Shown here: in pieces, positions 1 through 64,000 of the stretch
How positions within the stretch are numbered: the stretch's first letter is position 1
Layout: each line of letters starts with the position of its first letter
Assembly (NCBI GenBank): GCA_934182605.1
Contig: CAKPRQ010000005.1
Coordinates: 3,788 to 67,787 of the forward strand
Length of the DNA: 64,000 nt
Origin: an uncultured Clostridia bacterium
Lineage (GTDB): Bacteria > Bacillota > Clostridia > TANB77 > CAG-508
Direction: 5' to 3'
Translations under genes and position numbers: made by a program
The notes under the pieces: generated by a model
What the model was told of the DNA's origin: nothing
The model's input: the letters and a program-made list of their open reading frames with translations, nothing else
Database searches by the model: none

Positions 1-47
1 AAAAAATACTAGAAATAATGTCTAGTATTTATATTTTTTTATAAATT

Positions 48-581
48 TCAAACTAATTTAAAAATAATTAATCCAAAAAACAAATATGCATATCTATATA
101 ATTTTTGAAATCTTTTATTTTCTTTATAATAATCAATAGATTCTGCAATTGCACAATATTTATCAACAAATGAAACTATATAACTTTCCAAATATCTAGG
201 TGGAATAACTGTTAATGGCCACATATGCTTTTTTATAATATCTTGTTCTTTTTTTGATAAATTATATAATTTAGAAGCATTTCTTAATGCAATATAAGGA
301 TGTCTAAAACCATGAAGAGGCTTATGTTCTTCTGATTTTATATGCCAATCGTACAAAAATAAGTCATGTAAAAATCCTGCTCGTGCAGCGGCTTTATAAT
401 CTAAATGTAATTTTCTACAAATTAAATAACTAATAAAAGCTACTTTATAACAATGTTCATAACATGATGTATCGCAATGTTGTATAAAATTTTTCATTTT
501 TAAAACTGTATCATTATCTTTTATATCTTTTACACATAAAAGAAAATCTATATTTTTATCCAAAGTAATACCTCTTTTCAA
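48..581 (-). CDS. HD-domain metal-dependent phosphohydrolase
   Basis: 177-aa ORF. It has an H..HD..K-type motif (HCYKVAFISY...FLHDL) typical of HD/HDIG hydrolases. Confidence 0.55.
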   Translation of the reverse strand: MKRGITLDKNIDFLLCVKDIKDNDTVLKMKNFIQHCDTSCYEHCYKVAFISYLICRKLHLDYKAAARAGFLHDLFLYDWHIKSEEHKPLHGFRHPYIALRNASKLYNLSKKEQDIIKKHMWPLTVIPPRYLESYIVSFVDKYCAIAESIDYYKENKRFQKLYRYAYLFFGLIIFKLV

Positions 582-653
582 AATATATTATATTACCATT
601 ATATCATAAAAATATATAATTGGGAACAGTTTTATCATAAATATTTATTAATT

Positions 654-727
654 AGAAATTCTTGTGCTTAATTGTGGAAAGCGTTCGTGTTAACGGAAGG
701 GTGCCATAATTAAGCCTTAGAATTTCT
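654..727. other. Long imperfect hairpin, candidate structured RNA or regulatory element in a divergent intergenic region
   Basis: agaaattcttgtgcttaattgtgg at 654-677 pairs with ccataattaagccttagaatttct at 704-727. About 20 bp of stem encloses a GC-richer 26-nt interior (aaagcgttcgtgttaacggaagggtg). Confidence 0.3.
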
Positions 728-891
728 ATATTCTTTTACAAGCCGAGATTTTTAATTTTAGACTAGTATTTTCAAGTGATTTATGTAATACACTATTATA
801 TAGTAACATTAATAATTTACCATTATTCATATTTTTAATTTTCGTACATACATTTTAATAATATAATTCTCTAAATTTTAAGGAGGCCACT

Positions 892-1437
892 ATGTTTATT
901 TGTAATTTTAAGATAAATTCAAAAAATATATTTAAATTTTTTCTTGTAATAGCTATTATTTTATCTACTATTTTCTTTATAATATCTACAATAAGAATTT
1001 TTGCTGCTAGTAATGTTTTTAAAACTAATGATGAACTGCCTAAAAAAGATGTATATACTATTTCCGCTTCTAATTATACAAATGTGCTAAAATCTGTACA
1101 TGAAAATCTTACAAATTATATTGGTCAAAAAGTAGAATTTGAAGGATATGTTTATAAAGTGCCAGATATCGATTCTAGCCAATTTATTCTAGCAAGAGAT
1201 ATGATTATTAATTCTAATCTACAAACGCTTGTAGTAGGTTTTTTGTGTGAATATAAAGAAGCTATTAATCTTAGTGAAAAAACCTGGGTAAAAATTACAG
1301 GTGAAATTCAAAAAGGTGATTATAATGGTGAAATTCCTATAATTAAAATAACTTCTTTAGAAAAAATTGAAAAACCTAGTGATGAATATGTATACCCTCC
1401 AGATAGTTCTTATCTACAAACAAGTGTATTGTTATAA
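892..1437 (+). CDS. hypothetical membrane-anchored protein
   Basis: 181-aa ORF with a GGAGG RBS upstream at 882-886. An N-terminal TM helix is followed by a soluble domain. Function unknown. Confidence 0.5.
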   Translation: MFICNFKINSKNIFKFFLVIAIILSTIFFIISTIRIFAASNVFKTNDELPKKDVYTISASNYTNVLKSVHENLTNYIGQKVEFEGYVYKVPDIDSSQFILARDMIINSNLQTLVVGFLCEYKEAINLSEKTWVKITGEIQKGDYNGEIPIIKITSLEKIEKPSDEYVYPPDSSYLQTSVLL

Positions 1438-1493
1438 TGCTTATCAATATTTTAATCATTTGGTACAAAATAAAAAAAATAGGAGAATAATTG

Positions 1494-1558
1494 TTACAGT
1501 TCAGAAAGTATATATATAATTTTTTCAAATCTTGATATATATTTTATATTGAACTGTA
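1494..1558. repeat. Inverted repeat (acagttca / tgaactgt) with a 45-nt interior carrying the motif aaatcttgatatata; convergent-gene terminator region
   Basis: Seen directly. The same aaatcttgatatata motif recurs in the perfect palindrome at 15337-15428. Confidence 0.35.
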
Positions 1559-1579
1559 GCAAATAATTAACTCCGTTTT

Positions 1580-2677
1580 TTATTTTCTATCAAATATTGT
1601 TTTAAAAAAACCTTTATCTATAAATGTACCAAATATATTTTTAAATATTATTAACACTATTGGTCCTATTATTAAACCTATTATCCCTATTAATTTCAAG
1701 CCAGTATACATTGCTATTAATGTAAATATTGGGTGTATTCCCAATTGCTTACTTACTATTTTAGGTTCTAACAATTGTCTTACTATTGATATTATTATCC
1801 ATAATACTGTTATTGCTATGCCTAATGTTATATCACCATTTATAGCTACTATTAATGCCCATGGTATCATTACTGTTCCAGAGCCTAATATTGGTATTGC
1901 ATCTACAAATCCTATTAATAATGCCATCAGAAATGGATATTCTATATTTAGTCCAAAAACTTTAAATAAATACAAGCCTATTAATACTTCTACAAAAGAT
2001 ATTACAATCAGTATTACTTCTGCTTTTAAAAAGGAACCTAAAGATTCTATTATTTCTCTTAAATGTTTTCCTAATTTTTTAACCCATATTTTAGGTAAAT
2101 GATGTTCCACTTCATCTAATATATAGATTCTATCTGCACACATAAAATATATTGCAACAAAAGTTACTCCTACATATATACTTATAATTGGCAATGATGT
2201 TATTGAATTTAATAAATTTGTTAGAAAGTTTTTTACATAATTTGAACCAAATTCTAATACCTCTTGTGAAGAAGTATCCAAAATCTGTTTTACTTCGTTT
2301 GACAATTGTAATTTAGAAAATCCTGTATCGTATAAAACTCTCTGTACAAGTTCATTGAACTTATCATAATATTCATTCAAACCCGACAATAAATCCGACG
2401 CTTCTGATATTAATGTAACTATTCCCCATGCTAATAAACATATTATTAATATAGCAAATATTACCATTACTATAATGGCACAAGTTTTTCTTGTAAAACT
2501 TGTCCTATTTTTTACAAATCTGATAATTGGCTCTAATATTAAAGATACTATAAATGCAATTAGAAAAGGTAAGTAAAATATGCTTAATTTTATTGTTAAA
2601 AATAGACCTAATATTACAAGTGCTGCAATTAATAGTTTTTTTAATACTCTTGTCCAATATCCTAAATCTACTACCAA
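1580..2677 (-). CDS. AI-2E/UPF0118 family integral membrane protein (sporulation YtvI-like)
   Basis: 365 aa with multiple TM segments. Its size and hydrophobicity pattern are typical of the AI-2E / YtvI family. Confidence 0.6.
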   Translation of the reverse strand: MVVDLGYWTRVLKKLLIAALVILGLFLTIKLSIFYLPFLIAFIVSLILEPIIRFVKNRTSFTRKTCAIIVMVIFAILIICLLAWGIVTLISEASDLLSGLNEYYDKFNELVQRVLYDTGFSKLQLSNEVKQILDTSSQEVLEFGSNYVKNFLTNLLNSITSLPIISIYVGVTFVAIYFMCADRIYILDEVEHHLPKIWVKKLGKHLREIIESLGSFLKAEVILIVISFVEVLIGLYLFKVFGLNIEYPFLMALLIGFVDAIPILGSGTVMIPWALIVAINGDITLGIAITVLWIIISIVRQLLEPKIVSKQLGIHPIFTLIAMYTGLKLIGIIGLIIGPIVLIIFKNIFGTFIDKGFFKTIFDRK

Positions 2678-2905
2678 AATACTTCACCAATATTATTATA
2701 TGTAAAAATAAGTTATATATTACAATTAAATATTAATACATTATTATTTAGATTACCCTCTGCTTGCAAAAAAAGAAACTCTAAATTATATTTATAGAAC
2801 ACTTTCAATTAAAAATTGACCTTTTTCCATAAATATTTTTAAGAGTTTCTAATATTTTTTCTATATTTTGGTGTAATTTAAAATAGTAATATATTAAGAC
2901 TTTTA

Positions 2906-3352
2906 TTACTCAGCATTTTTATTTTTACTATTACATCCACAGATTTCTTCTACTATATATCCCACTGTTTCTGTTGAGCATAAAGGACTCACAGATAAAT
3001 CTGATATTGTTAACATTCCTTTTAAGCAACCATTTGGTTCAACTATAGGAATTCTCTTAACATTACCATCACACATTTTTTCTGTTGCATTTTCTATATC
3101 TTCATCTGGACCTGCTGTATACAGTTTAGTTGTCATTATTTCACTTACTGGAACTGTTTTAGCATCTTTGTTACAAGCAATACATCTTAAAACAACATCT
3201 CTATCGGTAACAATACCTACTAATTTCTTATTATTATCACATACAGGAATACATCCAATATGATTATCCTTCATCTGTTTTGCTACATCTTGCACAGTTG
3301 TTTCTGGCTTTGCAAAAATAGTTTCATTGCACATACATTCTCTTATTTTCAT
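2906..3352 (-). CDS. CBS-domain protein
   Basis: 148 aa with a tandem CBS pair (GIVTDRDVVLR...GMLTISDL). Confidence 0.6.
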   Translation of the reverse strand: MKIRECMCNETIFAKPETTVQDVAKQMKDNHIGCIPVCDNNKKLVGIVTDRDVVLRCIACNKDAKTVPVSEIMTTKLYTAGPDEDIENATEKMCDGNVKRIPIVEPNGCLKGMLTISDLSVSPLCSTETVGYIVEEICGCNSKNKNAE

Positions 3353-3436
3353 ATATAATAACCTCCTCTTAATCTATAGTTATTATATACTGAAATTTAT
3401 TTTATATACTTTATAAATTATTACAACGAATAAACT

Positions 3437-4894
3437 TTAGCAGATATTTTTTACTAAATTTTTAAATTTTTCTCCTCTTTCCATAAAATTTTTAAACATA
3501 TCAAAACTTGCACTTGCTGGAGAAAATAATACAATATCTTTATTAGTACCTTCCTTATATGCAATTTCTACAGTTTCTTCTAGAGAATCTGCCATAAATA
3601 ATTTTATTCTTTTTTCTTCTTTATTAATATTATATTTTAAAATACAATAATTATTCTCTTCATATATTTCACCATTTAATTTTTCTACTTCGTTTTTTAC
3701 AGCATTTTCTATTTTTTTAGCTGTTTGCCCTAATAGTATAAGTGTTGTTACTTTTTCTAAAATTGGGCGTGCTAATGGTTCATAGTCTAAGTGCTTATCA
3801 TAACCTCCTGCTATTAAAATTATATCTTCATCAAAGGCTCTTAAACCTGCTATTGTTCTTGTAGGACTACTGCCTATTGAATCATTATACCATTTTACTC
3901 CATTTATATCTCTTACAAATTCTAATCTATGTTCTACTCCTGCAAAATCTTTTACAGCTTCTACTGCCACATCAAAATCTACCAGTGTATAAGTTGCTGC
4001 AATTGCTGTACATATATTTTCATAATTATGTCTTCCCCTTAATTTTACATCTTTCACATTTAATAATTGTCTTCTTATACCATTTTCACCATATTTTATA
4101 ATATCATCATTTAGCATTACACCATTTTCTAGTTTACTTTCTTTACTAAAAAATACTACTTTACCTTTTGCTTCTTTTTCAAAATTTTTAACAATTTCAT
4201 CATTATAATTTAAAACTAATATATCATCTTCATTTTGGAATTTAAATATATTCTTTTTAGATTCAATATATTCTTCATAAGATTTATGTATATCTAAATG
4301 ATTTGGTGTTATATTAGTAATAACAGATATATTAGGACTTACTTCCATATCCATTAATTGAAAACTACTTAATTCCAATACTATAAAATCCTCTTTTTTC
4401 ATATATGGTAATTTATCAAATAATGGCGTTCCTATATTTCCACCTAAATAGCAACTATAATTTGCTCTCTTTAAAATTTCATATATTAAACTTGTTGTAG
4501 TAGTTTTTCCATCACTTCCTGTTATACCAATAACTTTACCTGGACATAATTTTACAACCATTTCTATTTCTGATGTAATTATTGCACCGCGCTTTTTTTC
4601 ATCAAGAAGTTCTTGAGTATCTGGTCTACAACTCGGAGAACGAAATATTATATCAAATCCTTTTAAGTTCTCTAAGTAATTTTCACCAAAATTACCTACA
4701 ATATTATTTTCTCTTAAATATTTAATAATATTATTATCAATTTTTTCTATATCTCTTTTATCAAATACTGCAACATTAGCATTTATATTTTTTAAATATT
4801 TTATTAATGGCATATTACTTACGCCTAATCCTATTACTGCAATTTTACTTGATTGCAATTTTTTATTAAATTCTTCTAATTTTTTATTTTCCAA
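3437..4894 (-). CDS. murD: UDP-N-acetylmuramoylalanine--D-glutamate ligase
   Basis: It has an N-terminal Rossmann motif (IAVIGLGVSN) and a Mur ligase P-loop (GITGSDGKTTTTS). Length is about 485 aa. Confidence 0.8.
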   Translation of the reverse strand: MENKKLEEFNKKLQSSKIAVIGLGVSNMPLIKYLKNINANVAVFDKRDIEKIDNNIIKYLRENNIVGNFGENYLENLKGFDIIFRSPSCRPDTQELLDEKKRGAIITSEIEMVVKLCPGKVIGITGSDGKTTTTSLIYEILKRANYSCYLGGNIGTPLFDKLPYMKKEDFIVLELSSFQLMDMEVSPNISVITNITPNHLDIHKSYEEYIESKKNIFKFQNEDDILVLNYNDEIVKNFEKEAKGKVVFFSKESKLENGVMLNDDIIKYGENGIRRQLLNVKDVKLRGRHNYENICTAIAATYTLVDFDVAVEAVKDFAGVEHRLEFVRDINGVKWYNDSIGSSPTRTIAGLRAFDEDIILIAGGYDKHLDYEPLARPILEKVTTLILLGQTAKKIENAVKNEVEKLNGEIYEENNYCILKYNINKEEKRIKLFMADSLEETVEIAYKEGTNKDIVLFSPASASFDMFKNFMERGEKFKNLVKNIC

Positions 4895-5088
4895 ATTCTA
4901 TTCCCAACCTTTCTTTTACTATTATATTAATTAAATTCTGTAATTGTGATATATTTATAATATTACAATGTTTAAAATAATTTGCAATTTTTATTATTAT
5001 ATATCAAAAAAATTTTTTTAACAATAGTATATTTTAGAAATTTTTGTTAATAATATAATTAATGAATTTTTAGAGGAGGTGCCTCATA

Positions 5089-5184
5089 TGTCAGAAAAAA
5101 ATAAAAATAAAAACCCAAATAATAATAATAACAATAATAAAAATAATAACAAAAATAATCAAAATCAACAAAATAATAAATAAG
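5089..5184 (+). CDS. 31-aa Asn/Lys-rich micro-protein (MSEKNKNKNPNNNNNNNKNNNKNNQNQQNNK)
   Basis: A strong RBS (agaggaggtg) sits 6 nt upstream of the ATG. A terminator hairpin lies downstream at 5245-5280. The ORF is below the 60-aa cutoff of the supplied track. Confidence 0.35.
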
Positions 5185-5244
5185 ATTAATTTCACTATCC
5201 CTACTCAGCATAAACAATTTTCAATAAAATTATTTATGCAAAAT

Positions 5245-5280
5245 AAGAAAGTATCTCTATGTTATAGATACTTTCTTTTA
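5245..5280. terminator. Rho-independent terminator hairpin (bidirectional) between convergent ORFs
   Basis: 12-bp stem aagaaagtatct / agatactttctt with a 9-nt loop. T-rich tracts flank it on both strands. Confidence 0.5.
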
Positions 5281-5310
5281 CTTATTCTATGGATAAAATT
5301 ATTTCACTTT

Positions 5311-5670
5311 TTAATTTATTGATTGCCCAATTGTTTGAAGTATTCTTAATATTGTAAGTGTACATATTAAAATTAAAACTCCTACTACAAATCCTATTAA
5401 ATTTTTCTTTATTTCTGCTTTTTCATCTGGTGCTGCTGTCATAAATTTTATAGCCATAACTGCTAATGTAATAAGTGCTACTGCACTACCTACTATTAAA
5501 ATAATTCCATATAATTTACTGCCTACATTACTTAAAGTTGAATTTCCTGAACCAGAATTGTAATCTTTCATTGAAGATATTGGGTCTGCAAATACTACAT
5601 TTGATAACATAAATATTATAATTATAAATATTAATAATATACTTAACACTTTTTTCATTTTTAATCTCAA
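5311..5670 (-). CDS. small secreted two-TM membrane protein, paralog 3 of a tandem triplet (VirB2/TrbC-pilin-like topology)
   Basis: It has a signal peptide followed by a C-terminal TM-loop-TM hairpin. It shares the motif AIKFMTAAPDEKAEIKKN with the two upstream paralogs. Confidence 0.5.
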   Translation of the reverse strand: MRLKMKKVLSILLIFIIIIFMLSNVVFADPISSMKDYNSGSGNSTLSNVGSKLYGIILIVGSAVALITLAVMAIKFMTAAPDEKAEIKKNLIGFVVGVLILICTLTILRILQTIGQSIN

Positions 5671-5718
5671 TCCTTTCTATAAAGAATTAAAAAATAATAT
5701 TATAAGACTTCTACAGAA

Positions 5719-6144
5719 TTATCCTAATACTTTCGTAGAAGTTACTGATGTAGAGTATGTTAATACATTTTCATTAATTGTAGCCGCTTTATTAATTTCA
5801 TTTCCCATTGATTGAATTATATGTAAAATGCCTGCTCCTGAAAATAATATTAATGCACCTACAGCGTACATAAGCAAACTTTTCTTTATGTCTCCTTTTT
5901 CTGCTGGTGCAGCAGTCATATATTTAATTGCTAATACTACTAACATTACTAATGCTACTGCTACAGCAATTATTTCTATAACACCTAATATTGTCCCCGA
6001 AATACTTTTTATTTTATCTCCTCCAGGGACACTAGCACCCGGCTTTATATCAACTAATGACGCAAAAGATATTGTTGATATTGAAAATATTAATATCACT
6101 AAAATTATAATTAATAATACTTTTTTATAATTCATTTTTTTCAT
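5719..6144 (-). CDS. small secreted two-TM membrane protein, paralog 2
   Basis: Same architecture as paralog 3; shared motif AIKYMTAAPAEKGDIKKS. Confidence 0.5.
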   Translation of the reverse strand: MKKMNYKKVLLIIILVILIFSISTISFASLVDIKPGASVPGGDKIKSISGTILGVIEIIAVAVALVMLVVLAIKYMTAAPAEKGDIKKSLLMYAVGALILFSGAGILHIIQSMGNEINKAATINENVLTYSTSVTSTKVLG

Positions 6145-6232
6145 ATCATAACTCTCCTTCTTTAGATTAATTTAATTATATATTATTTTTTGACAAAATG
6201 CAATATTTTGGGCAAAAAAAAATTGCCTAAAA

Positions 6233-6646
6233 TTAGGCAACTTCTATATCAGATTTTTGCTCATTTACTATTACATAAGCAGTTGTATCTTCTAATTCTT
6301 CTCCAGCACGTTGTATAATATTTAACACTGCTACTCCACCAAACAATAGTAAAGCACCAATTACATATACAAAAGCACTTTTCTTTATATCACCTTTTTC
6401 ACTTGGTGCTGCCGAAATATATTTGATAGCTAAAATTACTAACATAATTACAGCTACTGCTACACCAATAACTTGTGCTATACCTAAAATCATATTTGAT
6501 ACATTCATAATCCCTGTCTCTGCACTTCCAGCATCACCGCGAAATTCACCTGGATCAGGAATTGCAAAACATAACGTAGAAACTGATACTATTAATAATG
6601 CAACTATTATCATGGCTAATGCTTTTTTCATTGATATGTTCTTCAT
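6233..6646 (-). CDS. small secreted two-TM membrane protein, paralog 1
   Basis: AGGAGG RBS upstream. It has a signal peptide and the motif AIKYISAAPSEKGDIKKS. Confidence 0.5.
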   Translation of the reverse strand: MKNISMKKALAMIIVALLIVSVSTLCFAIPDPGEFRGDAGSAETGIMNVSNMILGIAQVIGVAVAVIMLVILAIKYISAAPSEKGDIKKSAFVYVIGALLLFGGVAVLNIIQRAGEELEDTTAYVIVNEQKSDIEVA

Positions 6647-6722
6647 GATTATATCCTCCTTAATTTTTTTACTATCTCATAACATAATTATAACTTATAT
6701 TTTTACAAAAAGCAAGTATTTT

Positions 6723-8033
6723 TTACAATTTTTCTAATGCCCTTCTTGCTAATTTTTCATATTTTTCTTTTTTATCTCTAATTTTTTCATCAAATTGGGG
6801 TAATATTCCAAAATTTGCATTCATTGGTTGAAATTTTTGGTTTTCTGTTGATATATATTTGGCTAATGCACCTATCATTGTTTCACTACTAAATACGATT
6901 TTTTCTTTATTATTATATTGTTGTACTGCATTTATTGCAGCTACATAACCTGATGATATTGATTCCACATATCCTTCTACTCCTGATATTTGACCTGCAA
7001 AATATATATTTTTATTTAATTTCAAGTTATATGTATTATCCAATAATTTAGACGAATCTATATATGTATTTTTATGCATTACTCCATATTTTACGAACTC
7101 TGCATTTTCCAAACCGGGTATTAATGAAAATACCCTTTTTTGTTCTCCAAATCTTAGATTTGTTTGAAATCCTACCAAGTTATATAATGTACCTTCTTCA
7201 TTATCTTGCCTTAACTGTACTAATGCATATGGTCTTTTTCCTGTTCTTTTATCTTCAAAACCAACTGGTTTTAATGGGCCAAATCTTAATGTATCTATAC
7301 CTCTTTTAGCCATTACTTCCACTGGCATACAGCCTTCAAATATTTCTTTTTTTTCAAAATCTTTTAATTCAACTACTTCTGCATTTATTAACTCATTATA
7401 AAATTTTTCGTACTCTTCTTTATTCATTGGTAAATTTATATAATTACTATCGCCTTTTCCATATCTATCTCCCATAAAGGCTATATTAAAATTTATGCTT
7501 GATTTTTCAATAATAGGAGCTGCTGCATCATAGAAATATAATTCTTTTTCACCTGTAAAACTTTTTATATTTTCTGCCAATTTTTCTGATGTTAGAGGCC
7601 CTGTTGCAATTATTACTATTCCATTTTTAGCCATTTCTTTTACATCTTCTATTTCTTCTCTAATAATTTCAATTTTACCAAAATTATTCTTCTCACTTAA
7701 TTCTTCTAATTTACTAGTTACTTTAGCTGCAAACTTTTCTCTATCTACAGCCAATGCTTGTCCAGCTGGTACTGATGTTTCATCTGCTATTTTTATTAAA
7801 AGTGAATCTAGTCTTCTTAATTCTTCTTTTAAAAGTCCACATGCATTTGTGATTAAATTAGATTTAAACGAATTGCTACATACTATTTCAGCAAGATTTT
7901 CATTTTTATGGGCTGGTGAAAAGTTAGTAGGTTTCATCTCATATAATTTTACATCTATTCCTCTTTTGGCTATTTGATATGCTGCTTCTGAACCTGCTAA
8001 TCCTCCACCTATTACTACAATATACTTATTCAT
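6723..8033 (-). CDS. trmFO: methylenetetrahydrofolate--tRNA-(uracil54-C5)-methyltransferase TrmFO (Gid)
   Basis: N-terminal FAD-binding motif VIGGGLAGSEAA. Length is 436 aa. The gene sits next to topA, matching conserved topA-trmFO synteny. Confidence 0.85.
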   Translation of the reverse strand: MNKYIVVIGGGLAGSEAAYQIAKRGIDVKLYEMKPTNFSPAHKNENLAEIVCSNSFKSNLITNACGLLKEELRRLDSLLIKIADETSVPAGQALAVDREKFAAKVTSKLEELSEKNNFGKIEIIREEIEDVKEMAKNGIVIIATGPLTSEKLAENIKSFTGEKELYFYDAAAPIIEKSSINFNIAFMGDRYGKGDSNYINLPMNKEEYEKFYNELINAEVVELKDFEKKEIFEGCMPVEVMAKRGIDTLRFGPLKPVGFEDKRTGKRPYALVQLRQDNEEGTLYNLVGFQTNLRFGEQKRVFSLIPGLENAEFVKYGVMHKNTYIDSSKLLDNTYNLKLNKNIYFAGQISGVEGYVESISSGYVAAINAVQQYNNKEKIVFSSETMIGALAKYISTENQKFQPMNANFGILPQFDEKIRDKKEKYEKLARRALEKL

Positions 8034-8085
8034 AATTCTCCCTTCTATTATTTATATAGATATTTTCAAGTTACAATTTATTAAA

Positions 8086-10173
8086 TTACTTTTTATTTGT
8101 AGTTTTCTTTTTAGCTTTAGTTTTGCTTTTTGTTTTTGTAGTCTTTTTTGTTTTTTCTCCCACATTTTCCTCTGGCACAAACTTTTCTCCTACTTTAGGT
8201 TTATTCCAAGAGATATATGGACAGCCTCCATTTTCACCTTTATTATTCTCACATATATAATATTTTCTCTTTCTCTTAGTTTTCTTTACTTGTACTACGC
8301 CACCACATACTGGACATGGTACATCTATAGTTTCTACGATTGGTTTTGCATTTTTACATTCTGGATATCCTGGACATGCTAAAAATCTACCGTATTTACC
8401 ATACTTATACACCATCATTCTTCCACATTTTTCGCATTGCACATCTGATACTTCGTCTTCTAATTTTACATGTTCTAATTCCTTTTCTACTTTTTCTACA
8501 GTTACCTCGAATGGTTCGTAAAACTCTCTTATTACATCTTGCCATTTTATTTTTCCAGCAGCTATCTCATCAAATTCTGTTTCCATTTTAGCTGTGAATT
8601 CCACATTTATTACATTTTCGAAATTTTCTATTAACAATTTATTAACAACTTTTCCAAGTTCTGTAGGTACTAATTGTTTTTGCTCTTTTTCTACATATCT
8701 TCTTAACAATATTGTAGTAATTGTTGGCGAATATGTGCTTGGTCTACCTATTCCTTTTTCTTCTAATGCTTTTACTAAACTTGCTTCTGTATATCTAGCT
8801 GGTGGTTCTGTGAAACTTTGTTTAGATTCTAATTTTTCTTTATTTAAATTTTCTCCTTCTTCTATTTCTGGAATTTTTGTATTTTCTTCCTTTTCTTCAT
8901 AATCTGTACCTTCTACATATAATGTCATAAATCCTTTAAATTTTAAATTTTGCCCACTTGCTCTAAAATTATAAGTATCATCTGCATCTATTTTTACTTG
9001 AATTGTATCGTAAACGGCTTGCGACATTTGGCTTGCTATAAATCTATTATATATTAATTTGTATAATTTATATTGGTCTGTAGTTAAAGAATCTTTAATT
9101 TTCTCCGGTGTTAAATCTATATATGTTGGTCTAATTGCTTCATGTGCGTCCTGTGCTGCATCTTTTGATTTGTAATATCTATTTTCATAATATGCTTTTC
9201 CATATTCTTTTTCTATATATTCTTTTGCAGCATTTCTTGCTACTTCTGAAATTCTTGTTGAATCTGTTCTCATATATGTTATTAAACCAACAGTACCTTT
9301 TTCTGGTATTTTTACACCTTCATACAGTACTTGTGCTACACTCATTGTTTTCTTTAATGCAAAGCCTAATTTACGTGAAGCTTCTTGTTGCATTGTACTA
9401 GTTGTAAATGGAGGTGCAGGGGTTCTTTTCTTTTCACCTTTTTTTATTTCTTTTACTACATACGTTGCTTTTTCTAATTCTTTTAATATATTATCAACTT
9501 CTTCTTTTGAATGTAATTCTATTTTTTTATTATTTTTACCATAAAATTTGGCAATAAAACTTTTTTTGTCACTTTTTTTAGATAATATAACATCTATATT
9601 CCAATATTCTTCAGGAATAAAATTTTCAATCTCATTTTCTCTATCTACTATTAATTTAACTGCAACAGATTGCACTCTTCCTGCTGATAAACCTTTTTTT
9701 ACCTTTTTCCATAACACAGGACTTATTTTATATCCTACTATTCGATCTAGTACTCTTCTAGCTTGTTGAGCATCTGTTACTGCCATATTTATTTTACGTG
9801 GTTCTTGTACAGCTTTTTTTACAGCATTTTCCGTTATCTCATTAAATGTAATTCTACAATCACTATTTAAATCTATCCCTAATATATATGCTAAATGCCA
9901 AGATATAGCCTCTCCTTCACGATCAGGGTCAGTTGCTAAATATACTTTTTTAGCATTTTTTGCTTCTTTCTTTAAAGAATTTATAAGAGGTGCTTTACCT
10001 CTTATATTTATATATTGTGGTTCAAAGTTATGTTCAATATCTATACCTAATTTTGATTTAGGCAAATCTCTAATATGTCCCATACTTGCTACGACTTTTG
10101 TTTTACCACCTAAAAATTTTTTTATTGTATTCGCTTTTGCTGGCGATTCTACTATTATTAATTTATCTACCAT
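8086..10173 (-). CDS. topA: DNA topoisomerase I
   Basis: 695 aa with a Toprim N-terminus (VIVESPAKA), a type IA core, C-terminal C4 zinc ribbons and a Lys-rich tail. Confidence 0.9.
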   Translation of the reverse strand: MVDKLIIVESPAKANTIKKFLGGKTKVVASMGHIRDLPKSKLGIDIEHNFEPQYINIRGKAPLINSLKKEAKNAKKVYLATDPDREGEAISWHLAYILGIDLNSDCRITFNEITENAVKKAVQEPRKINMAVTDAQQARRVLDRIVGYKISPVLWKKVKKGLSAGRVQSVAVKLIVDRENEIENFIPEEYWNIDVILSKKSDKKSFIAKFYGKNNKKIELHSKEEVDNILKELEKATYVVKEIKKGEKKRTPAPPFTTSTMQQEASRKLGFALKKTMSVAQVLYEGVKIPEKGTVGLITYMRTDSTRISEVARNAAKEYIEKEYGKAYYENRYYKSKDAAQDAHEAIRPTYIDLTPEKIKDSLTTDQYKLYKLIYNRFIASQMSQAVYDTIQVKIDADDTYNFRASGQNLKFKGFMTLYVEGTDYEEKEENTKIPEIEEGENLNKEKLESKQSFTEPPARYTEASLVKALEEKGIGRPSTYSPTITTILLRRYVEKEQKQLVPTELGKVVNKLLIENFENVINVEFTAKMETEFDEIAAGKIKWQDVIREFYEPFEVTVEKVEKELEHVKLEDEVSDVQCEKCGRMMVYKYGKYGRFLACPGYPECKNAKPIVETIDVPCPVCGGVVQVKKTKRKRKYYICENNKGENGGCPYISWNKPKVGEKFVPEENVGEKTKKTTKTKSKTKAKKKTTNKK

Positions 10174-10251
10174 TAAGTTCTACTCCTTTATTCTTTCTCT
10201 AACAAAATTATTAATAATTTCCATATCTTTTAAAGACTTTTCTACATCTAT

Positions 10252-11370
10252 TTATTGTCTCAGAATTTTTATTATTTCATTATATATTTTATCTTCTACA
10301 TTGTCAATAGAAATGCTATTAGCTAATTCTCCCATTTTTAACATTTTTTCCTTATGCAATATTATTTTTGTAATGCTACCTGATAACAAAGAATCTGTAA
10401 GTTCATTATTATATATTATTTCCGCTGCTCCTATATTTGCCAAAACTTTTGCATTATATTCCTGATGATTTTGACTTACGTATGGAAGTGGTATAAATAT
10501 TGCTGGTTTGCCTACATTTGCAATTTCTGTTATTGTCATTGCACCACTCCTTGCTATCACTAAATCACATATATTCATAATTTTTTCCATATCATATATA
10601 TATGGAACTATTTTCATATTATATACATTATTTATATCTATATTCCTTCTACTTAATTCTTCTTTAATTACTTCATATTGTTTAGGTCCCGCAGCCCACA
10701 TTATTTGATATTTTTCATTCAACCTGTTTTCTACTATTCCCAACAGACTATCATTTATAACTTTTGCACCTTGACTTCCACCAAATGCTAGTACAATAGG
10801 TAAATCTTGTTTTAAACTATATTCTTTAATTATTTTATTTTTTTCTACTTCTGTATATTCTATTTTTCTTACCTTTGTTGGATTACCAGTAACTACTACT
10901 TTCTTAGCATTATTTAATCTTGGTACTGCATCTTTAAAACCTACTAATATTGCATTACATTTTTTTGAGAGCATTTTTACCGCTTTCCCTGGGAACGCAT
11001 TACTTTCGTGTAATACTGTTGGTATTTTTAATTTATTAGATGCTATAAATACCGGTCCACATATATATCCACCAGTTCCTATTACCACATTAGGTCTAAA
11101 TTCTTCTAATATTTTTTTTGCTTGTTCTATTCCTTGATAAGTTTCTAATAAATTTTTAAAATTTTCAATATTTATTTTTTTACTAAGACCATGTGCAGTT
11201 ATTGTTCTTAATTCATATCCTGCTCTAGGGACTAAATCATTTTCTAACCCACTCGTCGTTCCAATAAATATTATTTTTGAGTCTGGTTCTTTCTCTTTTA
11301 TTTTATTTGCAATTGCTATGGCAGGATTAATATGACCTCCTGTACCAGCTGCAGAAATAACTACTCTCAC
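10252..11370 (-). CDS. murG: UDP-GlcNAc--undecaprenyl-PP-MurNAc-pentapeptide GlcNAc transferase
   Basis: 372 aa. N-terminal GGTGGH motif and a GT28 fold. It lies in the dcw-cluster context next to spoVE/ftsW. Confidence 0.85.
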   Translation of the reverse strand: MRVVISAAGTGGHINPAIAIANKIKEKEPDSKIIFIGTTSGLENDLVPRAGYELRTITAHGLSKKINIENFKNLLETYQGIEQAKKILEEFRPNVVIGTGGYICGPVFIASNKLKIPTVLHESNAFPGKAVKMLSKKCNAILVGFKDAVPRLNNAKKVVVTGNPTKVRKIEYTEVEKNKIIKEYSLKQDLPIVLAFGGSQGAKVINDSLLGIVENRLNEKYQIMWAAGPKQYEVIKEELSRRNIDINNVYNMKIVPYIYDMEKIMNICDLVIARSGAMTITEIANVGKPAIFIPLPYVSQNHQEYNAKVLANIGAAEIIYNNELTDSLLSGSITKIILHKEKMLKMGELANSISIDNVEDKIYNEIIKILRQ

Positions 11371-11387
11371 AATTTATCATCCTCTCT

Positions 11388-12557
11388 TTATACTTTATTA
11401 GTATGTCTCGATATATTTAATAAAATTCCCATTGTACATAGTAACACAAAAAGTGATGTCCCGCCATAACTAAAGAATGGTAATGCCATACCTGTTACTG
11501 GGAATACTGAAGTTACAACTCCTATATTTATTATTACTTGTATTGATATTAATGATATTATTCCTACTGCCAATAAAGTTCCAAACATATCTTTTGCGTT
11601 TATTGCTATCATTATTCCTCTCCAAATTAATACTGCAAATAATAATAATATAATTGCACACCCTATAAAGCCTAACTCTTCTGCTATTACTGCAAATATA
11701 AAGTCATTTTGTGGCTCTGATATGTATAAATATTTTTGCATACTATTTCCTAACCCTACTCCAAATAAGCCTCCTGAACCTATTGCATATAAACTTTGTA
11801 TTATTTGCCACCCTGTTACTTGAGGATCACTCCATGGATCTAAGAATGCTGTTAATCTTGCTATTCTAAACGTTCCTATATCTGCATATGTTGCTAACAG
11901 ATATAACAATGTTCCTCCTGCAGCTCCTCCTAAAAGAGCTATTATTAAGAAGTGTTTTAATTTTGCTCCTGCTACTATCATCATTATTGATATTACTGCT
12001 ACTATTACTAATGTTGCACTTAAGTGTGTTTGCAAAAACAATAATATTGCACAAGGTATTCCTAACCAAAAAAATGTTGGAATTAAACCTGTTGGAAGGT
12101 TATATGTCCTTTTATCCCACCATTTCCCTAATGTATCTTTAAATTTTACTAAATATGCTGCAAAAAATATTATTAAACCTATTTTTGCTACTTCAGAAGG
12201 CTGAAATGATGTAATACCAAATAAATTTATCCATCTTTTTGCACCTGCTACCTCATAACCTATTAAAGGTACTGCTAATAATAATAGTATTACAAAAACA
12301 TATATTGGTTTATACATTTTTTGATAAATTCTATAATCTATTTTTGAAATTATATACATTCCTGCTAATCCTAATGCAGCAAACACTAATTGCCTTTTTA
12401 CATATGAATAGCTATCTCCATCTTCTGCTAATGCAGTAGGTGAACTAGCTGACAATACCATTATTATACCCAATGATAAGAGTAATAACAATGTTACTAC
12501 AACTGTAAAATCCACATTTTTTTTCTCTTTTTCCTTTTTACTACTTGCTTTTACCAA
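11388..12557 (-). CDS. SEDS family peptidoglycan glycosyltransferase (FtsW/SpoVE)
   Basis: 389-aa polytopic membrane protein with SEDS motifs (SEPQNDFIFA, FGVGLGNS). Confidence 0.8.
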   Translation of the reverse strand: MVKASSKKEKEKKNVDFTVVVTLLLLLSLGIIMVLSASSPTALAEDGDSYSYVKRQLVFAALGLAGMYIISKIDYRIYQKMYKPIYVFVILLLLAVPLIGYEVAGAKRWINLFGITSFQPSEVAKIGLIIFFAAYLVKFKDTLGKWWDKRTYNLPTGLIPTFFWLGIPCAILLFLQTHLSATLVIVAVISIMMIVAGAKLKHFLIIALLGGAAGGTLLYLLATYADIGTFRIARLTAFLDPWSDPQVTGWQIIQSLYAIGSGGLFGVGLGNSMQKYLYISEPQNDFIFAVIAEELGFIGCAIILLLFAVLIWRGIMIAINAKDMFGTLLAVGIISLISIQVIINIGVVTSVFPVTGMALPFFSYGGTSLFVLLCTMGILLNISRHTNKV

Positions 12558-12677
12558 TAATTATTACTCTCCTTACATAATTTATTTAGGTTTTTAAAAG
12601 TCACCTATAAACTTAATTTAAAAAATGTACTATGATTGTGTATTTAAACACTATCATATAATTACTTTAAAATAATT

Positions 12678-13664
12678 TTAAATAACACATAATGCTACTA
12701 TACTCGCAATTAATGTGATTATTGCAAATATTGAAACTACCTTATTTTCTTTCCAGCCTGATAATTCAAAATGATGATGTAATGGTGCCATTTTGAATAT
12801 TCTTCTTCCTGTTTTTTTGAAATACCATACTTGCAATGTTACTGATACTGCTTCTAATACTGGTATTATTCCGACTATTAATATTATAAATGGCATTTTT
12901 AAATATATCGCCATTATTCCTATTATTCCTCCTAGTAGCAATGAACCCGTGTCTCCCATCATTACTTTTGCTGGATTTAAGTTAAATATTAAAAATCCCA
13001 AACACGCTCCTATTGCTATACTTCCAAATATTACTAATTCTTTCACATCTAATATAATTGATATTACAGTTAAACATGTTATTATAACTGTACATACAGT
13101 TGCTGCCAACCCATCTACACCATCTGTAAGATTTACTGAATTAGTTATTGCCAATAATACAAATATTACAAATGGTACATATAGAGGTAATGGCAAATCT
13201 ATATATGTTTTAAAGAATGGTACTAAAGTTTCCGTTCCTAATTTTAATACATATTGCAAATATATTACAAAAAAGACGGACATTATTAATAATCCTAACA
13301 TTTTTGCTCTAGGACTTAGCCCTTTTGTATTTTTTAATACTATTTTTTTAAAGTCATCTATTAAACCTATTAAACCAAAACCAAATGCTGTAATTATAAG
13401 AGGTATCATTGCTTTTGCAGCTTCAAGCCCCTCATCTCCCCTGCCTATATAATACATAACACCTGCTATAGAGGCAATAGTTATGGCTATCATCATAATG
13501 ATTCCACCCATTGTTGGAGTTCCTTGTTTTTTTAAATGACTTTGTGGTCCATCGTCTCTTTCCATTTGCCCAACTTTTAATTTTTTTAAAATAGGTATTA
13601 TTATTATTGATAAAATTATTGTTGCAACAAAAGAAACTAATAATATTTTTAACTGAAAATCCAC
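12678..13664 (-). CDS. mraY: phospho-N-acetylmuramoyl-pentapeptide transferase
   Basis: 328-aa polytopic protein with MraY motifs (NLTDGVDGLA, HHHFEL). Confidence 0.9.
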   Translation of the reverse strand: MDFQLKILLVSFVATIILSIIIIPILKKLKVGQMERDDGPQSHLKKQGTPTMGGIIMMIAITIASIAGVMYYIGRGDEGLEAAKAMIPLIITAFGFGLIGLIDDFKKIVLKNTKGLSPRAKMLGLLIMSVFFVIYLQYVLKLGTETLVPFFKTYIDLPLPLYVPFVIFVLLAITNSVNLTDGVDGLAATVCTVIITCLTVISIILDVKELVIFGSIAIGACLGFLIFNLNPAKVMMGDTGSLLLGGIIGIMAIYLKMPFIILIVGIIPVLEAVSVTLQVWYFKKTGRRIFKMAPLHHHFELSGWKENKVVSIFAIITLIASIVALCVI

Positions 13665-13695
13665 TTATTTTACCTCTCTTAAACTTAAATTTTTA

Positions 13696-15192
13696 CTACA
13701 TTTCTTTTAAAATATTTTTTACAATTTCTCTTTCATCAAATGGATGCTTTTCACCTTCTATTTCTTGATAAGGTTCATGTCCTTTACCAGCTAGTATAAT
13801 CACATCTCTTTTTGTTGCTATTTTTATTGCTCTTTTTATTGCTTCAATTCTATCTATAATACATTCATATTTTCCATTTGTCTTTTTTATTCCTACTTCT
13901 ATTTCTTTTACTATACTTTTGGGGTCTTCATATCTAGGGTTATCTGATGTTATTATTGTATAATCCGCTATTTTTCCTGAGATTTCTCCCATTATTGGTC
14001 TTTTTGTATTATCCCTATTTCCTCCACAACCAAATACTGATATTACTTTACCTTTTGTATATGATTTTGTAGCCTTTAATATATTTTCTAAACTTTCTGG
14101 TGAATGTGCGTAATCTATCATTATTGTTAGTCCTCTATCATTAGGTACTAATTCACTTCTTCCTGGTACTACTATTTCTAATAATCCTTCTTTGATATTG
14201 TCCACACTTGCTCCTAATTTTTGTGTAACCGCTATTGCTGCTAATGCATTGTATACACTAAATCTTCCTGATATTGCTACTTTCATTATTTCATTTTTAT
14301 TATTTAGTCTTATTTTAAAATCTACCCCTGAGTTTTGTACTGTAACATCTTTTGCAAGAAAATCTGCCGCGTTATCTATACCATAAGTTTTTACGTCTAA
14401 ATCATTCATTATTTTTTTTACTTTTATTACATTAAAATCATCTGCATTTAAGATTACATTTTTACACATAGTAAATAATTTTAATTTTGAATTATAATAA
14501 TCTTCCATATCACTGTGCTCTTTTTCACTTATATGATCTTTTGAAAAATTGGTAAATACTACTAAATCAAAATTTGAGCCTGTTACTCTGTCTAATTTTA
14601 AACTTTGTGATGATACTTCCATAACTACTGTGTCTACTTTTTCTTCTACCATTTTTGCAAATAATTTTTGTAAGTCTATACTTTCTGGAGTTGTTCTATC
14701 ATTATCTTGTATTTTTTCTTCTCCTATGTATGTTGCTATACTTCCTATTAATCCTACTTTTTGTCCTGCTTTTTCTAGGATACTTTTTATCATAAATGTT
14801 GTTGTTGTTTTACCTTTTGTTCCTGTTATTCCTATTAATTTAAATTTTCTTGATGGATTATTGTTTACATTACATGCTGATATTGCTAATGCTTTTCTTG
14901 TATTATCTGCTACTAATAATGCAACATTTTCTGGTATATTCAAGTTTTTTATGTCACATTCTTTGTCTACTATTACTGCTACTGCTCCATTTTTTATTGC
15001 TGTATCTATATAATCATGACCATCTGTTTCGAATCCCCTAATTGCAACAAATAAATCTCCTTGTTTTATTAATCTTGAATCTTTTTCTACTTTATTTATG
15101 TCTATTTCTAAGTTTCCTTTTCCTTTTAAGTTATCTATCCCATTCAAAACTTTTCTTAATTCCATAATATTTTCATTCCTTTCTTTGGGCAA
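13696..15192 (-). CDS. murE: UDP-MurNAc-L-Ala-D-Glu--2,6-diaminopimelate ligase
   Basis: 498 aa with a Mur ligase P-loop (GITGTKGKTTTT) and the DNPR motif (TSDNPRYE) characteristic of MurE. Confidence 0.85.
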   Translation of the reverse strand: MPKERNENIMELRKVLNGIDNLKGKGNLEIDINKVEKDSRLIKQGDLFVAIRGFETDGHDYIDTAIKNGAVAVIVDKECDIKNLNIPENVALLVADNTRKALAISACNVNNNPSRKFKLIGITGTKGKTTTTFMIKSILEKAGQKVGLIGSIATYIGEEKIQDNDRTTPESIDLQKLFAKMVEEKVDTVVMEVSSQSLKLDRVTGSNFDLVVFTNFSKDHISEKEHSDMEDYYNSKLKLFTMCKNVILNADDFNVIKVKKIMNDLDVKTYGIDNAADFLAKDVTVQNSGVDFKIRLNNKNEIMKVAISGRFSVYNALAAIAVTQKLGASVDNIKEGLLEIVVPGRSELVPNDRGLTIMIDYAHSPESLENILKATKSYTKGKVISVFGCGGNRDNTKRPIMGEISGKIADYTIITSDNPRYEDPKSIVKEIEVGIKKTNGKYECIIDRIEAIKRAIKIATKRDVIILAGKGHEPYQEIEGEKHPFDEREIVKNILKEM

Positions 15193-15336
15193 ATCACCTG
15201 ATTATAAATTATTATAATTAGTTTTTGTTTTTGCCTCCTTTTTCATCTATTGTATTATATACTGTTTTATAAAATTTGTATAGTGTTTTTTTGAAATTTT
15301 GTTATTTTTTAGTTACAATTCGGTAACTATTTTATA

Positions 15337-15428
15337 AAATCTTGATATATAGCTATTTTTTAGTCAAAACATAGCTAGGGCGACACAATCTGGGTCTTGA
15401 CTTGCAAATAGCTATATATCAAGATTTT
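15337..15428. repeat. Perfect 21-bp inverted repeat (aatcttgatatatagctattt) flanking a 44-bp spacer that holds a nested palindrome (agtcaa...ttgact)
   Basis: Seen directly. It lies in the murE upstream region. Confidence 0.55.
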
Positions 15429-15486
15429 GTATCAATTAAAACTTCTACTGAATTGTAACATTTTAAGTTACTACTAGTAATATTTT

Positions 15487-15512
15487 AAGCGGTGGCATAT
15501 GCCACCGCTGTT
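15487..15512. terminator. Perfect 22-nt palindrome agcggtggcatatgccaccgct immediately 3' of the FtsH-like gene
   Basis: A GC-rich hairpin in an AT-rich context. The U-tract is weak. Confidence 0.35.
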
Positions 15513-15519
15513 GCAAGTT

Positions 15520-16962
15520 CTATTTATCGTTTGTCTGATACTTTTCAAGAATTTCTGTTACTTCTTCGCTATACACCACTTCATTGTCGAGAAGCGCTTT
15601 TGTAAGAGCGTCGAGTGCATCAGAATGCCAATTAATAAGAGCCTTTGCTTTTCTATACATCTCCTTCAAAAATTTTTGAATTAAAATATCTGCTCCTTCT
15701 TCCAAAATTTCCAACTTGTAAAAATCAGATAGAAGGCAGATAGGGCCAACTTCTTCGGACATACCATATACCTTAAAGATTTGGATAGCAAGCGAAGTCG
15801 CTTGTTCCAAGTCATTTTCTACACCACTTGTTGTTTTTCCATAATAATATTCTTCACTCGCCATTCCTCCTAAACAGGTGATAATCTGGTTTTCCAAATC
15901 TTTTCTAAAAAAACTTTTTTTGGATTCATCAACTGTTTCTTGAGTAATACCTAAATACATAGAACGCGGTGTTATTTCAACTTTTGATACCTTATATGTA
16001 TCAGGTGATGAGAAATATCCTGCGATTACGTGCCCAGCTTCATGTCTAGCCGTTGCCAAGCGTTCCTTTTCATCTAATTTTTCGCTGGCATATCCAAAAG
16101 TACTTTGAGCCAATACTTCTGCAAAGTCATAATATGATACTTTTCTATTCCCCTCCTGCAAGCAATGCAACATTGCATCATATACAAGCGTTTTAATTTC
16201 ACCAGTAGTCATTTGATATGTATCAAGTGCCAACCGATGAATATTAAGATTTTCATCAATATGAACTTCTTTCAGCATTTCCCCCAATATTTGCTCACGT
16301 ACTTTTAATTCCGGAGCCTCCAATTGAATCACCTTATTAAATGCTGGTTTTTCTATCAGCAACTTAGGTATTTCAACTCCCGGCACTGATGTTGAAAGAC
16401 TTGCAAATGCCACAAGTTGTGGCATTTCTCTGAAATAGCTCAGCAATTTTTCCAAAAATGGTTGTATTACTTCTGGGGCAATTGCATTCATATATTCTAT
16501 ATCTTTCAACAGCAATATACAGTTTCCTCGTTTCTCAATGTTTGTATTTATCACATAAAAAAGATGCTCAACTCCTTTAAGAAGGTTTTCTGTATTATAG
16601 TAAAACGATGGTTCTACAGAAAAAACTGGAATTTTCGCAGCTTTTGCTATAGAAAACACCAGCGTGGATTTTCCCACACCAGTTCTTCCTACCAACAAGT
16701 ATTTGCAATATGGAAAAATGTTCTGCTTGTTGTATTCTTCGGAATTTTGCAAGAAGTTAAGCAAAAGACTTAATTCTCGCTTACATTCCTGATGCCCTAT
16801 AACGTGTTCAAAATCTATTTCAATTTCCTCCGGTAGAGTAATTTTAAAATTGTTGTTTTGTATATCTGGCCTCTTATTTCTGCTAGAAACTTTTCTCAAG
16901 TTCCGACATCCCATAACAATCTCCTTGCTATAAGTTTTTAGAGCATTATTATTATATAACAT
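15520..16962 (-). CDS. soluble FtsH-like protein: AAA domain plus M41 zinc-peptidase domain, no TM segments
   Basis: Walker A is GRTGVGKST. The Walker B position reads LLLKDIEY instead of the FtsH IIFIDEID. HEAGH zinc motif plus LGGMASEE and VGPI FtsH-like peptidase motifs are present. Confidence 0.7.
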   Translation of the reverse strand: MLYNNNALKTYSKEIVMGCRNLRKVSSRNKRPDIQNNNFKITLPEEIEIDFEHVIGHQECKRELSLLLNFLQNSEEYNKQNIFPYCKYLLVGRTGVGKSTLVFSIAKAAKIPVFSVEPSFYYNTENLLKGVEHLFYVINTNIEKRGNCILLLKDIEYMNAIAPEVIQPFLEKLLSYFREMPQLVAFASLSTSVPGVEIPKLLIEKPAFNKVIQLEAPELKVREQILGEMLKEVHIDENLNIHRLALDTYQMTTGEIKTLVYDAMLHCLQEGNRKVSYYDFAEVLAQSTFGYASEKLDEKERLATARHEAGHVIAGYFSSPDTYKVSKVEITPRSMYLGITQETVDESKKSFFRKDLENQIITCLGGMASEEYYYGKTTSGVENDLEQATSLAIQIFKVYGMSEEVGPICLLSDFYKLEILEEGADILIQKFLKEMYRKAKALINWHSDALDALTKALLDNEVVYSEEVTEILEKYQTNDK

Positions 16963-16971
16963 TATTAAAAA

Positions 16972-17862
16972 TTAGTCAACATAATTTTTATTGCCTAATA
17001 AATTATAAAATGCCCCTAATATTCCCGCATCATTTTTATGTTTTGCAAATCTTATTTCTGTATGTTTTTCTATAGGTGCTACTAAATACTTCTTTAAGGA
17101 TTTTTCTATTTTACTTTTTAAATATGCTTCTTGTTCCATTATTCCTCCACCAAGGACAACGACTTCAGGATTAACAACACAACATATATTTGCAATACCT
17201 TTACCTAGAATATCTACCATTTTATCTATATCATTGCTACATATTTCATCACCGTTTTTAGCTTCTTCAAAAACTCTCTTTCCACTCCAGTTTTCTATGT
17301 TTTCTTGTTTTTTATTAGCAACTTCTTCAAGTAATGCTCTTGTTGAAGCAATGTCTTGGAAATTTTCACCATCTATATTCATATAAGCTACCTCACCAGC
17401 ACTATTTGAAAAGCCACGTAACATTTCACCATTAATAATAATGCTACCTCCTATACCAGTTCCCACTGTTATCATGACTGCTATTTTACTACCTTTTGAC
17501 ACACCAGATATATATTCTGCAAGTCCTGCACAATTAACATCATTTTCAACTTCGCATGGTAAATTTAATTTTTCTTCTATTTCTTTCTTAAAATTTATTC
17601 CTATATAGTTTGGAATAGTTGATGAATAAAATATTTCACCCGTTTTTACATCAACCATACCAGCAGTTGAAATAGCTACTCCACTTATTTCTTCTTTATT
17701 TTTAAATTCTTTTACAATATTAATTACTTTTTCTAAAATTGTCCTTCCACCTTTATATGCTTCTGTTGCTATTTTATATTTTTCTATTATATTAGCGTTT
17801 TCGTCTATTAAAGCATATTTTATATCTGTTCCTCCTATATCAAAACTTACATATTTTCTCAT
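16972..17862 (-). CDS. ROK family sugar kinase (glucokinase-like)
   Basis: 296 aa. N-terminal DIGGTDIKYAL ATPase motif and a ROK signature region. Confidence 0.7.
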   Translation of the reverse strand: MRKYVSFDIGGTDIKYALIDENANIIEKYKIATEAYKGGRTILEKVINIVKEFKNKEEISGVAISTAGMVDVKTGEIFYSSTIPNYIGINFKKEIEEKLNLPCEVENDVNCAGLAEYISGVSKGSKIAVMITVGTGIGGSIIINGEMLRGFSNSAGEVAYMNIDGENFQDIASTRALLEEVANKKQENIENWSGKRVFEEAKNGDEICSNDIDKMVDILGKGIANICCVVNPEVVVLGGGIMEQEAYLKSKIEKSLKKYLVAPIEKHTEIRFAKHKNDAGILGAFYNLLGNKNYVD

Positions 17863-17899
17863 AAATTTAAATCCTTTCTCAATTAATTATTTTTAGAGC

Positions 17900-17931
17900 A
17901 AACGGCCTTATCAAATAAGATACGGCCGTTT
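17900..17931. terminator. Hairpin aaacggcc / ggccgttt with a 16-nt loop
   Basis: 8-bp GC-rich stem followed by T residues on the plus strand. Confidence 0.4.
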
Positions 17932-17943
17932 TGATAGTTTTAG

Positions 17944-18255
17944 TTAACAATTAAAAGTTTCCTCACCAATAGAATCAAAATAATCTTCTCCAATATAAAT
18001 ATAAAATTTATATCCTATATGGAAGTAATCATCATACCTCACTTTGAAATTATACCTAGGTTCACTAGCAATTTGCTGTAAGGCCAAAAGCAAATAATTA
18101 GGTTTCCCTATCACCACTTTTGTAAATTGAATTCTTGCAGGATTTTCTTGAAAGAAACAATAGGCCTCTTCCAAAATTTTTCTTGCCTCGGGCAGTTGTT
18201 CGTTAATCTTGGACGCTTCATGATTTTTAGGAAAATTTTTAGATTCTTCGTTCAT
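17944..18255 (-). CDS. hypothetical protein
   Basis: 103-aa ORF in an intergenic position; no recognisable motif. Confidence 0.4.
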   Translation of the reverse strand: MNEESKNFPKNHEASKINEQLPEARKILEEAYCFFQENPARIQFTKVVIGKPNYLLLALQQIASEPRYNFKVRYDDYFHIGYKFYIYIGEDYFDSIGEETFNC

Positions 18256-18559
18256 AAAACTATCCCTCTGTTAAATTGTTTAAAATGAATATATATATTA
18301 TAACTCTATTTTACATAAAGCGCAATATTTTTTTATCTTTTATAATCATTCCAGATTATACACCATTAGGAGGGGAGAAGATTGGTCTTATCGACCCTGC
18401 AGACACTCCTTACAAAATTATGTGGTTGGCACTGATTGCTTACTGTACTATTAAAAGCAATAGATAACCGACTCTAATGGCAATTATTAAGAGGTCCTAA
18501 GTTAGGCTCTCTCTTTTATGTTTCAAATTTGAATAAAAATACTAGAGCCCTCCTCCACC

Positions 18560-20527
18560 TTAATTCCGTGGTTTTGGAGATTGTTCTTTTATTATAGTAC
18601 TTTTATAATCTAATGCTCTAAATTCCTCATCACTCATTCCTTCTATTTTTAAATCTAAATTTAAATCTTTTATATTTTCTTTTGCTTCTTTTATTGATAA
18701 GCCTCTTATTTCCGGTACTGTTACTATTTCCTTTACATCTTCTTCATCAACTTCACCTGTTTTTGATACTTCTAAATATGGTAATACTTCTGATAATATT
18801 TTTCCTACTAATGGTGAACCTATACCTCCTCCTTGATGTCCTCCTTCTCCTGTTGGATTATATAATGTTGCTAATATTACTACTTCTGGGTCCTCTATCG
18901 GTGCTACACCCATAAATGAAGCTATGAATTTATTTGTATTTACGCCATCTTCAGATGTTCCTGTTTTTCCCCCTACTCTGTAGCCTAAGACTGTTGCACC
19001 TTTTCCAGTTCCTTCTGCTACTACAGATTCCATCATACTTAAAACACTATTTGCTGTTTCTTCTGATATTACTCTTCCTGTTTCTTCTACTGGTATTTCT
19101 TGTATTTCTCCGGTCTCTGAATCACGTATTTCTTTTACTATTCTAGGTTTTACTTCTATTCCTTTATTTGCTATTACACTTACCATTCTTACCATTTGTA
19201 TTGGGGTAACTTCAAACCTTTGACCAAATGCTATTGTTGCTAGTTCTACTGGTCCAACTTTTTCTTTTTTTAAGAATATACTCGCTGCTTCTCCATACAA
19301 ATCTATTCCTGTTCTTTCTAACATTCCAAATTTTTCTAAATATTCATAATATTTTTCTACTCCTAATGTTTGACCTAATCCTATAAATACTGGGTTACAT
19401 GAGTTCATTAATGCTTCCCTTAAACTTTGTGAGCCATGTGGTCTGTAATATCTCCAACATCTTATACGAACTCCTGCTACTTCTATTGAACCACTACAAT
19501 TATATTGATTTGCTTTATCTGGTTCTGCTATACCTTCTTCTATTGCGGCTGAAGCTGTAAGTAATTTAAATACAGAACCAGGTTCGTATGTATCTGCAAT
19601 TGCTTTATTTCTCCATACTTTTTGTAATTCTGCTGTTTGTTCACTATTTGATAAGCTATCCCATACTGCTTTTAATTCATCAGTATATGCTTCATAAGGT
19701 TCATTTAAATTATAATTTGGATATCCTGCCATTGCTAATATATCCCCTGTTTTAGGATTCATTATTATTACGTTTCCACCATCTGTACAGTTATTATCTA
19801 TACATGCATTTCTTAAATATTTTTCTGCAATAGACTGTATTGTCATATCGATTGTTAACACTATATCTTTACCATCTACAGCTTCTACATAACTTTCTGA
19901 TTCATTATTAGATTTTCCACCTGTTGCATCTATTACTTTTTCTATTTTCCCATATTCTCCTTTTAATGTTGAATCATACCTTGCTTCTATACCATCTAAC
20001 CCTTGATTATCGCTACCACAAAAACCTATTACTTGTGAGGCTAAATTTCCAAAAGGATAATATCTTTTTGTATCTTCATCTATATTTATACCATGATCTA
20101 TATTATTTTCTATTAACCATGCTCTTAACTCATCTGTTTTTTCCTTATCAACTTTTTTTATAATTGTTTCTATGGAGGTTCTTTTCTTTACCTTTTTTAA
20201 AACAGTCTCATAATCTAATTCAAATATTTCTGATAATGCTTTGGCAACTTTTTCTTTATCTTCTCCTTTGATTGTTGTTGGATTTACTGAAACTGTCTCT
20301 ACACTAGAACTTATTGCCAAGACCGTTTCCCCTGTCGCATCATATATTGTCCCTCTTTTAGGATTTATTTTTCTATCTAAAGTCTGTTGATTATATGCCA
20401 TTGCTTGTAATTCTTCACCATTTACAAATTGTATCCAACCTATTCTAAATATTAATAGAAGTATTATTATCAAGAAAAATATTAAAAAGTTTCTTATTAC
20501 TTTTCTTGTTTTTAAACCTGCTTTCAT
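18560..20527 (-). CDS. class B penicillin-binding protein (SpoVD/FtsI-type) with a C-terminal PASTA domain
   Basis: 655 aa with an N-terminal TM helix. Transpeptidase motifs SVFK, SCN and KTGT are present, and a PASTA domain closes the protein. Confidence 0.85.
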   Translation of the reverse strand: MKAGLKTRKVIRNFLIFFLIIILLLIFRIGWIQFVNGEELQAMAYNQQTLDRKINPKRGTIYDATGETVLAISSSVETVSVNPTTIKGEDKEKVAKALSEIFELDYETVLKKVKKRTSIETIIKKVDKEKTDELRAWLIENNIDHGINIDEDTKRYYPFGNLASQVIGFCGSDNQGLDGIEARYDSTLKGEYGKIEKVIDATGGKSNNESESYVEAVDGKDIVLTIDMTIQSIAEKYLRNACIDNNCTDGGNVIIMNPKTGDILAMAGYPNYNLNEPYEAYTDELKAVWDSLSNSEQTAELQKVWRNKAIADTYEPGSVFKLLTASAAIEEGIAEPDKANQYNCSGSIEVAGVRIRCWRYYRPHGSQSLREALMNSCNPVFIGLGQTLGVEKYYEYLEKFGMLERTGIDLYGEAASIFLKKEKVGPVELATIAFGQRFEVTPIQMVRMVSVIANKGIEVKPRIVKEIRDSETGEIQEIPVEETGRVISEETANSVLSMMESVVAEGTGKGATVLGYRVGGKTGTSEDGVNTNKFIASFMGVAPIEDPEVVILATLYNPTGEGGHQGGGIGSPLVGKILSEVLPYLEVSKTGEVDEEDVKEIVTVPEIRGLSIKEAKENIKDLNLDLKIEGMSDEEFRALDYKSTIIKEQSPKPRN

Positions 20528-20622
20528 TACATTCTACCCCCATTAATATATATGTTAGAATTAAGAAAAAAATATATAATTATGAAAAAAAATCCTGCAT
20601 TTTTAATGCAAGATTTTTTGTT

Positions 20623-23600
20623 TTATTTATTTTCCTCTTCTTCTTCTTGTAATTTTTTCTCGATTATTATTTCGCATGTAGTATCATCTTGAGTATTTTC
20701 AGTATTTATGTGTAATCCTCTATATTTCATCAAACCTGTTCCTGCTGGTATTAACTTACCAATTATTACATTTTCTTTTAAGCCCATTAAGTTATCTATT
20801 TTTCCTTTTATTGCTGCATCTGTTAATACTCTTGTTGTTTCTTGGAATGACGCTGCTGATAAGAAACTATCTGTTGCTAATGAGGCTTTTGTTATTCCTA
20901 ATAATGTTACGCTTGCTTTTGCTGGTGTTTTACCTTCTGCTTTCATTTTTTCATTTTCTTCTTCATATTGATATATATCTACTAATGAACCGTCAAAGAA
21001 ATTCGTATCCCCACTATTTTCTATTTTTACTTTCTTAAGCATTTGTCTACAAATTACTTCTATGTGTTTGTCATTAATATCAACACCTTGGTTCCTATAT
21101 ACTTTTTGTACTTCTGTTGTTAAGTATCTATGAACTCCTTCTCTTCCTTTTATTAGAAGAATTTCATTTGGATTTATAGAACCTTCTGTTAATGGTTCTC
21201 CAGCTTCTATTATGTCTCCTTCTTTTACTCTTATTTTTGAACCGAAATTTATAACATATGTTCTTGCATCTCCATCACCTACTACAGTAATTTCTTTTCT
21301 CTTTTTAGTTGCATCCGCATCTTTTATAGATACTTTTCCTGCTATTTCTGTAATTACTGCCATTCCTTTTGGTTTTCTTGCTTCAAATAATTCTTCTACC
21401 CTTGGAAGACCTTGTGTTATATCTCCTCCAGCTACACCACCTGTATGGAATGTTCTCATTGTTAATTGTGTACCTGGTTCACCTATAGATTGTGCAGCTA
21501 TTATTCCTACGGCTTCTCCTATATTTACTTTTTCTCTTGTTGCTAAGCCCATTCCATAACATTTTGCACATACTCCATGTTTTGCTTTACATTCTAATAC
21601 TGAACGAACTTTTACTGTCTCTATTCCTAATGCTTCTATTTTTTCTGCAACTTTTTCTTTTATCATTTCGTCTTTACTTACTAAAATTTCTCCAGTTTCT
21701 GGATTTATTATATCTTCTAATGGATATCTACCTATTAATCTTTCTGATAATTTTTCTATTACTTGATTTCCATCTTTTATAGCAAATACTTCTATTCCTT
21801 TTGTTGTACCACAGTCGTCTTCTCTAACAATTATTTCTTGACTTACATCTACTAATCTTCTTGTTAAGTATCCAGAGTCTGCTGTTCTTAATGCTGTATC
21901 TGCTAAACCTTTTCTAGCACCATGTGATGATATGAAGTATTCTAAGGCATCTAATCCTTCACGGAAACAAGATTTAATTGGTATTTCTACCGCTTTACCT
22001 GATGTATTTGCCATAAGACCACGCATACCTGCTATTTGTCTTAATTGGTTCATATTACCTCTGGCTCCAGATTGTGCCATCATGTATATAGGATTTAACT
22101 CATCAAAGTTTTCTTTCATAGCTTCTGTTACGTCTTTTGTAACTCTTTCCCATATTTTTATTACTTCGTTATATCTTTCATCATTTGTTATTAATCCTCT
22201 CTTATATTGTTTTAATACATTTTCTACTTCTTTTTCTGCTTCTGCTAATATTTCTTTTTTAGCTTCTGGAACAGCTACGTCTGCAACAGATACTGTTATA
22301 GCACCTTTAGTAGAATATTTATATCCCATTGATTTTATATAATCTAGTAATTCTGCTGTTCTTGTTAATCCATGTTCATTTATACATTTTGAAACGATTT
22401 TTCCTAAATTCTTTTTCATAACTGGAAAATCTATTTCTAGGTTAAATGCTGTTTCTGGATTTGTTCTATCTACGAAACCTAAATCTTGTGGAATACCTTC
22501 GTTATATATAATTCTACCTGCTGTTGCTTCTATTAATTTATGTTGTTCTACACCATCTATTGTTTTATATGCTCTTACTTTTATTTTAGCATGCAAACCT
22601 AAGTCTCCATTTTCATAAGCCATTATTACTTCATCAAAATCCTTAAATATATTTCCTTCGCCTTTTTCACCATCTATTTGCATTGTTAAATAGTAACTTC
22701 CTAATATCATATCTTGTGTTGGTACTGTTACAGGGTTACCATCTTGAGGTTTTAAAAGGTTATTTACTGATAACATTAAAAATCTTGCTTCTGCTTGTGC
22801 TTCTGGTGATAATGGAACGTGTATAGCCATTTGGTCACCATCGAAGTCAGCATTGAATGCTGTACATACTAATGGGTGTAATTTTATTGCTCTACCTTCT
22901 ACTAATACTGGTTCAAATGCTTGTATACCAAGTCTGTGTAATGTTGGTGCACGGTTTAACATAACTGGATGGTCTTTTATAACTTCTTCTAATATGTCCC
23001 ATACTTCTGGTTTTAATTTTTCTACCATTCTTTTTGCATTTTTTATATTATGTGCTATTCCTCTTTCTACTAGTTCTTTCATTACAAATGGTTTGAATAA
23101 TTCTACAGCCATTTCTTTTGGAACACCACATTGATATATTTTTAATTCTGGTCCTACTACTATAACTGAACGTCCAGAATAATCAACTCTTTTTCCTAAA
23201 AGATTTTGTCTGAATCTACCTGTTTTTCCTTTTAACATATCTGATAATGATTTTAATGGTCTATTACCAGCTCCTGTTACAGGTCTTCCTCTTCTACCAT
23301 TATCTATAAGTGCATCTACAGCTTCTTGTAACATTCTTTTTTCATTTCTTACTATTATTTCTGGTGCACCCAAGTCTAATAATCTTTTTAAACGATTATT
23401 TCTGTTTATAACTCTTCTATATAAATCATTTAGATCTGATGTTGCAAATCTTCCACCATCTAATTGCACCATTGGTCTTAATTCTGGTGGTATTACTGGA
23501 ATTACTTCCATTATCATCCATTCTGGTTTATTACCAGACATTCTGAAAGATTCTACTGTGTCTAGTCTTTTTACTAATTTAGAACGTTTTTGCTCTGTTG

Positions 23601-24195
23601 CAGTTTCCATTTCTTTCTTTATTTCTTCTGATAATTTATCTAAATCTACTTCTCTTAATAACTTTCTAATTGCTTGTGCTCCCATTTCTGCTTTGAAAGA
23701 ATCTTTACCATATTTTTCAACAGCTTCATGGTATTCTTTTTCACTTAATATTTGATTCTGCATTAAATCAGATGTTCCTTTATCTGTAACAATATATGCA
23801 GCAAAATATATTACTTTTTCTAAGTTTCTTGGTGAAATGTCTAATATTAAAGCTATTCTATTTGGTATTCCTTTGAAATACCAAATATGAGCTACTGGGG
23901 CTGCAAGTTCTATATGCCCCATACGCTCTCTTCTTACTTTTGATTTTGTGACTTCTACTCCACAACGATCACAAATTATTCCTTTATATCTTACTCTCTT
24001 ATATTTACCACAATGACATTCCCAATCTTTTGTTGGACCAAATATTTTTTCACAGAATAAACCTTCTTTTTCTGGTTTTAAGGTTCTGTAATTAATTGTT
24101 TCTGGTTTTTTTACTTCTCCTCTAGACCATTCTCTTATTTTTTCATCTGAGGCTAAACCAATTTTAATTTTATTAAATATTTCTAGTTCGTCCAC
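20623..24195 (-). CDS. rpoC: DNA-directed RNA polymerase subunit beta'
   Basis: 1190 aa with a zinc finger (CHCGKY...CDRCGVE) and the NADFDGD catalytic motif. Confidence 0.95.
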
Positions 24196-24216
24196 AAATG
24201 TACCCCCTTCTATATT

Positions 24217-27200
24217 TTATTCATTTTCATCTTCACTTAGATAATCGCCTTCATATAATAAATCATCTTCACTATCTTCATCTTCTTCATTTTCATCTAA
24301 ATTTTCTTCTCCATATCCATAATCTAGATCGTCATCTGCTAATAATAAATTATCTTCTTCATCTGGATTAAATTCTATTCCGTCTTCTATATGCTCTTTT
24401 AATTCTAATTCTTCATCATTTTCTGTATATAGTTTTATATCTAATCCTAAACTTTGAAGTTCTTTTATTAATACTTTGAAACTTTCTGGTACACCTGGTT
24501 CAGGAATATTTTCACCTTTTACTATTGCTTCGTAAGTTTTTACTCTTCCTACAATATCATCAGATTTTACAGTTAATATTTCTTGTAATGTATATGCTGC
24601 TCCATATGCCTCTAATGCCCAAACTTCCATTTCTCCAAATCTTTGTCCACCAAATTGTGCTTTACCTCCTAATGGTTGTTGTGTTACTAATGAGTATGGT
24701 CCAGTTGAACGTGCATGTATTTTGTCGTCTACTAAGTGGTGTAATTTTAACATATACATAACTCCAACTGTTATTGGTTTATCAAATGGTTCTCCTGTTC
24801 TTCCATCATAAAGTATTGTTTTTCCGTCTTCTGAGAAGTTTGCCATTCTTAGCATTTCTCTAATATCTTCTTCTGAAGCTCCATCAAATACTGGTGTTGC
24901 AACTTTCCAACCTAATAATCTTGCTGCTCCTCCTAAATGCACCTCTAAAACTTGTCCTAAGTTCATACGTGAAGGTACACCTAATGGATTTAATACAACA
25001 TCTATTGGTGTTCCATCTGGCATGAATGGCATATCTTCTTCTGGTAATATTCTAGATACAACACCCTTGTTTCCATGGCGTCCTGCCATTTTATCTCCAA
25101 CAGATATTTTTCTTTTTTGAGCTATATATACTCTAATTACTTGATTTACACCTGGTCCTAATTCATCTGAATTTTGTCTATCATATACTTTTACATCTAC
25201 AATAGTTCCAGCTTCTCCATGTGGTACTTTTAATGAAGTATCTCTTACTTCTCTTGCTTTTTCACCAAATATTGCTCTTAAAAGTTTCTCTTCTGGTGTT
25301 AATTCTGTTTCACCTTTTGGAGTAACTTTACCTACTAATATATCTCCTGGTCTAACTTCTGCACCTATTCTTATAATTCCATTTTCATCTAAGTCTTTTA
25401 ATCCATCTTCACCTACATTTGGAATATCTCTAGTAATTTCTTCTGGTCCTAATTTTGTGTCTCTACATTCACAATCATATTCTTCAATATGTATTGATGT
25501 ATATACGTCTTCTTTTACTAATCTTTCATTTAATAAGATAGCGTCCTCGTAGTTATACCCTTCCCATGTTGTAAAAGCTATAACAACATTTCTTCCTAAT
25601 GCCATTTCTCCTTTATCTGTTGCTGGTCCGTCTGCTATTACATCTCCAGCCTTTACTTTTTCTCCTCTTACAACTATTGGTCTTTGATTTATACAAGTTC
25701 CACCATTTGTTCTTTTAAATTTTTGTAATTTATATACTTCTCTATTATTATTATTATTTTTTACTATTATTTCGTCTCCGGTTACTCTTTCTACTACTCC
25801 ATCTTCTTTAGCAAGTACAGAAATACCGCAATCCTTAGCAGCCCTATACTCTATACCTGTTCCTACTATTGGAGATTCAGATTTTAATAATGGAACCGCT
25901 TGTCTTTGCATGTTCGCTCCCATTAATGCACGGTTAGCGTCGTCATGCTCTAAGAACGGAATCATTGCAGCAGCTACAGAAACTAATTGTTTTGGAGATA
26001 CATCTACATATGTAACTCTTTCTCTTTCAACTTCTATAACTTCGTCTAAGTATCTAACTCTTACTCTTTTATTTTTAAAGCTTCCATCTTCATTTAAAGG
26101 TTCTGTAGCTTGTGCTACTATTTCTTCTTCTTCTCTATCAGCTGTCATATACTCTATTTCATCTGTTATACAATGTGTAACAGGGTCAACTTTTCTATAT
26201 GGTGTTTCTATAAATCCATATTCATTTATAATTGCAAAAGTTGATAATGCAGAAATTAATCCTATGTTTGGTCCTTCTGGTGATTCTATTGGACATAATC
26301 TACCATAGTGGGTATAGTGAACGTCCCTTACTTCGAATCCTGCTCTTTCTCTTGATAATCCTCCTGGTCCTAATGCTGATATTCTTCTTTTATGTGTTAA
26401 TTCTGATAAAGGATTTGTTTGGTCCATAAATTGTGATAATTGTGAGCTTCCAAAGAATTCTTTTATAGCTGATGTTATAGGTTTTGTATTTATAAGTGTT
26501 TGTGGTGTTACAACATCTAAGTCTTGAATTGTCATTCTTTCACGTACAACTCTTTCTAATCTTGTTAATCCTATTCTAAATTGATTTTGTAATAATTCTC
26601 CTACACATCTTATTCTTCTATTTCCTAAGTGGTCTATATCATCTACGTTTCCTAAACCATATTGTAAGTTTAATAAGTAATTAATTGATGCGAATATATC
26701 TTCTGTTGTTACATGTTTAGGTACTAGTTCTTCCATTCTTTCTTTTATTGCCGCTTTTATTTCTTTTTCTTCTTTTACAGTACTTAATATGCTTTTTAAT
26801 ACTTCATAATTTACTAATTCTTTTATACCCAAATCTGATATATCAAAATTTACAAATTTTTTAATATCTACTGTTCCATTACCTATTATTCTAACTTTTT
26901 TATCATCTACTTTTATATCTACTACATTTATACCTGAATTTTGAATTTCTTGTGCTACTTCTTTTGAAATAATGCTATCTTTTTCTACCATTATTTCTCC
27001 TGTTTCAGGATTTATTATGTCTTCAAATGCTACTTTATTTTGAATTCTATTTGCTAAGTTTAATTTTAAATTATATTTATATCTTCCTACTTTTGCTAAA
27101 TCGTAACGTCTTGCATCGAAAAACATTCCATTAAATAAGTTTCTAGCAGCATCTACAGTTGGTAATTCTCCTGGTCTTAATTTTTTGTAAATTTCTACTA

Positions 27201-27903
27201 TTGCTTCATCTGGAGTTTTTGCAGTATCTTTATTTAATGTTGCTACTATTTTATCTTCTTCTCCAAATGCTTGTAATATTTCAGTATCTGTTGATAAACC
27301 TAATACTCTTAATAATGTTGTTACAGGTAATTTTCTTGTTCTATCTATTCTTACATAGAAAACATCGTTTGCGTCTGTTTCATACTCTAACCATGCACCT
27401 CTTATTGGCATTACTGTTGATGTATATAATTTTTTACCTGTTTTATCATAATCTGATGCGTAATAACATCCTGGAGAACGAACTAATTGGCTAACTACAA
27501 CTCTTTCAGCTCCATTTATAATAAATGTTCCATTATCTGTCATTAATGGGAAATCACCTAAATATATTTCTTGTTCTTTTATTTCTCCTGTTTCCCTATT
27601 TATAAGTCTTACCTTTACATGTAATCTTGTTGCATATGTAGCATCCCTATCTTTAGCTTCTTGTAATGTGTATTTTGTCTTATCCTCCATGTAATAGTCA
27701 AAAAATTCTAACACTAAATTGCCAGAATAATCAATTATTGGAGATATATCTTTTAATACTTCTCCTAATCCTTCTTTTACAAACCATTCGTATGAGTCTT
27801 TTTGCACTTTTATCATGTTTGGTATTTCAACTGCATCTCCTACTTTTGCAAAAGTTTTTCTTACACATTTTTCGTGTACAATGTCTGTAATCAAATTTAC
27901 CAC
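24217..27903 (-). CDS. rpoB: DNA-directed RNA polymerase subunit beta
   Basis: 1228 aa with conserved beta-subunit blocks and an acidic C-terminal tail. Confidence 0.95.
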
Positions 27904-28418
27904 CTCTAAAATTTATTAGCAGTTTTGGGAGACTATTATTTTAACTTATAAATAGCCATATATATTAATATTTTAAAAATTTCTTCTTGATATATTTCGT
28001 AATAACTTATAAAAATATTCCTGCCTAAACACTTTTATAAATTATTCGTAAATACACAATTCTTTTTTTAAAACATATAATAAACTTAATTAAGAATTTT
28101 TGAAAAAATATTATAAACGTAATCATGCGAATAAAAGGTATGCAAACTACTTTTTTAAAAACGTTTACTTACCTTTATTTTATATGTATTTAATTACTTT
28201 TTTATTATTAATATTTTTCTCATTATTTTAATTTTAACCACCCTTACTATCTATTTTGTTTGATAGTTATTTTTATTTTGTTAAAACCTTTTATACGTTT
28301 ATTTATTATATCATAGAGTTTTAGAGGTTGTCAAGCACTTTTTGAAAATAACTTGTATTTTTAGTATAAAAGTGCTATAATGTTTATATCAGTTTTGTTT
28401 TAACATAGGAGGTAGCCT

Positions 28419-28685
28419 ATGAAGAGGCTTCTTGCTATACTGGTAATGGCCTTTATGGTGGTAACAACTTCTGGTTGTTATCACTACGGCGGAAGGTACT
28501 ACGATTCTCCTTACAGGTCCTATCGTTATGTACCACCACCGCCACATCATCATGCAAGAAGGCCACCGCCGCCACCCAGGCATTTTAGGCCAGCACCGCC
28601 GCCACATCATGTGAGGCCTGCGCCTCCCGGACATTTTCGTCCGAGACCACCAATAGGTGGACGCCCTGGTTGGCATCATAGGTAA
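28419..28685 (+). CDS. small Pro/His/Arg-repeat lipoprotein
   Basis: RBS taggagg. Signal peptide with a lipobox (TTSGC). Repeats HFRPAPPPHH and HVRPAPPGHFRPRPP. A terminator follows. The gene is GC-rich relative to the genome. Confidence 0.55.
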   Translation: MKRLLAILVMAFMVVTTSGCYHYGGRYYDSPYRSYRYVPPPPHHHARRPPPPPRHFRPAPPPHHVRPAPPGHFRPRPPIGGRPGWHHR

Positions 28686-28694
28686 AACCTCTAA

Positions 28695-28728
28695 CCCCCT
28701 TCGATTATTAATCAAGGGGGCTTTTTTT
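28695..28728 (+). terminator. Rho-independent terminator (ccccctt / aaggggg stem plus T7 tract)
   Basis: Seen directly downstream of the lipoprotein gene. Confidence 0.6.
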
Positions 28729-28733
28729 AATAT

Positions 28734-31700
28734 TTATTCTACACTTTTTAAGGATTCTATCATATTTATTTTCTTTAATACAAAATGTGATGTTATATTT
28801 ACTATAAATGTAAACGCTAATACTATTAAAGAGGCATATAAATAACTTGTTGGTTCTATTATCTTAGGGAACATTATTAATTCTAATTGTGCTATTTCTA
28901 GTATATATATTGTTAACGCATATCCTAATACTAACCCTATTGCGATTCCTATTAAACTTAAATATGTCATTTCCCTATTAACATAACTATCCACTTCTTT
29001 TGGATAAAATCCCAATACTTTTAACGTTGCCAATTCTCTTATTCTTTCATTAATATTTATATTTGATAAATTATATAATACTAATAAAGCTAATATTCCT
29101 GATACTACTATTATAACCATTACAATTATATCAAAATCTACTATTACGTTATCTACATCCGAATTTAAGTTTATTGAAGATATTTTATAATTTGCTAATA
29201 AATTTTCTACTAGATTTTGCTCTTGTTCAGAATCCATATCTATTGTTTTTACTAATAACACATTATTCTTTATTTGAGTTTCATATAATTCTTCATATAA
29301 TTCACTTGTCATATATATATAATGTGAAATATAATGTTCTGTTATATGGCTAATAGTTACTTCTTTTTTTATGCCATCTTCATCTTCTATTTCTATTTTA
29401 TCTCCTACTTCTAGCTCTAACATATTTGCAATTCTTTCAGTTAATATAATTCCAGTATTATCTAATGTATATTTTTCTTTTGTTTTTGGATTTCTTAAAC
29501 TTATCATTCCGTCTAAACTTTCACTTGTTACTATTAATTGTACATCTTTAGTTTCGCCATTATGATTTATTTTTATACTTTGCATTTTTACTGGTAAAAT
29601 AGATTCTATTTCTTCTTTGGCTTGAATATCTTCTATCATTTTTTGTTGCTCGTCTTCTGACATTTCTTCTAATACTACATTCATTTGATAATTATAAATT
29701 TCTCCATATTGTAATGGAACTAATTCTGATGTACTATCATCAACTCCAAATCCAACTAATGTTAATGCTGTTGCTCCACTTATTCCTATTATTGTCATTA
29801 AAAATCTCTTTTTATATCTAAACATATTTCTAAATGTTACTTTTTGTGTAAATGATAATTTATTCCAAATAAAATGTATTCTTTCTAAAAGAATTCTTTT
29901 CCCAATTTGTGGAGCTTTGGGTCTCATCAATGTTGCAGGTACATGTTTCAATTTTGAATAACTTGCATATATTGCTCCTCCTACAATACATATTGTAGAT
30001 ATTACAAAACCTATGAACGCTAAATTCCAATCGTAAATAATTGGTCCAATAGGTACATTTGTATATGTTTCCAAACATAAAGATTCTATTATATCTGTTA
30101 ACACCTCGAATCCTACAAACACACCTAATACATTACCTATAACCGTTGCCAATGTCGCATATAATATATATTTAGTAGCTATTTGTATTTTACTATATCC
30201 TATTGCTTTTAGTGTTCCTATTTGTGTTCTTTCTTCATCTACCATTCTCGTCATTGCATTTAAACTCATTAATGTTGCTACAGCGAAAAATATTATTGGA
30301 AATACTTTACTTACTGTACTCAATATTTCTGAATATTGCATTGCAACACTATACCCTGTATTTGCTTCTTTTCTATCCCATAAATACCAAGTTGGATATT
30401 CTATTTTACTTACTTCCTCTTTAGCTTCGTCTAATTCTTTTTGAGCATCTGCTATTTTACTTTCCGTTTCTGCTTTTTGCTCTGCTAATTCTGTTTTTCC
30501 ATCTTCTAATTCTACCTTAGCATCTTCAATTTCTTGCCTTGCATTTGCTAAAGTACTATATGTTGAAGATTTTTCTTTCTGTAGTTCTTCTTTTGCCTTT
30601 TCTAATTGAGTTTTTCCATTTGATAGTTCTTCATCTATTTGAAGAATACTATTATTTGCTATATTTATTCCATTTTCCACTTCTAATTTCTGTTTTTCTA
30701 ATTCTTGAATTTGTGCATTTAAAGTTTGCTTAATTGTTTCATCTTCTGTTTTATCATACATTTCTTTCAAATTTGTAAGTTGAGTTGATAGTTGCGTTAA
30801 ATTGCCATTTAACATAGCAAGCTGTTCTTTTATTTGTAATTTCCCTTTTTCCGCTTCTGCTGCTTTTTCTTGGTATAATTTTTCGTTTTCTGATATTTGT
30901 TTTTCAGCATTTGCAAATTCTGTATTTGCTTTTTGTGTATTGCTTTCCACTTCATTTTCTGCTTTTACAATTTCCTCTTCCGCTTCTTTTATATCTTGCT
31001 CTGCTTTACTTATCTCATCTTCTGCTTTTTGTTTTTCTTCATCTAATTTTGCTTGAGCCTCATTTATTTCTGTATTTGCATCATTCACTAAATTATCATA
31101 TCTCGCTTGTTTTCGTTCTTCTGATATATTATTAATATTAGCTATTAAACTTTCTACTTCTTCTCTATAATCTTTAGATTCAACTAATAAATTATTTAAA
31201 TTTTCTGAGCTTATATAAATAGTTGTATATATATCACTATTTATATTTTCACTATTTAAATACATATAGTAATCAACTTTACCGGCTCCTAATTTTGAAG
31301 TTCCTCTTTCACCTGTTATATATAATGGTGTATTAATTATTCCGCTTACTTTTACGGTTGTATTATTTAAAATAGCATCTTCGTTTTCTTCTAAAACTTC
31401 TATTAAATTTAATGTATCTCCTATTTTTATATTTTGCTCATTAGCCAGTTTTTGATCTATCATTACTTCATTACTTGCACTTGGTATTGCGCCTTCTAAT
31501 ACTTCTACTTCGTTTATACTTTTGTTATATTCCATTGCAGATATTACATATTGACTATCATTTATTTCTAACATTATATCTTTTTCATATGTGCCAACTA
31601 CATTTGTTACTCCATCTACTTTTTTAATTGCTTCTACATCTTCGTCTGTTAAACCTAAAGTAGAAGATAATTTTAAATCATATATATCATATTTTTTAAA

Positions 31701-31874
31701 ATATTCACCTACAGTGTATGCAATATTGTCTCCACTTGCTCCTATTCCTACAAATATAGCTACACCCAACAGTGCCATTAATATTATTGAAATAAATCTT
31801 CTATATGTTCTCTTTATTTCTCTAAGTGAATCTTTTATTAAGGTTCTCATATTTAATATCACCCCGCTCCCCAA
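28734..31874 (-). CDS. MacB/FtsX-type ABC transporter permease with a large extracytoplasmic coiled-coil domain
   Basis: 1046 aa. Two FtsX-like four-TM modules (N- and C-terminal) flank a roughly 300-aa Glu/Lys-rich coiled-coil. It is adjacent to an ABC ATPase. Confidence 0.75.
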   Translation of the reverse strand: MGSGVILNMRTLIKDSLREIKRTYRRFISIILMALLGVAIFVGIGASGDNIAYTVGEYFKKYDIYDLKLSSTLGLTDEDVEAIKKVDGVTNVVGTYEKDIMLEINDSQYVISAMEYNKSINEVEVLEGAIPSASNEVMIDQKLANEQNIKIGDTLNLIEVLEENEDAILNNTTVKVSGIINTPLYITGERGTSKLGAGKVDYYMYLNSENINSDIYTTIYISSENLNNLLVESKDYREEVESLIANINNISEERKQARYDNLVNDANTEINEAQAKLDEEKQKAEDEISKAEQDIKEAEEEIVKAENEVESNTQKANTEFANAEKQISENEKLYQEKAAEAEKGKLQIKEQLAMLNGNLTQLSTQLTNLKEMYDKTEDETIKQTLNAQIQELEKQKLEVENGINIANNSILQIDEELSNGKTQLEKAKEELQKEKSSTYSTLANARQEIEDAKVELEDGKTELAEQKAETESKIADAQKELDEAKEEVSKIEYPTWYLWDRKEANTGYSVAMQYSEILSTVSKVFPIIFFAVATLMSLNAMTRMVDEERTQIGTLKAIGYSKIQIATKYILYATLATVIGNVLGVFVGFEVLTDIIESLCLETYTNVPIGPIIYDWNLAFIGFVISTICIVGGAIYASYSKLKHVPATLMRPKAPQIGKRILLERIHFIWNKLSFTQKVTFRNMFRYKKRFLMTIIGISGATALTLVGFGVDDSTSELVPLQYGEIYNYQMNVVLEEMSEDEQQKMIEDIQAKEEIESILPVKMQSIKINHNGETKDVQLIVTSESLDGMISLRNPKTKEKYTLDNTGIILTERIANMLELEVGDKIEIEDEDGIKKEVTISHITEHYISHYIYMTSELYEELYETQIKNNVLLVKTIDMDSEQEQNLVENLLANYKISSINLNSDVDNVIVDFDIIVMVIIVVSGILALLVLYNLSNININERIRELATLKVLGFYPKEVDSYVNREMTYLSLIGIAIGLVLGYALTIYILEIAQLELIMFPKIIEPTSYLYASLIVLAFTFIVNITSHFVLKKINMIESLKSVE

Positions 31875-31919
31875 TTATTTTTTACATTTCTATTAGATTT
31901 TATTAATAGTACTTATATA

Positions 31920-32621
31920 TTACCATTCTATTTCACTTATTGGTTTTGGATTATTATTTACTTCTACATTTGATACTGTTCCATTTTTGAATGATATTAT
32001 TTTGTCTGCCATAGGTGCAATTGCTGTATTATGAGTTATTATTATAACTGTTATTTTCTCTTTCCTACATGTATCTTGTAATAATTGCAATATTTGTTTA
32101 CCCGTGTTATAATCTAAGGCTCCTGTTGGCTCATCACATAATAATAGTTTGGGATTTTTTGCTATTGCTCTTGCTATTGCCACTCTCTGTTGCTCTCCAC
32201 CTGATAATTGAGATGGAAAATTGTTTTTTCTTTCACTTAATCCTACTTTTTCTAATACTTCGTTTGGATTTAATGGGTGTTTTGATATTTGCATTGCTAG
32301 TTCTACATTTTCTTTTGCTGTTAAATTTTGTACTAAATTATAAAATTGAAATACAAATCCTATGTCATCCCTCCTATATTTTACTAATTGTCTTTCTTTA
32401 AATTCTTCTATATTTTTTCCGTCTACTAACACTTTCCCTGAAGTTACTGTATCCATTCCACCTAATATATTTAATGCTGTTGTTTTTCCAGCTCCACTTG
32501 GTCCTACAATTACTACAAGTTCTCCCTTATCTATTGAAAATGTCGTATTATTTAATGCATTTATTGTTATTTCTCCCATTTTATATTCTTTATTTACATT
32601 TTTAAATTCTATATATGCCAT
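31920..32621 (-). CDS. ABC transporter ATP-binding protein (MacB-type partner)
   Basis: Walker [10 protein letters not shown], signature [14 protein letters not shown] and Walker B LLLCDEPT. Confidence 0.85.
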
Positions 32622-32744
32622 TTTCTCACCTTCCTCTTTTATTGTAACATATATTAAAAAAAAAATCTATATATTATAAAATTTCCATGCTAATAAATCG
32701 ATTCAGACTATTTTAAAAAGGTATTTTATCCAAAAGAAGTTAAA

Positions 32745-33183
32745 ATGAGTAGACATAAGCTTTCTCAAAGACAAGAGGAATTAGTTTTGAATAATATCAA
32801 TATTATACGGTATGTAATTAAAAAGTGTAATGTTTTTTACAATATTGATAATTATGAAGACATAGTTTCTATAGGTAAAGTGGGGTTAAACAGGACTTAA
32901 AATACTATTTTGAAATTCTCGACACATTTGAGGAGATTTTTTCAGTAGAAATAACAGAAAATTTTTATGCAATTAGCTTCTCTACAAAAAGTATCCCTTT
33001 TTTCAAAGAGATTGCTACAAAAGTTTTGCAAAGTCCTAAATTTAGTGAAAAATTGTGTAAAATCACTCCAATCAAAGGAAGGTGGCTAATTCAAATTTCT
33101 AAGGACCTGGAAGCTTTTTATATTCTTGCTAACATCATGCAAGAAATTGATACCTTTAACAAGGTCCCTCAATCTTAACTAAA
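32745..33183 (+). pseudogene. Decayed sigma-70-family (sporulation SigK/SigE-like) 5' fragment followed by out-of-frame unrelated coding remnants
   Basis: The first 51 codons read MSRHKLSQRQEELVLNNINIIRYVIKK...YEDIVSIGKVGLNRT*. These match sigma region 2.1/2.2 (compare B. subtilis SigK NLRLVAHIVKKF...EDLISIGTIGL). The ORF stops prematurely, and no ORF of 60 aa or more exists between 32700 and 33290. Confidence 0.4.
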
Positions 33184-33293
33184 TATAAGATACTTACTAC
33201 CCATAAACTCCAAACACAAAATACCAACCATTGCTACTATATTAGTAGCGATGGTTTTAAATTATGTTATATTGGAATTGTACTCATATAATC

Positions 33294-33830
33294 TTACACT
33301 ATAAATGTTCCATAAGCTCCTGTTACACTATCCTTAAATCCCCCGATTTCTGGTGGATAAAATGTGAATATTACAAAACACAATAATAATATAATTAAAA
33401 TAATTAATGAAATTTTGTCATTACATGCGATACCATTTTTAATTATTTTATAAGCATGAAATTGACCTAAAATAACAGCTACAAAAAAACTACCAATATC
33501 TAAAATAGTAAAATTAGTCCCAATTATTCCTGTATATGTATAAAAGAAAATTACTATAAATGACATAGCTAATAAAATGCCTTGGGTCTTAGCACATAAA
33601 TAATTTTTAAAATCTTTTGAGAAAACAAAATGTCCAATAATTGTCGTTATTAACATAGGGAAAAAAACTAATTTTAAATGCTCCCATGTGCTCTCATTAA
33701 CTGCACTAAAAGTACCTACAAAATAATTATTATTAGACCATTCATAAGTAAAATGTAAAATTACCCCTAATATAATTATAAAAATGGTACTTAATATTTC
33801 AAATTTTAAGATAGAATCTTTTTTAATCAT
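33294..33830 (-). CDS. hypothetical polytopic membrane protein
   Basis: 178 aa with about 5 TM segments. Confidence 0.45.
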   Translation of the reverse strand: MIKKDSILKFEILSTIFIIILGVILHFTYEWSNNNYFVGTFSAVNESTWEHLKLVFFPMLITTIIGHFVFSKDFKNYLCAKTQGILLAMSFIVIFFYTYTGIIGTNFTILDIGSFFVAVILGQFHAYKIIKNGIACNDKISLIILIILLLCFVIFTFYPPEIGGFKDSVTGAYGTFIV

Positions 33831-34115
33831 ATAAAATATCCTCCTTTATAATTATATATGTAAAAATTTACTATGTGTTCTTTTATTAAACTTTATACTT
33901 CCGATTACACTTACACTATTTATCCAAGTTAGAATAGTAAGTAGATACAAGATACGCGGAAATTTAATATAATTTTTATTCTATTATTGTAAATTAAATA
34001 TTTATTTGTTATAATAATTTTATTATAACAATTAGTTTATATAAATAATTGTGGTATTAATTTTATTAATATAAATTAAGATAAATGGGGATATCGAAAG
34101 ATAATCTAGTCATTT

Positions 34116-34589
34116 ATGGAGATAGGAGTGAAATTTATGATTGTAAAAAAAGCTGGTACTATTTTATTAAATTTAGAAAACAAACAAATTGGTATAGTTT
34201 ATCGTAAAGATAGAAATGATTATTCTTTTCCCAAAGGACATTTAGAAAATAATGAGAATTTGCTAGAATGTGCTGTTAGAGAAACAGAAGAAGAAACCTT
34301 AAGGGCAAACCACTTACTTATTAATAAAGAAATAGATATTTTGAAATATACTACATCATTAAACGAAAATGTAGAAGTATATATGTATATTTCAGTAGAC
34401 GATGGTCCTACAAATAAGAATATTCCTATAAAAGATCAAGAGATTTTACAATGGACTAATTTAGCTAATGTTGAAAACCTTTTATCTTATGATAATCTAA
34501 AAGAATTTTGGATGGAAATAAAAGAAACTATAAACGATATTCTTGAGAGTAATGGCATTTTATCTCCAGCTATTTTTACAGATGCTTAG
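34116..34589 (+). CDS. NUDIX hydrolase
   Basis: Nudix box GHLENNENLLECAVRETEEETL. Confidence 0.7.
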   Translation: MEIGVKFMIVKKAGTILLNLENKQIGIVYRKDRNDYSFPKGHLENNENLLECAVRETEEETLRANHLLINKEIDILKYTTSLNENVEVYMYISVDDGPTNKNIPIKDQEILQWTNLANVENLLSYDNLKEFWMEIKETINDILESNGILSPAIFTDA

Positions 34590-34648
34590 GTGGTGGCATT
34601 GATTTTTTAGAAAAAAGTTGTGATGCTTTGAAAAGAGAATTTAAATAG

Positions 34649-34894
34649 GAAATTTCAGCAAATATAATTATAAAAGATTTTCTTGGAATATCAGAAAATA
34701 TTTTTACATATAAAGGAAAAAATGCACATGAATTAACATTATTTTATTCTATAGAAATCCCAGATGAATACTATAAAGATGAGTATAAAATACTCGACGA
34801 AGACAATAATATTAAGGCTAAGTGGATTAATATTAATGAATTTAAAAATAGAAGTAAAATCTTATACCCTGAAGAAGTATTTAAGTATCTTTAA
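34649..34894 (+). pseudogene. Remnant of a second NUDIX-like gene (C-terminal part, no start codon)
   Basis: An open frame encodes ...NAHELTLFYSIEIPDEY...KAKWININEF..., resembling a NUDIX C-terminal half. The N-terminus and Nudix box are absent. Confidence 0.3.
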
Positions 34895-34962
34895 TACTTC
34901 TTCAGTTTAAACTTTTCTAGAGTTTATTTTTATAATTATAAATTTATAATATCTTTATTAAA

Positions 34963-35349
34963 TCATTCAATGTTATATTCCCATAAACTCAAACGTCCTT
35001 TAGCCTCAATTGACTCTTCAAACACCTCTATATCTGTAACTTGCCACCCATAATTTTCTTGAAATGAACTTTTAGTATAAATTTCACTATTTTCTTTTAA
35101 CAACATTTCTTTAAATTCAGGAGACATTTTTATACAATCAACCAATCTAACTTTTCCTAATATCTTTCCTAGTGGAAGATTTTCTGGAAGATATTTTGCT
35201 AATCTTTTTATTGCTTCCTTATCAACACTTTTTCCAGCATGTATCAACAACTCTCCTCTATACTTTGTTTGCCAACTTCTAAATTCATATCTCTTATCCC
35301 CTTGCATTATCAAAGTAGCCCACGGCTGTTTTATTGTTAAAACTTTCAT
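34963..35349 (-). CDS. ASCH (PUA-like) domain protein, translationally appended to jetD
   Basis: Contains IKQPWATLIMQGDKRYEFRSWQTKYRGELLIH. It has its own AAGGAG RBS in the 15-nt gap after the jetD stop. A paralog lies at 62293-62685. Confidence 0.6.
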   Translation of the reverse strand: MKVLTIKQPWATLIMQGDKRYEFRSWQTKYRGELLIHAGKSVDKEAIKRLAKYLPENLPLGKILGKVRLVDCIKMSPEFKEMLLKENSEIYTKSSFQENYGWQVTDIEVFEESIEAKGRLSLWEYNIE

Positions 35350-35364
35350 TTTATAACTCCTTTT

Positions 35365-36708
35365 CTACATCAACCACTCACCTATTATTTTCTTTAAATT
35401 TCCTATATTTAATTCCTCATAAGATGCAAGTTTTTTATCTAAAACTAATTTTACTAATTTTACCAAACCCTCATCTTCTATTTTCTTTAATTTCTTTAAT
35501 CTAACATTATCTAATCTTGTATTTGATAAATTATTTAGATAAGTCTCTTCATCAAATCCTACTAGCTCAATATTATCTTTAAATCTTGTTTTTAATTTAT
35601 CAGCTATTTGCATTCCTTCAGGATCAATATCTCCTGAATAATACAAATGCACATTATTTTCTACTAACTTTTTTAATAATATTATTCCTGCCAGTTTAAC
35701 CTGTCCATATGTACACACAATTGGAATCTTTTTGTATTTTTCATCTTGAATAATATTAGTAAACACTGCTGGATTTTCTACTATTAAACACTTTTTTATA
35801 CTCGATGTTACATTATCAACTTTACTTAAATTATATAATGTTATTTGCCAAGCTTCGTTATTATTATAAAAAGCTCTCCATCCCTCATTTTCTTTATTAT
35901 TTTTATATCCAATCAAGTTTCGAGCTAATACCATATTAGACATTTCGTCTATCATTAAATTATTATTATAATAAATTTCTGCAATTTCTTCTGTACTTTT
36001 TATTCTTTTGTTTTCTTTAATTTGTTCTTCTTTTACTTGTTCTTTATTACTATTAATTCTTTTGTTTATTATTAGAAAATCTAAAAGAAATTGACCTGCT
36101 AAATTATTTCTATCTAATGAATGTGGGTTACCAGTTATTTTCGCTGAAAAAATTGGCAAGCTTATCTTTTCCTTTGATAAATTTTCTATAGCCTCAATAG
36201 CAATTTTTAATTCATTTTTTAATCTAATTGAACTTTTATTATATTCTTTTTTTATTTTTGCATACATCTCTGCATTTTCTTGCTTAATTAACTCTATAAT
36301 TTTTACAGTATTTTCACTTTTACAATAGCTCTTTATTTCATTTATAAATAACTCAAACTCCTCATTAAATCTTCTTTTTTCTTCTTTATTTGAAATAATT
36401 TCATTTGTAAAATATGTTTCTAAAATTTGTTTTATAGTTAATCCAGCAAATCTTGTTTCATCAATTCTTTTCTGAAATTTTTTTAAATTTATTGTTATAT
36501 TTTTATTTTTACTATAATCTTTTTTCATAAATCCAGATATTGCATCTTTTTCAGCTAAACTAGGATTTTCTATAACTATACTTCCGGGTAATTCTCTTTC
36601 GAAAGATTTATACTTTTGAACCATTTTTTTAAGCATCCTATCATATCCATGATTTTCTTTAAAATAACTTACTGCTTCTTCTAGTAATTTTTCCAATTTT
36701 AATATCAT
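35365..36708 (-). CDS. jetD: Wadjet JetD / MksG-like protein (DUF2220 Toprim-like)
   Basis: 447 aa. C-terminal Toprim-like motif YYSGDIDPEG. It is the last gene of a four-gene operon with an SMC-like ATPase. Confidence 0.7.
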   Translation of the reverse strand: MILKLEKLLEEAVSYFKENHGYDRMLKKMVQKYKSFERELPGSIVIENPSLAEKDAISGFMKKDYSKNKNITINLKKFQKRIDETRFAGLTIKQILETYFTNEIISNKEEKRRFNEEFELFINEIKSYCKSENTVKIIELIKQENAEMYAKIKKEYNKSSIRLKNELKIAIEAIENLSKEKISLPIFSAKITGNPHSLDRNNLAGQFLLDFLIINKRINSNKEQVKEEQIKENKRIKSTEEIAEIYYNNNLMIDEMSNMVLARNLIGYKNNKENEGWRAFYNNNEAWQITLYNLSKVDNVTSSIKKCLIVENPAVFTNIIQDEKYKKIPIVCTYGQVKLAGIILLKKLVENNVHLYYSGDIDPEGMQIADKLKTRFKDNIELVGFDEETYLNNLSNTRLDNVRLKKLKKIEDEGLVKLVKLVLDKKLASYEELNIGNLKKIIGEWLM

Positions 36709-36746
36709 TCCTTCCTAAAGCTGAAATCTAAGTAGATTTCAGCCAA

Positions 36747-39700
36747 CTAATTTAAAAGTTCTCTTACATGTCCATTCCATAAATATCTAATTACAGAGAC
36801 AACTTTTATTTTAGGATCACTTATAAGTTCATTTATTGCTAAACTTGGAATTGTATCATATTCACCCCATAATACTTGTGAATTTATAATATATTCTAAA
36901 TCAAGTTTTGTTAAAATCCTAAACATATCACGAATATTACTATCATCTACCCCTGCAAAAGCTTCATCTAAAGATATAATTCTTGGCGTATCTTTTCTTG
37001 CTGAGTCATATTTTGCCACAACAGCTGCAAATAGTGGAATATACATTGCTAAAGCTTTTTCTCCACCACTTAATTTGAAAAAGGCATTATTTGTTAATTC
37101 CTTTTTAGTATCATTACCTTTTTTATAATTAAACTGAAACTCAAACCAGGTTCTATAATCTAAAACTTCCTTCATTATATTATGGAATGATTTCATTTCC
37201 TCTTTTTGTCTTTGTTCTGCTTTAGCAAATTTACTTCTAAAATGATTTGCAACTTTTGTTACTTCTTCTTGCCTTAAAATTTTTACATCTGAATTTAAAA
37301 TATCAACTAACTCTTTTGTATCCACTTCTGTTTCGTCAGTTGCAACTTTTGGTCTCCAATTTAAACTAAATGATAATTTACTTGTTGTGTCTATGCTTTC
37401 CATTAAATCATTCATAGCCTTTACCCATTGCTTTGCGTGATAAATTCTTTCTCTAATCTTTCTACCTACAGTATTTGTTAAAATCTCTTCAAAAAGAATT
37501 CTATCATCCTCTTCTATTAACATATTAGTTTCAGTAATATTTTCAATTACTTCTTTTTCTAATCTTATTAAATTAACTTTTTGCCCTTTAACATAACATT
37601 TTACATCTTTTCTAGTTCGTCTAGCATATAAAGATAAAAATTGATTTTCATCACTTATACTATCTATATCTATTCTATTTATATCTTCTATTGTCAAATT
37701 ATAATCTACTAAATATTCTGCATTTTCTCTACACTTTATTGAAAGGTTATCCAAATAATGACTAACAGGATATGCATCTTTTTCAAATTTTTGATACTCT
37801 TTTAATATTCTATTTGCTTCTTTAGTTATTTCTTCATAACTTTCAACTACATATTTTAAATCTAATTCAATTTTAAAATTTTCTTGTAAAATTTTTGATG
37901 TTTTACTTAAAAATTGAACTTTTTCAGATATTTCTATATTTTTTTGTGTATTATTTTCTATATCTTTTCTTAAACTAACACTTTTATCTCTTAACTCATC
38001 TCTTTTTTTAGGTAGTTCTTGTTTTGCCTTTATACATTCTTCCATCTGTTTCTTTACTTCATATATATCGTCTGTCATAAGTTCTTCATTTGCTTTTATT
38101 TTTTTCTCTATTACATTATTCTCCAAATTTAATTTATTGATATCATATAGAATATCATCTAATGCCAAAAGATTTTGTTCTAAATTTTCTTTTATTATTT
38201 CTATTTTTTGATATGTATTTATTAAATTATTATGCATTTTTTCTAACTCATATATTAAATCTTTTATTTCATATACGCATTCAAGGATTTCTTTATATAC
38301 TTCAACTGTTTTCTTGAATTTTAATTTATTTGTTTTTTCCTCTAACAAAATCTTTTTATTCTTTATTTCTTCAAATTTTATATATAATTCTTCTTGCTTT
38401 GTTTTTATTTCATTTTCTATAGATTGTAAATCATTTATAGAAACCCTTAAATTATTATATTTTTCTTCTAAATCATTTTTAGGTATGAAATTTTCTAATT
38501 CTAGTTTTAATTTTTGTTTATCATTTTCAATTTTTGCTAATATCTCATTACTTTTTTCTATCTCTAAAATAATCTCTTCTTTCATTTTTAAAAGTTCTTC
38601 TATTTTTTGTTCTTTATATCTTTTTCTTGTAATTACTCCTATATATTGTGCTACTTTTTTGCTATCTGCTTTTCCTCTTAATAAACCAATTTTATATATA
38701 CCTTTTTCATCAATATAATTTTCATCATTAATATCATCAAGAAAAATTGTTTTTAAAACATTATACACCTCTTCTTTTTTTATTTCATAATTTTCTGGTA
38801 AATCAATTTTTAAAATTTGACTCAAATCGTGTTTAAACTCTTTTGGATTCCCTACTAAATATTTATCAACAAAATTATTATCTATTTCCTGAATTTTATT
38901 ATGATATTCTTTTGGTATTATTAACGCATCAAGTAATCCCATGTCCATAAGCGCTGCTTCTATATTATTACGTGTACTTTCATCCACCTCCGGCTTAAAT
39001 TCAACCGCTTTATATAATGGAATAAAAGGAATTTTCATTTCTTGTAATTTTATTCTATTTTCTACTACTGCTTTTTCTCTAATTGGTTCTGGTTCTTTCT
39101 GATTTTTCCATTCTTCTATTTCTGTTTTTATATCATTTAATTTTTTCTCATTTTCATTTTTCACTTGCTTTTCTTCAATTTCTTTTTCAAGTAATTTGGC
39201 ATCAATTTTGCTATAAGCATTACTTACTTCTATTTTTATATCATCATAACCACTTTTCTCTCCATAATTTCTCACATTTTGTGCAATTTTAATCTTATCT
39301 TCTTGAGTAATTTTTAAAATTACATTTGAAGCTTCCCATTTATACATATCTTCAATAAACTTTCCCTTTTCGTCTTCTAAAGACCTCCTATTTTGTAATA
39401 CAATATTATCTTGTTTTATTTTTTTATTCTTTGAAACTTCAAAACTTTTTTCCATATCATCATACATTTTTTCCATTGTAGCAACTTGCTCTATAATTAT
39501 TTTAGCATCTTCAATTCTATCAATATATTTTTTCAAATCATATCTTAAGCTTGAATAATTATATTGTGTATTTATATTCTTTTTTATTTCATCTATTGCA
39601 AAAAAATATTCATCATAAAAACACTCACTTGCTTTTTCTTCTATTTTAGAGGTAATATTATCAAACTCATTTTTGTATTCATCATATTTACTATTATTCT

Positions 39701-40841
39701 GTTTTATAGTATTTTCTTTTTTTCTATTTTCTACTTCTTGTGCCTCTTTTTTCATATTTTTTTCTTCTAAACTTTTTTCTATTTCTCTTTTTTTAACTTT
39801 TAATTCTTGTAAATTTTTTTCTAAGTTCCAAATTTCACTTTTGCTTAATTCTTGTTCTTTAAATTCTACAACTTTTATTTTTGCATCAATATCTTCTATT
39901 TCTCTATTTACTTCTTCATACTCTTTTTTATCTAATACGATTTTATCTTGTAATAATTTTTCTTCATTTAAAATATCTTTATATTTTTTATTCTCTTCTA
40001 CATATTGTTTAGCCTTGCTATATAACACACATTCATTATATTTTCTATAATCTACCATAATGTTATCTATAGCTTTTTTACTACTTTCTAAAAATTTTAA
40101 TTGTTCTTTTGTTTTATTCATATTCTCAATAGATTCAGAAACAGGTCTTAAATCTTCATCTGACAACCCTTGAAGCGAATTAGACATTATTTCAAGTACA
40201 GTAGATGGCCTAAACCCTTCACCTTTTGATAATTTAGGGGTCCTTATTTCTATTAACAATTTTATAAATTCTTCGTATTCTTCTATTGTTTCAAAATGAA
40301 ATATATTTTCATTTACCATTTCCATATATTCTTTTTGAGTTTCTACTACTTTACCACCTAAACCAATCCTGTTTTTTAGTTCTAATTTAGTAAGCGGAAT
40401 TTTATTTTCAACTTCTTTATATAAGAAAAAATCTTCTTTTATTCTTCTACCATCATTTAATAAAAATCCCCAAAAATTTATTGGTTGACCTTTCTTTCCT
40501 CTTAGTCCGATACCAATAGTTATATAATTTTCTGTATTAGGTTTATTAAATTCCATATATAAATAACTAGTATTTTCTTCTTTTATGTCATCACCATAAC
40601 CTAAAACATATTCTTCGATTTTTCTAGCTTTATTTCCAAAAGGATCTAATCTTTCTGGGGTCTTTTTACCATCTAATAGTAATGGTATAAAACTTTGCAT
40701 AGTTACACTTTTTCCTGAGCCATTAGTTCCTCTTAAAATCATTCTCCCATCTGAAAAGTAAAATTCCTCTTCATCATACCACCAATAATTTAATAATCCA
40801 ATTTTATTTATTTTCCACCTATTTTCCATATTTAAACTCAA
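36747..40841 (-). CDS. jetC: Wadjet JetC / MksB-like SMC-family ATPase
   Basis: 1364 aa. N-terminal Walker A GTNGSGKS. A long Glu/Lys-rich coiled coil follows. C-terminal signature LSGGEKALAMYIPLFAAV and Walker B ISLDEAFAGVDD. Confidence 0.8.
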   Translation of the reverse strand: MSLNMENRWKINKIGLLNYWWYDEEEFYFSDGRMILRGTNGSGKSVTMQSFIPLLLDGKKTPERLDPFGNKARKIEEYVLGYGDDIKEENTSYLYMEFNKPNTENYITIGIGLRGKKGQPINFWGFLLNDGRRIKEDFFLYKEVENKIPLTKLELKNRIGLGGKVVETQKEYMEMVNENIFHFETIEEYEEFIKLLIEIRTPKLSKGEGFRPSTVLEIMSNSLQGLSDEDLRPVSESIENMNKTKEQLKFLESSKKAIDNIMVDYRKYNECVLYSKAKQYVEENKKYKDILNEEKLLQDKIVLDKKEYEEVNREIEDIDAKIKVVEFKEQELSKSEIWNLEKNLQELKVKKREIEKSLEEKNMKKEAQEVENRKKENTIKQNNSKYDEYKNEFDNITSKIEEKASECFYDEYFFAIDEIKKNINTQYNYSSLRYDLKKYIDRIEDAKIIIEQVATMEKMYDDMEKSFEVSKNKKIKQDNIVLQNRRSLEDEKGKFIEDMYKWEASNVILKITQEDKIKIAQNVRNYGEKSGYDDIKIEVSNAYSKIDAKLLEKEIEEKQVKNENEKKLNDIKTEIEEWKNQKEPEPIREKAVVENRIKLQEMKIPFIPLYKAVEFKPEVDESTRNNIEAALMDMGLLDALIIPKEYHNKIQEIDNNFVDKYLVGNPKEFKHDLSQILKIDLPENYEIKKEEVYNVLKTIFLDDINDENYIDEKGIYKIGLLRGKADSKKVAQYIGVITRKRYKEQKIEELLKMKEEIILEIEKSNEILAKIENDKQKLKLELENFIPKNDLEEKYNNLRVSINDLQSIENEIKTKQEELYIKFEEIKNKKILLEEKTNKLKFKKTVEVYKEILECVYEIKDLIYELEKMHNNLINTYQKIEIIKENLEQNLLALDDILYDINKLNLENNVIEKKIKANEELMTDDIYEVKKQMEECIKAKQELPKKRDELRDKSVSLRKDIENNTQKNIEISEKVQFLSKTSKILQENFKIELDLKYVVESYEEITKEANRILKEYQKFEKDAYPVSHYLDNLSIKCRENAEYLVDYNLTIEDINRIDIDSISDENQFLSLYARRTRKDVKCYVKGQKVNLIRLEKEVIENITETNMLIEEDDRILFEEILTNTVGRKIRERIYHAKQWVKAMNDLMESIDTTSKLSFSLNWRPKVATDETEVDTKELVDILNSDVKILRQEEVTKVANHFRSKFAKAEQRQKEEMKSFHNIMKEVLDYRTWFEFQFNYKKGNDTKKELTNNAFFKLSGGEKALAMYIPLFAAVVAKYDSARKDTPRIISLDEAFAGVDDSNIRDMFRILTKLDLEYIINSQVLWGEYDTIPSLAINELISDPKIKVVSVIRYLWNGHVRELLN

Positions 40842-40896
40842 TTCCTTCTTATTATCTTATAAATTATATATTATTTTACTTTAAAAACTTTATTTT

Positions 40897-42048
40897 TTAA
40901 ACCTCATCACCTGTATTAAAATTTATTGGGTATCTACCTTTAATTTTAAAAATAATTGGCATTATCCTAAACTCTTTATCTTCTTTTCTTATCATATCAA
41001 ATTCTTTCATATATTCTACTATCTGTTTTTCTAGTTCTTCCTCATTTATTTCTCTATATTCTTTACTAAAACCTCGTCCATATTTTTCTTTTAATTCATA
41101 TATTACTTTAGAAAATTCTATTTCAGAAATTAAGATTGTATCGTTGTCTTCATTTATTAACTTACCATTTTCAAATTTTTCTATTATTAGAGTATTAAAA
41201 AATATGACTACATCAGAAATTGCTTTATTAGTAGGAAAAACATTTTTAAATGGTTCATGTTCAGTAAGCAAAATATATGCACCATTTTTATGTATTTCTA
41301 AACTTGAATCTAGTATTTGGTCAACATCTTGTGATATTATATTTTTATATTGTTTTATATACATATAATCTTGATCATCTTGTTTTTCATTATATACTAT
41401 GTTTTCTGTAAATAATCTTCTATATACTCTTTGCCTTCTCTCTATTCCTTTTTCTTGGTCTAATCCTAATTGTTCTTGTTCATAAATATCAGTATATAAA
41501 TTACAATCTGAAATATTACTTGTAAAATTTCTTACAAAATATTTAGAAACACCTGTGACTTCATAAAGCACATCATTTTCTACATTATCAGCAAACTTAT
41601 TTTCATCACCATCATATAACTTTATAAAACCTAGATCTCGTATATATTTTAAGACCCTAACCATTGCTTGTCTTTGTTTAAACAAATTAAAATCTATTAC
41701 TACATCACCCAAATTAATTTCCATACTAGTACTTTGAATATAATCTACTAATTGTGAAAGTATAAATTGCTCTTTTCTTGACTTTTCTTCTAAAAAAATT
41801 AAAATTAAACACAAAAATACATATTCAAGCTTAGTATTAAATTCCTTTATTCCCATAAATTCTTGTGGAATTCCTGGAATCTTTTCTAGCTTAATAAGAT
41901 ATGGATTAACAATTAGCTTATATCCTAATTTTTGTTTTATAAAATTTAAAGTTTTCTCATCTAATTCCTGTCTTATTTGCTCGTATTTTTCATTATCTTG
42001 CTCATTTATTATCCAATAATTTTCTAGTAATTCCTCTAAAACTTTCAT
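40897..42048 (-). CDS. jetB: Wadjet JetB / MksE-like protein (larger than typical)
   Basis: 383 aa in the second position of the operon. The assignment rests on position only; no motif was recognised. Confidence 0.45.
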   Translation of the reverse strand: MKVLEELLENYWIINEQDNEKYEQIRQELDEKTLNFIKQKLGYKLIVNPYLIKLEKIPGIPQEFMGIKEFNTKLEYVFLCLILIFLEEKSRKEQFILSQLVDYIQSTSMEINLGDVVIDFNLFKQRQAMVRVLKYIRDLGFIKLYDGDENKFADNVENDVLYEVTGVSKYFVRNFTSNISDCNLYTDIYEQEQLGLDQEKGIERRQRVYRRLFTENIVYNEKQDDQDYMYIKQYKNIISQDVDQILDSSLEIHKNGAYILLTEHEPFKNVFPTNKAISDVVIFFNTLIIEKFENGKLINEDNDTILISEIEFSKVIYELKEKYGRGFSKEYREINEEELEKQIVEYMKEFDMIRKEDKEFRIMPIIFKIKGRYPINFNTGDEV

Positions 42049-42100
42049 TTATTTACCTTTCTTTTTTTTATTTTTTAATTAAATAAATTATATAATTTAA

Positions 42101-43597
42101 TTATGTGATAATAAGTTCATATGCTGGCATTTCTAGCACTCCATCAGTACACCTCATTTTGCACCTTGTTTTTTTATCCGGCAATATGACTTCTACCTTT
42201 TCTCCATATTCTGTAATAGTTCTTTTATTTTCTGTTTGATTTGCTTGACTAATCCATTTCAAAATGTTTTTTCTTACAATAGGTTCAATCACTGGTAGGT
42301 CTTTTATAACTATTTTTCCCTGTACAATATATTTTCTAACCAATTTTTCCTCTTCTTCCCTTTGTTTTAAATATTCCTCTATTTTTTGTTTTTTTATTTC
42401 TGTTTTATCTTCTATTATTGTCTTTTCTTTTTTCTCCTTAAATTCTCTTATTCTAGGTTTTATTTCAATTTCTTGTCTAACTTCTTCTAAAATACTACTA
42501 TTTACATTATCTGTTTCTCTCTCAAAATTTCCTTTTAAATGTCTAGTATTTTTCATGCCAAAAACTAAACTAGATAATTTATGTGCTTCTTCTATTGTCT
42601 CAGTATTACAAAACATTTCACAAATCTTTTTATATTCCGCTTTTCTACTATTTATATTTCCTTTTGATTCTGCAATTTGATTTGCTATTCTAGTTATTTT
42701 TCTTATAATCTCACTAGTTTTTTCTTCTATATTTTGAACTTCACTTTCCCTTTTTTCGTCTCCAATAAACCATTTCTTTATGTTTTCCCATTTTTCTTTA
42801 TTTCTATCTTTCATTTCTTGCTCTGGAATATCCTCTTCTAATTTATCAATCCTTATAATCTTTTTTTGTGCTTGCCAAACTTTATCTAACACTTTAATTT
42901 CTGTATCTTTATTTACAGTTTTTAATATTCTTTCTATTTCATAAGAATTATCTTGAAGCGCTTTAATAAACTCTCGTAAATACATTACTAAGTCATTTTT
43001 ACTTGCAATAAACTTAGAACTTTGTGCAACTTCTTCCATTCTTATATTATAAAAAGATTTAATATATGCTTGATAATTTTCATTTAATCTTTTAAAATCT
43101 GCATTTAAGCTCTCCCACCAACCATTTACTTTACTTTCAATTTCATTTTCCATTTCATTAATTTCTGCTATTTCTTCTTTTATTTTTTCTATTAATGTAG
43201 GATCTAAAGATGACCCTTCAATATGTAAATTTTCAAGCTCTACAACTAAACTTTCTATTTTTACTGCAAAATCTGATAATTGATATCTATATTTTTTATT
43301 CTTAAATTCTTCTAATGTATATGCAACAGAAGTATCTTGAATTGCAATTAAATTCTTCCACTCAGTTAAAGCAGCTAAATCATTATCACATTGTTCTATT
43401 GTATAATTTTCAAACCCTTTTTTCCCTACAAATTCATTAAATATATCTTCTTTATATAACATATAATTCATTTTTTGATTTTGTATATAAAAAAAACGCA
43501 AAATAGGTCTATACCTTTTTGTGTTTTCTTTTGTTAAATATGCTGTTTCTAAAATTGTTTTTGTTAGTTTATCTGTTATTTCCATTATATCTCCCAT
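42101..43597 (-). CDS. jetA: Wadjet JetA / MksF-like kleisin-type protein
   Basis: 498 aa and first gene of the operon. Its size and position fit JetA (DUF3375). Confidence 0.5.
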   Translation of the reverse strand: MGDIMEITDKLTKTILETAYLTKENTKRYRPILRFFYIQNQKMNYMLYKEDIFNEFVGKKGFENYTIEQCDNDLAALTEWKNLIAIQDTSVAYTLEEFKNKKYRYQLSDFAVKIESLVVELENLHIEGSSLDPTLIEKIKEEIAEINEMENEIESKVNGWWESLNADFKRLNENYQAYIKSFYNIRMEEVAQSSKFIASKNDLVMYLREFIKALQDNSYEIERILKTVNKDTEIKVLDKVWQAQKKIIRIDKLEEDIPEQEMKDRNKEKWENIKKWFIGDEKRESEVQNIEEKTSEIIRKITRIANQIAESKGNINSRKAEYKKICEMFCNTETIEEAHKLSSLVFGMKNTRHLKGNFERETDNVNSSILEEVRQEIEIKPRIREFKEKKEKTIIEDKTEIKKQKIEEYLKQREEEEKLVRKYIVQGKIVIKDLPVIEPIVRKNILKWISQANQTENKRTITEYGEKVEVILPDKKTRCKMRCTDGVLEMPAYELIIT

Positions 43598-43691
43598 TTT
43601 TATATTTTAAAATATTTTATTTTACTGAATTAAATTTACATAAATATTTTACTATGTTTTTACATTTTTTTCAATATAAATATATAATTTT

Positions 43692-44099
43692 TTATTGAAA
43701 ACTTTCTATATCATATGGCCAATCAATTATTCCACCAAAATTATATATTTTGGTATATCCCATTTGAGATAATTTTTTAGCTGATAATTCACTTCTATAT
43801 CCACTTCTACAATAAACTAATATCACTTGATTTTTATCTTTTGGTTCACTATTAGCTCTTTCTTCAATTTCATAATCTGGGATATTTATTGCATTTGGAA
43901 TATGACCTTCATTATATTCTTCTTGAGAACGAACATCTAAGATAATAAATCCCGAGTTATTATCCATATATTCCTTTGCCTCTTCTGCTGATATATTTAT
44001 GTAATTTGTTGTTGTGTTTTTATTCATCATAAATCCTCCTATTGAAATTATAATTAATATACTAACTAGTAATATTATTAGAAATGTAATTTTTTTCAA
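43692..44099 (-). CDS. membrane-anchored rhodanese-domain sulfurtransferase
   Basis: N-terminal TM helix followed by a rhodanese fold with the active-site loop CRSGYRS. Confidence 0.7.
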   Translation of the reverse strand: MKKITFLIILLVSILIIISIGGFMMNKNTTTNYINISAEEAKEYMDNNSGFIILDVRSQEEYNEGHIPNAINIPDYEIEERANSEPKDKNQVILVYCRSGYRSELSAKKLSQMGYTKIYNFGGIIDWPYDIESFQ

Positions 44100-44379
44100 C
44101 CTTTCCCTCCAAAATATTTGTATAATATTTTTAATAAATACTTTTTACTATTTCTTTTAAATTATATCATATATTTTTTTATAAATATATATTTTAATTT
44201 TATTTTTTTATTTCTATTTAAAGTTTATTAATGAAAAATGTATTTTCACAAATTATTACATGTAGCTATTTATAAGTTAATACCCAAATTGTATCACTAT
44301 AGCTATGTTTTGTGGATTTTATACTGTGCTTTAACAATTTTTATATTCTTTATAATTTGAACCTTCGGGTTATGAGCCC

Positions 44380-44530
44380 GTAAGTGTTGATATTGCTGGG
44401 TTTGGTGTAATTGTGTTATGCTTTGTTAGAGTAAGTTAATCGGTGAAATTGGTGATGCTTTGTTTGTGTTAAATTGTGTTTAAAATCGTGTAGTTTTGTA
44501 GAGAGTGTGACCAAGGTGTGACTAAGAAAC
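44380..44530. repeat. Strongly GT-skewed (plus strand) repeat-containing segment at the left edge of the integrase element
   Basis: Short direct repeats (attgtgtt twice, tgctttgtt twice, gtgtgac twice). Composition is unlike the surrounding AT-rich DNA. Confidence 0.3.
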
Positions 44531-44540
44531 CACTTCTTAA

Positions 44541-44574
44541 AGATGTAAAAAATACACATATTATAATGTGTATT
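44541..44574 (-). terminator. Terminator hairpin (aatacacat / atgtgtatt) plus T-tract for the TPR gene
   Basis: Seen directly, immediately 3' of the stop at 44575. Confidence 0.5.
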
Positions 44575-46878
44575 TTATAAAATATCTTTTATTATCTTTT
44601 TTAATATTCCCCATATTAATTCTGCTTCTTCCGTTTCAATATTCATAGTTTTTCTAAGCTCTACACTTGGATGTATTAAGTTTCTATAATTTCGTAAAAA
44701 TTGTGTCAAATGATAATCTGTCTGATGTATTATATATTCTTTTTGAGCAACTTCTATTAAATCAGCTAATCCCATATCTTTAACTTTAATTTTTCTCTCT
44801 TTACCATCTTTTATTAAACTATAATTTTTAATTCCCTTCTCTTGTACTTTATAATTTAGTAAAGCCTCTGCCATGCTTCCTGATAATACAATAGCAGTTT
44901 TTTCTTGTTTACTTGCCATTGCTATTGCACATTCTTTAAAATCTCTTAATAGTATTTCAACAATTTCTTTATCTTCTATTTTTCTTATTTTATTTTTTAA
45001 TTCATCTGTATATCCAATACTACTTAAATAGTCAATGTTTATATTTCCTGAAATATTTTCATATTCTTTATTAGCTTCTATATACTCTATTCTTTCTTGA
45101 AGATAATCTCTTACCAATTCATTTAATCTATATTGGTTTCTTCCCCAATCATCTTGACTTTTAATTTTCACTATATATTTTTTATTAGTAAATGTCTCAA
45201 ATAATTCTTGAGCTTTTTCTGGACTAGTCTTTAAAATTTTAGGTCGTTCATTATATGAACATGTTATTATGCCATCTTCTACTTGCTCATATAATAATTC
45301 CAATTTTGATAGCACCCATACTTTTTCTTTTTGAATTTCTTCATATGCTTCATATAAATCACTTATTTTCTTATTAACATCCTTTAAATTTGAAGATGAA
45401 ATATTATCCTCTGGATCTGATGCTGATGCAATTTCAAAATACTCCTTAGCTTTAAACAGATTTCCCTCTTCTTTATAGATAACACCTAAATTATTGTTAT
45501 ATGCAGAATTATTAGGGTTTTCTTCTAATAAATATTCATATAATTGTCTTGCCACATTTTTATCCCTATGAGAATATGCTATTTCAAAAATATTCTTCAT
45601 TTTCAATAAGTGTCTAATTTTAATATCTTTTACTAATCTATCTATATAATCATACATATCTCTTTTGAATAACTCTTTTACTATGCAATCTATAAAAGTC
45701 CTTATTAAATCTCCTACTGAAATATCATAATTTTGAATATTATCCTTTATAATTATTAATCTATTTACAATTTTTATTAAATCTTCTTTATTTGTATATT
45801 CTAAATAAAAATCATATTTCTTCTTTCCAAAGACTTCTCTAGCAATTCTATTCTCTGCATATTGTTTTATTGCAAAGTCAAATGCTTCAAAATTTTTTTC
45901 TACATTTATATACATATTAAATATTAGAATATATATTTCTTTTTCATAGTCGTAATATTTTAAAGCTGATATTAAATTCTTTATATCCTTTAATTTATAA
46001 TTTATGTCTTCTCCATTATTAATCTTGATATTTAAATATGAGCCTTTCATTATTCTTATTTTTGCTTGTTTTTTATTCGTAAAAGAGTTCTCTAATTCTT
46101 CGAAAATTTTCATATATAAATCATTTAAATCAACATCAATTTCATTTTTCCAAAAATACATATCCTCTATTTGACATTTTATTGGAATTTTTTCCATTAT
46201 TTCACTAACATTTTCTTCATCTTCTTCCAAATATAATAGTATAATATAGTGCCAGTATTTTAGTTCATTCTTAATATCTTCATTAATTATATCTGTTATA
46301 TTTTTTATTATTTCTTCTTTATTTTCTAATTCTTTGTTTTCCAATATTTCACTTGATATTTTTAACAAATAATAAAAATGCTCTTTTGACTTATCTTTAA
46401 ATTTCACTTTTTCTATTAATTCTACTGTTCTTTTATAATTCTTCTCTCTATATGAATATTCTATAAAACTTTTATAAATATTTTCATCTGCAATATTGTT
46501 TTCTAAGAAATACTCTATAATTTTGTTCTTTTCTTTATTACTTTCTCTAATAAAAAGTCTTTTATATAATTCAATATCCTGTTCAAATTCTTTTAGTCCT
46601 TTTTTTAAAAAACCTATTGCAATATTGTTATCTTCAACCTCTAAGTCGTCGTATCTATAATATGAAAATCTAAAACTCGGAATGCAATTAATACTCTTTT
46701 CATAATAATATTTCGCTTTTAAAGTATTTCTCTCTTCTTTTCGTTCTTCTATCATTCCTAGCATATGATATAACCTTGCAAATTCTTCTTCATGTTTCTT
46801 ATCTTTTAGCATAATTTCAATTAGTTTTTTTGCTTCATTATCTTTATTTTGTTTTAATAGTTCAATTAGTTCTTCCAT
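44575..46878 (-). CDS. large TPR-repeat protein with a C-terminal HEPN-like (Rx6H) domain
   Basis: 767 aa. TPR-like repeats include AYNNNLGVIYKEEGNLFKAKEYFEIASASDP. The C-terminus reads ...QFLRNYRNLIHP..., an Rx4-6H motif. Confidence 0.45.
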   Translation of the reverse strand: MEELIELLKQNKDNEAKKLIEIMLKDKKHEEEFARLYHMLGMIEERKEERNTLKAKYYYEKSINCIPSFRFSYYRYDDLEVEDNNIAIGFLKKGLKEFEQDIELYKRLFIRESNKEKNKIIEYFLENNIADENIYKSFIEYSYREKNYKRTVELIEKVKFKDKSKEHFYYLLKISSEILENKELENKEEIIKNITDIINEDIKNELKYWHYIILLYLEEDEENVSEIMEKIPIKCQIEDMYFWKNEIDVDLNDLYMKIFEELENSFTNKKQAKIRIMKGSYLNIKINNGEDINYKLKDIKNLISALKYYDYEKEIYILIFNMYINVEKNFEAFDFAIKQYAENRIAREVFGKKKYDFYLEYTNKEDLIKIVNRLIIIKDNIQNYDISVGDLIRTFIDCIVKELFKRDMYDYIDRLVKDIKIRHLLKMKNIFEIAYSHRDKNVARQLYEYLLEENPNNSAYNNNLGVIYKEEGNLFKAKEYFEIASASDPEDNISSSNLKDVNKKISDLYEAYEEIQKEKVWVLSKLELLYEQVEDGIITCSYNERPKILKTSPEKAQELFETFTNKKYIVKIKSQDDWGRNQYRLNELVRDYLQERIEYIEANKEYENISGNINIDYLSSIGYTDELKNKIRKIEDKEIVEILLRDFKECAIAMASKQEKTAIVLSGSMAEALLNYKVQEKGIKNYSLIKDGKERKIKVKDMGLADLIEVAQKEYIIHQTDYHLTQFLRNYRNLIHPSVELRKTMNIETEEAELIWGILKKIIKDIL

Positions 46879-46968
46879 AGTAAATCCTTTCGATACTTTT
46901 TAACTATTATATTAACATTATTTAATCAAATATTTTGTCGAAACTTGTAGAAAATTATACTTTTATAA

Positions 46969-47796
46969 TTATTTATGGTTATCTATTTTATCAATATATT
47001 CATCCCAATCTTGTTCATTTCCTTCCATTTCGTGCAACCAAAAATACATAAATAATATTTCAAATTCTTGTTTTTTACCTTTAGTAAATGATTTCTTTGG
47101 CATGTTCCTATATAATGAATCTATATTAAATAAATTATCTCCATTTTTATAATCATATTCATATCCTCTATATGATTCACTATTTTTCTTTTTGTGTTTA
47201 CTTCCCCATATTTCTGGAGTTTCATAAAAATAATTTACCCAATCGAAAGCAAAAGCACATAAATTTACACCATATTTATTTTTCGTTTTCTCTATCCATT
47301 CATCTATTTCTTCATTTATCGATGGAATATTCCACCTTGATTGATTACTTTCCACTCTATGATATTCTTTTAAAAATTTGTATAACATTTCTTCTTGCCC
47401 TTTTAAATATGGAAATCTCTTTATATACTCAGCATAGCACTCATAAGATAAACTTCTGAATTCACTTTCTTCACTTAATAAATAAAAATAAGTTTGTTCT
47501 ATCCTTGTGCCTCTTCCTATTGACTTATCTAAAAAGTTTCCATATTCAGAATATATATTTACTAACCATTCTCTTATTTCAGAATCATAATCTCTTAATT
47601 TTTTACGATATTTATCTAATTTTTCTTCTTTTGCTATTGTTGTTTCCTCTAGTTCTGTAATATCTAAATAATTATTAAAATATTCAAATATATAGTTTAC
47701 ACATATTTTTAAATTTTCATCTTTTTTATTTTTATCAAATTCATTTATTCCATCTTCTTTTTTTCTTTTTTCAACATATTCTTCTAACTTCATCAT
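46969..47796 (-). CDS. hypothetical protein (middle gene of the three-gene cassette)
   Basis: 275-aa acidic protein rich in aromatic residues. No motif was recognised. Confidence 0.4.
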   Translation of the reverse strand: MMKLEEYVEKRKKEDGINEFDKNKKDENLKICVNYIFEYFNNYLDITELEETTIAKEEKLDKYRKKLRDYDSEIREWLVNIYSEYGNFLDKSIGRGTRIEQTYFYLLSEESEFRSLSYECYAEYIKRFPYLKGQEEMLYKFLKEYHRVESNQSRWNIPSINEEIDEWIEKTKNKYGVNLCAFAFDWVNYFYETPEIWGSKHKKKNSESYRGYEYDYKNGDNLFNIDSLYRNMPKKSFTKGKKQEFEILFMYFWLHEMEGNEQDWDEYIDKIDNHK

Positions 47797-47817
47797 ATTA
47801 TTTTTTCTCCTATCTGA

Positions 47818-48579
47818 TTAAAATATACTTTCAAACTCCAATGGCACTATATCTTCATAAAGCAATGTATATTGCGAATTAACTTGCCTATAATCATGGT
47901 AATGTCCAAAATACCATTTTTTAAATTCACACTTTTCTGATATTTGCTGCAAATAATCTGTTAAACAATCTTTCTTATATTTTCCTGCACCTAATATAAC
48001 TTGTACACTTGTTGGACAACAATGTGAAATAATATAATCAACTTTATAATTTACTTTTTCTAAATTTTTAATTCCATTTTCCATCTCTTCATTTGTTGGC
48101 AATTCTAAATCCCACCATGAGTAATCTCTAATTCTAAAATATGCACCTCTTTTTCTAAAGTTATATATCTTTTCTTCTTCATCTAAGTTTAATATTCCAT
48201 CTTGTATATCATGTGAAGATGCTCCACCAAATGCAAATATTTTTTTATTATCTATTTCAAAAATTTCACCTCTCATTAGGTGTAATACTGAATCTCTAAT
48301 TTTGTGTACCTTCCCTCCGTGCCACTTTTTCTCTGGATAGTTATATAATCTAGTAAAATTCTCATGATTACCATCTACAAATAATGTTGTAAAATTCTTT
48401 TTATTTAACCAATCTAACCCATACTTTTCCTGTTCACTCTCGTTTTCAAATGTCCAAACTCCGCCAAAGTCTCCGCATATAATAACATAATCATCTTTTG
48501 TCATTTCTGTTTGAATAGGAAAGTTATCCATTGAAAATCTTGTAAAGTCAGAATGGCAATCTCCTGTTATATAAATCAT
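47818..48579 (-). CDS. calcineurin-like metallophosphoesterase
   Basis: MPP motifs GDCHSD, GDFGGVW and GNHEN are present. Confidence 0.7.
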   Translation of the reverse strand: MIYITGDCHSDFTRFSMDNFPIQTEMTKDDYVIICGDFGGVWTFENESEQEKYGLDWLNKKNFTTLFVDGNHENFTRLYNYPEKKWHGGKVHKIRDSVLHLMRGEIFEIDNKKIFAFGGASSHDIQDGILNLDEEEKIYNFRKRGAYFRIRDYSWWDLELPTNEEMENGIKNLEKVNYKVDYIISHCCPTSVQVILGAGKYKKDCLTDYLQQISEKCEFKKWYFGHYHDYRQVNSQYTLLYEDIVPLEFESIF

Positions 48580-48737
48580 TTTATCACCTTTTTCTGTTCA
48601 TTTCGGTATTTAATATATAAACATATTGATTTTTATTCATTTCTTATATACCGCTTCTGAATTTATTTGTATTATACTATTTTTTATTTAAAATTCCTAG
48701 TATTTTTACAGAAAAAGAAACCTTTAATCAAAGGCTT

Positions 48738-50063
48738 CTAAAATGGCAATATTATTTCTTCATTTTCTTTATTTGTAGAATTTTTACCTAAATCTGGACT
48801 TATCATTTGTTGATGTACCGCAATTACAGCTATACTTTCATTGTTAATTTTTCTTCTTATCATATTTCTATCTTTTTCAGCAATTGCAATGCTTCCATGT
48901 TTTTTCAAATATGTCCAAAGCGCTCCTGGGTTTAATGGAAATTTAATATTTTGTTTTTCATAATATTCTACAACTAATTTATATGCAGTTCCTGGTATTA
49001 AATAATACATGCTTTTTTGACTGTCATAACATCCTAAAACTTTTGCATATGGATTCGTACTACTTTGGTTTTCATGTAGATATACTTGAAAATATGCTTC
49101 TCCACTTGCCAACAATTCTTGTATTGCATAGAAAAACATTTTATCTGGTTTTGAATCTGATGTTCTAATACTTTGTTTATTTGCTAATTTTAACAAACTA
49201 TTAAAACATATTAGTTTCCATTCAGTCATAATCGTTGTATCTATAACACCATTGGCTCTTGCAAATTCAAAAAACATTTCACAACCTATATACAATGATG
49301 CCATATTTTCTGGTATTCTCGCATGAGAAAAATCTCTGTTAAATTTTTCTCTATATCTAGGAAAGTCAATCTTTATTTGCTCTCTAACTTTATCGTAATT
49401 TACAATTATCCATTTTATATACTCTCTCATACAAATATTAAGCTTATCTTTATTTCCTTGTAAGTATGATAAAATATCTAATCTTAAATCTCCCTTTTCT
49501 ATTTCTACAATTACGCTTCTGGCTACCCTACTTTCTGCGAAATTAGGAAAGTTTTCTCCTGTTGCCATTAATATTCCTCTTGAGCTATATGATTTTCTTA
49601 TATCTTTACCATTTTGTTTCATTCTTGATCTGCCTTGTTTATCTCCTGCCATTCCAAATATACTTTCCGCAACTGCTTCCATTTTTCTCGACTCTTGTAA
49701 TGATTGACTTGGATAATAGTCATCTATTAACAATACACTGTCTTTTACTATAAAAGCTTGTTTTTCTAGACTATTTACCGTATCTTTAAACCCACAAGGT
49801 ATTGTATCTCTTTCAAAATTTCCAAAGTGCGATAACATTAATGCTGCTAAAGTACTTTTTTGTGTTCCACTTTCTCCTAGTATCCAAGTAACAAAACCAT
49901 TAGCTATTCCTATTTCTCTAAATATTTCTTGTAAAGGTGCTAAAAAAATGGTTCCTAATAATGGTACTATAATAGTTTCTTTCCCTACATTTAATAAGCT
50001 GAGTGATGTTTCTACACATTCCTTTATTTGTTTTGAATCTAACTGGTCTTCTATAAACTTATA
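48738..50063 (-). CDS. P4/D5-type helicase C-terminal module of a primase-helicase (in frame with the upstream primase ORF across a single TAA)
   Basis: P-loop-like GESGTQKST lies immediately upstream of the annotated Met. Walker B VLLIDDYYP. The frame is open from 50063 down to 48738. Confidence 0.55.
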   Translation of the reverse strand, partial: YKFIEDQLDSKQIKECVETSLSLLNVGKETIIVPLLGTIFLAPLQEIFREIGIANGFVTWILGESGTQKSTLAALMLSHFGNFERDTIPCGFKDTVNSLEKQAFIVKDSVLLIDDYYPSQSLQESRKMEAVAESIFGMAGDKQGRSRMKQNGKDIRKSYSSRGILMATGENFPNFAESRVARSVIVEIEKGDLRLDILSYLQGNKDKLNICMREYIKWIIVNYDKVREQIKIDFPRYREKFNRDFSHARIPENMASLYIGCEMFFEFARANGVIDTTIMTEWKLICFNSLLKLANKQSIRTSDSKPDKMFFYAIQELLASGEAYFQVYLHENQSSTNPYAKVLGCYDSQKSMYYLIPGTAYKLVVEYYEKQNIKFPLNPGALWTYLKKHGSIAIAEKDRNMIRRKINNESIAVIAVHQQMISPDLGKNSTNKENEEIILPF

Positions 50064-51518
50064 TTATTCTAGTCCTGACTCACTTAAATCAACTTTTATA
50101 TCTTTATTCTCTCCAATTACTCCACCATGATATAAATAATGTAATTTTCCATTTATTTTTCTAAAACCCATATGTGAATATATTATTTCTTTAGTTGATA
50201 ATTTACTTAATATTTTTGATGTATCTTTAAAATATTCTTTATTATTTCCATTTGGACTTATTCTAGGCTCAAAGTTCCATGTTCCATTTGCAATCCAATT
50301 TAAGCTCTCAAAGTCTTTTATATTTAGTGTTATTTTTGGCAACTCTTCTCCTGTATTTAAAATAGTTTTTAAAGTAACATCTGTCCTTGTTTCATTTCCA
50401 TCATTATATGTAATAAACTTTGTTGGAATTGCAATAAAATTACTTATTACTTTATCTTCTAATACATCCTTTTTTATTATTTTCTTAACCAACCCTCTGT
50501 CAGAAAATTCATAACTATGAGGTCTTAATAAATCATTATATTGTTTATACTTATCTTCTGATATTTCAAATTCATCATTATATGCATATCCTTCTAATAA
50601 TCTTGGACAATAATAATTATCACTTTTATATTCTATACTTTTTCCTCCATAAAAGAAATCTGCTAAATTTTGTTTTGATGTATCTGGATTAAAATCTTTA
50701 AATATTTCTAATAATTTTTTAGGGATTTTTTCAGCAGTTTTATAATCCACAATGGGTTCTTCCAAAACATAACCAACCCTAAATTTATGTTGTTCCTCAC
50801 TATGGCTAAATGTATAATATGCAAATGTAGGCATAAACTCTATTTTCTTACAATATTCTAGTAATTTATTTATTGTTGCATGTTCTTTTTCATTTGCACA
50901 TATTTTTATTCCATTTTTTGTGTTATCAAAATCCACTAAAAATAATTGTTGCCCTTTAAAATTTTGTTTTGCATTCGACTTTATTCCTGATGGAATTATT
51001 GTTTTTCCTTTTACAATATTATTTAATATTTCATCTAATGAATATTTTTTTATTTCAAGATTAGGTATTCGATTTTTTATATATGCCGCCTCTTTCTTAT
51101 CTGGCTTGCTTGTATGTTCTATTATATCAAACATACAATTTATATCTCTCGGTTTATTACCTTTATCAAATACTAAATCTGTAATTTTTTCTTTTGTTCT
51201 ATTTTTACTGAAGCAAGACATATTTTCTTTTATCTCTATATTTAATCCAAAGTCATTAATCAATTGTTTTGCTGCATCAAAATATGTTGGTAAATTTTTA
51301 TATTGCATTACAAATGTTACCATATTACCACTATGCTCTTTTGCTGCAAAATCTGTAAAACCTTTTTCATCATTTACCCAGAACGACGGATGCTTTTCAT
51401 TTCTAAATGGCGAACAATATCCAATACTATTTCCAGAATGTTGTTGCGGTTCACCTAAATAATATCTTGCTACTTGTTTATTTGTTAATTTACTTCTAAT
51501 TTCATCATATATATTCAA
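50064..51518 (-). CDS. primase module (CHC2-type zinc finger) of a phage/plasmid primase-helicase
   Basis: CHC2-like zinc-finger motif YCSPFRNEKHPSFWV. It ends at a TAA that is in frame with the helicase module. Confidence 0.55.
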   Translation of the reverse strand: MNIYDEIRSKLTNKQVARYYLGEPQQHSGNSIGYCSPFRNEKHPSFWVNDEKGFTDFAAKEHSGNMVTFVMQYKNLPTYFDAAKQLINDFGLNIEIKENMSCFSKNRTKEKITDLVFDKGNKPRDINCMFDIIEHTSKPDKKEAAYIKNRIPNLEIKKYSLDEILNNIVKGKTIIPSGIKSNAKQNFKGQQLFLVDFDNTKNGIKICANEKEHATINKLLEYCKKIEFMPTFAYYTFSHSEEQHKFRVGYVLEEPIVDYKTAEKIPKKLLEIFKDFNPDTSKQNLADFFYGGKSIEYKSDNYYCPRLLEGYAYNDEFEISEDKYKQYNDLLRPHSYEFSDRGLVKKIIKKDVLEDKVISNFIAIPTKFITYNDGNETRTDVTLKTILNTGEELPKITLNIKDFESLNWIANGTWNFEPRISPNGNNKEYFKDTSKILSKLSTKEIIYSHMGFRKINGKLHYLYHGGVIGENKDIKVDLSESGLE

Positions 51519-51664
51519 TTGTATCCCTCCTAAAATATTTCTAAATTTATTGAATATTTTAGGCTAATCGTATATAATATATTTAGAGATTGTTTATATA
51601 GGTTAACCTTTATATTCAATTATATTGTTCTTTCAAGTACCAATTGAAAGGACAATTTTTTATT

Positions 51665-51883
51665 TTATACAATGTGAAAATCCCTTCTTTCATTCAAAAT
51701 GCTATTTTCTTCTTGAGATTTTATAAAATCGTTTACTGATTTTTTTGTAAAAAATACTCTTCTACCAATCCTTACAAATTTTATTTTTCTTTCTCTGATT
51801 AATTTTGAAAGAGACCACTCTGTAAATATCGGTTTATATTTTTCTATTACTTGTTGTTTTGTTAAGAATTCTTCTTCATCCAT
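51665..51883 (-). CDS. excisionase/AlpA-like HTH DNA-binding protein
   Basis: 72 aa containing LTKQQVIEKY...VRIGRRVFFTKKSVNDFI (HTH_17/Xis pattern). Confidence 0.55.
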   Translation of the reverse strand: MDEEEFLTKQQVIEKYKPIFTEWSLSKLIRERKIKFVRIGRRVFFTKKSVNDFIKSQEENSILNERRDFHIV

Positions 51884-51884
51884 T

Positions 51885-52079
51885 TTATTTTGTGTTCACC
51901 TCCTGCTTCTTTAACCAAATTAAAAACTCTTTTTTAGGTATTAATTTTCTATTCCCTATTTTTACTAATGGAATTTGTCCAGAATTTATTAAATTATATA
52001 CTCCTGCTTTTGAAATTCTCATTTTTTCTTGAATTTCTTTAACAGTTAATAGCTCTGGAATATCTGTTTTTTCTTGCAT
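51885..52079 (-). CDS. excisionase-like HTH DNA-binding protein
   Basis: 64 aa containing LLTVKEIQEKMRISKAGVYNLINSGQIPLVKIGNRKLIPKKEF. Confidence 0.6.
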   Translation of the reverse strand: MQEKTDIPELLTVKEIQEKMRISKAGVYNLINSGQIPLVKIGNRKLIPKKEFLIWLKKQEVNTK

Positions 52080-52197
52080 AATCTCACCTCCTTAGAATTA
52101 TTCGAAGTAATTGACAGATTATTCTTGACTTTTAATATGTCTATATGTTACAATAGATTCAAATTTAAGTCAAGACATTTTTGAAATTTATTTTAAA

Positions 52198-52911
52198 ATG
52201 TCTAAAAAGGAGATAGTTATGAAACAAGACTCAAAGCAAATTCATCTATATATAAATAATGATACATGTTATCTTATAGATATTGAAAAAAAAGCTGTTA
52301 CTAAAGAATTTAATTTAGGTAATTTTGTAATTGAATTATTTGAAGAAACTAATGCAACTGAAAAACATTTAATTGAATTTTTGTTAAATAATCATGCAGA
52401 TTCATTATATAATTTAGGTAATGAATTATCAAAAATGGGACCATTCAAATGTAGAATTTTTAGTGGAATTAAAATAGAGAATGATTTACAAATGCCATTA
52501 GAAATTTATACTTTTAAATCTTATCATGATTTTATTTTATTCATTTTATATAGAGCCGCTGCTTTAAATATTCAATTTAATAAATGTAAAAATTGTGGCA
52601 AATATTTTGTTCCTACAACTAAAAGTAATGAAATATATTGTACTCGTGTTTTTAGAAATGGTAAGACTTGTAGAGATATCGGTTATGAGCTTTCTGTACA
52701 ATCTGATGAAATAACAAAGTTATATAGAAATGCATATAAAACTCAAAATGCCAAGAAGCAAAGAAATAAGGATATTGCTAATGTAGATAAACTATTTGCC
52801 AATTGGGCTTCTAAGGCTAAAGAGATGTATAAACTTTGTAAAGATAATAAAATTAAACTTGATGAACTTTCAAAATGGCTAAAAGATAATCAAGATTGGA
52901 TTAATAAGTAG
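52198..52911 (+). CDS. hypothetical zinc-ribbon protein upstream of the integrase
   Basis: 237 aa with a four-cysteine zinc-ribbon-like cluster (CKNCGKYF...CTR...KTCR). Confidence 0.4.
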   Translation: MSKKEIVMKQDSKQIHLYINNDTCYLIDIEKKAVTKEFNLGNFVIELFEETNATEKHLIEFLLNNHADSLYNLGNELSKMGPFKCRIFSGIKIENDLQMPLEIYTFKSYHDFILFILYRAAALNIQFNKCKNCGKYFVPTTKSNEIYCTRVFRNGKTCRDIGYELSVQSDEITKLYRNAYKTQNAKKQRNKDIANVDKLFANWASKAKEMYKLCKDNKIKLDELSKWLKDNQDWINK

Positions 52912-52923
52912 GAGGTAATATAT

Positions 52924-54108
52924 TTGGCAGGAAACATTCTATATATGGGAAATGAAAAATATAGACTTCGTGTTAGTAATGGTTTCGATTCAAATGGAAA
53001 AAGAAAATATTTCAATAAAACTGTTACTTGTTCATCTAAAAGGGAAGCCGAAAAAGAACTTGCAAAATTTATCACTTCAATTGAAGGCGGTTGCACGTAT
53101 TCTGCAAAAAAAGTTATATTAAATGATTTTAGTAAACAATGGTTAGAAACATATGTAAAACCTAATCTTTCACCAACAGCTTACCAAAGTTATAATGAAA
53201 AATTAAATAAACATATTTTACCATATTTAGGTAACAAGCGACTTGATAAAATAAAACCTTTGGATTTGGATAATCTGTATAATTTTTTGCTAACTAAACC
53301 AACTAATAGAAAAGACAAAAATGGTAATTACAAAACTTTATCTCCAGCTAGTGTACATCGTGCTCATGAAATATTATCTAGCATTTTCAGTAATGCTCTT
53401 AGGTGGGACATGGTTTCATATAATCCATGTACTAAAGTTGTTCAACCTAAATTTAAACGTACTAAAATGACATGTTATGATGAAGAAACATCTAAAAGAT
53501 TAATAAATGCCCTACTTAAGAAAGCTCCTATAAAATATAAATGCTTTGTTATTCTTGCTATATTAACTGGTTTTAGACGTGGTGAATTAGTTGGTTTGCA
53601 TTGGGATGATATTGATTTTAAAAATCATAAAATAAGTATTAAACGAAGTGCCTATTATTTAAGTGGTCAACCTACTTCTGAGAAGAGTCCTAAAACTGAT
53701 TTAAGTACTCGTACAATAGCAGTACCTAGTATTTGCTTTGATTTGCTTAAACAATGGAGATGTGAGCAAGGTAAGATGAGACTTGCATTGGGTAAATCTT
53801 GGAATGGTGCTAAAAATGTTTTTACTACTGCTGATGGTAGAATTATGAATCCTGCAACTGGTCCTAAATGGTTTAGTTCTTTCTTAACTAGAAATGGTTT
53901 TCCTCATATTCGTTTTCATGATTTGAGACATACTTTTGCTACTTTGCTTATTTCTGGTAATGTTGATGTTAAGACTGTTTCTCATAAATTAGGTCATGCT
54001 AGTACTGATACTACTTTGAAGTTTTATGTTCATGATTTGGAGTCTACCGATAGGGCTAGTGCGGAGTTGTTGGAGAATATGTTGGTTAAAGATGTGAATA
54101 TTGTATAA
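52924..54108 (+). CDS. int: tyrosine site-specific recombinase (phage integrase family)
   Basis: 394 aa with catalytic R...HDLRHTFAT...LGHASTDTTLKFYVH (R-H-R-Y). Confidence 0.85.
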   Translation: MAGNILYMGNEKYRLRVSNGFDSNGKRKYFNKTVTCSSKREAEKELAKFITSIEGGCTYSAKKVILNDFSKQWLETYVKPNLSPTAYQSYNEKLNKHILPYLGNKRLDKIKPLDLDNLYNFLLTKPTNRKDKNGNYKTLSPASVHRAHEILSSIFSNALRWDMVSYNPCTKVVQPKFKRTKMTCYDEETSKRLINALLKKAPIKYKCFVILAILTGFRRGELVGLHWDDIDFKNHKISIKRSAYYLSGQPTSEKSPKTDLSTRTIAVPSICFDLLKQWRCEQGKMRLALGKSWNGAKNVFTTADGRIMNPATGPKWFSSFLTRNGFPHIRFHDLRHTFATLLISGNVDVKTVSHKLGHASTDTTLKFYVHDLESTDRASAELLENMLVKDVNIV

Positions 54109-54125
54109 TACTCACATCTTTATTA

Positions 54126-57100
54126 TTATTCATCATATTTATATTCTTCTTTATCTTCTGCAACCATTGATATATTTTTATTTTTTTCTTTATTTGAATT
54201 ATTTGATAAAAATGTTTCATCACTTTTCATTAATCTGTATATAACATTTCCTAAAGAATTCATTATCGCATTATAAAATTCTTTGCTTTCAAATAATTTC
54301 TTATATGAACTAGAACTTTCTTTATATGCTTTACTTGTTTTTTCGCTAAATACTTTTGGAAATACGGATTTTACAAACATATCCTCATTATTTGCCTTTG
54401 CAGATTTTCTAACTTCATCATCTTTCATTATAATGTCCATAATATTTTTAACTAACATATTATCAGCCTCTGTAAATTGTCCTGCATATAAATCATTCAC
54501 TTTTTTTATTACTTCTTCTAAATATCTTTGTTCTGGCAATATTGCAATTGGGATACCTGAACCTTGAGGTTTTACTAATCCTTCTGCCTCGTCTGTTTTT
54601 CTTAAAGATACACTCCCTTGAAATGTTTGTTTTAAATTATAAAAAGTCAATTTTAATGAACCTTCTAAATCAATTGTATCAACTTTATTTTTTGGTAATA
54701 ATTTTTCAACATATCTTAAATACATATATGTTTTATGAAGCTCTTCATCTCCCATAAATGTAATTTGAGTTATATAAGAATAAAATTTATTAAAGCTAAT
54801 TACTTGTTTTCTAAAACTTTCTCTGTCTTCAATTTCAAGTTTGTTATATAAGTCTACTGTTTCTTTAACACAACTTGTTAATCTTCCAAAATCGTTTTCG
54901 TTTTGTTTACCATCCTTCAGATAAATTTTACAGAATTTTTCTATATTCTCGTCATAAATTAGTCCATAACTTTTTATCATGTTTAATTTATCATAAATAG
55001 CATTTGGATTAGTTTCTTGCTCTAGTACAGTAACATCATAAAAAGGCTTAAATGCTTCTTGTATATCTTGAGCTTCATTAACAAAATCAATTACTAATGT
55101 ATCATCTTTTCCTTTACATGTCCTATTTAATCTTGATAAAGTTTGTACTGCTTTTATTCCTTTTAGTTTTTTATCTACAAACATTGTATGTAATAATGGT
55201 TCATCAAATCCTGTCTGATATTTTTCAGCAACTACTAATATTCCAAATTCATCTGAGTTAAAATACTCTTTTGTTTGTGATTCAGATATTTTTTTGCTAT
55301 CTTTTGTTTTATTCATTCCACTCTCTGTAAAAGATTCTCCACCATCTTGCACTTCTCCTGAAAATGCAACTAATACATCAAGATCATCATATCCTTTTTC
55401 TGCAATATATCTTTTAATTTCAAAGAAATATCTGACAGCGTGAAGTCTCGAAGCAGTTACAAGCATTGCTTTTCCTCTACCACCTATTTTATTTTTTGTA
55501 ACATTTCTAAATTGCTCAACTATAATTTGAGTTTTTTGAGTAATATTTATTTCATGTAAACTTTCAAATTTCTTTATTACTTTTGTTGCATAGTTTTCTG
55601 GGACTTCTGGATTGTCTGGTGTATTTTTAGCAATTTGATATATTGTTTTATATGTCATGTAATTAGCTAAAACATCTAATATGAAGCCTTCTTCTATAGC
55701 TTGTCTCATGCTGTACACGTGATAAGGTTTAAATGTTCCATCATCTTGCTTTGTTCCAAATAATTCTAATGTCTTTGGTTTTGGGGTAGCAGTAAAAGCA
55801 AAGAATGAAATATTCTTTTGTGGCCCATGAGTAGCTAACTCTTCAACAATTTTGTCTTCATAATCTTTTTCACTTTCTTCTGCTCTTGCCTCTAATTCAG
55901 CATATTTCTTTAATGCTTCTTCTTTATCTGCTAAAGCTATTTTTAATTTTTTTGCTGAATTTCCTGTTTGACTTGAATGTGCTTCATCCACTATAACAGC
56001 AAACTTTTTGTGTCCCATATCATCTACATCTTTATATATAACAGGAAACTTTTGTAGCGTGGTAATTATAATTCTTTTTCCATCATTTATAGCATCTTTT
56101 AAATCTTTTGATGTTTTTTCGTCATCAATTTTTACAACAACACCTTTTTGATGTTCAAATTGATATATTGTTTCTTGTAATTGCTTATCTAATATTTTTC
56201 TATCAGTTACAACTATAATGGAATTGAATACTGCATTATTGTCCTTGTCATGTAGTCCTGACAACCTATGTGCAAGCCAAGCTATACTATTTGATTTTCC
56301 TGAACCAGCACTATGTTGAATTAAATAATTTTGCCCAACACCACAATCTCTAACATTCCATATTAATTTTCTCACAACATCTAATTGATGAAATCTAGGA
56401 AAAATAATATTTTCTTTTTTCTTAATTATTTCTTTACCACCACGATGTAACACTTCTTCTTTTACTTGTAAATGTATAAATTTATGTATTATTTCCATTA
56501 AAGAATCTTTTTTTAATACATTCTTCCATAAATAATCCGTTGTATATCCATTTTCATTTGTTGGATTTCCTGCACCTCCAACATTTCCTGCTCCATTTGA
56601 ACCTTGATTAAATGGTAAATAATATGTATCTTTTCCTGCAAGTTTTGTTGTATATTTTACATCATAATGATCCACTGCAAAATAAGCTATTATTCTGCTA
56701 TTAAATCTAAATATTAATTCTCTAGGATCTCTATCATACATAAATTGCTTTTGTGCATTTTCACTATTTTGCCCTGTTATTTGATTCTTTAATTCTAAAG
56801 CTACAACAGGAATACCATTTAATAATAAAACTATATCAACTGAATTTTCATTTTGTGTAGAATACTTTAATTGTCTTGTTTCATTCAATATATTTTTATT
56901 ATATAGATCCCAATTTTCTGGTACTAAATTTGTTTCTGGCATAAAGTATGCTAATATAAATTTAAACCCTCTATCTGTAATTCCATTTCTGATTACATCA
57001 ATTATTCCTCTTGTTACTACTTCTTCATTAAATCTTTTTATAAATCTTGATTTATAATCATCTGGAAATGCCATTTTATATCTATTCCATTCTTTGCTTT

Positions 57101-57248
57101 GAGTATCTTCTATAAATTTAAATAAATCTTTTTGATTTAATGCTGATTCTCTATCAAAGTCTTCAGGATATCCTTTTATATATCCTCCATCTTCTGATAA
57201 AAGATATGTTTCAATATCTTGTTCAAATCTTTTTTCATTTTCTTCCAT
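54126..57248 (-). CDS. hsdR: type I restriction enzyme R subunit
   Basis: 1040 aa with SF2 helicase motifs (AGSGKSNS, DEAH) and an N-terminal nuclease region. Confidence 0.9.
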   Translation of the reverse strand: MEENEKRFEQDIETYLLSEDGGYIKGYPEDFDRESALNQKDLFKFIEDTQSKEWNRYKMAFPDDYKSRFIKRFNEEVVTRGIIDVIRNGITDRGFKFILAYFMPETNLVPENWDLYNKNILNETRQLKYSTQNENSVDIVLLLNGIPVVALELKNQITGQNSENAQKQFMYDRDPRELIFRFNSRIIAYFAVDHYDVKYTTKLAGKDTYYLPFNQGSNGAGNVGGAGNPTNENGYTTDYLWKNVLKKDSLMEIIHKFIHLQVKEEVLHRGGKEIIKKKENIIFPRFHQLDVVRKLIWNVRDCGVGQNYLIQHSAGSGKSNSIAWLAHRLSGLHDKDNNAVFNSIIVVTDRKILDKQLQETIYQFEHQKGVVVKIDDEKTSKDLKDAINDGKRIIITTLQKFPVIYKDVDDMGHKKFAVIVDEAHSSQTGNSAKKLKIALADKEEALKKYAELEARAEESEKDYEDKIVEELATHGPQKNISFFAFTATPKPKTLELFGTKQDDGTFKPYHVYSMRQAIEEGFILDVLANYMTYKTIYQIAKNTPDNPEVPENYATKVIKKFESLHEINITQKTQIIVEQFRNVTKNKIGGRGKAMLVTASRLHAVRYFFEIKRYIAEKGYDDLDVLVAFSGEVQDGGESFTESGMNKTKDSKKISESQTKEYFNSDEFGILVVAEKYQTGFDEPLLHTMFVDKKLKGIKAVQTLSRLNRTCKGKDDTLVIDFVNEAQDIQEAFKPFYDVTVLEQETNPNAIYDKLNMIKSYGLIYDENIEKFCKIYLKDGKQNENDFGRLTSCVKETVDLYNKLEIEDRESFRKQVISFNKFYSYITQITFMGDEELHKTYMYLRYVEKLLPKNKVDTIDLEGSLKLTFYNLKQTFQGSVSLRKTDEAEGLVKPQGSGIPIAILPEQRYLEEVIKKVNDLYAGQFTEADNMLVKNIMDIIMKDDEVRKSAKANNEDMFVKSVFPKVFSEKTSKAYKESSSSYKKLFESKEFYNAIMNSLGNVIYRLMKSDETFLSNNSNKEKNKNISMVAEDKEEYKYDE

Positions 57249-57250
57249 AA

Positions 57251-59176
57251 TTATTGCTCCTTAATTATTGTAAGATTTCCATTTCCTTTTGGAATTAATC
57301 CAATTTGTTTCATTTCTTTTAATACATCTAGCCATTCACTTTCTTTAAATCTTTTTTTTGTATCATTCCAATTTTCTCTTACATCTTTGACTATTTTTAT
57401 ATCTGAAATTTCTTCTTCTCTTATAATAAAGTCATTCCATGACGCATATAAAGTTGCAACCATTTCTGCTTTATCCATAGAATAATCTTTTATAATTTTT
57501 ATTATTCTTTCTATCTTTTTATCATAATCTGAATAATATTTTTCATAATATTTGTTATAGTTACTAAAACTTGGTAAAATTTTATAGTCTATTGGATTCT
57601 TTTTATTATTTATTTTAACCCATCTGTTTTTCTTACTTATAACTGATTCACATTTATAAATAGCTTCAGATAATGGTCCTGCCTTTTCTCTTACATAATT
57701 ATTTTCAAAATTAAATCCAATATCTTTTTCAATTAAATATAATATTTTTTCAGCCTTAACTCTTCCTAAATTATACTTATTCAACTTTTCAATAATTTTA
57801 CATAGTAATATTGCTTGTGCAAAAATATTGTCTTTGCACTTTATTTTTATTCCTATAGAATCATTTTTTATTAATTCATTTTTTGCTTTGACTTCTTTTT
57901 TGCCTGTAACATATTCATATATAAGCGATTGTTTATATTTTTCTAATTCTTCTATTATTCTTTCTTTATTTGATATTAAATTATCAATTTCATTACATTT
58001 TTTATCTAAATATTCAATTATTTTTTCTTGTTCATCTTCATTTTTATTATAAACAATTTTCATATTTGCGAAATTATCATAAGTTAATTGATTAATTGTT
58101 GATGTAAGAAAAGTTCCTAAATAATATTTAAAAATTTCTGAATCCAAAATATATTTTAAATATCTAGCATTACTCTTACATCTATAAATCATCATAAATG
58201 CTCCAAAAGTAGCTATCATTCCATTAGATATTAATGCATTTTTTCCAATTAATTTTCTACTGCCATTTCTTGAACATATTAATATATCATTTTCTTTAAC
58301 TAATAATTCTTCTTTTATCTCTTTTTTTACATAAACATTATCTTTAAAGTCTAACTTTCCTTCTTGAATATTAGATGACCTTAAAACTAAAATTCCATCA
58401 TTTTCATCACATAAATCTTCTGGGCTGTATGTTAAACCATTTCTTGCATTTCCTAAATTTTTAATTTTTATAATAAAATATTCTTTTGGAATTTTACCAA
58501 TCCAATCTATACCACTATCTTTCATTTCAACATTTTTGTCTAATCCTTTAGTAACCGCTTTTGTTATTATTGATTGTTTATATTTCTTATAATCTTCAAT
58601 AGTTTCTCTTGTTTTTTCAATTACATTATCTATTTCAACAACTTTCTTATCAAGATAATCAGCAATTTTTTGTTGCTCATCTATTGGTGGTAATAGAATT
58701 TCTATTGGTCCAAAATCTTCTGTATTTACCACATATCTTAATGATTTTGAATAAGCCTTATATTTTCTACCATCAAAACAACATTCAAACCAATATTTAG
58801 CGTAATCCTTATCGATATTTTTATTACAATTATATACTTTATATGCAGGAGATATCATTCCATTATAAGAGGACAATCCCGAAAAAACAGCAGATACGTC
58901 AAGATCAAATAAACACATAACTAACTGTCCAATTTTAACACTTTGATAAGTTTCAAAACTTTCGGGAACCTTTCCTCCAGTTGAACTTTCATCTTTCTTT
59001 ATAATTCCCTTTTTTGTTAAAGATAATAAATCGTAATTTATCATTTTATCTCCAACAATATTTTTTTCTAAGGAAAAACAATGTTTATTTTTATCAACTT
59101 TCCATGTGTTTGGAATCATCCCCACCCAAGGAATACCACTTTCTTTCATTTCTAACATTTTATTTATCCTCCTCAA
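57251..59176 (-). CDS. hsdS: type I R-M specificity subunit with two target-recognition domains, fused to a C-terminal Panacea/DUF4065-like domain
   Basis: 641 aa. A canonical HsdS occupies about 1-440, ending at the conserved ...YKQSLIYEYVTGKKEV. The extra 200 aa contain AEKILYLIEKDIGFNF...REKAGPLSEAIYK. Confidence 0.75.
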   Translation of the reverse strand: MRRINKMLEMKESGIPWVGMIPNTWKVDKNKHCFSLEKNIVGDKMINYDLLSLTKKGIIKKDESSTGGKVPESFETYQSVKIGQLVMCLFDLDVSAVFSGLSSYNGMISPAYKVYNCNKNIDKDYAKYWFECCFDGRKYKAYSKSLRYVVNTEDFGPIEILLPPIDEQQKIADYLDKKVVEIDNVIEKTRETIEDYKKYKQSIITKAVTKGLDKNVEMKDSGIDWIGKIPKEYFIIKIKNLGNARNGLTYSPEDLCDENDGILVLRSSNIQEGKLDFKDNVYVKKEIKEELLVKENDILICSRNGSRKLIGKNALISNGMIATFGAFMMIYRCKSNARYLKYILDSEIFKYYLGTFLTSTINQLTYDNFANMKIVYNKNEDEQEKIIEYLDKKCNEIDNLISNKERIIEELEKYKQSLIYEYVTGKKEVKAKNELIKNDSIGIKIKCKDNIFAQAILLCKIIEKLNKYNLGRVKAEKILYLIEKDIGFNFENNYVREKAGPLSEAIYKCESVISKKNRWVKINNKKNPIDYKILPSFSNYNKYYEKYYSDYDKKIERIIKIIKDYSMDKAEMVATLYASWNDFIIREEEISDIKIVKDVRENWNDTKKRFKESEWLDVLKEMKQIGLIPKGNGNLTIIKEQ

Positions 59177-60905
59177 ATAATATTTTTAGAGAATTCATAA
59201 TATCACTCTCATTTTTTCTAATTCTTGCTAGTATATCATCAGAATTTTCAGGTGTTACATATTTATAAAAATATCTAGTGAATGGTATTTCGTATCCTAT
59301 TTGTGTTTTCTTCTTATCTATCCATGCCTGTTTATTATATGGTTGAACTTCTCTTTCAAAGTATTCTTCTATATCATCTTTTAAAGGTACATTTTCATAA
59401 TCTCTTTTATTAGAATCAGCTTTAATGTTACCTTTTTTATCTTTTATAATTTCTTGTTTTTCATCTACTGCTGGTGATTCAATAGTTATTCTATAAAATC
59501 CAAAGTCACTATTATCAAATATTTTACTTTCAACTGTTTTATCATTTTCACTGTATTCTTTATTTGTAAATTCAGAATAAGCTTTTAATATTAACTTTCT
59601 TGATTCTTCATCTAAATCTTTTCTTTTATTTCCTATATTTTTTTTTCTATTTATGTAACAATTTGAAGCATCAATTAATTGAACCTTTCCTTCTCTTATA
59701 GTGCCTTCTTTTCCTTTGTTAATCAACCAAATATATGTTGAAATACCTGTATTGTAAAATAAATCTGTAGGCAATTGAATAATTGCTTCTAGCCAATCAT
59801 TTTCTATAATATATCTTCTTATTTCAGATTCTCCTGAACCTGCAGCACCTGAAAATAATGGTGAACCATTTTGTATAATTGCCATTTTCCCATCATCTTT
59901 TAATTTTGCAATACCATTTAAAGTAAATAACATTTGACCATCTGAAATTTTAGGTGTGCCTACTGGAAATCTTCCATGTTCACCTTTTGAAACTTCATTT
60001 TCAATTGCTTTCTTCTGCTTCTTCCAATCTATACCAAATGGAGGATTTGAAATTATATAATCAAAAGTATATCCTTTAAATTTATCATCATCTAGTGTGT
60101 CTCCTTGTTTAAAATTATCTGCCTCTCCTCCTTTAATGAGCATATCTGCCTTAGCTATTGCATAAGTCTCCGGATTTAACTCTTGCCCATAGCAATCTAC
60201 TTTAACATTTTTATTTAGTTGATGTAATCTGTCAGTCATACATGCAAGTATTTGAGAAGTTCCCATTGCCATATCATATATTGTTTTTACTTTATTATCG
60301 TTAATTAAAATATCTTTTTCTTCAACAACTAATAAATCTGTCATTAAATAAATAATATCTCTAGCTGTAAAGTGAGCTCCTGCTTCTTCGTCATAACTTT
60401 CTGAAAATTTTCTAACTAATTCTTCAAAGATATATCCCATATCTTCTGTTTTTACTTCATCCAGTCCCATATATGCTTTTTTAGAATTAAATTCCTCTAT
60501 TACAACATATAAAAGTCTATTTTCTACCATTGTTTTTACTTCATTATTAAATTTAAAATTGCTTAATATATCTATAACATTATCTGAAAATCCATTTAAA
60601 TAATTTTTAAAGTTACTTTCAATATTATCTGGATCTGATAATAATTTCTCAAAATCATATTTACTTGTATTATAAAAACTATATCCAGAAGCTTCTGTTA
60701 GGAAAACATCTTTAACTTCAAAATTTTTAACTTCTTCATATTTGTCTAAAACAGCTTGTTTAGTTGGTTTTAATATATCATCAAATCTTTTTAATACTGT
60801 CATTGGAAGTATTACCTTGCCATATTCATGCGGTTTATATACTCCAACTAATTTTGTCGCTACTTCCCATATTAAATTTGCTTTTGCATTTATATTTGTA
60901 CTCAT
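59160..60905 (-). CDS. hsdM: type I R-M N6-adenine DNA methyltransferase subunit
   Basis: 581 aa with the NPPFG motif (IISNPPFGIDW) and a SAM-binding region. Confidence 0.9.
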   Translation of the reverse strand: MSTNINAKANLIWEVATKLVGVYKPHEYGKVILPMTVLKRFDDILKPTKQAVLDKYEEVKNFEVKDVFLTEASGYSFYNTSKYDFEKLLSDPDNIESNFKNYLNGFSDNVIDILSNFKFNNEVKTMVENRLLYVVIEEFNSKKAYMGLDEVKTEDMGYIFEELVRKFSESYDEEAGAHFTARDIIYLMTDLLVVEEKDILINDNKVKTIYDMAMGTSQILACMTDRLHQLNKNVKVDCYGQELNPETYAIAKADMLIKGGEADNFKQGDTLDDDKFKGYTFDYIISNPPFGIDWKKQKKAIENEVSKGEHGRFPVGTPKISDGQMLFTLNGIAKLKDDGKMAIIQNGSPLFSGAAGSGESEIRRYIIENDWLEAIIQLPTDLFYNTGISTYIWLINKGKEGTIREGKVQLIDASNCYINRKKNIGNKRKDLDEESRKLILKAYSEFTNKEYSENDKTVESKIFDNSDFGFYRITIESPAVDEKQEIIKDKKGNIKADSNKRDYENVPLKDDIEEYFEREVQPYNKQAWIDKKKTQIGYEIPFTRYFYKYVTPENSDDILARIRKNESDIMNSLKILFEEDK

Positions 60906-61267
60906 TTTTTCCCCCTTAAAATTTCTATAATTTTTTTATATTTTTGATTTGTAAATTTGGTTTGCTTTATCTCATATAGTACTTCTAATATTCTTTCATC
61001 TTCTTTTATCATATTGATTATTTCATCTGGCAGTGTATTTCTTTCAAATGCTGCTTTTTTTCGAAATTCATTTTTTTCATTATCATCCAATCCTAATGCA
61101 CACATCATATTTTCCAAATCTTCTCCTTGAGGTGGATTGTTTTTCCCTGTTTCCATTCCACTTATAAGCATTTTCTTTTTACCCATTATTTTAGCTATAT
61201 ACTCCTGTGTCTTTTCATGTTCTTTTCTTTTTTCTCTTAGAAATTTTCCGAATTCAGTTGTTATCAA
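60902..61267 (-). CDS. XRE-family HTH protein, candidate controller (C-protein) of the R-M operon
   Basis: 121 aa with an HTH (KTQEYIAKIMGKKKMLISGMETGKN). Its stop overlaps the hsdM start by 4 bp. Confidence 0.55.
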   Translation of the reverse strand: MITTEFGKFLREKRKEHEKTQEYIAKIMGKKKMLISGMETGKNNPPQGEDLENMMCALGLDDNEKNEFRKKAAFERNTLPDEIINMIKEDERILEVLYEIKQTKFTNQKYKKIIEILRGKK

Positions 61268-61455
61268 TGATCCACCTCCTTTTATTGTAAGTAAGTAAAT
61301 TTATTTACTTACTTTTATATAATAAATTATATTTTTTGTCAAGAAAATCTTTTTCCTTCTAAATTTTATTTTTAATCATTTGTATTTAATTTTATGAAAC
61401 TCTTGTATTTTAATTATTTTAGAGTTATTATACACAACCAACTGGAGGTGAAAAT

Positions 61456-61728
61456 ATGAATGCTAAAACAATAAAATCTCTATATAATGGTGATTACACT
61501 TGTATTGAAAAACCAATTGTTGAAAATTCTAAATATTCTGAAGCATTATCAAAATGCACATCACTTCAAGAAGAACTAGTGCATTTGGTTGATAAAGAAA
61601 CTTTTTCTCGAATTGATAATGTATTAGATTGTATGAATGAATTGTCTGACATTGAAGCTGAAGAGTCCTTTGTTGAAGGTTTTTCATTAGCTATATCTTT
61701 ACTGTTGGAAGCACTTTCGAAAAAATAA
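61456..61728 (+). CDS. hypothetical protein
   Basis: 90-aa ORF followed by a GC-rich hairpin element. Confidence 0.35.
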   Translation: MNAKTIKSLYNGDYTCIEKPIVENSKYSEALSKCTSLQEELVHLVDKETFSRIDNVLDCMNELSDIEAEESFVEGFSLAISLLLEALSKK

Positions 61729-61743
61729 TTTACCCCCTCCCCT

Positions 61744-61840
61744 ATGTATTTCCCGAAAGTTTTAACACGACTCCCCTCGCCGTTCCCCCTTTTTACTTTG
61801 TAGAGATTATAGGCGGGGGTGGTCTTTATATTTTCGGTAT
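61744..61840 (+). terminator. Unusually C/G-rich hairpin-forming element with a T-tract (terminator or island-boundary site)
   Basis: cccctcgccg...ggcgggggtgg followed by ctttatattttcgg. GC content is far above the local background. Confidence 0.3.
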
Positions 61841-61935
61841 TTAATTTTTATTTATATTTCCATACTTTTAAGTATTATCTACCGATTATCACAGAAAAAA
61901 AATAGTAACTACCTTTATTGGTAATTACTATACTT

Positions 61936-62289
61936 TTATTTTAATATATTCCATTTATCCTCCTTAAATCCTGTAAATATTCCCTTATCTGATACTAATA
62001 CTGGTCTCTTTATAAGCATTCCATCACTTGCTAATAATTCTATTTTATCTTTGTCACTCATAGTTACTAATTTTTCTTTTAAATTCAATTCTTTATACTT
62101 TAATCCACTTGTATTAAACCATTTCTTTAATTCTTCTCCACTCTTTTGTATCCATTCAGTTAATTCTTCAACTGTTGGTGTTTCTTCAACAATATTCCTA
62201 TCTATAAATTCGATATTGTTTCCTTCTAACCACTTCTTTGCTTTTTTACAAGTAGAACATTTTGGATATTCTATAAATATATTTTTCAT
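61936..62289 (-). CDS. ArsC/Spx-family protein (YffB-like)
   Basis: 117 aa with an N-terminal CxxC-type motif (IEYPKCSTCKKAKKWL). Confidence 0.6.
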   Translation of the reverse strand: MKNIFIEYPKCSTCKKAKKWLEGNNIEFIDRNIVEETPTVEELTEWIQKSGEELKKWFNTSGLKYKELNLKEKLVTMSDKDKIELLASDGMLIKRPVLVSDKGIFTGFKEDKWNILK

Positions 62290-62292
62290 AAC

Positions 62293-62685
62293 TCATTTCT
62301 CCTTTAAATCATATTCCCACAAACTCAATTTTCCTTTTGCCTCTATTGGTTCATCAAATACTTCTACATTTTCTAGCTGCCAACCATAATTTTCTTTAAA
62401 AGAACTATCTGTGTATATATCTTTATTTTCTTTTAATAATATGTCTTTAAATTCTGGTGACATTTTAACGCAATCTACTAATATTACTTTTCCTAATATT
62501 TTTCCAGTTGGCATATCTTCTGGAATATATTTTGCTAATCTTTTCATTGCTTCCTTATCTATTCCTTTTCCTGCATGTATTAATAAATCTCCTCTATATT
62601 TAGTTTGCCAGCTTCTAAATTCAAACCTCTTATCTTTTTGCATTATCAATGTTGCCCATGGTTGTTTTATTGTTAATACTTTCAT
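62293..62685 (-). CDS. ASCH (PUA-like) domain protein, paralog of 34963-35349
   Basis: About 75% amino-acid identity with the jetD-linked ASCH protein. It overlaps the upstream phosphorylase gene by 4 bp. Confidence 0.6.
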   Translation of the reverse strand: MKVLTIKQPWATLIMQKDKRFEFRSWQTKYRGDLLIHAGKGIDKEAMKRLAKYIPEDMPTGKILGKVILVDCVKMSPEFKDILLKENKDIYTDSSFKENYGWQLENVEVFDEPIEAKGKLSLWEYDLKEK

Positions 62686-63470
62686 TCTTTACCTCTTTTC
62701 TCTATTTTATATGCTAATTCAAATGCTAAATATGGCACTCTAGCTTTCTTTTCAAAATTAATTAATTGACTTATACTTCTTTCTTCCCATTCAACTGCGT
62801 CGAGATTATCTCCTGCATAATAGAACGTAAAGTATTTTAGCTTTTTATATTCGCAAACAGCTGCAATAGATGCACCTTCCATTTCAACGCAAACAGCTCC
62901 TTTTTTCTGAAATTTCTCCATCTTTTCTCTAGTTTCTCTATAAAATCCATCAGTTGTCCAAGTAGCTCCTTCAACATAATCATAATTATTATCTTTCAAT
63001 ACTTTTTTAAATAACTCCACATATTTTTTATTTAACTCTATCGATTCTGATTCAGGTAAATAATGATAACTTATGCCTTCATCTCTAAAAGCTTTATTAG
63101 GAACAATAATAGAACAATCCTCTATGCTTCTATCTAACACTCCACAATTTCCAAAAATAATATATGTATCAACTCCATTAACATTTAATTCTTCAATATC
63201 AGCACTTATCCATGGGCCACTAACTCCTGCTAAAAATAATGTTATTTTTATATTTTTATATTTCAGAACATAAACTGGACGCTGACAATTAGCACAACTA
63301 ATAACTCCTACTTTTTCACATTCAAATTTTCCAACTATATCCTCTAATAAATATTGAGAAAAAACTCCTACCGCTATATGGGGTAATTTATAATTAACAT
63401 CCCTGGTTCCATCTAATCTTTTAATTCCATAAGGTTTTATTAAACCTTCTTCTTTACTGTAAATTATCAT
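62682..63470 (-). CDS. PNP/UDP family nucleoside phosphorylase
   Basis: 262 aa with the VEMEGASIAAVC motif of family 1 nucleoside phosphorylases. Confidence 0.6.
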   Translation of the reverse strand: MIIYSKEEGLIKPYGIKRLDGTRDVNYKLPHIAVGVFSQYLLEDIVGKFECEKVGVISCANCQRPVYVLKYKNIKITLFLAGVSGPWISADIEELNVNGVDTYIIFGNCGVLDRSIEDCSIIVPNKAFRDEGISYHYLPESESIELNKKYVELFKKVLKDNNYDYVEGATWTTDGFYRETREKMEKFQKKGAVCVEMEGASIAAVCEYKKLKYFTFYYAGDNLDAVEWEERSISQLINFEKKARVPYLAFELAYKIEKRGKE

Positions 63471-63612
63471 AGTTTATCACCTTTCTATTTTTTGCAATTA
63501 CATCATAGATTATATTTTACTTTTTCAATAAAGTATTGCACATTTTTTCTAGGCTTTTCTGATTCTGTATTATCATAATATTTTTCAATATTTCTCATAT
63601 TATCAAATTCCT

Positions 63613-64000
63613 TTATAATTCAAATTTATATAACTTTTCGCCATTGCTTAATTTTTTTATAAATTTAGCACCAAATTTTTCATAATAATTATTTAATTCT
63701 GTTTTTAGGAATATTTCGTTATAATTTCTCTTCTTGCTTTCTTTTAAAATTGCATCATTCAATATTTTTGAATATCCCTTTCCTCTATATTCTTTTTTTA
63801 CATACATCGTTGCGTACCAAGGCTTTAAATTTATACACTCATCACAATCATTTGGAAATATTGAAATAAATCCAATTAACATGTCATTACTTAACAATAT
63901 TAATTTACAAAAATCATCCTTGTTTAAGTTACTCTTTATTTTTTCTATTTTTTTAGCAATTCTATTTTTCTTATCCTTTTCTTTATTATCTGCCCATTCT
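63613..64000 (-). CDS. GNAT family N-acetyltransferase (N-terminus beyond the window end)
   Basis: GNAT motif A (YVKKEYRGKGYSKILNDAIL). The frame stays open upstream to position 64000. Confidence 0.5.
   Translation of the reverse strand, partial: EWADNKEKDKKNRIAKKIEKIKSNLNKDDFCKLILLSNDMLIGFISIFPNDCDECINLKPWYATMYVKKEYRGKGYSKILNDAILKESKKRNYNEIFLKTELNNYYEKFGAKFIKKLSNGEKLYKFEL

Follow-up and report, generated by a model that had tools for sequence, protein, structure and literature searches.

Does the small ASCH-domain gene directly downstream of jetD at this locus belong to the Wadjet system as a fifth gene, or is it a neighbour with a history of its own? The window, the whole 64,000-nucleotide stretch of chromosomal DNA analyzed here, comes from an uncultured, low-GC (~25 % GC) gut Clostridia bacterium and carries five co-directional minus-strand ORFs encoding JetA (498 aa), JetB (383 aa), JetC (1364 aa), JetD (447 aa) and an ASCH protein (128 aa) (Table 1). 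An earlier sequence-only reading had described them as a Wadjet operon with an appended ASCH gene; its five ORFs, coordinates and quoted motifs were all borne out by the ORF translations, and the 15-nt jetD-ASCH gap containing AAGGAG is present in the sequence. We consider it very likely that the locus consists of an ordinary four-gene type II Wadjet, carried as cargo in a variable slot, next to a separately conserved ASCH gene that is not a fifth Wadjet gene.

Table 1. Positions of the features discussed, in window coordinates.
Feature	Position	Strand	Basis
metallophosphoesterase gene, 253 aa; left-hand conserved flank of the variable slot	47818..48579	-	identity to relatives, phrog_1649
rhodanese-domain gene, 135 aa, within the inserted block	43692..44099	-	Pfam Rhodanese 1.6e-21
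jetA, type II kleisin subunit	42101..43597	-	DUF2397, PADLOC JetA2, TIGR02677
jetB, type II tandem-KITE subunit	40897..42048	-	DUF2398, PADLOC JetB2, TIGR02678, PDB 9QE0_D
jetC, type II SMC-like ATPase	36747..40841	-	PADLOC JetC2, TIGR02680, PDB 9QE0_A, motifs
jetD, type II Toprim nuclease effector	35365..36708	-	DUF3323, DUF2399, JetD_C, PADLOC JetD2
12.4-kb inserted block, relative to L001-L003	35350..47810	-	blastn breakpoints
jetD-ASCH spacer, 15 nt, with ASCH RBS; right-hand junction of the inserted block	35350..35364	-	
stand-alone ASCH gene, 128 aa, GxKxxExR type; Wadjet neighbour, non-member	34963..35349	-	Pfam ASCH
13-bp-stem hairpin, possible transcript end, ~60 nt past the ASCH stop	34869..34905	-	folding
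NUDIX hydrolase gene, 157 aa, convergent with ASCH	34116..34589	+	Pfam NUDIX 3e-11

By homology, the locus is a complete, canonical four-gene type II Wadjet (JetABCD) anti-plasmid operon. PADLOC typing, which the earlier reading had proposed as a check on its Wadjet assignment, returned JetA2, JetB2, JetC2 and JetD2 as the full-length best matches of the four genes, and the Pfam, TIGR02677, TIGR02678 and TIGR02680 results agree. JetA matches Pfam DUF2397 over its full length (4e-128), PADLOC JetA2 (PDLC00540, 1e-172) and TIGR02677 (303 bits against a cut-off of 166), while JetB matches Pfam DUF2398 (2.5e-89) and PADLOC JetB2 (7e-127) and passes the TIGR02678 cut-off. For JetC, the PADLOC JetC2 match (E = 0, 1387 bits) covers residues 5-1363 of the protein, TIGR02680 scores 771 bits against a cut-off of 463, Pfam SbcC_Walker_B is matched, and the translation contains a Walker A motif (RGTNGSGKS), a signature motif (LSGGEK) and a Walker B motif (ISLDEAF). 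JetD has Pfam DUF3323, DUF2399 and JetD_C matches and a PADLOC JetD2 match (PDLC00556, 3e-124); its translation contains VENPAVF and YYSGDIDPEG, and within these, E311-N-P and Y357-S-G-D-x-D-x-E-G do not vary among 21 aligned homologues. Relatives of jetA are annotated from Met5 (494 aa). The 1364-aa jetC ORF opens at TTG, with relatives annotated from an ATG four codons in, and the start is probably this ATG at position 40829, giving 1360 aa. Extrapolating from type I systems and from the type II system of Neobacillus vireti, which has been reconstituted, JetA (kleisin), JetB (tandem KITE) and JetC (SMC ATPase) would form a loop-extruding sensor that stalls after full extrusion of a small circular DNA, and the stalled sensor would license cleavage of this DNA by the Toprim nuclease JetD, so that plasmids are restricted.

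Comparison with related contigs shows that this operon is cargo in a variable defence-island slot between the metallophosphoesterase and ASCH genes. Only 60 nt separate these two genes in L001-L003, against 12.4 kb in the window, and blastn homology to L001-L008 is confined to window positions 34966-35350, the ASCH ORF, and 47811-47998, the 3' end of the metallophosphoesterase gene. Together, the breakpoints and the 60-nt spacing show that a 12.4-kb block, containing a 275-aa ORF, a 767-aa TPR protein, the rhodanese gene and jetABCD, was inserted between the two. The metallophosphoesterase (phrog_1649 metallo-phosphoesterase, 2e-42) shares 82-85 % identity with its counterpart in L001-L007, which immediately precedes ASCH in L001-L004 and lies 4.6 kb upstream of it in L005-L007. 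Within the block, the rhodanese gene lies 94 nt upstream of jetA, and the same-strain contigs L009-L012 have it at the corresponding position. No flanking direct repeats of the block were found, nor an integrase, att site or target-site duplication that could be linked to it.

Among 80 metagenomic loci of ASCH orthologues (80-100 % identity), 65 extended 1.4 kb or more upstream, and jet genes were found at a single one of these 65, L045, which is 100 % identical to the window and represents the same strain. Altogether, more than 20 different gene contexts were recovered, with 20 different neighbour families upstream (DUF7695, NUDIX, TnpV and integrase among them) and 28 downstream (including AAA_21+RloB, SIR2+HAD, methyltransferase and Cas6). 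A CobB-like SIR2 deacylase and a HAD phosphatase gene directly follow ASCH at about 20 loci, and at about 11 a NUDIX gene lies upstream and overlaps the ASCH start by 4 nt. This upstream NUDIX gene of other lineages differs from the convergent NUDIX gene of the window. At non-Wadjet loci, DNA homology begins only at the ASCH ATG, and the ASCH gene is shown to be an independently conserved, stand-alone gene, whose ORF, with neither flank, is common to relatives that have no Wadjet. The identity of JetD homologues drops quickly (100, 89, 74, 61 %), whereas the best 120 ASCH homologues are all 82-100 % identical.

The ASCH protein itself matches Pfam PF04266 (E = 5e-11, 43.6 bits against a cut-off of 21.2), and among PDB entries it matches the TRIP4 ASCH domain best (2e-10), with T. 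thermophilus TTHA0113 also matched (0.006); an AlphaFold2 model (pLDDT 56) does not confirm the fold. Of 120 homologues, 111 retain its octapeptide G17-D-K19-R-Y-E22-F-R24. For TthASCH, EOLA1 and TRIP4_ASCH, which are GKER-type proteins, removal of ac4C from tRNA requires both the lysine and the glutamate of the motif (bioRxiv 10.64898/2026.02.27.708502). Since the protein encoded here is of the GxKxxExR type, its predicted activity is most likely that of an N4-acetylcytidine amidohydrolase whose substrate would be tRNA or the free nucleoside.

There is a slim chance that the ASCH gene is a generic defence-island gene, a factor of immunity or regulation, stand-alone or modular, that accompanies many cassettes rather than Wadjet specifically, for example by altering tRNA ac4C during infection. 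Orthologues do lie beside AbiL-like AAA_21+RloB genes, Cas6, type I R-M, SLFN-like helicase, integrase and TnpV genes, and the protein matches a phage family (phrog_3193, 7e-39) and, weakly and at its N-terminus, the PADLOC candidate PDC-M11B (7e-6, residues 3-30). However, the PADLOC match spans only the conserved N-terminal motif, the SIR2/HAD and NUDIX contexts resemble nucleotide or housekeeping settings, and a core gene flanking a hotspot would show the same association with defence genes. As AbiL-like AAA_21+RloB, Cas6 and type I R-M genes are found near ASCH orthologues in several lineages, the gene may nevertheless have some defence-related role.

Still less probable is recruitment of the ASCH gene in this lineage as a true accessory fifth Wadjet gene, co-transcribed and functionally coupled with the operon, for instance as a factor that senses or processes a modified nucleic acid and thereby tunes JetABCD. 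The junction speaks for this reading: the jetD stop codon TAG is followed by 15 nt (AAAAGGAGTTATAAA), which include the ribosome-binding site, and then by the ASCH ATG, and the same junction is found in contig L125, whose JetD is 89 % identical. Promoter and terminator scans of the jetD-ASCH interval yielded neither an above-chance promoter-like match nor a terminator-like site. The hairpin past ASCH is strong (dG -21.8 kcal/mol, z = -3.3; 0 of 200 shuffles fold as well), with no adjoining U-run and no call by the terminator scan. Given the silent interval and this hairpin, read-through co-transcription, which the sequence-only reading had implied, is plausible. A vestige is also seen in L019, where a 59 %-identical jetD is directly followed by only the last ~50 nt of ASCH (~16 codons) and then by the usual ASCH-to-AAA_21 spacer; the JetB match there is limited to residues 209-383, so this Wadjet may be decayed. 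The L125 junction and the L019 vestige suggest that the jet-ASCH neighbourhood may be older than one strain and that jetD and ASCH are likely co-expressed.

Against a fifth gene stands its absence elsewhere. Checking for ASCH downstream of jetD in other genomes, we found no intact copy within 6 kb at any of 26 GTDB species loci (JetD relatives of 34-60 % identity), a set recovered by narrow peptide patterns and comprising Clostridia-type JetD2 relatives only; tblastn returned only 15-19-aa fragments at these loci, and none of 28 ORFs lying first downstream of jetD gave an ASCH match in a Pfam scan. It was likewise absent past jetD in two metagenomic JetD relatives (61 % and 55 % identity) and in two plasmid type II operons (Bacillus and Alicyclobacillus). 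Jet genes are missing at 64 of the 65 orthologue loci, the L019 copy is reduced to a remnant, the homology breakpoints fit insertion beside a pre-existing gene, and the N. vireti system needs only its four proteins to cleave circular DNA in vitro (bioRxiv 10.1101/2025.03.10.642339). The proposal of an appended fifth gene is thus not upheld. Instead, the insertion would have ended just upstream of the ASCH ribosome-binding site, leaving ASCH probably transcribed by read-through from jetD, and the coupling is probably positional rather than functional, with co-transcription arising only from where ASCH lies.

The suggestion that JetB and JetC are larger than typical and mark a new divergent subtype is refuted, for although both exceed their type I counterparts (ecJetB, 242 residues; bioRxiv 10.1101/2025.03.10.642339), their lengths are those of the PADLOC type II profiles (496/388/1365/430 for JetA2/B2/C2/D2), of the TIGR02678 and TIGR02680 models (376 and 1356) and of type II operons of Bacillus and Alicyclobacillus, and the type II matches run full length. 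End-to-end alignment with the N. vireti proteins, covering JetB residues 5-381 (PDB 9QE0_D, 389 aa; E = 1.9e-66) and JetC from end to end (PDB 9QE0_A, 1371 aa; E = 1e-198), likewise marks these sizes as typical of type II, in which JetB is a tandem KITE protein (nvJetB, 388 residues) and the coiled coil of JetC is long (bioRxiv 10.1101/2025.03.10.642339).

The closest known system is the type II Wadjet of N. vireti LMG 21834 (PDB 9QE0/9QE1; TIGR02677-02680 cassette), with which the locus shares the same four genes in the same order, the Pfam, TIGRFAM and PADLOC families, and the ATPase and Toprim motifs. It differs in its host, in a JetD that falls below the TIGR02679 cut-off (141.6 bits against 196) yet matches PADLOC JetD2 strongly, and in the ASCH gene past jetD, a positional neighbour only. 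The ASCH protein resembles the GKER-type proteins (human TRIP4 ASCH domain, EOLA1, TTHA0113/TthASCH), reported ac4C amidohydrolases or tRNA ac4C erasers, in its Pfam match, its size (~120-130 aa) and a GxKxxExR motif with Lys, Glu and Arg kept; compared with the YqfB-type GKTR subgroup, it has Glu in place of Thr. Finally, as in defence-island hotspots generally, the same conserved flanks enclose interchangeable cargo, which is either nothing (the 60-nt spacer), AAA+/S8 peptidase genes or the Wadjet II block, and type I R-M, integrase, AbiL-like and Cas6 genes lie nearby. In contrast to such hotspots, the downstream side of ASCH is variable too, which makes ASCH the lone conserved gene between two variable stretches.

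All five co-directional open reading frames of the sequence-only reading were recovered on the minus strand by the ORF list, with jetA, jetB, jetC and jetD adjacent in that order and separated by gaps of 52, 55 and 38 nt. The assignment of these four genes to Wadjet was borne out by Pfam, the PADLOC type II models, TIGR02677/78/80 and PDB 9QE0, all in agreement. JetA is a DUF2397/TIGR02677 kleisin, matching Pfam DUF2397 over its full length (4e-128), PADLOC JetA2 (1e-172) and TIGR02677 (303 bits against a cut-off of 166). JetB, a tandem-KITE protein of the large type II size (~380-390 aa), matched DUF2398 (2.5e-89), TIGR02678 (181 bits, cut-off 125) and JetB2 (7e-127), and its residues 5-381 align with nvJetB, the Neobacillus vireti type II protein (PDB 9QE0_D, a 389-aa chain; 1.9e-66). 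JetC is a type II SMC-like ATPase whose translation carries the quoted GTNGSGKS (Walker A), LSGGEK (signature) and LDEAF (Walker B) motifs; it matched TIGR02680 (771 bits, cut-off 463), JetC2 (E = 0) and Pfam SbcC_Walker_B, and the N. vireti protein nvJetC (PDB 9QE0, 1371-aa chain) matches it end to end (1e-198). JetD, a Toprim nuclease containing the quoted YYSGDIDPEG, matched DUF3323 (1.8e-35), DUF2399 (2.7e-22) and JetD_C (6e-7), each above its gathering score, as well as JetD2 (3e-124). The Toprim residues E-N-P and D-x-D-x-E-G are invariant in an alignment of 21 JetD homologues, and a comparison of JetD with PDB sequences gave no match. In NCBIfam, three of the four Jet proteins lie above the curated cut-offs of the TIGR02677/78/80 cassette, and JetD scores 141.6 bits for TIGR02679, under the cut-off of 196.

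PADLOC typing, which had been proposed as a check, returned type II models as the nearly full-length best match of all four proteins, with profile lengths of 496/388/1365/430 agreeing with ORF lengths of 498/383/1364/447. As JetB and JetC have normal type II dimensions, the earlier remark that both are larger than typical and point to a divergent subtype is wrong. The KITE genes of Wadjet-II are characteristically larger (nvJetB has 388 residues, E. coli JetB 242), and JetC-II has a long coiled coil (bioRxiv 10.1101/2025.03.10.642339).

Positions of the features discussed, in the window or in the named locus of a related genome; the jet and ASCH genes of the window are from the ORF list and translation
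Feature	Sequence	Positions	Strand	Remarks
NUDIX-like fragment	window	34580-34890	+	between intact NUDIX gene and ASCH
ASCH	window	34963-35349	-	128 aa
12.4-kb block	window	35350-47810		275-aa ORF, 767-aa TPR protein, rhodanese, jetABCD
jetD	window	35365-36708	-	447 aa
jetC	window	36747-40841	-	1364 aa, TTG start
jetB	window	40897-42048	-	383 aa
jetA	window	42101-43597	-	498 aa
275-aa ORF and 767-aa TPR protein	window	44575-47796	-
Metallophosphoesterase	window	47818-48579		253 aa, PHROGs identification
Primase-like gene	window	50064-51518
DUF6076 gene	window	52198-52911
Tyrosine integrase	window	52924-54108	+
Type I R-M system hsdR/S/M	window	54126-60905
TehB-like methyltransferase fragment	window	63509-63598	-	30 aa, 87 %
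96-aa-ORF fragment	window	63838-63963	-	42 aa, 60 %
MazG-like and SLFN-type helicase genes	L001	1978-5090
Split jetC	L010	4521-8603		965-aa and 335-aa ORFs
Truncated JetB and ASCH remnant	L019	7356-7634
Apparent jetD frameshift	L020	7305-7311		near residue 391
582-584-aa ORF after jetD	L026	7342-9090
582-584-aa ORF after jetD	L036	7358-9112
582-584-aa ORF after jetD	L040	1106-2860
582-584-aa ORF after jetD	L041	7342-9090
ASCH paralogues	L053	5001-5381 and 7390-7773
MazG-like and SLFN-type helicase genes	L130	5878-7724

The 15-nt gap reported between jetD and ASCH was read directly in the sequence, where the jetD stop is followed by the spacer AAAAGGAGTTATAAA and then by the ASCH ATG. Scans of this interval found no terminator-like site and no promoter match above chance, and a stable hairpin lies 3' of ASCH, so that co-transcription of the two genes by read-through, as had been proposed, is likely. 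In DNA of 25 % GC the promoter and terminator matches stand at the level of shuffled sequence, and a promoter of ASCH's own is neither shown nor excluded by them. In other genomes ASCH overlaps an upstream NUDIX or DUF7695 gene by 4 or 20 nt; coupling to the gene upstream comes with ASCH's position, whatever the neighbour, and is nothing peculiar to Wadjet.

The proposal that ASCH is a fifth Wadjet gene fails because relatives do not keep ASCH beside jetD, the very observation that the sequence-only reading had named as counting against it. The 21-homologue JetD alignment, scanned against one genome per GTDB species, yielded 26 loci whose JetD is 34-60 % identical; nearly all of them come from MAGs of gut Clostridia, and Paramaledivibacter and Thermotalea are also represented. 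The suggested search for ASCH downstream of jetD in other genomes found it intact at 0 of these 26 loci, tblastn with ASCH returning fragments of 15-19 aa only. The first ORFs downstream of jetD are heterogeneous, and a Pfam scan of 28 of them found SpoIIID, rhodanese, Ham1, CorA, Sua5, YbeY, integrases and transposases, and ASCH in none. ASCH is likewise absent downstream of jetD in metagenomic loci with JetD 61 % (L126) and 55 % (L130) identical and in the type II loci of Bacillus and Alicyclobacillus plasmids (L132, L133). An ORF of 582-584 aa follows jetD by ~80 nt in four different species genomes and is a more recurrent jetD neighbour than ASCH.

Among the loci examined, jetD and ASCH adjoin in three cases only: the window's strain, L125 (JetD 89 % identical), whose TAG-15 nt-ATG junction is identical to the window's, and L019 (JetD 59 %, JetC 76 %), where ASCH is a truncated remnant. 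In L019 nothing separates the jetD stop from what is left of ASCH, the final ~50 nt of its ORF, beyond which the ordinary ASCH-to-AAA_21 spacer leads to the AAA_21 gene; ASCH is destroyed there. L019 was considered as proof of a Wadjet working without ASCH, a use that is weakened since its JetB is also truncated, for which reason this cassette may itself be decaying. At species level the closest relatives of this Wadjet look decayed, L020 carrying an apparent jetD frameshift and L019 the two truncations. Within the window's own strain, jetC is split in two samples (L010 and L013/L045) whose ASCH is 100 % identical, which suggests either that Wadjet is pseudogenised in a sub-lineage or an assembly error.

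Viewed from ASCH, the same separation was found. The database holds 2061 homologues, the best 120 of which are all 82-100 % identical; JetD homologue identities drop much faster (100, 89, 74, 61 %). Orthologues of 100 % identity occupy the same locus as the window, and those of 84-85 % occur in three different arrangements, with Wadjet in none. In the first, a metallophosphoesterase gene is followed after 60 nt by ASCH and then AAA_21+RloB; in the second, type I R-M, HAD, metallophosphoesterase and AAA+/S8 peptidase genes precede ASCH and AAA_21+RloB; in the third, a NUDIX gene overlaps ASCH by 4 nt and desulfoferrodoxin follows. A metagenome scan gave 80 further ASCH loci. Upstream sequence reached 1.4 kb or more in 65 of them, of which one, L045, had jet genes, and L045 is the same contig as same-strain L013. 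The neighbours clustered into 20 families upstream and 28 downstream. Upstream, 23 loci have DUF7695, which overlaps the ASCH start, and 11 have NUDIX (scan plus look-up loci L015-L018); TnpV and integrase also occur. Downstream are AAA_21+RloB in 23 (including look-up loci L001-L008), CobB-like SIR2 plus HAD in 20, a TehB-like methyltransferase and Cas6. By these comparisons ASCH is an independently conserved neighbour of Wadjet. One contig (L053) carries two ASCH paralogues 2 kb apart that share 84 % and 80 % identity with the window's ASCH, and two fragments in the window, ~28 kb from ASCH, resemble ASCH-flanking genes of relatives.

The window is chromosomal, given its ~25 % GC throughout and its housekeeping genes, and the manner in which Wadjet came to lie beside ASCH can be read from the breakpoints. 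In blastn of window positions 30-48 kb against L001-L008, similarity was confined to 34966-35350, exactly the ASCH ORF, and 47811-47998, and by tblastn the 253-aa metallophosphoesterase ORF is orthologous (82-85 %) to the gene that directly precedes ASCH in L001-L004. A 12.4-kb block including jetABCD hence takes the place of the 60-nt spacer of those relatives; L005-L007 have other cargo in the same slot. The Wadjet operon is cargo in a variable defence-island slot, and its block belongs to a larger mobile and defence island with the primase-like, DUF6076, integrase and R-M genes upstream. Nothing beyond AT-rich, low-complexity matches turned up when junctions 35350 and 47810 were searched for flanking repeats or target-site duplications, and a possible jetD remnant in L004, a blastn match reaching ~70 nt upstream of ASCH, was rejected as AT-rich similarity only. 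The 275-aa ORF and the 767-aa protein matched no Pfam, PADLOC, PHROG or NCBIfam family beyond TPR repeats and could be a candidate uncharacterised defence pair. MazG-like and SLFN-type helicase genes lie directly downstream of the 55 %-identical Wadjet II operon of L130, and genes of these types are found in L001 at 3-6 kb upstream of ASCH; shuffling of cassettes inside a single large island seems to be at work. Next to ASCH, a second NUDIX-like fragment reads GGGIDFLEKSCDALKREFK*EISAN...KYL* (asterisks, stops) and looks like a pseudogene because of the in-frame stop within its Nudix box; this stretch differs among strains with 100 % identical ASCH.

ASCH matched Pfam PF04266 at 43.6 bits (gathering cut-off 21.2, E = 5e-11), and its best solved relatives are the ASCH domain of human TRIP4 (2e-10) and T. 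thermophilus TTHA0113 (0.006). Its octapeptide G17-D-K19-R-Y-E22-F-R24, aligned with GIKRVEGR of TRIP4, places it in the "GKER" subgroup, and GxKxxExR is kept in 111 of the best 120 of 2061 homologues. According to a 2026 preprint, N4-acetylcytidine is removed from tRNA by 19 ASCH proteins, TthASCH, EOLA1 and TRIP4_ASCH among them, and the octapeptide Lys and Glu are essential for this (bioRxiv 10.64898/2026.02.27.708502). By analogy with these 19 proteins, the window's ASCH is probably an ac4C amidohydrolase or tRNA deacetylase, and its recurrent NUDIX, SIR2 deacylase and HAD phosphatase neighbours would fit a housekeeping role in nucleoside or RNA metabolism. An AlphaFold2 model from a shallow 20-sequence alignment (mean pLDDT 55.9) was too poor for a fold search or for confirming a PUA-like beta-barrel.

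Co-option of ASCH in the window's lineage is improbable, the identical L125 junction and the L019 remnant being what supports it. On that reading the tight, possibly long-lived junction would let an ac4C-erasing or nucleic-acid-binding, PUA-like ASCH modulate Wadjet or, more broadly, serve as an accessory shared by adjoining defence cassettes, to which we give a very small chance. If true, plasmid immunity based on SMC proteins would be tied to the chemistry of RNA or nucleoside modification; the comparisons across genomes speak against such modulation, and a literature search for Wadjet plus ASCH gave a single, spurious match, to an author named Ascher.

Where the operon upstream is mobile defence cargo, a 15-nt gap and a common transcript are not evidence of one system. 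In these uncultured gut Clostridia, the interval between the metallophosphoesterase gene and ASCH can serve as a landmark when looking for variable defence cargo. Judged by its sequence, the locus is a canonical and intact Wadjet operon of type II, a further member of a family already reconstituted biochemically, and as such an addition of little consequence. In that family, four purified N. vireti proteins cleave circular and not linear DNA (bioRxiv 10.1101/2025.03.10.642339), and the type II operons on megaplasmids of Bacillus and Alicyclobacillus match the window's in size and consist of only four genes.

Follow-up and report, generated by a model that had tools for sequence, protein, structure and literature searches.

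Satellites of the PICI type are recognised by five core components, namely an integrase, regulation of the alpA/merR/stl kind, a primase-replicase, a capsid-morphogenesis gene and terS (PMC10085698), and this is the definition that we adopt here. In the SaPIs the replication origin lies directly downstream of rep, and helicases of the DUF927 family are related to the Rep protein of SaPIbov1 (PMC7581432). The element described here was found in an uncultured Clostridia bacterium, within a stretch of 64,000 nucleotides (64 kb) that was analysed as a whole and is referred to as the window. To our knowledge, satellites are almost unknown from the uncultured Clostridia of the human gut.

An earlier note on this DNA had suggested that the element resembles a PICI; membership of that class is not supported, because only three of the five components are found, and terS, a capsid-morphogenesis gene and a Stl/cI-type repressor are lacking. 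The element has an integrase and a primase-replicase (a pseudogene in the window, intact in relatives), and its candidate regulatory component consists of two genes of the HTH_17/excisionase family, with no Phage_AlpA and no cI/Stl-like repressor; terS is present only in a distant cousin from IMG/VR (L066) and not in the window element. On the sequence evidence, the likeness to phage satellites is limited to the integrase, excisionase and primase genes. The element is best read as a member of a new family of satellite-like, defence-carrying integrative islands, of which the present copy is probably replication-defective.

Gene content of the element

The coordinates of the open reading frames, and the order of integrase, excisionase-type genes, primase-replicase and cargo, were confirmed as the earlier note had placed them. 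The features of the element are as follows.

44362-54108, both strands: conserved core of the element, a probable integrative genomic island
52924-54108, plus strand: tyrosine integrase of 394 aa, apparently intact (PF00589 and PF14659 (SAM_3); phrog_1, E = 4e-72)
52198-52911, plus strand: DUF6076 zinc-ribbon protein of 237 aa (PF19553, E = 5e-14)
52080-52197, unstranded: control region between the divergent genes, containing an inverted repeat, TCTTGACTT/AAGTCAAGA
51885-52079 and 51665-51883, minus strand: two tandem genes of the HTH_17/excisionase family (PF12728, E = 6e-13 and 1.6e-5)
48738-51518, minus strand: primase-helicase pseudogene, with an N-terminal CHC2 zinc finger, a C-terminal DUF927 P-loop helicase and a primase domain of the phage type
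48580-48737, minus strand: conserved intergenic region downstream of the primase-helicase, with a terminator hairpin and then inverted repeats CGGTAT ... ATACCG flanking an AT-rich stretch
47818-48579, minus strand: metallophosphoesterase (phrog_1649, E = 2e-42)
46969-47796, minus strand: p275, a cargo protein of 275 aa with no Pfam, PHROG, PADLOC or PDB match
44575-46878, minus strand: TPR767, a cargo protein of 767 aa with TPR profile matches

The integrase and its DUF6076 partner are read in one direction, and two excisionase-type genes and a primase fused to a self-loading helicase in the other; variable cargo comes next, and then an arm of about 170 nt that ends in the anticodon stem-loop of tRNA-fMet. 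That a zinc-ribbon protein precedes the integrase is borne out by the Pfam matches to Phage_integrase and DUF6076, and motifs of the catalytic type (RRGE, HDLRH, GHAS and FYVH) can be read from the integrase translation. DUF6076 is a core gene, found in all loci of the family and invariably paired with the integrase; its AF2 model is confident (pLDDT 84.5) and has no fold match in the PDB, and a literature search for DUF6076 returned no paper mentioning it, leaving it as an uncharacterised integrase partner. The two small divergent genes, previously called Xis-like, are of the HTH_17/excisionase type, and the one at 51885-52079 exceeds the cut-off of TIGR01764 (36.3 bits). Pfam and NCBIfam searches of the element proteins gave no Phage_AlpA match and no cI/Stl-like repressor, and a promoter scan of the control region gave no more promoter-like matches than shuffled sequence did.

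The primase-helicase had been described as one CHC2-primase and helicase gene at 48738-51518. The domains are present, but an in-frame TAA at 50064-50066 splits the gene. This codon stands where the family consensus has Gln, a mutation from CAA to TAA, and the Walker A motif GESGTQKS (approximately 49854-49877) falls between it and the next ATG at 49838, so that the stop sits upstream of Walker A. Because the mutation removes the helicase, the window copy is probably unable to replicate. The identical split occurs in every metagenome contig that bears the integrase or hsdR allele of the window; the protein is intact, at 926-927 aa, in P0001, L009, L012, L013 and L014, and copies elsewhere that are 98-99% identical have it intact.

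The label 'P4-type' does not suit this protein, as NCBIfam gives no match to the P4-family C-terminal part and the helicase portion matches DUF927 only. Judged by sequence, the helicase is a candidate of the SaPIbov1-Rep/Cch-like (DUF927) kind, with a Pfam score barely over the cut-off (PF06048, 22.8 bits versus 22.6) and a partial fold match. The AF2 model, which covers the N-terminal half of the primase-helicase, resembles the zinc-binding domain of DnaG, SaPIbov1 Rep (8TCH) and primases of the phage VirE/DUF927 kind; in Foldseek this half partly matches 8TCH (E = 9e-3, 136 columns), and a sequence-level search of the PDB gave no match. The intergenic region that follows stays conserved together with the primase module in loci that have another gene next to it, for instance L011 and L015. 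By analogy with the position of the SaPI origin downstream of rep, 48580-48737 is a candidate replication origin; it may otherwise be a cargo promoter.

Among the cargo genes, TPR767 belongs to a large family, and its modular C-terminal domain of about 170 aa also exists as a stand-alone protein. This domain may be HEPN/DUF4145-like; one stand-alone homologue has a sub-threshold DUF4145 match, and the motif RNYRNLIH is read from the TPR767 translation. PADLOC gave no match to TPR767 and matched no validated defence system among the cargo genes, and PDB sequence searches with p275 and TPR767 were uninformative. The p275 protein is 91% identical in L016/L025, where a different primase adjoins it, and the metallophosphoesterase is kept beside the primase-helicase in the subfamily of the window (L010, L012, L013, L014). 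The cargo that adjoins the terminal arm differs among the loci of the family.

Capsid, tail and lysis genes had been reported as absent, and indeed no element protein has a PHROG match to these or to terminase. Pfam and PHROG searches found no capsid-morphogenesis gene across the nine genes of the element, and no terS, capsid-remodelling gene, relaxase or recognisable pac, cos or oriT within it; with Pfam and NCBIfam, no relaxase, coupling protein, Rep_trans or type IV secretion gene was found among its proteins.

The two ends of the element

The element had been placed at 44100-54125, with a length of about 10 kb. The compact unit stands, but its far end lies at 44362-44380 rather than at 44100, because positions 44100-44361 are common to strains without this element and therefore fall outside it. 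The features at and beyond the two ends are listed here.

44362-44532, minus strand: non-coding terminal arm of about 170 nt, C/A-rich on the coding strand, the region earlier called GT-skewed
44362-44380, minus strand: att core CGGGCTCATAACCCGAAGG, where the element ends on its outer side; its sequence is that of the anticodon stem-loop of initiator tRNA-fMet
44505-44522, minus strand: motif GTCACACCTTGGTCACAC, repeated in tandem with a spacing of 11 bp, on the inner margin of the arm and near-invariant in every family member
54088-54121, unstranded: hairpin AAAGATGTGA-N14-TCACATCTTT spanning the integrase stop, where identity with other copies ends
54126-61728, minus strand: variable cassette adjoining the integrase, from the type I R-M genes (hsdR, hsdS and hsdM, with one HTH gene) as far as DUF6809
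61456-61728, plus strand: DUF6809 gene, the far edge of the cassette

At its far end the element joins the chromosome at a core of the tRNA-fMet type. The core CGGGCTCATAACCCGAAGG occurs once in the 64-kb window (zero occurrences are expected by chance), the identity of the window to L013, L014, L030 and L037 breaks at it, and the same core is in use across species. Three conspecific strains (L030, L037 and L042) are 99.6% identical to the window through the Wadjet/rhodanese flank, and the element that occupies this core in them is another one, whose own GTATCCA repeats have a periodicity of 11 bp. In L013 a second integrase/DUF6076/Xis element stands in tandem, 330 bp past the core, and in L016/L025 the core is followed by the displaced 3' half of tRNA-fMet. 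A search for tRNA genes within the 64-kb window found none; the host contig carries an intact tRNA-fMet about 17 kb past the integrase, with another island and a second displaced fragment intervening, in the same orientation. This arrangement fits the tDNA-island logic of PMC4383910, and the two features that Islander looks for, a tyrosine integrase and, at one end, a displaced tRNA fragment, are both present (44362-44380; L016/L025).

The GT-skewed stretch that the earlier note had singled out is confirmed as GT-rich non-coding sequence and corresponds to the family-conserved terminal arm; the proposal that one att end lies there also stands. The arm, which ends ...CACTTACGGGCTCATAAC, is 75-93% identical in L011, L012 and L015-L027 irrespective of the adjoining cargo, and is presumed to be the P arm of attR. 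Its motif GTCACACCTTGGTCACAC is a candidate arm-type integrase-binding site, and a second copy lies about 100 nt downstream of the tRNA-fMet gene or of a displaced tRNA-fMet copy. A role of the arm as a known or structured RNA was considered and rejected (no Rfam match; RNAalifold, -0.6 kcal/mol with no covariation).

On the integrase side, the gap between the integrase and hsdR stops is exactly the 17 bp reported before (54109-54125). The att site that had been expected in this gap finds no support: the gap holds no repeat, and the breakpoints vary between genome pairs. A direct-repeat comparison of 54060-54500 with 43550-44620 gave nothing above the AT-rich background, and a search for the core repeat of an attL within about 7 kb past the integrase in every locus found none. 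One 10-mer, TTAAAGATGT, was dropped as an att repeat because its copy at 44537 lies on the side of the conserved arm and its copy at 54086 in the integrase tail, which is variable. The window, L013 and L014 cease to match within the final 7-10 codons of the integrase, and both the integrase tail and the hairpin differ from one to the next of L013, L014 and L012; the window and L014 diverge within the tail, and L059 and L014 diverge 32 nt after the stop. The genes to the right of the core in L014 are those that come after tRNA-fMet in L058, which implies that the tRNA end should lie more than 7.4 kb past the integrase.

Two larger units were also considered. An element of 20 kb, ending at a second copy of CTCATAACCCG just past the end of the window and accompanied by a second arm motif, was rejected: the sequence beside this copy is what follows the intact tRNA gene in L058, and as the comparison with L058 identifies the copy as the displaced tRNA-fMet 3' half of another island, it cannot be claimed as attL. 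The idea that the stretch from DUF6809 to the core is a mobile block arose from ArsC being on the other side in L012; it was weakened by L062, which is L012-like and has the same housekeeping-type genes to the left of DUF6809, and was set aside.

Spread, surroundings and rival explanations

Two MAGs that represent two other species, L013 and L014, share a block of 9.7 kb with the window at 98.7% and 98.4% identity, respectively (98.95% between the two), and the flanks of both copies are unrelated on both sides. Near-identical copies amid unrelated flanks agree with the earlier view of a discrete, horizontally spread unit, and they indicate that the core module has moved between species-level lineages. 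The element lies in a defence island, as had been noted, between type II Wadjet and type I R-M systems, with rhodanese and Wadjet genes in the left flank and R-M and housekeeping-type genes in the right. The defence system that adjoins the integrase is not the same in the window, L009/L014, L012, L018, L020 and L022, and the position of the type I R-M cassette is held elsewhere by a Type ISP R-M with PDC-M46, a DpnII R-M with Hachiman, PDC-M33 or another type I R-M. Defence systems turn over on both sides of the core.

A clean empty site was not recovered, the exact hsdR, integrase, PNP and rhodanese proteins and a junction-pattern scan of metagenomes leading only to occupied sites or to the L030-type element. 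The metagenome scan recovered no circular junction. In IMG/VR neither the family nor its terminal arm was found, and the distant cousin L066 from that collection has a DUF6076/xis/CHC2-primase core and a small terminase; phage and plasmid collections gave remote matches only, and one match from the phage collection, MT838026, was discarded as an unrelated high-GC fragment.

We consider it rather probable that the element is an integrative genomic island, with 44362-54108 as its conserved core, and belongs to a previously undescribed family from uncultured gut Clostridia. Int, together with Xis, would excise a circle by recombination at the tRNA-fMet-type core, and the primase-helicase would replicate this circle from an origin directly downstream of its own gene, like SaPI Rep. 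Since genes for a relaxase and for packaging are both lacking, the element is most probably helper-dependent, with a packaging phage as the most likely helper, and it might be seen as a satellite-like 'hitcher' that repays its host with anti-phage cargo; the term satellite denotes an inferred lifestyle here, as no helper phage or packaging signal was identified. The copy with the CAA-to-TAA mutation would persist within the defence island, probably incapable of replication, and the integrase-side boundary would lie beyond the R-M operon and not in the 17-bp gap. Against this reading stand the negative results given above for an attL, a circular junction and a clean empty site, for terS, capsid-remodelling and relaxase genes and pac, cos or oriT sites, for the family in IMG/VR and for validated defence systems among the cargo, together with the merely remote matches in phage and plasmid collections. 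In addition, homologous replacement between relatives resident in these hosts, and not integrase-mediated transfer, could account for how the 9.7-kb block spread. A broader proposal, which we regard as rather doubtful, is that int/DUF6076/xis/primase elements are widespread 'minimal' phage satellites of uncultured gut Clostridia without a packaging gene, whose serial integration at the tRNA-fMet arm and subsequent decay build up and reshuffle the defence island. The island under this proposal includes the R-M, Wadjet and Hachiman-type cassettes around the element, and the targets are the anticodon arm and its displaced copies.

It is possible, though on the whole unlikely, that in this genome the element is an immobilised remnant, serving only as scaffold and cargo of the defence island downstream of tRNA-fMet, with its similarity to other copies due to homologous recombination. 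The nonsense mutation is fixed in the lineage across samples, an attL was not found, the GC content resembles that of the flanks (0.259 versus 0.24 and 0.262), and L050 appears as the next stage of decay, where the integrase-primase module has been deleted and only a metallophosphoesterase remnant persists beside the same DUF6809/R-M flank. However, the window retains an intact integrase, DUF6076 and terminal arm as well as two intact xis genes, and the intact copies with 98-99% identity in other species and other contexts indicate that the family is active now or was so recently. Another explanation, which we think improbable, confines the mobile unit to the 9.7-kb block (44362 to approximately 54110), with an att site that overlaps the 3' end of the integrase and recombines with little or no homology, in a Tn916-like coupling; the integrase tail and the neighbouring defence genes would then be target DNA. 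The end of the window/L013/L014 identity in the last integrase codons, a weak Arm-DNA-bind_4 match of the integrase, as in Tn916-like integrases, and the match of the Xis of the L013 tandem element to Tn916-Xis all speak for it. Yet the far end is clearly site-specific, with one core across species, and random targets would not always come with a terminator hairpin, with a defence operon that converges on the integrase and with a tail that is in frame and of similar length; the pair-to-pair variation of the breakpoints and the L014/L058 gene order count against it as well.

That the element is a bona fide PICI-type satellite, induced by a helper and with its packaging factors hidden among p275, DUF6076 and TPR767, seems to us quite improbable. 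Its order of integrase, HTH_17 and primase-replicase genes, its size of about 10 kb without structural genes, the fold link to SaPIbov1 Rep and the combination of the same core layout with terS in L066 are all in keeping with such a satellite, but three of five components amount only to 'Type C', a class that the authors of PMC10085698 hold to be ambiguous, the genes past the primase-helicase are variable cargo and not a conserved packaging module, and the family is absent from IMG/VR. Very unlikely is an integrative mobilisable element transferred by conjugation, for which a co-resident ICE or plasmid would lend its relaxase and type IV secretion system: packaging genes are absent, the conserved arm could in principle hold an oriT, and a Mob_Pre fragment lies near the related locus L053, but genes for a relaxase, a coupling protein and Rep_trans are lacking from the element, and its replication module is of the phage/SaPI type. 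A degraded prophage with structural genes nearby, which the earlier note had named as a refuting possibility, is effectively refuted, for although the integrase, the xis genes and the primase have PHROG matches, structural, lysis and terminase genes are missing from the window to both sides of the element, and the same compact layout is seen again in more than 12 loci.

If the inferred lifestyle of a helper-dependent island is true, the element belongs to a sequence-defined satellite-like family in abundant, uncultured Clostridia of the human gut, defined by its core gene set, terminal arm and att core. It also shows the assembly and turnover of a defence island downstream of an initiator-tRNA gene, in which a conserved integrase-primase core is flanked by two cargo hotspots and natural populations display intact, nonsense-mutated and deleted stages. 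The cargo supplies candidate defence genes, namely the TPR protein with its possibly HEPN-like domain, p275 and the metallophosphoesterase.

Comparison with known systems

The element resembles PICIs and SaPIs in the order of integrase, HTH regulator/excisionase and primase-replicase, with the likely origin just downstream, in its lack of structural and lysis genes, in its site-specific integration and in its helicase, which would be of the SaPIbov1-Rep/Cch (DUF927) kind. It differs from them in having no terS, capsid-morphogenesis or packaging-interference genes and no Stl-type repressor, in the addition of DUF6076 as a core gene, and in the fusion of primase and helicase behind a DnaG-type CHC2 zinc finger. 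With P4-like satellites (PMC9122126) it shares a tRNA gene target, a tyrosine integrase and a primase-helicase, and its hypervariable defence cassette adjoining the integrase recalls their psu-int hotspot. In contrast to these satellites, it lacks psu, delta and sid as well as a cos site, its host is a Gram-positive gut Clostridia lineage, and it has a second cargo hotspot at the other end. Searches with Pfam, NCBIfam and PHROG found neither psu-delta-sid nor a P4 alpha-family primase (D5_N / primase C-terminal); a P4 alpha / D5_N helicase is absent from the subfamily of the window, whereas the relatives L059 and P0025-P0082 carry D5_N/DUF5906.

As far as the available parts of the reports describe them, the minimal satellites (PICMIs, PMC10803314; marine elements, PMC9618062) are similar in their small integrase/excisionase/primase gene set, their lack of capsid-remodelling genes and their total reliance on a helper; they come from Vibrionaceae and marine virus particles, with packaging demonstrated, whereas no particle association was found for the present family in IMG/VR. 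The tRNA islands of Islander (PMC4383910) likewise have a displaced tRNA fragment at one end and an intact tRNA gene, here tRNA-fMet, upstream in the same orientation, and their tandem arrays consist of several islands separated by fragment copies, as seen here; the present element departs from them in that the intact tRNA gene is 26.6 kb away and does not adjoin the integrase, and in that only the anticodon arm survives at this end. Finally, while pipolins differ in gene order and in their replication gene (pPolB), the portions of PMC11551731 and PMC10201445 available to us describe pipolins and other defence carriers that are, like this element, integrative platforms with tRNA-derived repeat flanks and exchangeable defence systems.

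Gene content and relatives of the element

The window has a GC content of ~25% and carries nearly all of its genes on the minus strand. Between 44.1 and 54.1 kb we found the same open reading frames that the earlier note had listed, and assigned them with their surroundings as follows.

Features of the element (44362-54108) and its flanks
35365-43597: left flank, complete type II Wadjet system (JetA2, JetB2, JetC2 and a JetD-like gene), past the att core
43692-44099: left flank, rhodanese gene, between Wadjet and the core
44362-44532: ~170-nt non-coding arm, including the 19-mer att core (44362-44380)
Last two genes: 275-aa protein of unknown function (p275) and 767-aa TPR protein (TPR767)
Next after the large gene: metallophosphoesterase (phrog_1649)
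Large gene (primase-helicase): N-terminal CHC2 (DnaG-type) zinc finger, C-terminal DUF927 P-loop domain
Two small genes divergent from the integrase side: HTH_17/excisionase-family (xis)
52198-52911, upstream of the integrase: DUF6076 zinc-ribbon protein, 237 aa (profile match)
52924-54108, plus strand: tyrosine integrase (Phage_integrase, SAM_3; phrog_1 E = 4e-72)
Right flank: type I restriction-modification (R-M) operon

The proposal that these genes form one discrete, integrative unit carrying defence-type cargo is borne out by two related loci from other genomes, L013 and L014, in which 44362-54087 recurs at 98.7% and 98.4% identity over 9.7 kb (98.95% between the two), with no flanking sequence in common with the window on either side. 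Scanning one genome per species, we recovered 16 loci with genes for primase-helicase relatives, 15 of them in MAGs from human, chicken and other sources that belong to uncultured Clostridia or allied Firmicutes; the exception, in a Candidatus Omnitrophota MAG, is a distant match at 27%. More distant members retain the order integrase, DUF6076, xis, primase, cargo as mosaics: L022 and L024 have integrases 96% identical with primases 47% identical, and in L016 p275 adjoins a different primase. Five loci with primase-helicases 35-39% identical (L017, L019, L021, L023, L026) have a different arrangement and different targets, with an integrase downstream of the primase-helicase gene and directly adjoining a tRNA gene (Leu, Phe, Gln/His, Thr, Leu). 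A second element in tandem in L013 (12262-17882) encodes an integrase (38% identical), an SH3 protein, a 437-aa DUF6076 protein, a Tn916-Xis-like HTH protein and a phage replisome organiser, indicating that the integrase/DUF6076/xis front end pairs with differing replication modules.

The AF2 model of the DUF6076 protein is confident (pLDDT 84.5), with an N-terminal domain rich in beta structure, then a zinc ribbon and a long C-terminal helical domain; the model matched no PDB fold at E below 0.05, and our literature search found no publication naming DUF6076. The three cargo genes gave no match to a validated defence model; the metallophosphoesterase has a weak PDC-S10 match. TPR767 belongs to a large family whose C-terminal domain of ~170 aa is also found alone; because one stand-alone homologue has a sub-threshold DUF4145 match and the window's protein bears an Rx6H-type motif (RNYRNLIH), TPR767 is a possible but unproven candidate HEPN-like effector.

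The terminal arm and its tRNA-fMet core

The stretch that the earlier note had called GT-skewed and taken for an att end is the arm, which is 75-93% conserved in all family members regardless of the adjoining cargo, opens with a near-invariant tandem motif, GTCACACYTTGGTCACAC, and closes with the core, CGGGCTCATAACCCGAAGG. This 19-mer occurs once in the window (0 matches in 100 shuffles) and is the anticodon stem-loop of initiator tRNA-fMet, for which the host's gene reads ...GTTGGGCTCATAACCCAAAGG.... The arm has neither a conserved RNA structure nor an Rfam match, indicating a DNA-level site.

Several independent sequence comparisons put a recombination junction at the core. Identity of L013 and L014 to the window stops inside it. 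The strains L030, L037 and L042 match the window at 99.6% identity across rhodanese and Wadjet up to 44380, the exact point of divergence, where they carry another element with GTATCCA repeats of its own at an 11-bp period. The assignment of an att end to this region stands. After the core, L016 and L025 keep the remaining tRNA-fMet 3' half (T arm and CCCCCGCAACCA), which is decayed in L024, and in L013 the tandem integrase/DUF6076/Xis element lies 330 bp past the core. The junction pattern seen here is the one that tyrosine-integrase islands in tRNA genes should show, with a displaced tRNA fragment at the end of the island (PMC4383910). The other element of the conspecific strains has an arm with 4-6 GTATCCA-like repeats at 11-bp spacing (L030:7700-8020, L042:560-810), and among its cargo are an N6 methyltransferase of 746 aa, a PhdYeFM antitoxin and an ISL3 insertion.

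The host contig has an intact tRNA-fMet ~17 kb past the integrase, oriented like the core. A second displaced tRNA fragment, decayed (CTCATAACCCG...), lies ~300 nt past the window end, exactly where synteny with the sister lineages L043 and L050 breaks. The related locus L058 has the order intact tRNA-fMet, the same downstream sequence, NUDIX, TehB, def genes, DUF6809 and R-M, so the second fragment marks where a separate island, inserted at the tRNA gene, ends. Since the genes to the right of the core in L014 (NUDIX and def) are those that follow tRNA-fMet in L058, we infer that the element in L014 sits at the tRNA site and that its tRNA end would lie >7.4 kb beyond the integrase, putting the defence cassette within the island. 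L050 retains the DUF6809/R-M flank and, of the metallophosphoesterase gene, no more than a remnant, indicating deletion of the integrase-primase module.

Other features of this region are recorded here. On the host contig just past the window end (L039:2448-2523 and L003:2940-3066; in window terms ~64184-64309 and ~70948-71023), the intact initiator tRNA-fMet gene precedes an island of 6.7 kb that lacks an integrase and has genes for peptidase M29, sigma-factor fragments, lipase, NUDIX and acetyltransferase; the island terminates in a decayed displaced tRNA 3' half. The unusually G/C-rich ~210 nt between the ArsC and DUF6809 stops (~61729-61935) hold CCCCCGCC...GGGGGAACGGCGAGGGGAG...GGGGAGGGGG and are kept across lineages whose adjoining gene varies (ArsC, def or a 307-aa gene). 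Two ASCH-domain paralogues with 81% DNA identity (34963-35349 and 62293-62685) bracket the island region as a whole, and the host contig has duplicated NUDIX genes as well.

The integrase-side defence cassette

The earlier note placed the other att site in the 17-bp gap between integrase and hsdR. This is not what we observe: the repeat search between the two predicted ends gave nothing above background in or near the gap, which holds no copy of the core, and no other locus had a CTCATAAC core in the ~7 kb past its integrase. Near-identical copies lose identity within the last 7-10 integrase codons, past which each has its own integrase tail and hairpin, and the breakpoints vary by genome pair, L059 and L014 keeping a common tail and hairpin and diverging 32 nt after the stop. 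Every genome has a defence cassette converging on the integrase: type I R-M in the window, Type ISP R-M with PDC-M46 in L009/L014, DpnII R-M with Hachiman in L012, PDC-M33 with a helicase in L020, and other type I systems in L018 and L022. The integrase side looks like a cargo hotspot swapped by recombination, rather than an att site, and resembles the variable hotspot between psu and int of P4-like satellites (PMC9122126).

Within the R-M genes, hsdR and hsdM of the sister lineage L043 are ~96% identical to those of the window, and hsdS differs (57251-59176 vs L043:5838-7703; 621 aa in L043 vs 635 aa called on identical host-lineage contigs, a 641-aa ORF in the window); the homology is lost within hsdS, which suggests a specificity swap. 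The DUF6809-adjacent type I R-M of L050 (1994-5442) and L059 (2009-5441) has two hsdS genes either side of a 324-aa tyrosine recombinase, the layout of a phase-variable shufflon.

The replication module and comparison with satellites

What had been read as a single primase-helicase gene is split by an in-frame TAA (50064-50066). Twelve relatives code for Gln here, so one CAA-to-TAA change accounts for the stop, and because the Walker A motif (GESGTQKS) falls between the TAA and the next possible start codon, a functional helicase cannot be made. The window copy is probably replication-defective. The same split (484 aa and 366 aa) is found in all metagenome contigs with the window's integrase or hsdR allele; the gene is intact at 98-99% identity in the related protein P0001 and in L009, L013 and L014, and at 79% in L012.

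The label "P4-type" is not supported, as NCBIfam returned no P4-family match. Modelled with AF2 (pLDDT 79), the N-terminal 484 aa match the DnaG zinc-binding domain and, in part, the SaPIbov1 replication initiator-helicase (8TCH, E = 9e-3); against a viral library the model matches ~180-200-residue domains of phage VirE, DUF927 and "primase C-terminal" proteins (best E = 8.5e-9). DUF927 helicases, SCCmec Cch among them, are related to SaPIbov1 Rep, and the origin of SaPIs sits immediately downstream of rep (PMC7581432). In the present family the 150 nt that follow the primase-helicase gene stay conserved alongside the module, also at loci with a different next gene, and contain CGGTAT...ATACCG repeats flanking an AT-rich stretch, making this region a candidate origin only. 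Relatives sharing the N-terminal primase domain carry D5_N/DUF5906 helicases in place of DUF927.

No capsid, tail, lysis or terminase family matches any gene of the element, and in this the earlier description (no capsid, tail or lysis genes) was correct. Neither the element family nor its arm was found in IMG/VR, and phage and plasmid collections gave remote matches only. One 9.1-kb viral-database contig (L066, IMGVR_UViG_3300029220_000229; 37.6% GC) encodes a DUF6076 protein, 30% identical, divergent from xis, a CHC2 primase and a D5-type primase-helicase, followed by a gap and a small terminase. L066 is likely a true satellite with the same front-end architecture, so satellite relatives with the DUF6076/xis/CHC2-primase architecture probably exist. 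PICIs are defined by five core components, namely integrase, alpA/merR/stl regulator, primase-replicase, capsid-morphogenesis gene and terS, and elements with three of them are "Type C", a class that its authors judged ambiguous (PMC10085698). The element has at most the first three of the five, and by these criteria it is no PICI, although the earlier note had called it PICI-like. It fits best, as a new variant, among the known tRNA-targeting, satellite-like or helper-dependent integrative islands with defence hotspots.

Follow-up and report, generated by a model that had tools for sequence, protein, structure and literature searches.

Does a tight row of three genes in a defence island encode one three-part defence system, or are these independent genes stacked in one place? 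The question is raised by a cassette on the minus strand of the 64,000-nucleotide stretch of DNA analysed here (the window). Gene 1 (47818-48579) encodes a metallophosphoesterase of 253 aa, gene 2 (46969-47796) a protein of 275 aa (U275) and gene 3 (44575-46878) a TPR/HEPN protein of 767 aa, each from an ATG start, and in the ORF list they are separated by 21 nt (genes 1 and 2) and 90 nt (genes 2 and 3). The mobile element that carries them is flanked on one side by a Wadjet operon (JetA2/B2/C2/D2, 35365-43597) and on the other by the hsdR/S/M genes of a type I R-M system (54126-60905); a rhodanese gene (43692-44099) lies between the Wadjet operon and the element. The three open reading frames, the two hairpins that flank them and the Wadjet and type I R-M neighbours are all found where an earlier note on this DNA had placed them. 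My reading of the whole, to which I give a probability of roughly 0.7, is that the cassette is the cargo region of a 9.7-kb satellite-like element and consists of three independently mobile modules that do not form a trio, the third of which would be a sensor-effector. A defence role for the cassette is suggested by its context and by the predicted fold of this third module.

The cassette is the start of a new transcription unit. A terminator-like hairpin 3' of the primase-helicase gene (48716..48739, minus strand) parts that gene from the cassette, and beyond this hairpin a TAGTATAAT -10-like box and a AAAGGTGA ribosome-binding site can be read by eye. At the other end, 3' of gene 3, the cassette is closed by the hairpin that the earlier note had taken for a terminator (44546..44572, minus strand); upon folding, its stem indeed has 11 bp and leads into a U run, like an intrinsic terminator (-11.4 kcal/mol, z -2.87). 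Folding of the interval between genes 2 and 3 yielded no hairpin. As the genes are tightly packed and no terminator occurs among them, they may be co-transcribed here and thereby, to some degree, functionally coupled at this locus.

The common orientation, the close spacing and the two bracketing hairpins with none inside speak for the proposal in the earlier note, namely one new three-component system in which the phosphoesterase and the 275-aa protein work together with the TPR-HEPN effector. That known systems give no match to the genes speaks for it as well; the statement that no named system corresponds to the trio holds, with PADLOC 2.0 assigning none of the three proteins (the phosphoesterase weakly and partially matches PDC-S10, 1e-7, 29 bits; the other two match nothing). 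However, the distribution of the genes tells otherwise. In 80 species-level genomic loci of the 275-aa family, tblastn detected the phosphoesterase and the TPR protein in only two (L012 and L013), both copies of the window's own element with at least 98% identity, and among 88 metagenome and viral loci with a member of the TPR/HEPN family or with its domain, L098 is the only one that has genes 1 and 2 as well, and it is again the same element. The trio was not found as a unit in any unrelated genome or element among these loci. Instead, each of the three genes is found alone in many unrelated contexts, and sister elements mix the modules, combining the phosphoesterase with AbiL and the 275-aa gene with PDC-S56. 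The co-occurrence test, which the earlier note had itself named as one that could refute its proposal, has thus largely refuted the single system, which I consider highly improbable. Because the three genes do not travel together elsewhere, they are best read as separate add-on modules and not as one three-part defence system. This corrects a tempting error, in which tight tandem genes in a hotspot are taken for an operon-encoded system while they are in fact stacked independent modules.

The element itself (44362..~54107, minus strand, ~9.7 kb) is an integrative mobile element, satellite-like or an IME, in which a domain search gives the order integrase, DUF6076 protein, two HTH_17 (Xis-like) proteins, primase-helicase and then the cargo. 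The copies in L012 and L013 lie between other flanks and are 98.4-98.7% identical to it (blastn), and L098 holds near-identical copies of all its proteins. The ends were set by comparing four insertions, the one in the window and three others, and with these boundaries the earlier placing of the cassette in the variable cargo slot of an integrative, satellite-like element is supported. At one end a conserved non-coding arm (44362..44541, minus strand) terminates in a fragment of the tRNA-Met anticodon arm, the att core; the arm is retained at 78% identity in L014 and L016 despite their other cargo (blastn), and in L014 it adjoins the true 3' half of a tRNA-Met gene. The 64,000-nt window contains no tRNA genes, an Rfam scan of 43500-55000 gave chance-level matches only, and no convincing direct repeats are seen at the two ends of the element.

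With its integrase, excision and regulation genes, primase module, small size and defined ends, this island has the make-up of a satellite-like or PICI-like element. Defence hotspots in phage satellites have been described for P4-like elements (PMC9122126) and as PICI cargo, and the present element resembles these in being a small integrase and primase element with a variable slot that holds differing defence genes. It differs from them in belonging to Firmicutes and in having a CHC2 zinc-ribbon primase and a DUF6076 protein, and packaging or capsid-redirection genes were not recognised among the window ORFs in domain and PHROGs searches. A sister backbone (integrase, DUF6076, two HTH_17 proteins, a 926-aa primase and the phosphoesterase) bears AbiLi/AbiLii and other genes instead of the present ones, and a related backbone in L014 and L016 bears the 275-aa gene with PDC-S56. 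Because sister elements hold AbiL or PDC-S56 there, the cargo slot is a real defence hotspot, as the earlier note had supposed. The comparison defines a family of small elements of gut Firmicutes that swap cargo: AbiL, PDC-S56 or the genes described here.

The first module is an abundant phosphoesterase of a phage or mobile-element type. In its translation the metal-binding motifs are all intact (D7xH9, G36D37, G70NHE73 and a GHYH near the C-terminus), so that the DxH, GD, GNH(E), H and GHxH blocks of calcineurin-like enzymes are all present, including the GDCHSD, GDFGGVW and GNHEN motifs noted earlier. The protein itself has no match in Pfam and nothing meaningful among PDB sequences; it matches the phage family phrog_1649 at 2e-42 (PHROGs), by which its identification as a calcineurin-type metallophosphoesterase is upheld. 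Its relatives number more than 7,900, and those that are 83% identical have weak precomputed PF00149 matches.

In two cargo variants this gene comes after the 926-aa primase, separated from it in both by 158 nt, and therefore it may belong to the life-cycle backbone and not to the cargo. This observation can be extended to a reading in which the phosphoesterase, perhaps together with the 275-aa protein, serves the life cycle of the element, leaving the TPR-HEPN protein as the only true defence cargo; the roles meant are replication, induction, helper exploitation or counter-defence. The match to a phage family agrees with it, as do relatives of the phosphoesterase at 31-50% identity in gut phage contigs and large viral contigs, and in L014 and L016 the 275-aa gene lies directly 3' of the replication gene. 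However, phosphoesterases with 82-83% identity are not confined to such elements: they are also found after a reverse transcriptase or type I R-M genes, with ThsB-TIR, AAA_21/RloB and HAD genes as neighbours, and in other islands the gene is present without genes 2 and 3. The 275-aa family, moreover, is nearly missing from phage and plasmid records, and in about 76 of its 80 loci there is no adjacent primase of this type. I find this service to the element rather doubtful, and within the reading of three separate modules the phosphoesterase, whose active site is intact, would close the backbone of the element or else be an accessory gene of its own.

A known system to which the first module could be compared is DS-9 of DefensePredictor, a metallophosphatase with a HAD phosphatase (PMC13092281). 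In two unrelated islands, phosphoesterases 82-83% identical to that of the window precede a gene for a HAD-family phosphatase, in the same order as in DS-9. In contrast, the window has no HAD gene, and the gene located 21 nt 3' of its phosphoesterase encodes the all-alpha 275-aa protein; the DS-9 mutations D207A and N292A also imply a protein longer than the 253-aa phosphoesterase (PMC13092281).

The 275-aa protein is the most novel part of the cassette, a widespread protein with an apparent orphan fold that is found in defence-rich Firmicutes islands. Its predicted structure is all-alpha, and comparison of this model with described folds gave no match. The earlier description of it as a protein without a recognisable domain survives searches of Pfam, NCBIfam, PHROGs and PADLOC, none of which gives a credible match; a Pfam listing of Med4 is below threshold (E 0.022, 14.9 bits against a cut-off of 26.9 bits). 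The family comprises at least 516 clusters at 90% identity, with matches in 140 species-level genomes from Clostridia, Bacilli, Negativicutes and Dehalococcoidales. It is highly conserved, with a mean column identity of 66%, which would be unusual in a fast-evolving defence sensor.

PADLOC models match 13 or more of the 73 genes immediately downstream in this family, and Pfam adds DarT, RhuM, Schlafen and SocA to the genes found downstream. A HEPN-profile search of all surrounding ORFs revealed no hidden recurrent HEPN partner. The protein is hence a candidate for a stand-alone defence or defence-associated protein, a very conserved one with a clear association with defence islands, and as a single gene it can be tested. 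That the family marks defence slots, and represents either a so far undescribed immune protein encoded by one gene or a novel kind of regulator of such slots, unlike any described domain, is a thought that I put forward tentatively.

BrxR/CapW-type regulators have a role comparable to the one that the 275-aa protein would play if it were not an effector at all but the product of a conserved gene that regulates or anchors variable defence slots. The genes downstream on the same strand are highly variable in 63 of 77 loci, many of them are defence genes, the family is unusually conserved, and the gene precedes the TPR-HEPN gene here and PDC-S56 in L014 and L016. However, neither sequence nor fold reveals a DNA-binding domain in the protein, and the gap to the downstream gene is smaller than 60 nt in just 31 of the 77 loci, and such a regulatory role seems unlikely to me. 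As a separate module, the 275-aa protein would be an orphan-fold protein that recurs in variable, defence-rich islands of the Firmicutes.

The third module is the most interpretable of the three and is likely a phage-triggered, RNA-cutting suicide protein. Its 767 residues can be divided into an unassigned N-terminal region, a TPR pair (~aa 433-500), a middle region (~aa 520-600) that is missing from the relative P0010, and a HEPN domain (~aa 603-767). The label of TPR-repeat protein that it had been given is correct for ~aa 433-500, where there is one canonical pair, and not for the first ~430 residues; Pfam TPR models score just under their cut-offs, and the profile of the TPR/HEPN family matches consensus TPR structures at positions 440-527. 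The C-terminus is modelled as a four-helix up-and-down bundle (pLDDT 83.7), which is the HEPN fold, and the suspicion of a HEPN-like C-terminus is supported by this prediction.

The HEPN domain, of a DUF4145-like kind (44578..45072, minus strand), has invariant residues G667, S668, E671, R732, N733, H736 and P737. The last four of these are invariant in 30 full-length relatives, down to 23% identity, and in 26 divergent domains. The motif LTQFLRNYRNLIHP is present in the translation close to the end of the protein, and with it the Rx6H pattern (R729...H736) to which attention had been drawn. However, some relatives have K or H in place of R729, and the invariant pair R732/H736 gives RNxxH, or Rx3H, outside the canonical HEPN spacing of Rx4-6H. 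With this spacing and the substitutions of R729, the catalytic competence of the domain is not certain. The domain of the window has no Pfam match at E<=10, the whole protein stays below every Pfam HEPN threshold, and sequence searches against the PDB with two profiles returned nothing. The link to DUF4145 (PF13643) comes through divergent relatives of the domain, 14 of 26 of which match it (best E 1.1e-5), while one of the 26 weakly matches HEPN_LA2681; two full-length relatives match DUF4145 at E ~0.007, under the cut-off of 23.1 bits.

In the mechanism that I propose, module 3 would be a sensor-effector in one polypeptide, in which the helical/TPR N-terminus keeps the C-terminal DUF4145-like HEPN RNase off until a phage-derived protein is bound. 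Once triggered, the HEPN domains would pair or oligomerise and cut cellular and phage RNA, which would halt translation and lead to abortive infection. I infer the RNase activity, the phage trigger and the abortive infection, as well as any role of modules 1 and 2. The closest parallel is RAZR, a ring-activated zinc-finger RNase that combines an N-terminal sensor and a divergent DUF4145-type HEPN domain in one protein, is activated by phage proteins and cleaves ssRNA, resulting in abortive infection (PMC13017515). Both are single polypeptides with an N-terminal module, a C-terminal HEPN domain (of DUF4145 type in RAZR, DUF4145-like here) and no partner gene, and the Arg/His spacing is non-canonical in RAZR too (R146/H154). 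They differ in that the N-terminus of RAZR is a small Cys4 zinc finger, whereas the 767-aa protein has ~600 aa of helical/TPR and middle regions, with no Cys4 zinc-ribbon in its translation or by Pfam, and an RNxxHP motif. Another one-protein defence, DS-11, joins CBS and HEPN (PMC13092281), and the catalogue of HEPN families of Anantharaman et al. 2013 (PMC3710099) includes DUF4145 fused to Sel1 and LA2681-like HEPN fused to TPR. These families share helical repeats, a HEPN domain and R-M and defence contexts with the 767-aa protein, but they are computational catalogue entries, and the protein itself falls under the Pfam HEPN thresholds. Gene 3, which encodes a DUF4145-like HEPN domain fused to TPRs and marked by an unusual RNxxHP motif, is a second single gene that can be tested, and it would widen the sensor-HEPN theme of RAZR. 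Neither this candidate nor the 275-aa protein would be conceptually surprising to the field; both are cheap to test.

In an exhaustive profile search the TPR/HEPN family has 3,115 representatives at E<=1e-3, of which 96 reach E<=1e-30. The same search exposed the initial impression of a very rare protein (11 matches in a word-indexed search) as a search artefact. The neighbours of 31 full-length loci are not conserved, the upstream gaps are mostly larger than 100 nt, and several loci abut integrases. The protein could also be conceived as a toxin-antitoxin-like addiction or stabilisation toxin of the element instead of an infection sensor. This is quite unlikely, as an antitoxin-like gene is not conserved next to the protein in the 31 loci (neither an MNT nor a small partner), and the conserved N-terminal region of ~600 aa fits a sensor or regulatory module better. 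The independence that the modular reading ascribes to gene 3 is seen in single homologues as well. One with 70% identity is preceded by a DpnII R-M system, a HATPase protein and a 259-aa gene; the last of these was considered as a divergent gene 1 or gene 2 and rejected as unrelated, having no similarity to either. Another, with 29% identity, stands alone and adjoins an integrase fragment and a Fic gene.

The three genes of the cassette, which are all on the minus strand and encode a 253-aa phosphoesterase (47818-48579), a 275-aa protein (46969-47796) and a 767-aa TPR/HEPN protein (44575-46878), lie exactly where the earlier note had placed them, and the motifs quoted there are seen in the translations. 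The first two genes are separated by 21 nt and the last two by 90 nt, a gap in which no hairpin was found. Terminator-like hairpins are located upstream of the cassette, at the 3' end of the primase gene (48739-48716), and at its close (approximately 44572-44546, -11.4 kcal/mol, z -2.87), the latter followed by a U run. As that note had also stated, a Wadjet operon and a type I restriction-modification system flank the element. The former is of type II (JetA2-D2, 35365-43597), with a rhodanese gene on the same side, and the latter consists of hsdR/S/M (54126-60905). In this last system, residues 4-431 of the hsdS reading frame (57251-59176, minus strand, 641 aa) match type I specificity models and residues 444-629 additionally match the C-terminal part of a type I methyltransferase model; the adjoining hsdM (59160-60905) spans only positions 4-475 of a 661-position model. 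This may be an unusual split of M and S domains or a rearrangement. The G+C content is about 25% throughout, and the nearest public genomes are uncultured Clostridia MAGs from the human gut.

Using blastn against the loci fetched via the 275-aa protein, I found the segment from 44362 to approximately 54087-54107 again in two MAGs (L012 and L013), at 98.4-98.7% identity and between unrelated flanks, and a metagenome contig (L098) encodes near-identical versions of every protein of the element. The segment is therefore a discrete unit of 9.7 kb that has moved recently. It consists of an integrase, a DUF6076 protein, two HTH_17 Xis-like proteins, a primase-helicase with a CHC2 zinc ribbon, and then the cargo. 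The DUF6076 gene (52198-52911, plus strand; counterparts in L001 17507-18553 and L014 4922-6067), probably the repressor or regulator of the element, is always found between the integrase and the Xis-like genes and on the integrase strand, both here and in more distant integrative elements. A related element (L014 and L016), whose integrase is 79% and whose replication protein is 46% identical, has integrated into a tRNA-Met gene, within the 3' half. The 180-nt non-coding end arm of the window copy (44362-44541) is 78% conserved in this related element (L014 12284-12520) in spite of the different cargo; the arm is nearly free of G on the minus strand, contains two AACAAAGCAT[CA]AC repeats that are likely integrase arm sites, and terminates in GGGCTCATAACCCGAAGG, a fragment of the tRNA-Met anticodon arm that is retained at the element end in the window. 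A true tRNA-Met 3' half adjoins the arm in L014, whereas the copies in the window, L012 and L013 occupy non-tRNA sites. The primase-helicase is a single 926-aa reading frame in L012, L013 and the sister element L092; in the window (48738-51518, minus strand) it shows 51 substitutions and no indels over 2,781 nt, and is broken into parts of 484 and 366 aa by a nonsense codon at 50064-50066 (CAA to TAA). The window copy may have lost the ability to replicate, or the TAA may stem from an error in the assembly.

The proposal that the three genes form one undescribed defence system is not supported, as in the loci scanned they co-occur only in copies of the same element. A scan with the 275-aa family alignment against one genome per species gave 140 confirmed hits, and 80 of the loci were retained. 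When these were searched by tblastn with every protein of the element, only L012 and L013 had the phosphoesterase and the TPR protein alongside this family, and no conserved neighbour of the family was detected in the 80 loci. Similarly, in the 88 loci that a 30-member TPR/HEPN alignment yielded from metagenomes and viral contigs, the first two genes accompany the family in L098 only. The 31 full-length loci show no recurrent neighbour, their upstream gaps are mostly longer than 100 nt, and several of the genes abut an integrase. A 70%-identical homologue follows a DpnII restriction-modification system, a HATPase_c_3 protein and a 259-aa gene, with another integrase adjoining; this 259-aa gene is unrelated to either of the first two cassette genes. 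A 29%-identical homologue is solitary, its neighbours being a Fic gene and part of an integrase.

The idea of a cargo slot, on the other hand, is borne out by related elements, which hold known defence genes at the same place. A 93%-identical phosphoesterase is present on the same backbone (integrase, DUF6076, two HTH_17, a 926-aa primase and an identical 158-nt spacer), and is followed by AbiLi (9e-89) and AbiLii (3e-26; L092-L094 7852-9718) and by three further genes. In L014 (10321-12267) and L016 (10858-12804), PDC-S56 (6e-224) follows the 275-aa gene. Such mixed cargo on related backbones shows that modules are exchanged here, and the slot is therefore a genuine site of defence-gene exchange. 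Its contents are stacked independent modules, and the locus overall is of an already known kind, a small mobile element that bears a defence hotspot.

The phosphoesterase, with all calcineurin-type motifs intact, matches phrog_1649 (2e-42). Its relatives comprise more than 7,900 clusters in gut metagenomes, hundreds of them about 83% identical, and are found both in phage contigs from the gut and in viral contigs of 7-233 kb, most of 99-233 kb. Phosphoesterases of 82-83% identity occupy other islands, after type I restriction-modification genes or a reverse transcriptase, with ThsB-TIR, AAA_21/RloB and HAD phosphatase genes nearby. Two relatives (L186-L189 6001-7303; L190-L192 6001-7477) have a HAD/PGP-phosphatase gene about 218 nt downstream, and the phosphoesterase gene of L190 begins within the last part of a 304-aa reverse transcriptase gene. 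These pairs have the gene order of DS-9, a validated DefensePredictor system; the window, unlike DS-9, has no HAD gene.

The 275-aa protein belongs to a truly uncharacterised family. Searches of Pfam, NCBIfam, PHROGs and PADLOC gave no credible match, just a sub-threshold hit to Pfam Med4, and PDB sequences gave none. Conservation within the family is remarkably strong, with a mean column identity of 66% across classes. The family is hardly represented in phage and plasmid records, and large serine recombinases are found a few genes away in 25 of the 80 loci. Of 73 neighbours on the downstream side, at least 13 are recognised by PADLOC models (PDC-S05, AbiH, PDC-S21, TmtA, PDC-S56, PDC-S50, PDC-S13, PDC-S23, PDC-M05A and a type I S subunit), and Pfam adds DarT, RhuM, Schlafen and SocA. 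It is a defence-island gene, and a candidate for either a defence protein that acts alone or a conserved regulator of variable slots. In an island of Acetivibrio cellulolyticus (L010 105-10198), a 53%-identical homologue follows type I hsdR, a pair of GmrSD genes and an HNH_3 protein, and precedes a pentapeptide/ion-channel protein.

In the third protein, the TPR assignment holds for one repeat pair, the sole Pfam signal (residues 433-491, sub-threshold); the family profile matches consensus TPR structures at positions 440-527 only, and no canonical signal extends beyond. A word-indexed search gave 11 relatives. When the C-terminal 165 residues were used in an exhaustive profile search, 3,115 representative proteins passed E<=1e-3; 96 of these reached E<=1e-30 and are mostly of 680-790 aa with the domain C-terminal. 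The domain is also present in shorter proteins and is N-terminal in a few. Thirty full-length relatives, down to 23% identity, share D646, E649, K660, G667, S668, E671, R732, N733, H736, P737 and W756, of which G, E, R, N, H and P are still invariant over 26 divergent domains. The Rx6H motif noted earlier is present in the window protein, but its arginine is not invariant: the family motif is [R/K]x[Y/F]RNx[I/V]HP, in which the invariant pair is spaced as Rx3H. No Pfam model matches the window domain itself, and its suspected HEPN nature is supported by the divergent relatives, which match DUF4145 (14 of 26), HEPN_RiboL-PSP (2 of 26) and HEPN_LA2681 (1 of 26). DUF4145 is a recognised HEPN family with reported fusions to Sel1 repeats and zinc ribbons, and LA2681-type HEPNs have been reported fused to TPRs (PMC3710099). 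RAZR, which joins a zinc finger to a DUF4145 HEPN, is activated by phage proteins and cleaves ssRNA in abortive infection, with R146 and H154 essential (PMC13017515). RAZR is the experimentally characterised analogue of the window protein. By analogy, the N-terminal repeat region would sense a phage product, upon which the HEPN RNase would be released or assembled, and the protein would be a new version of a sensor-HEPN abortive-infection protein. Residues of approximately 520-600, after the TPR pair and before the HEPN domain, are missing from a 681-aa relative (P0010), so this middle region is a separable domain, and to judge from its sequence pattern it may be a winged helix.
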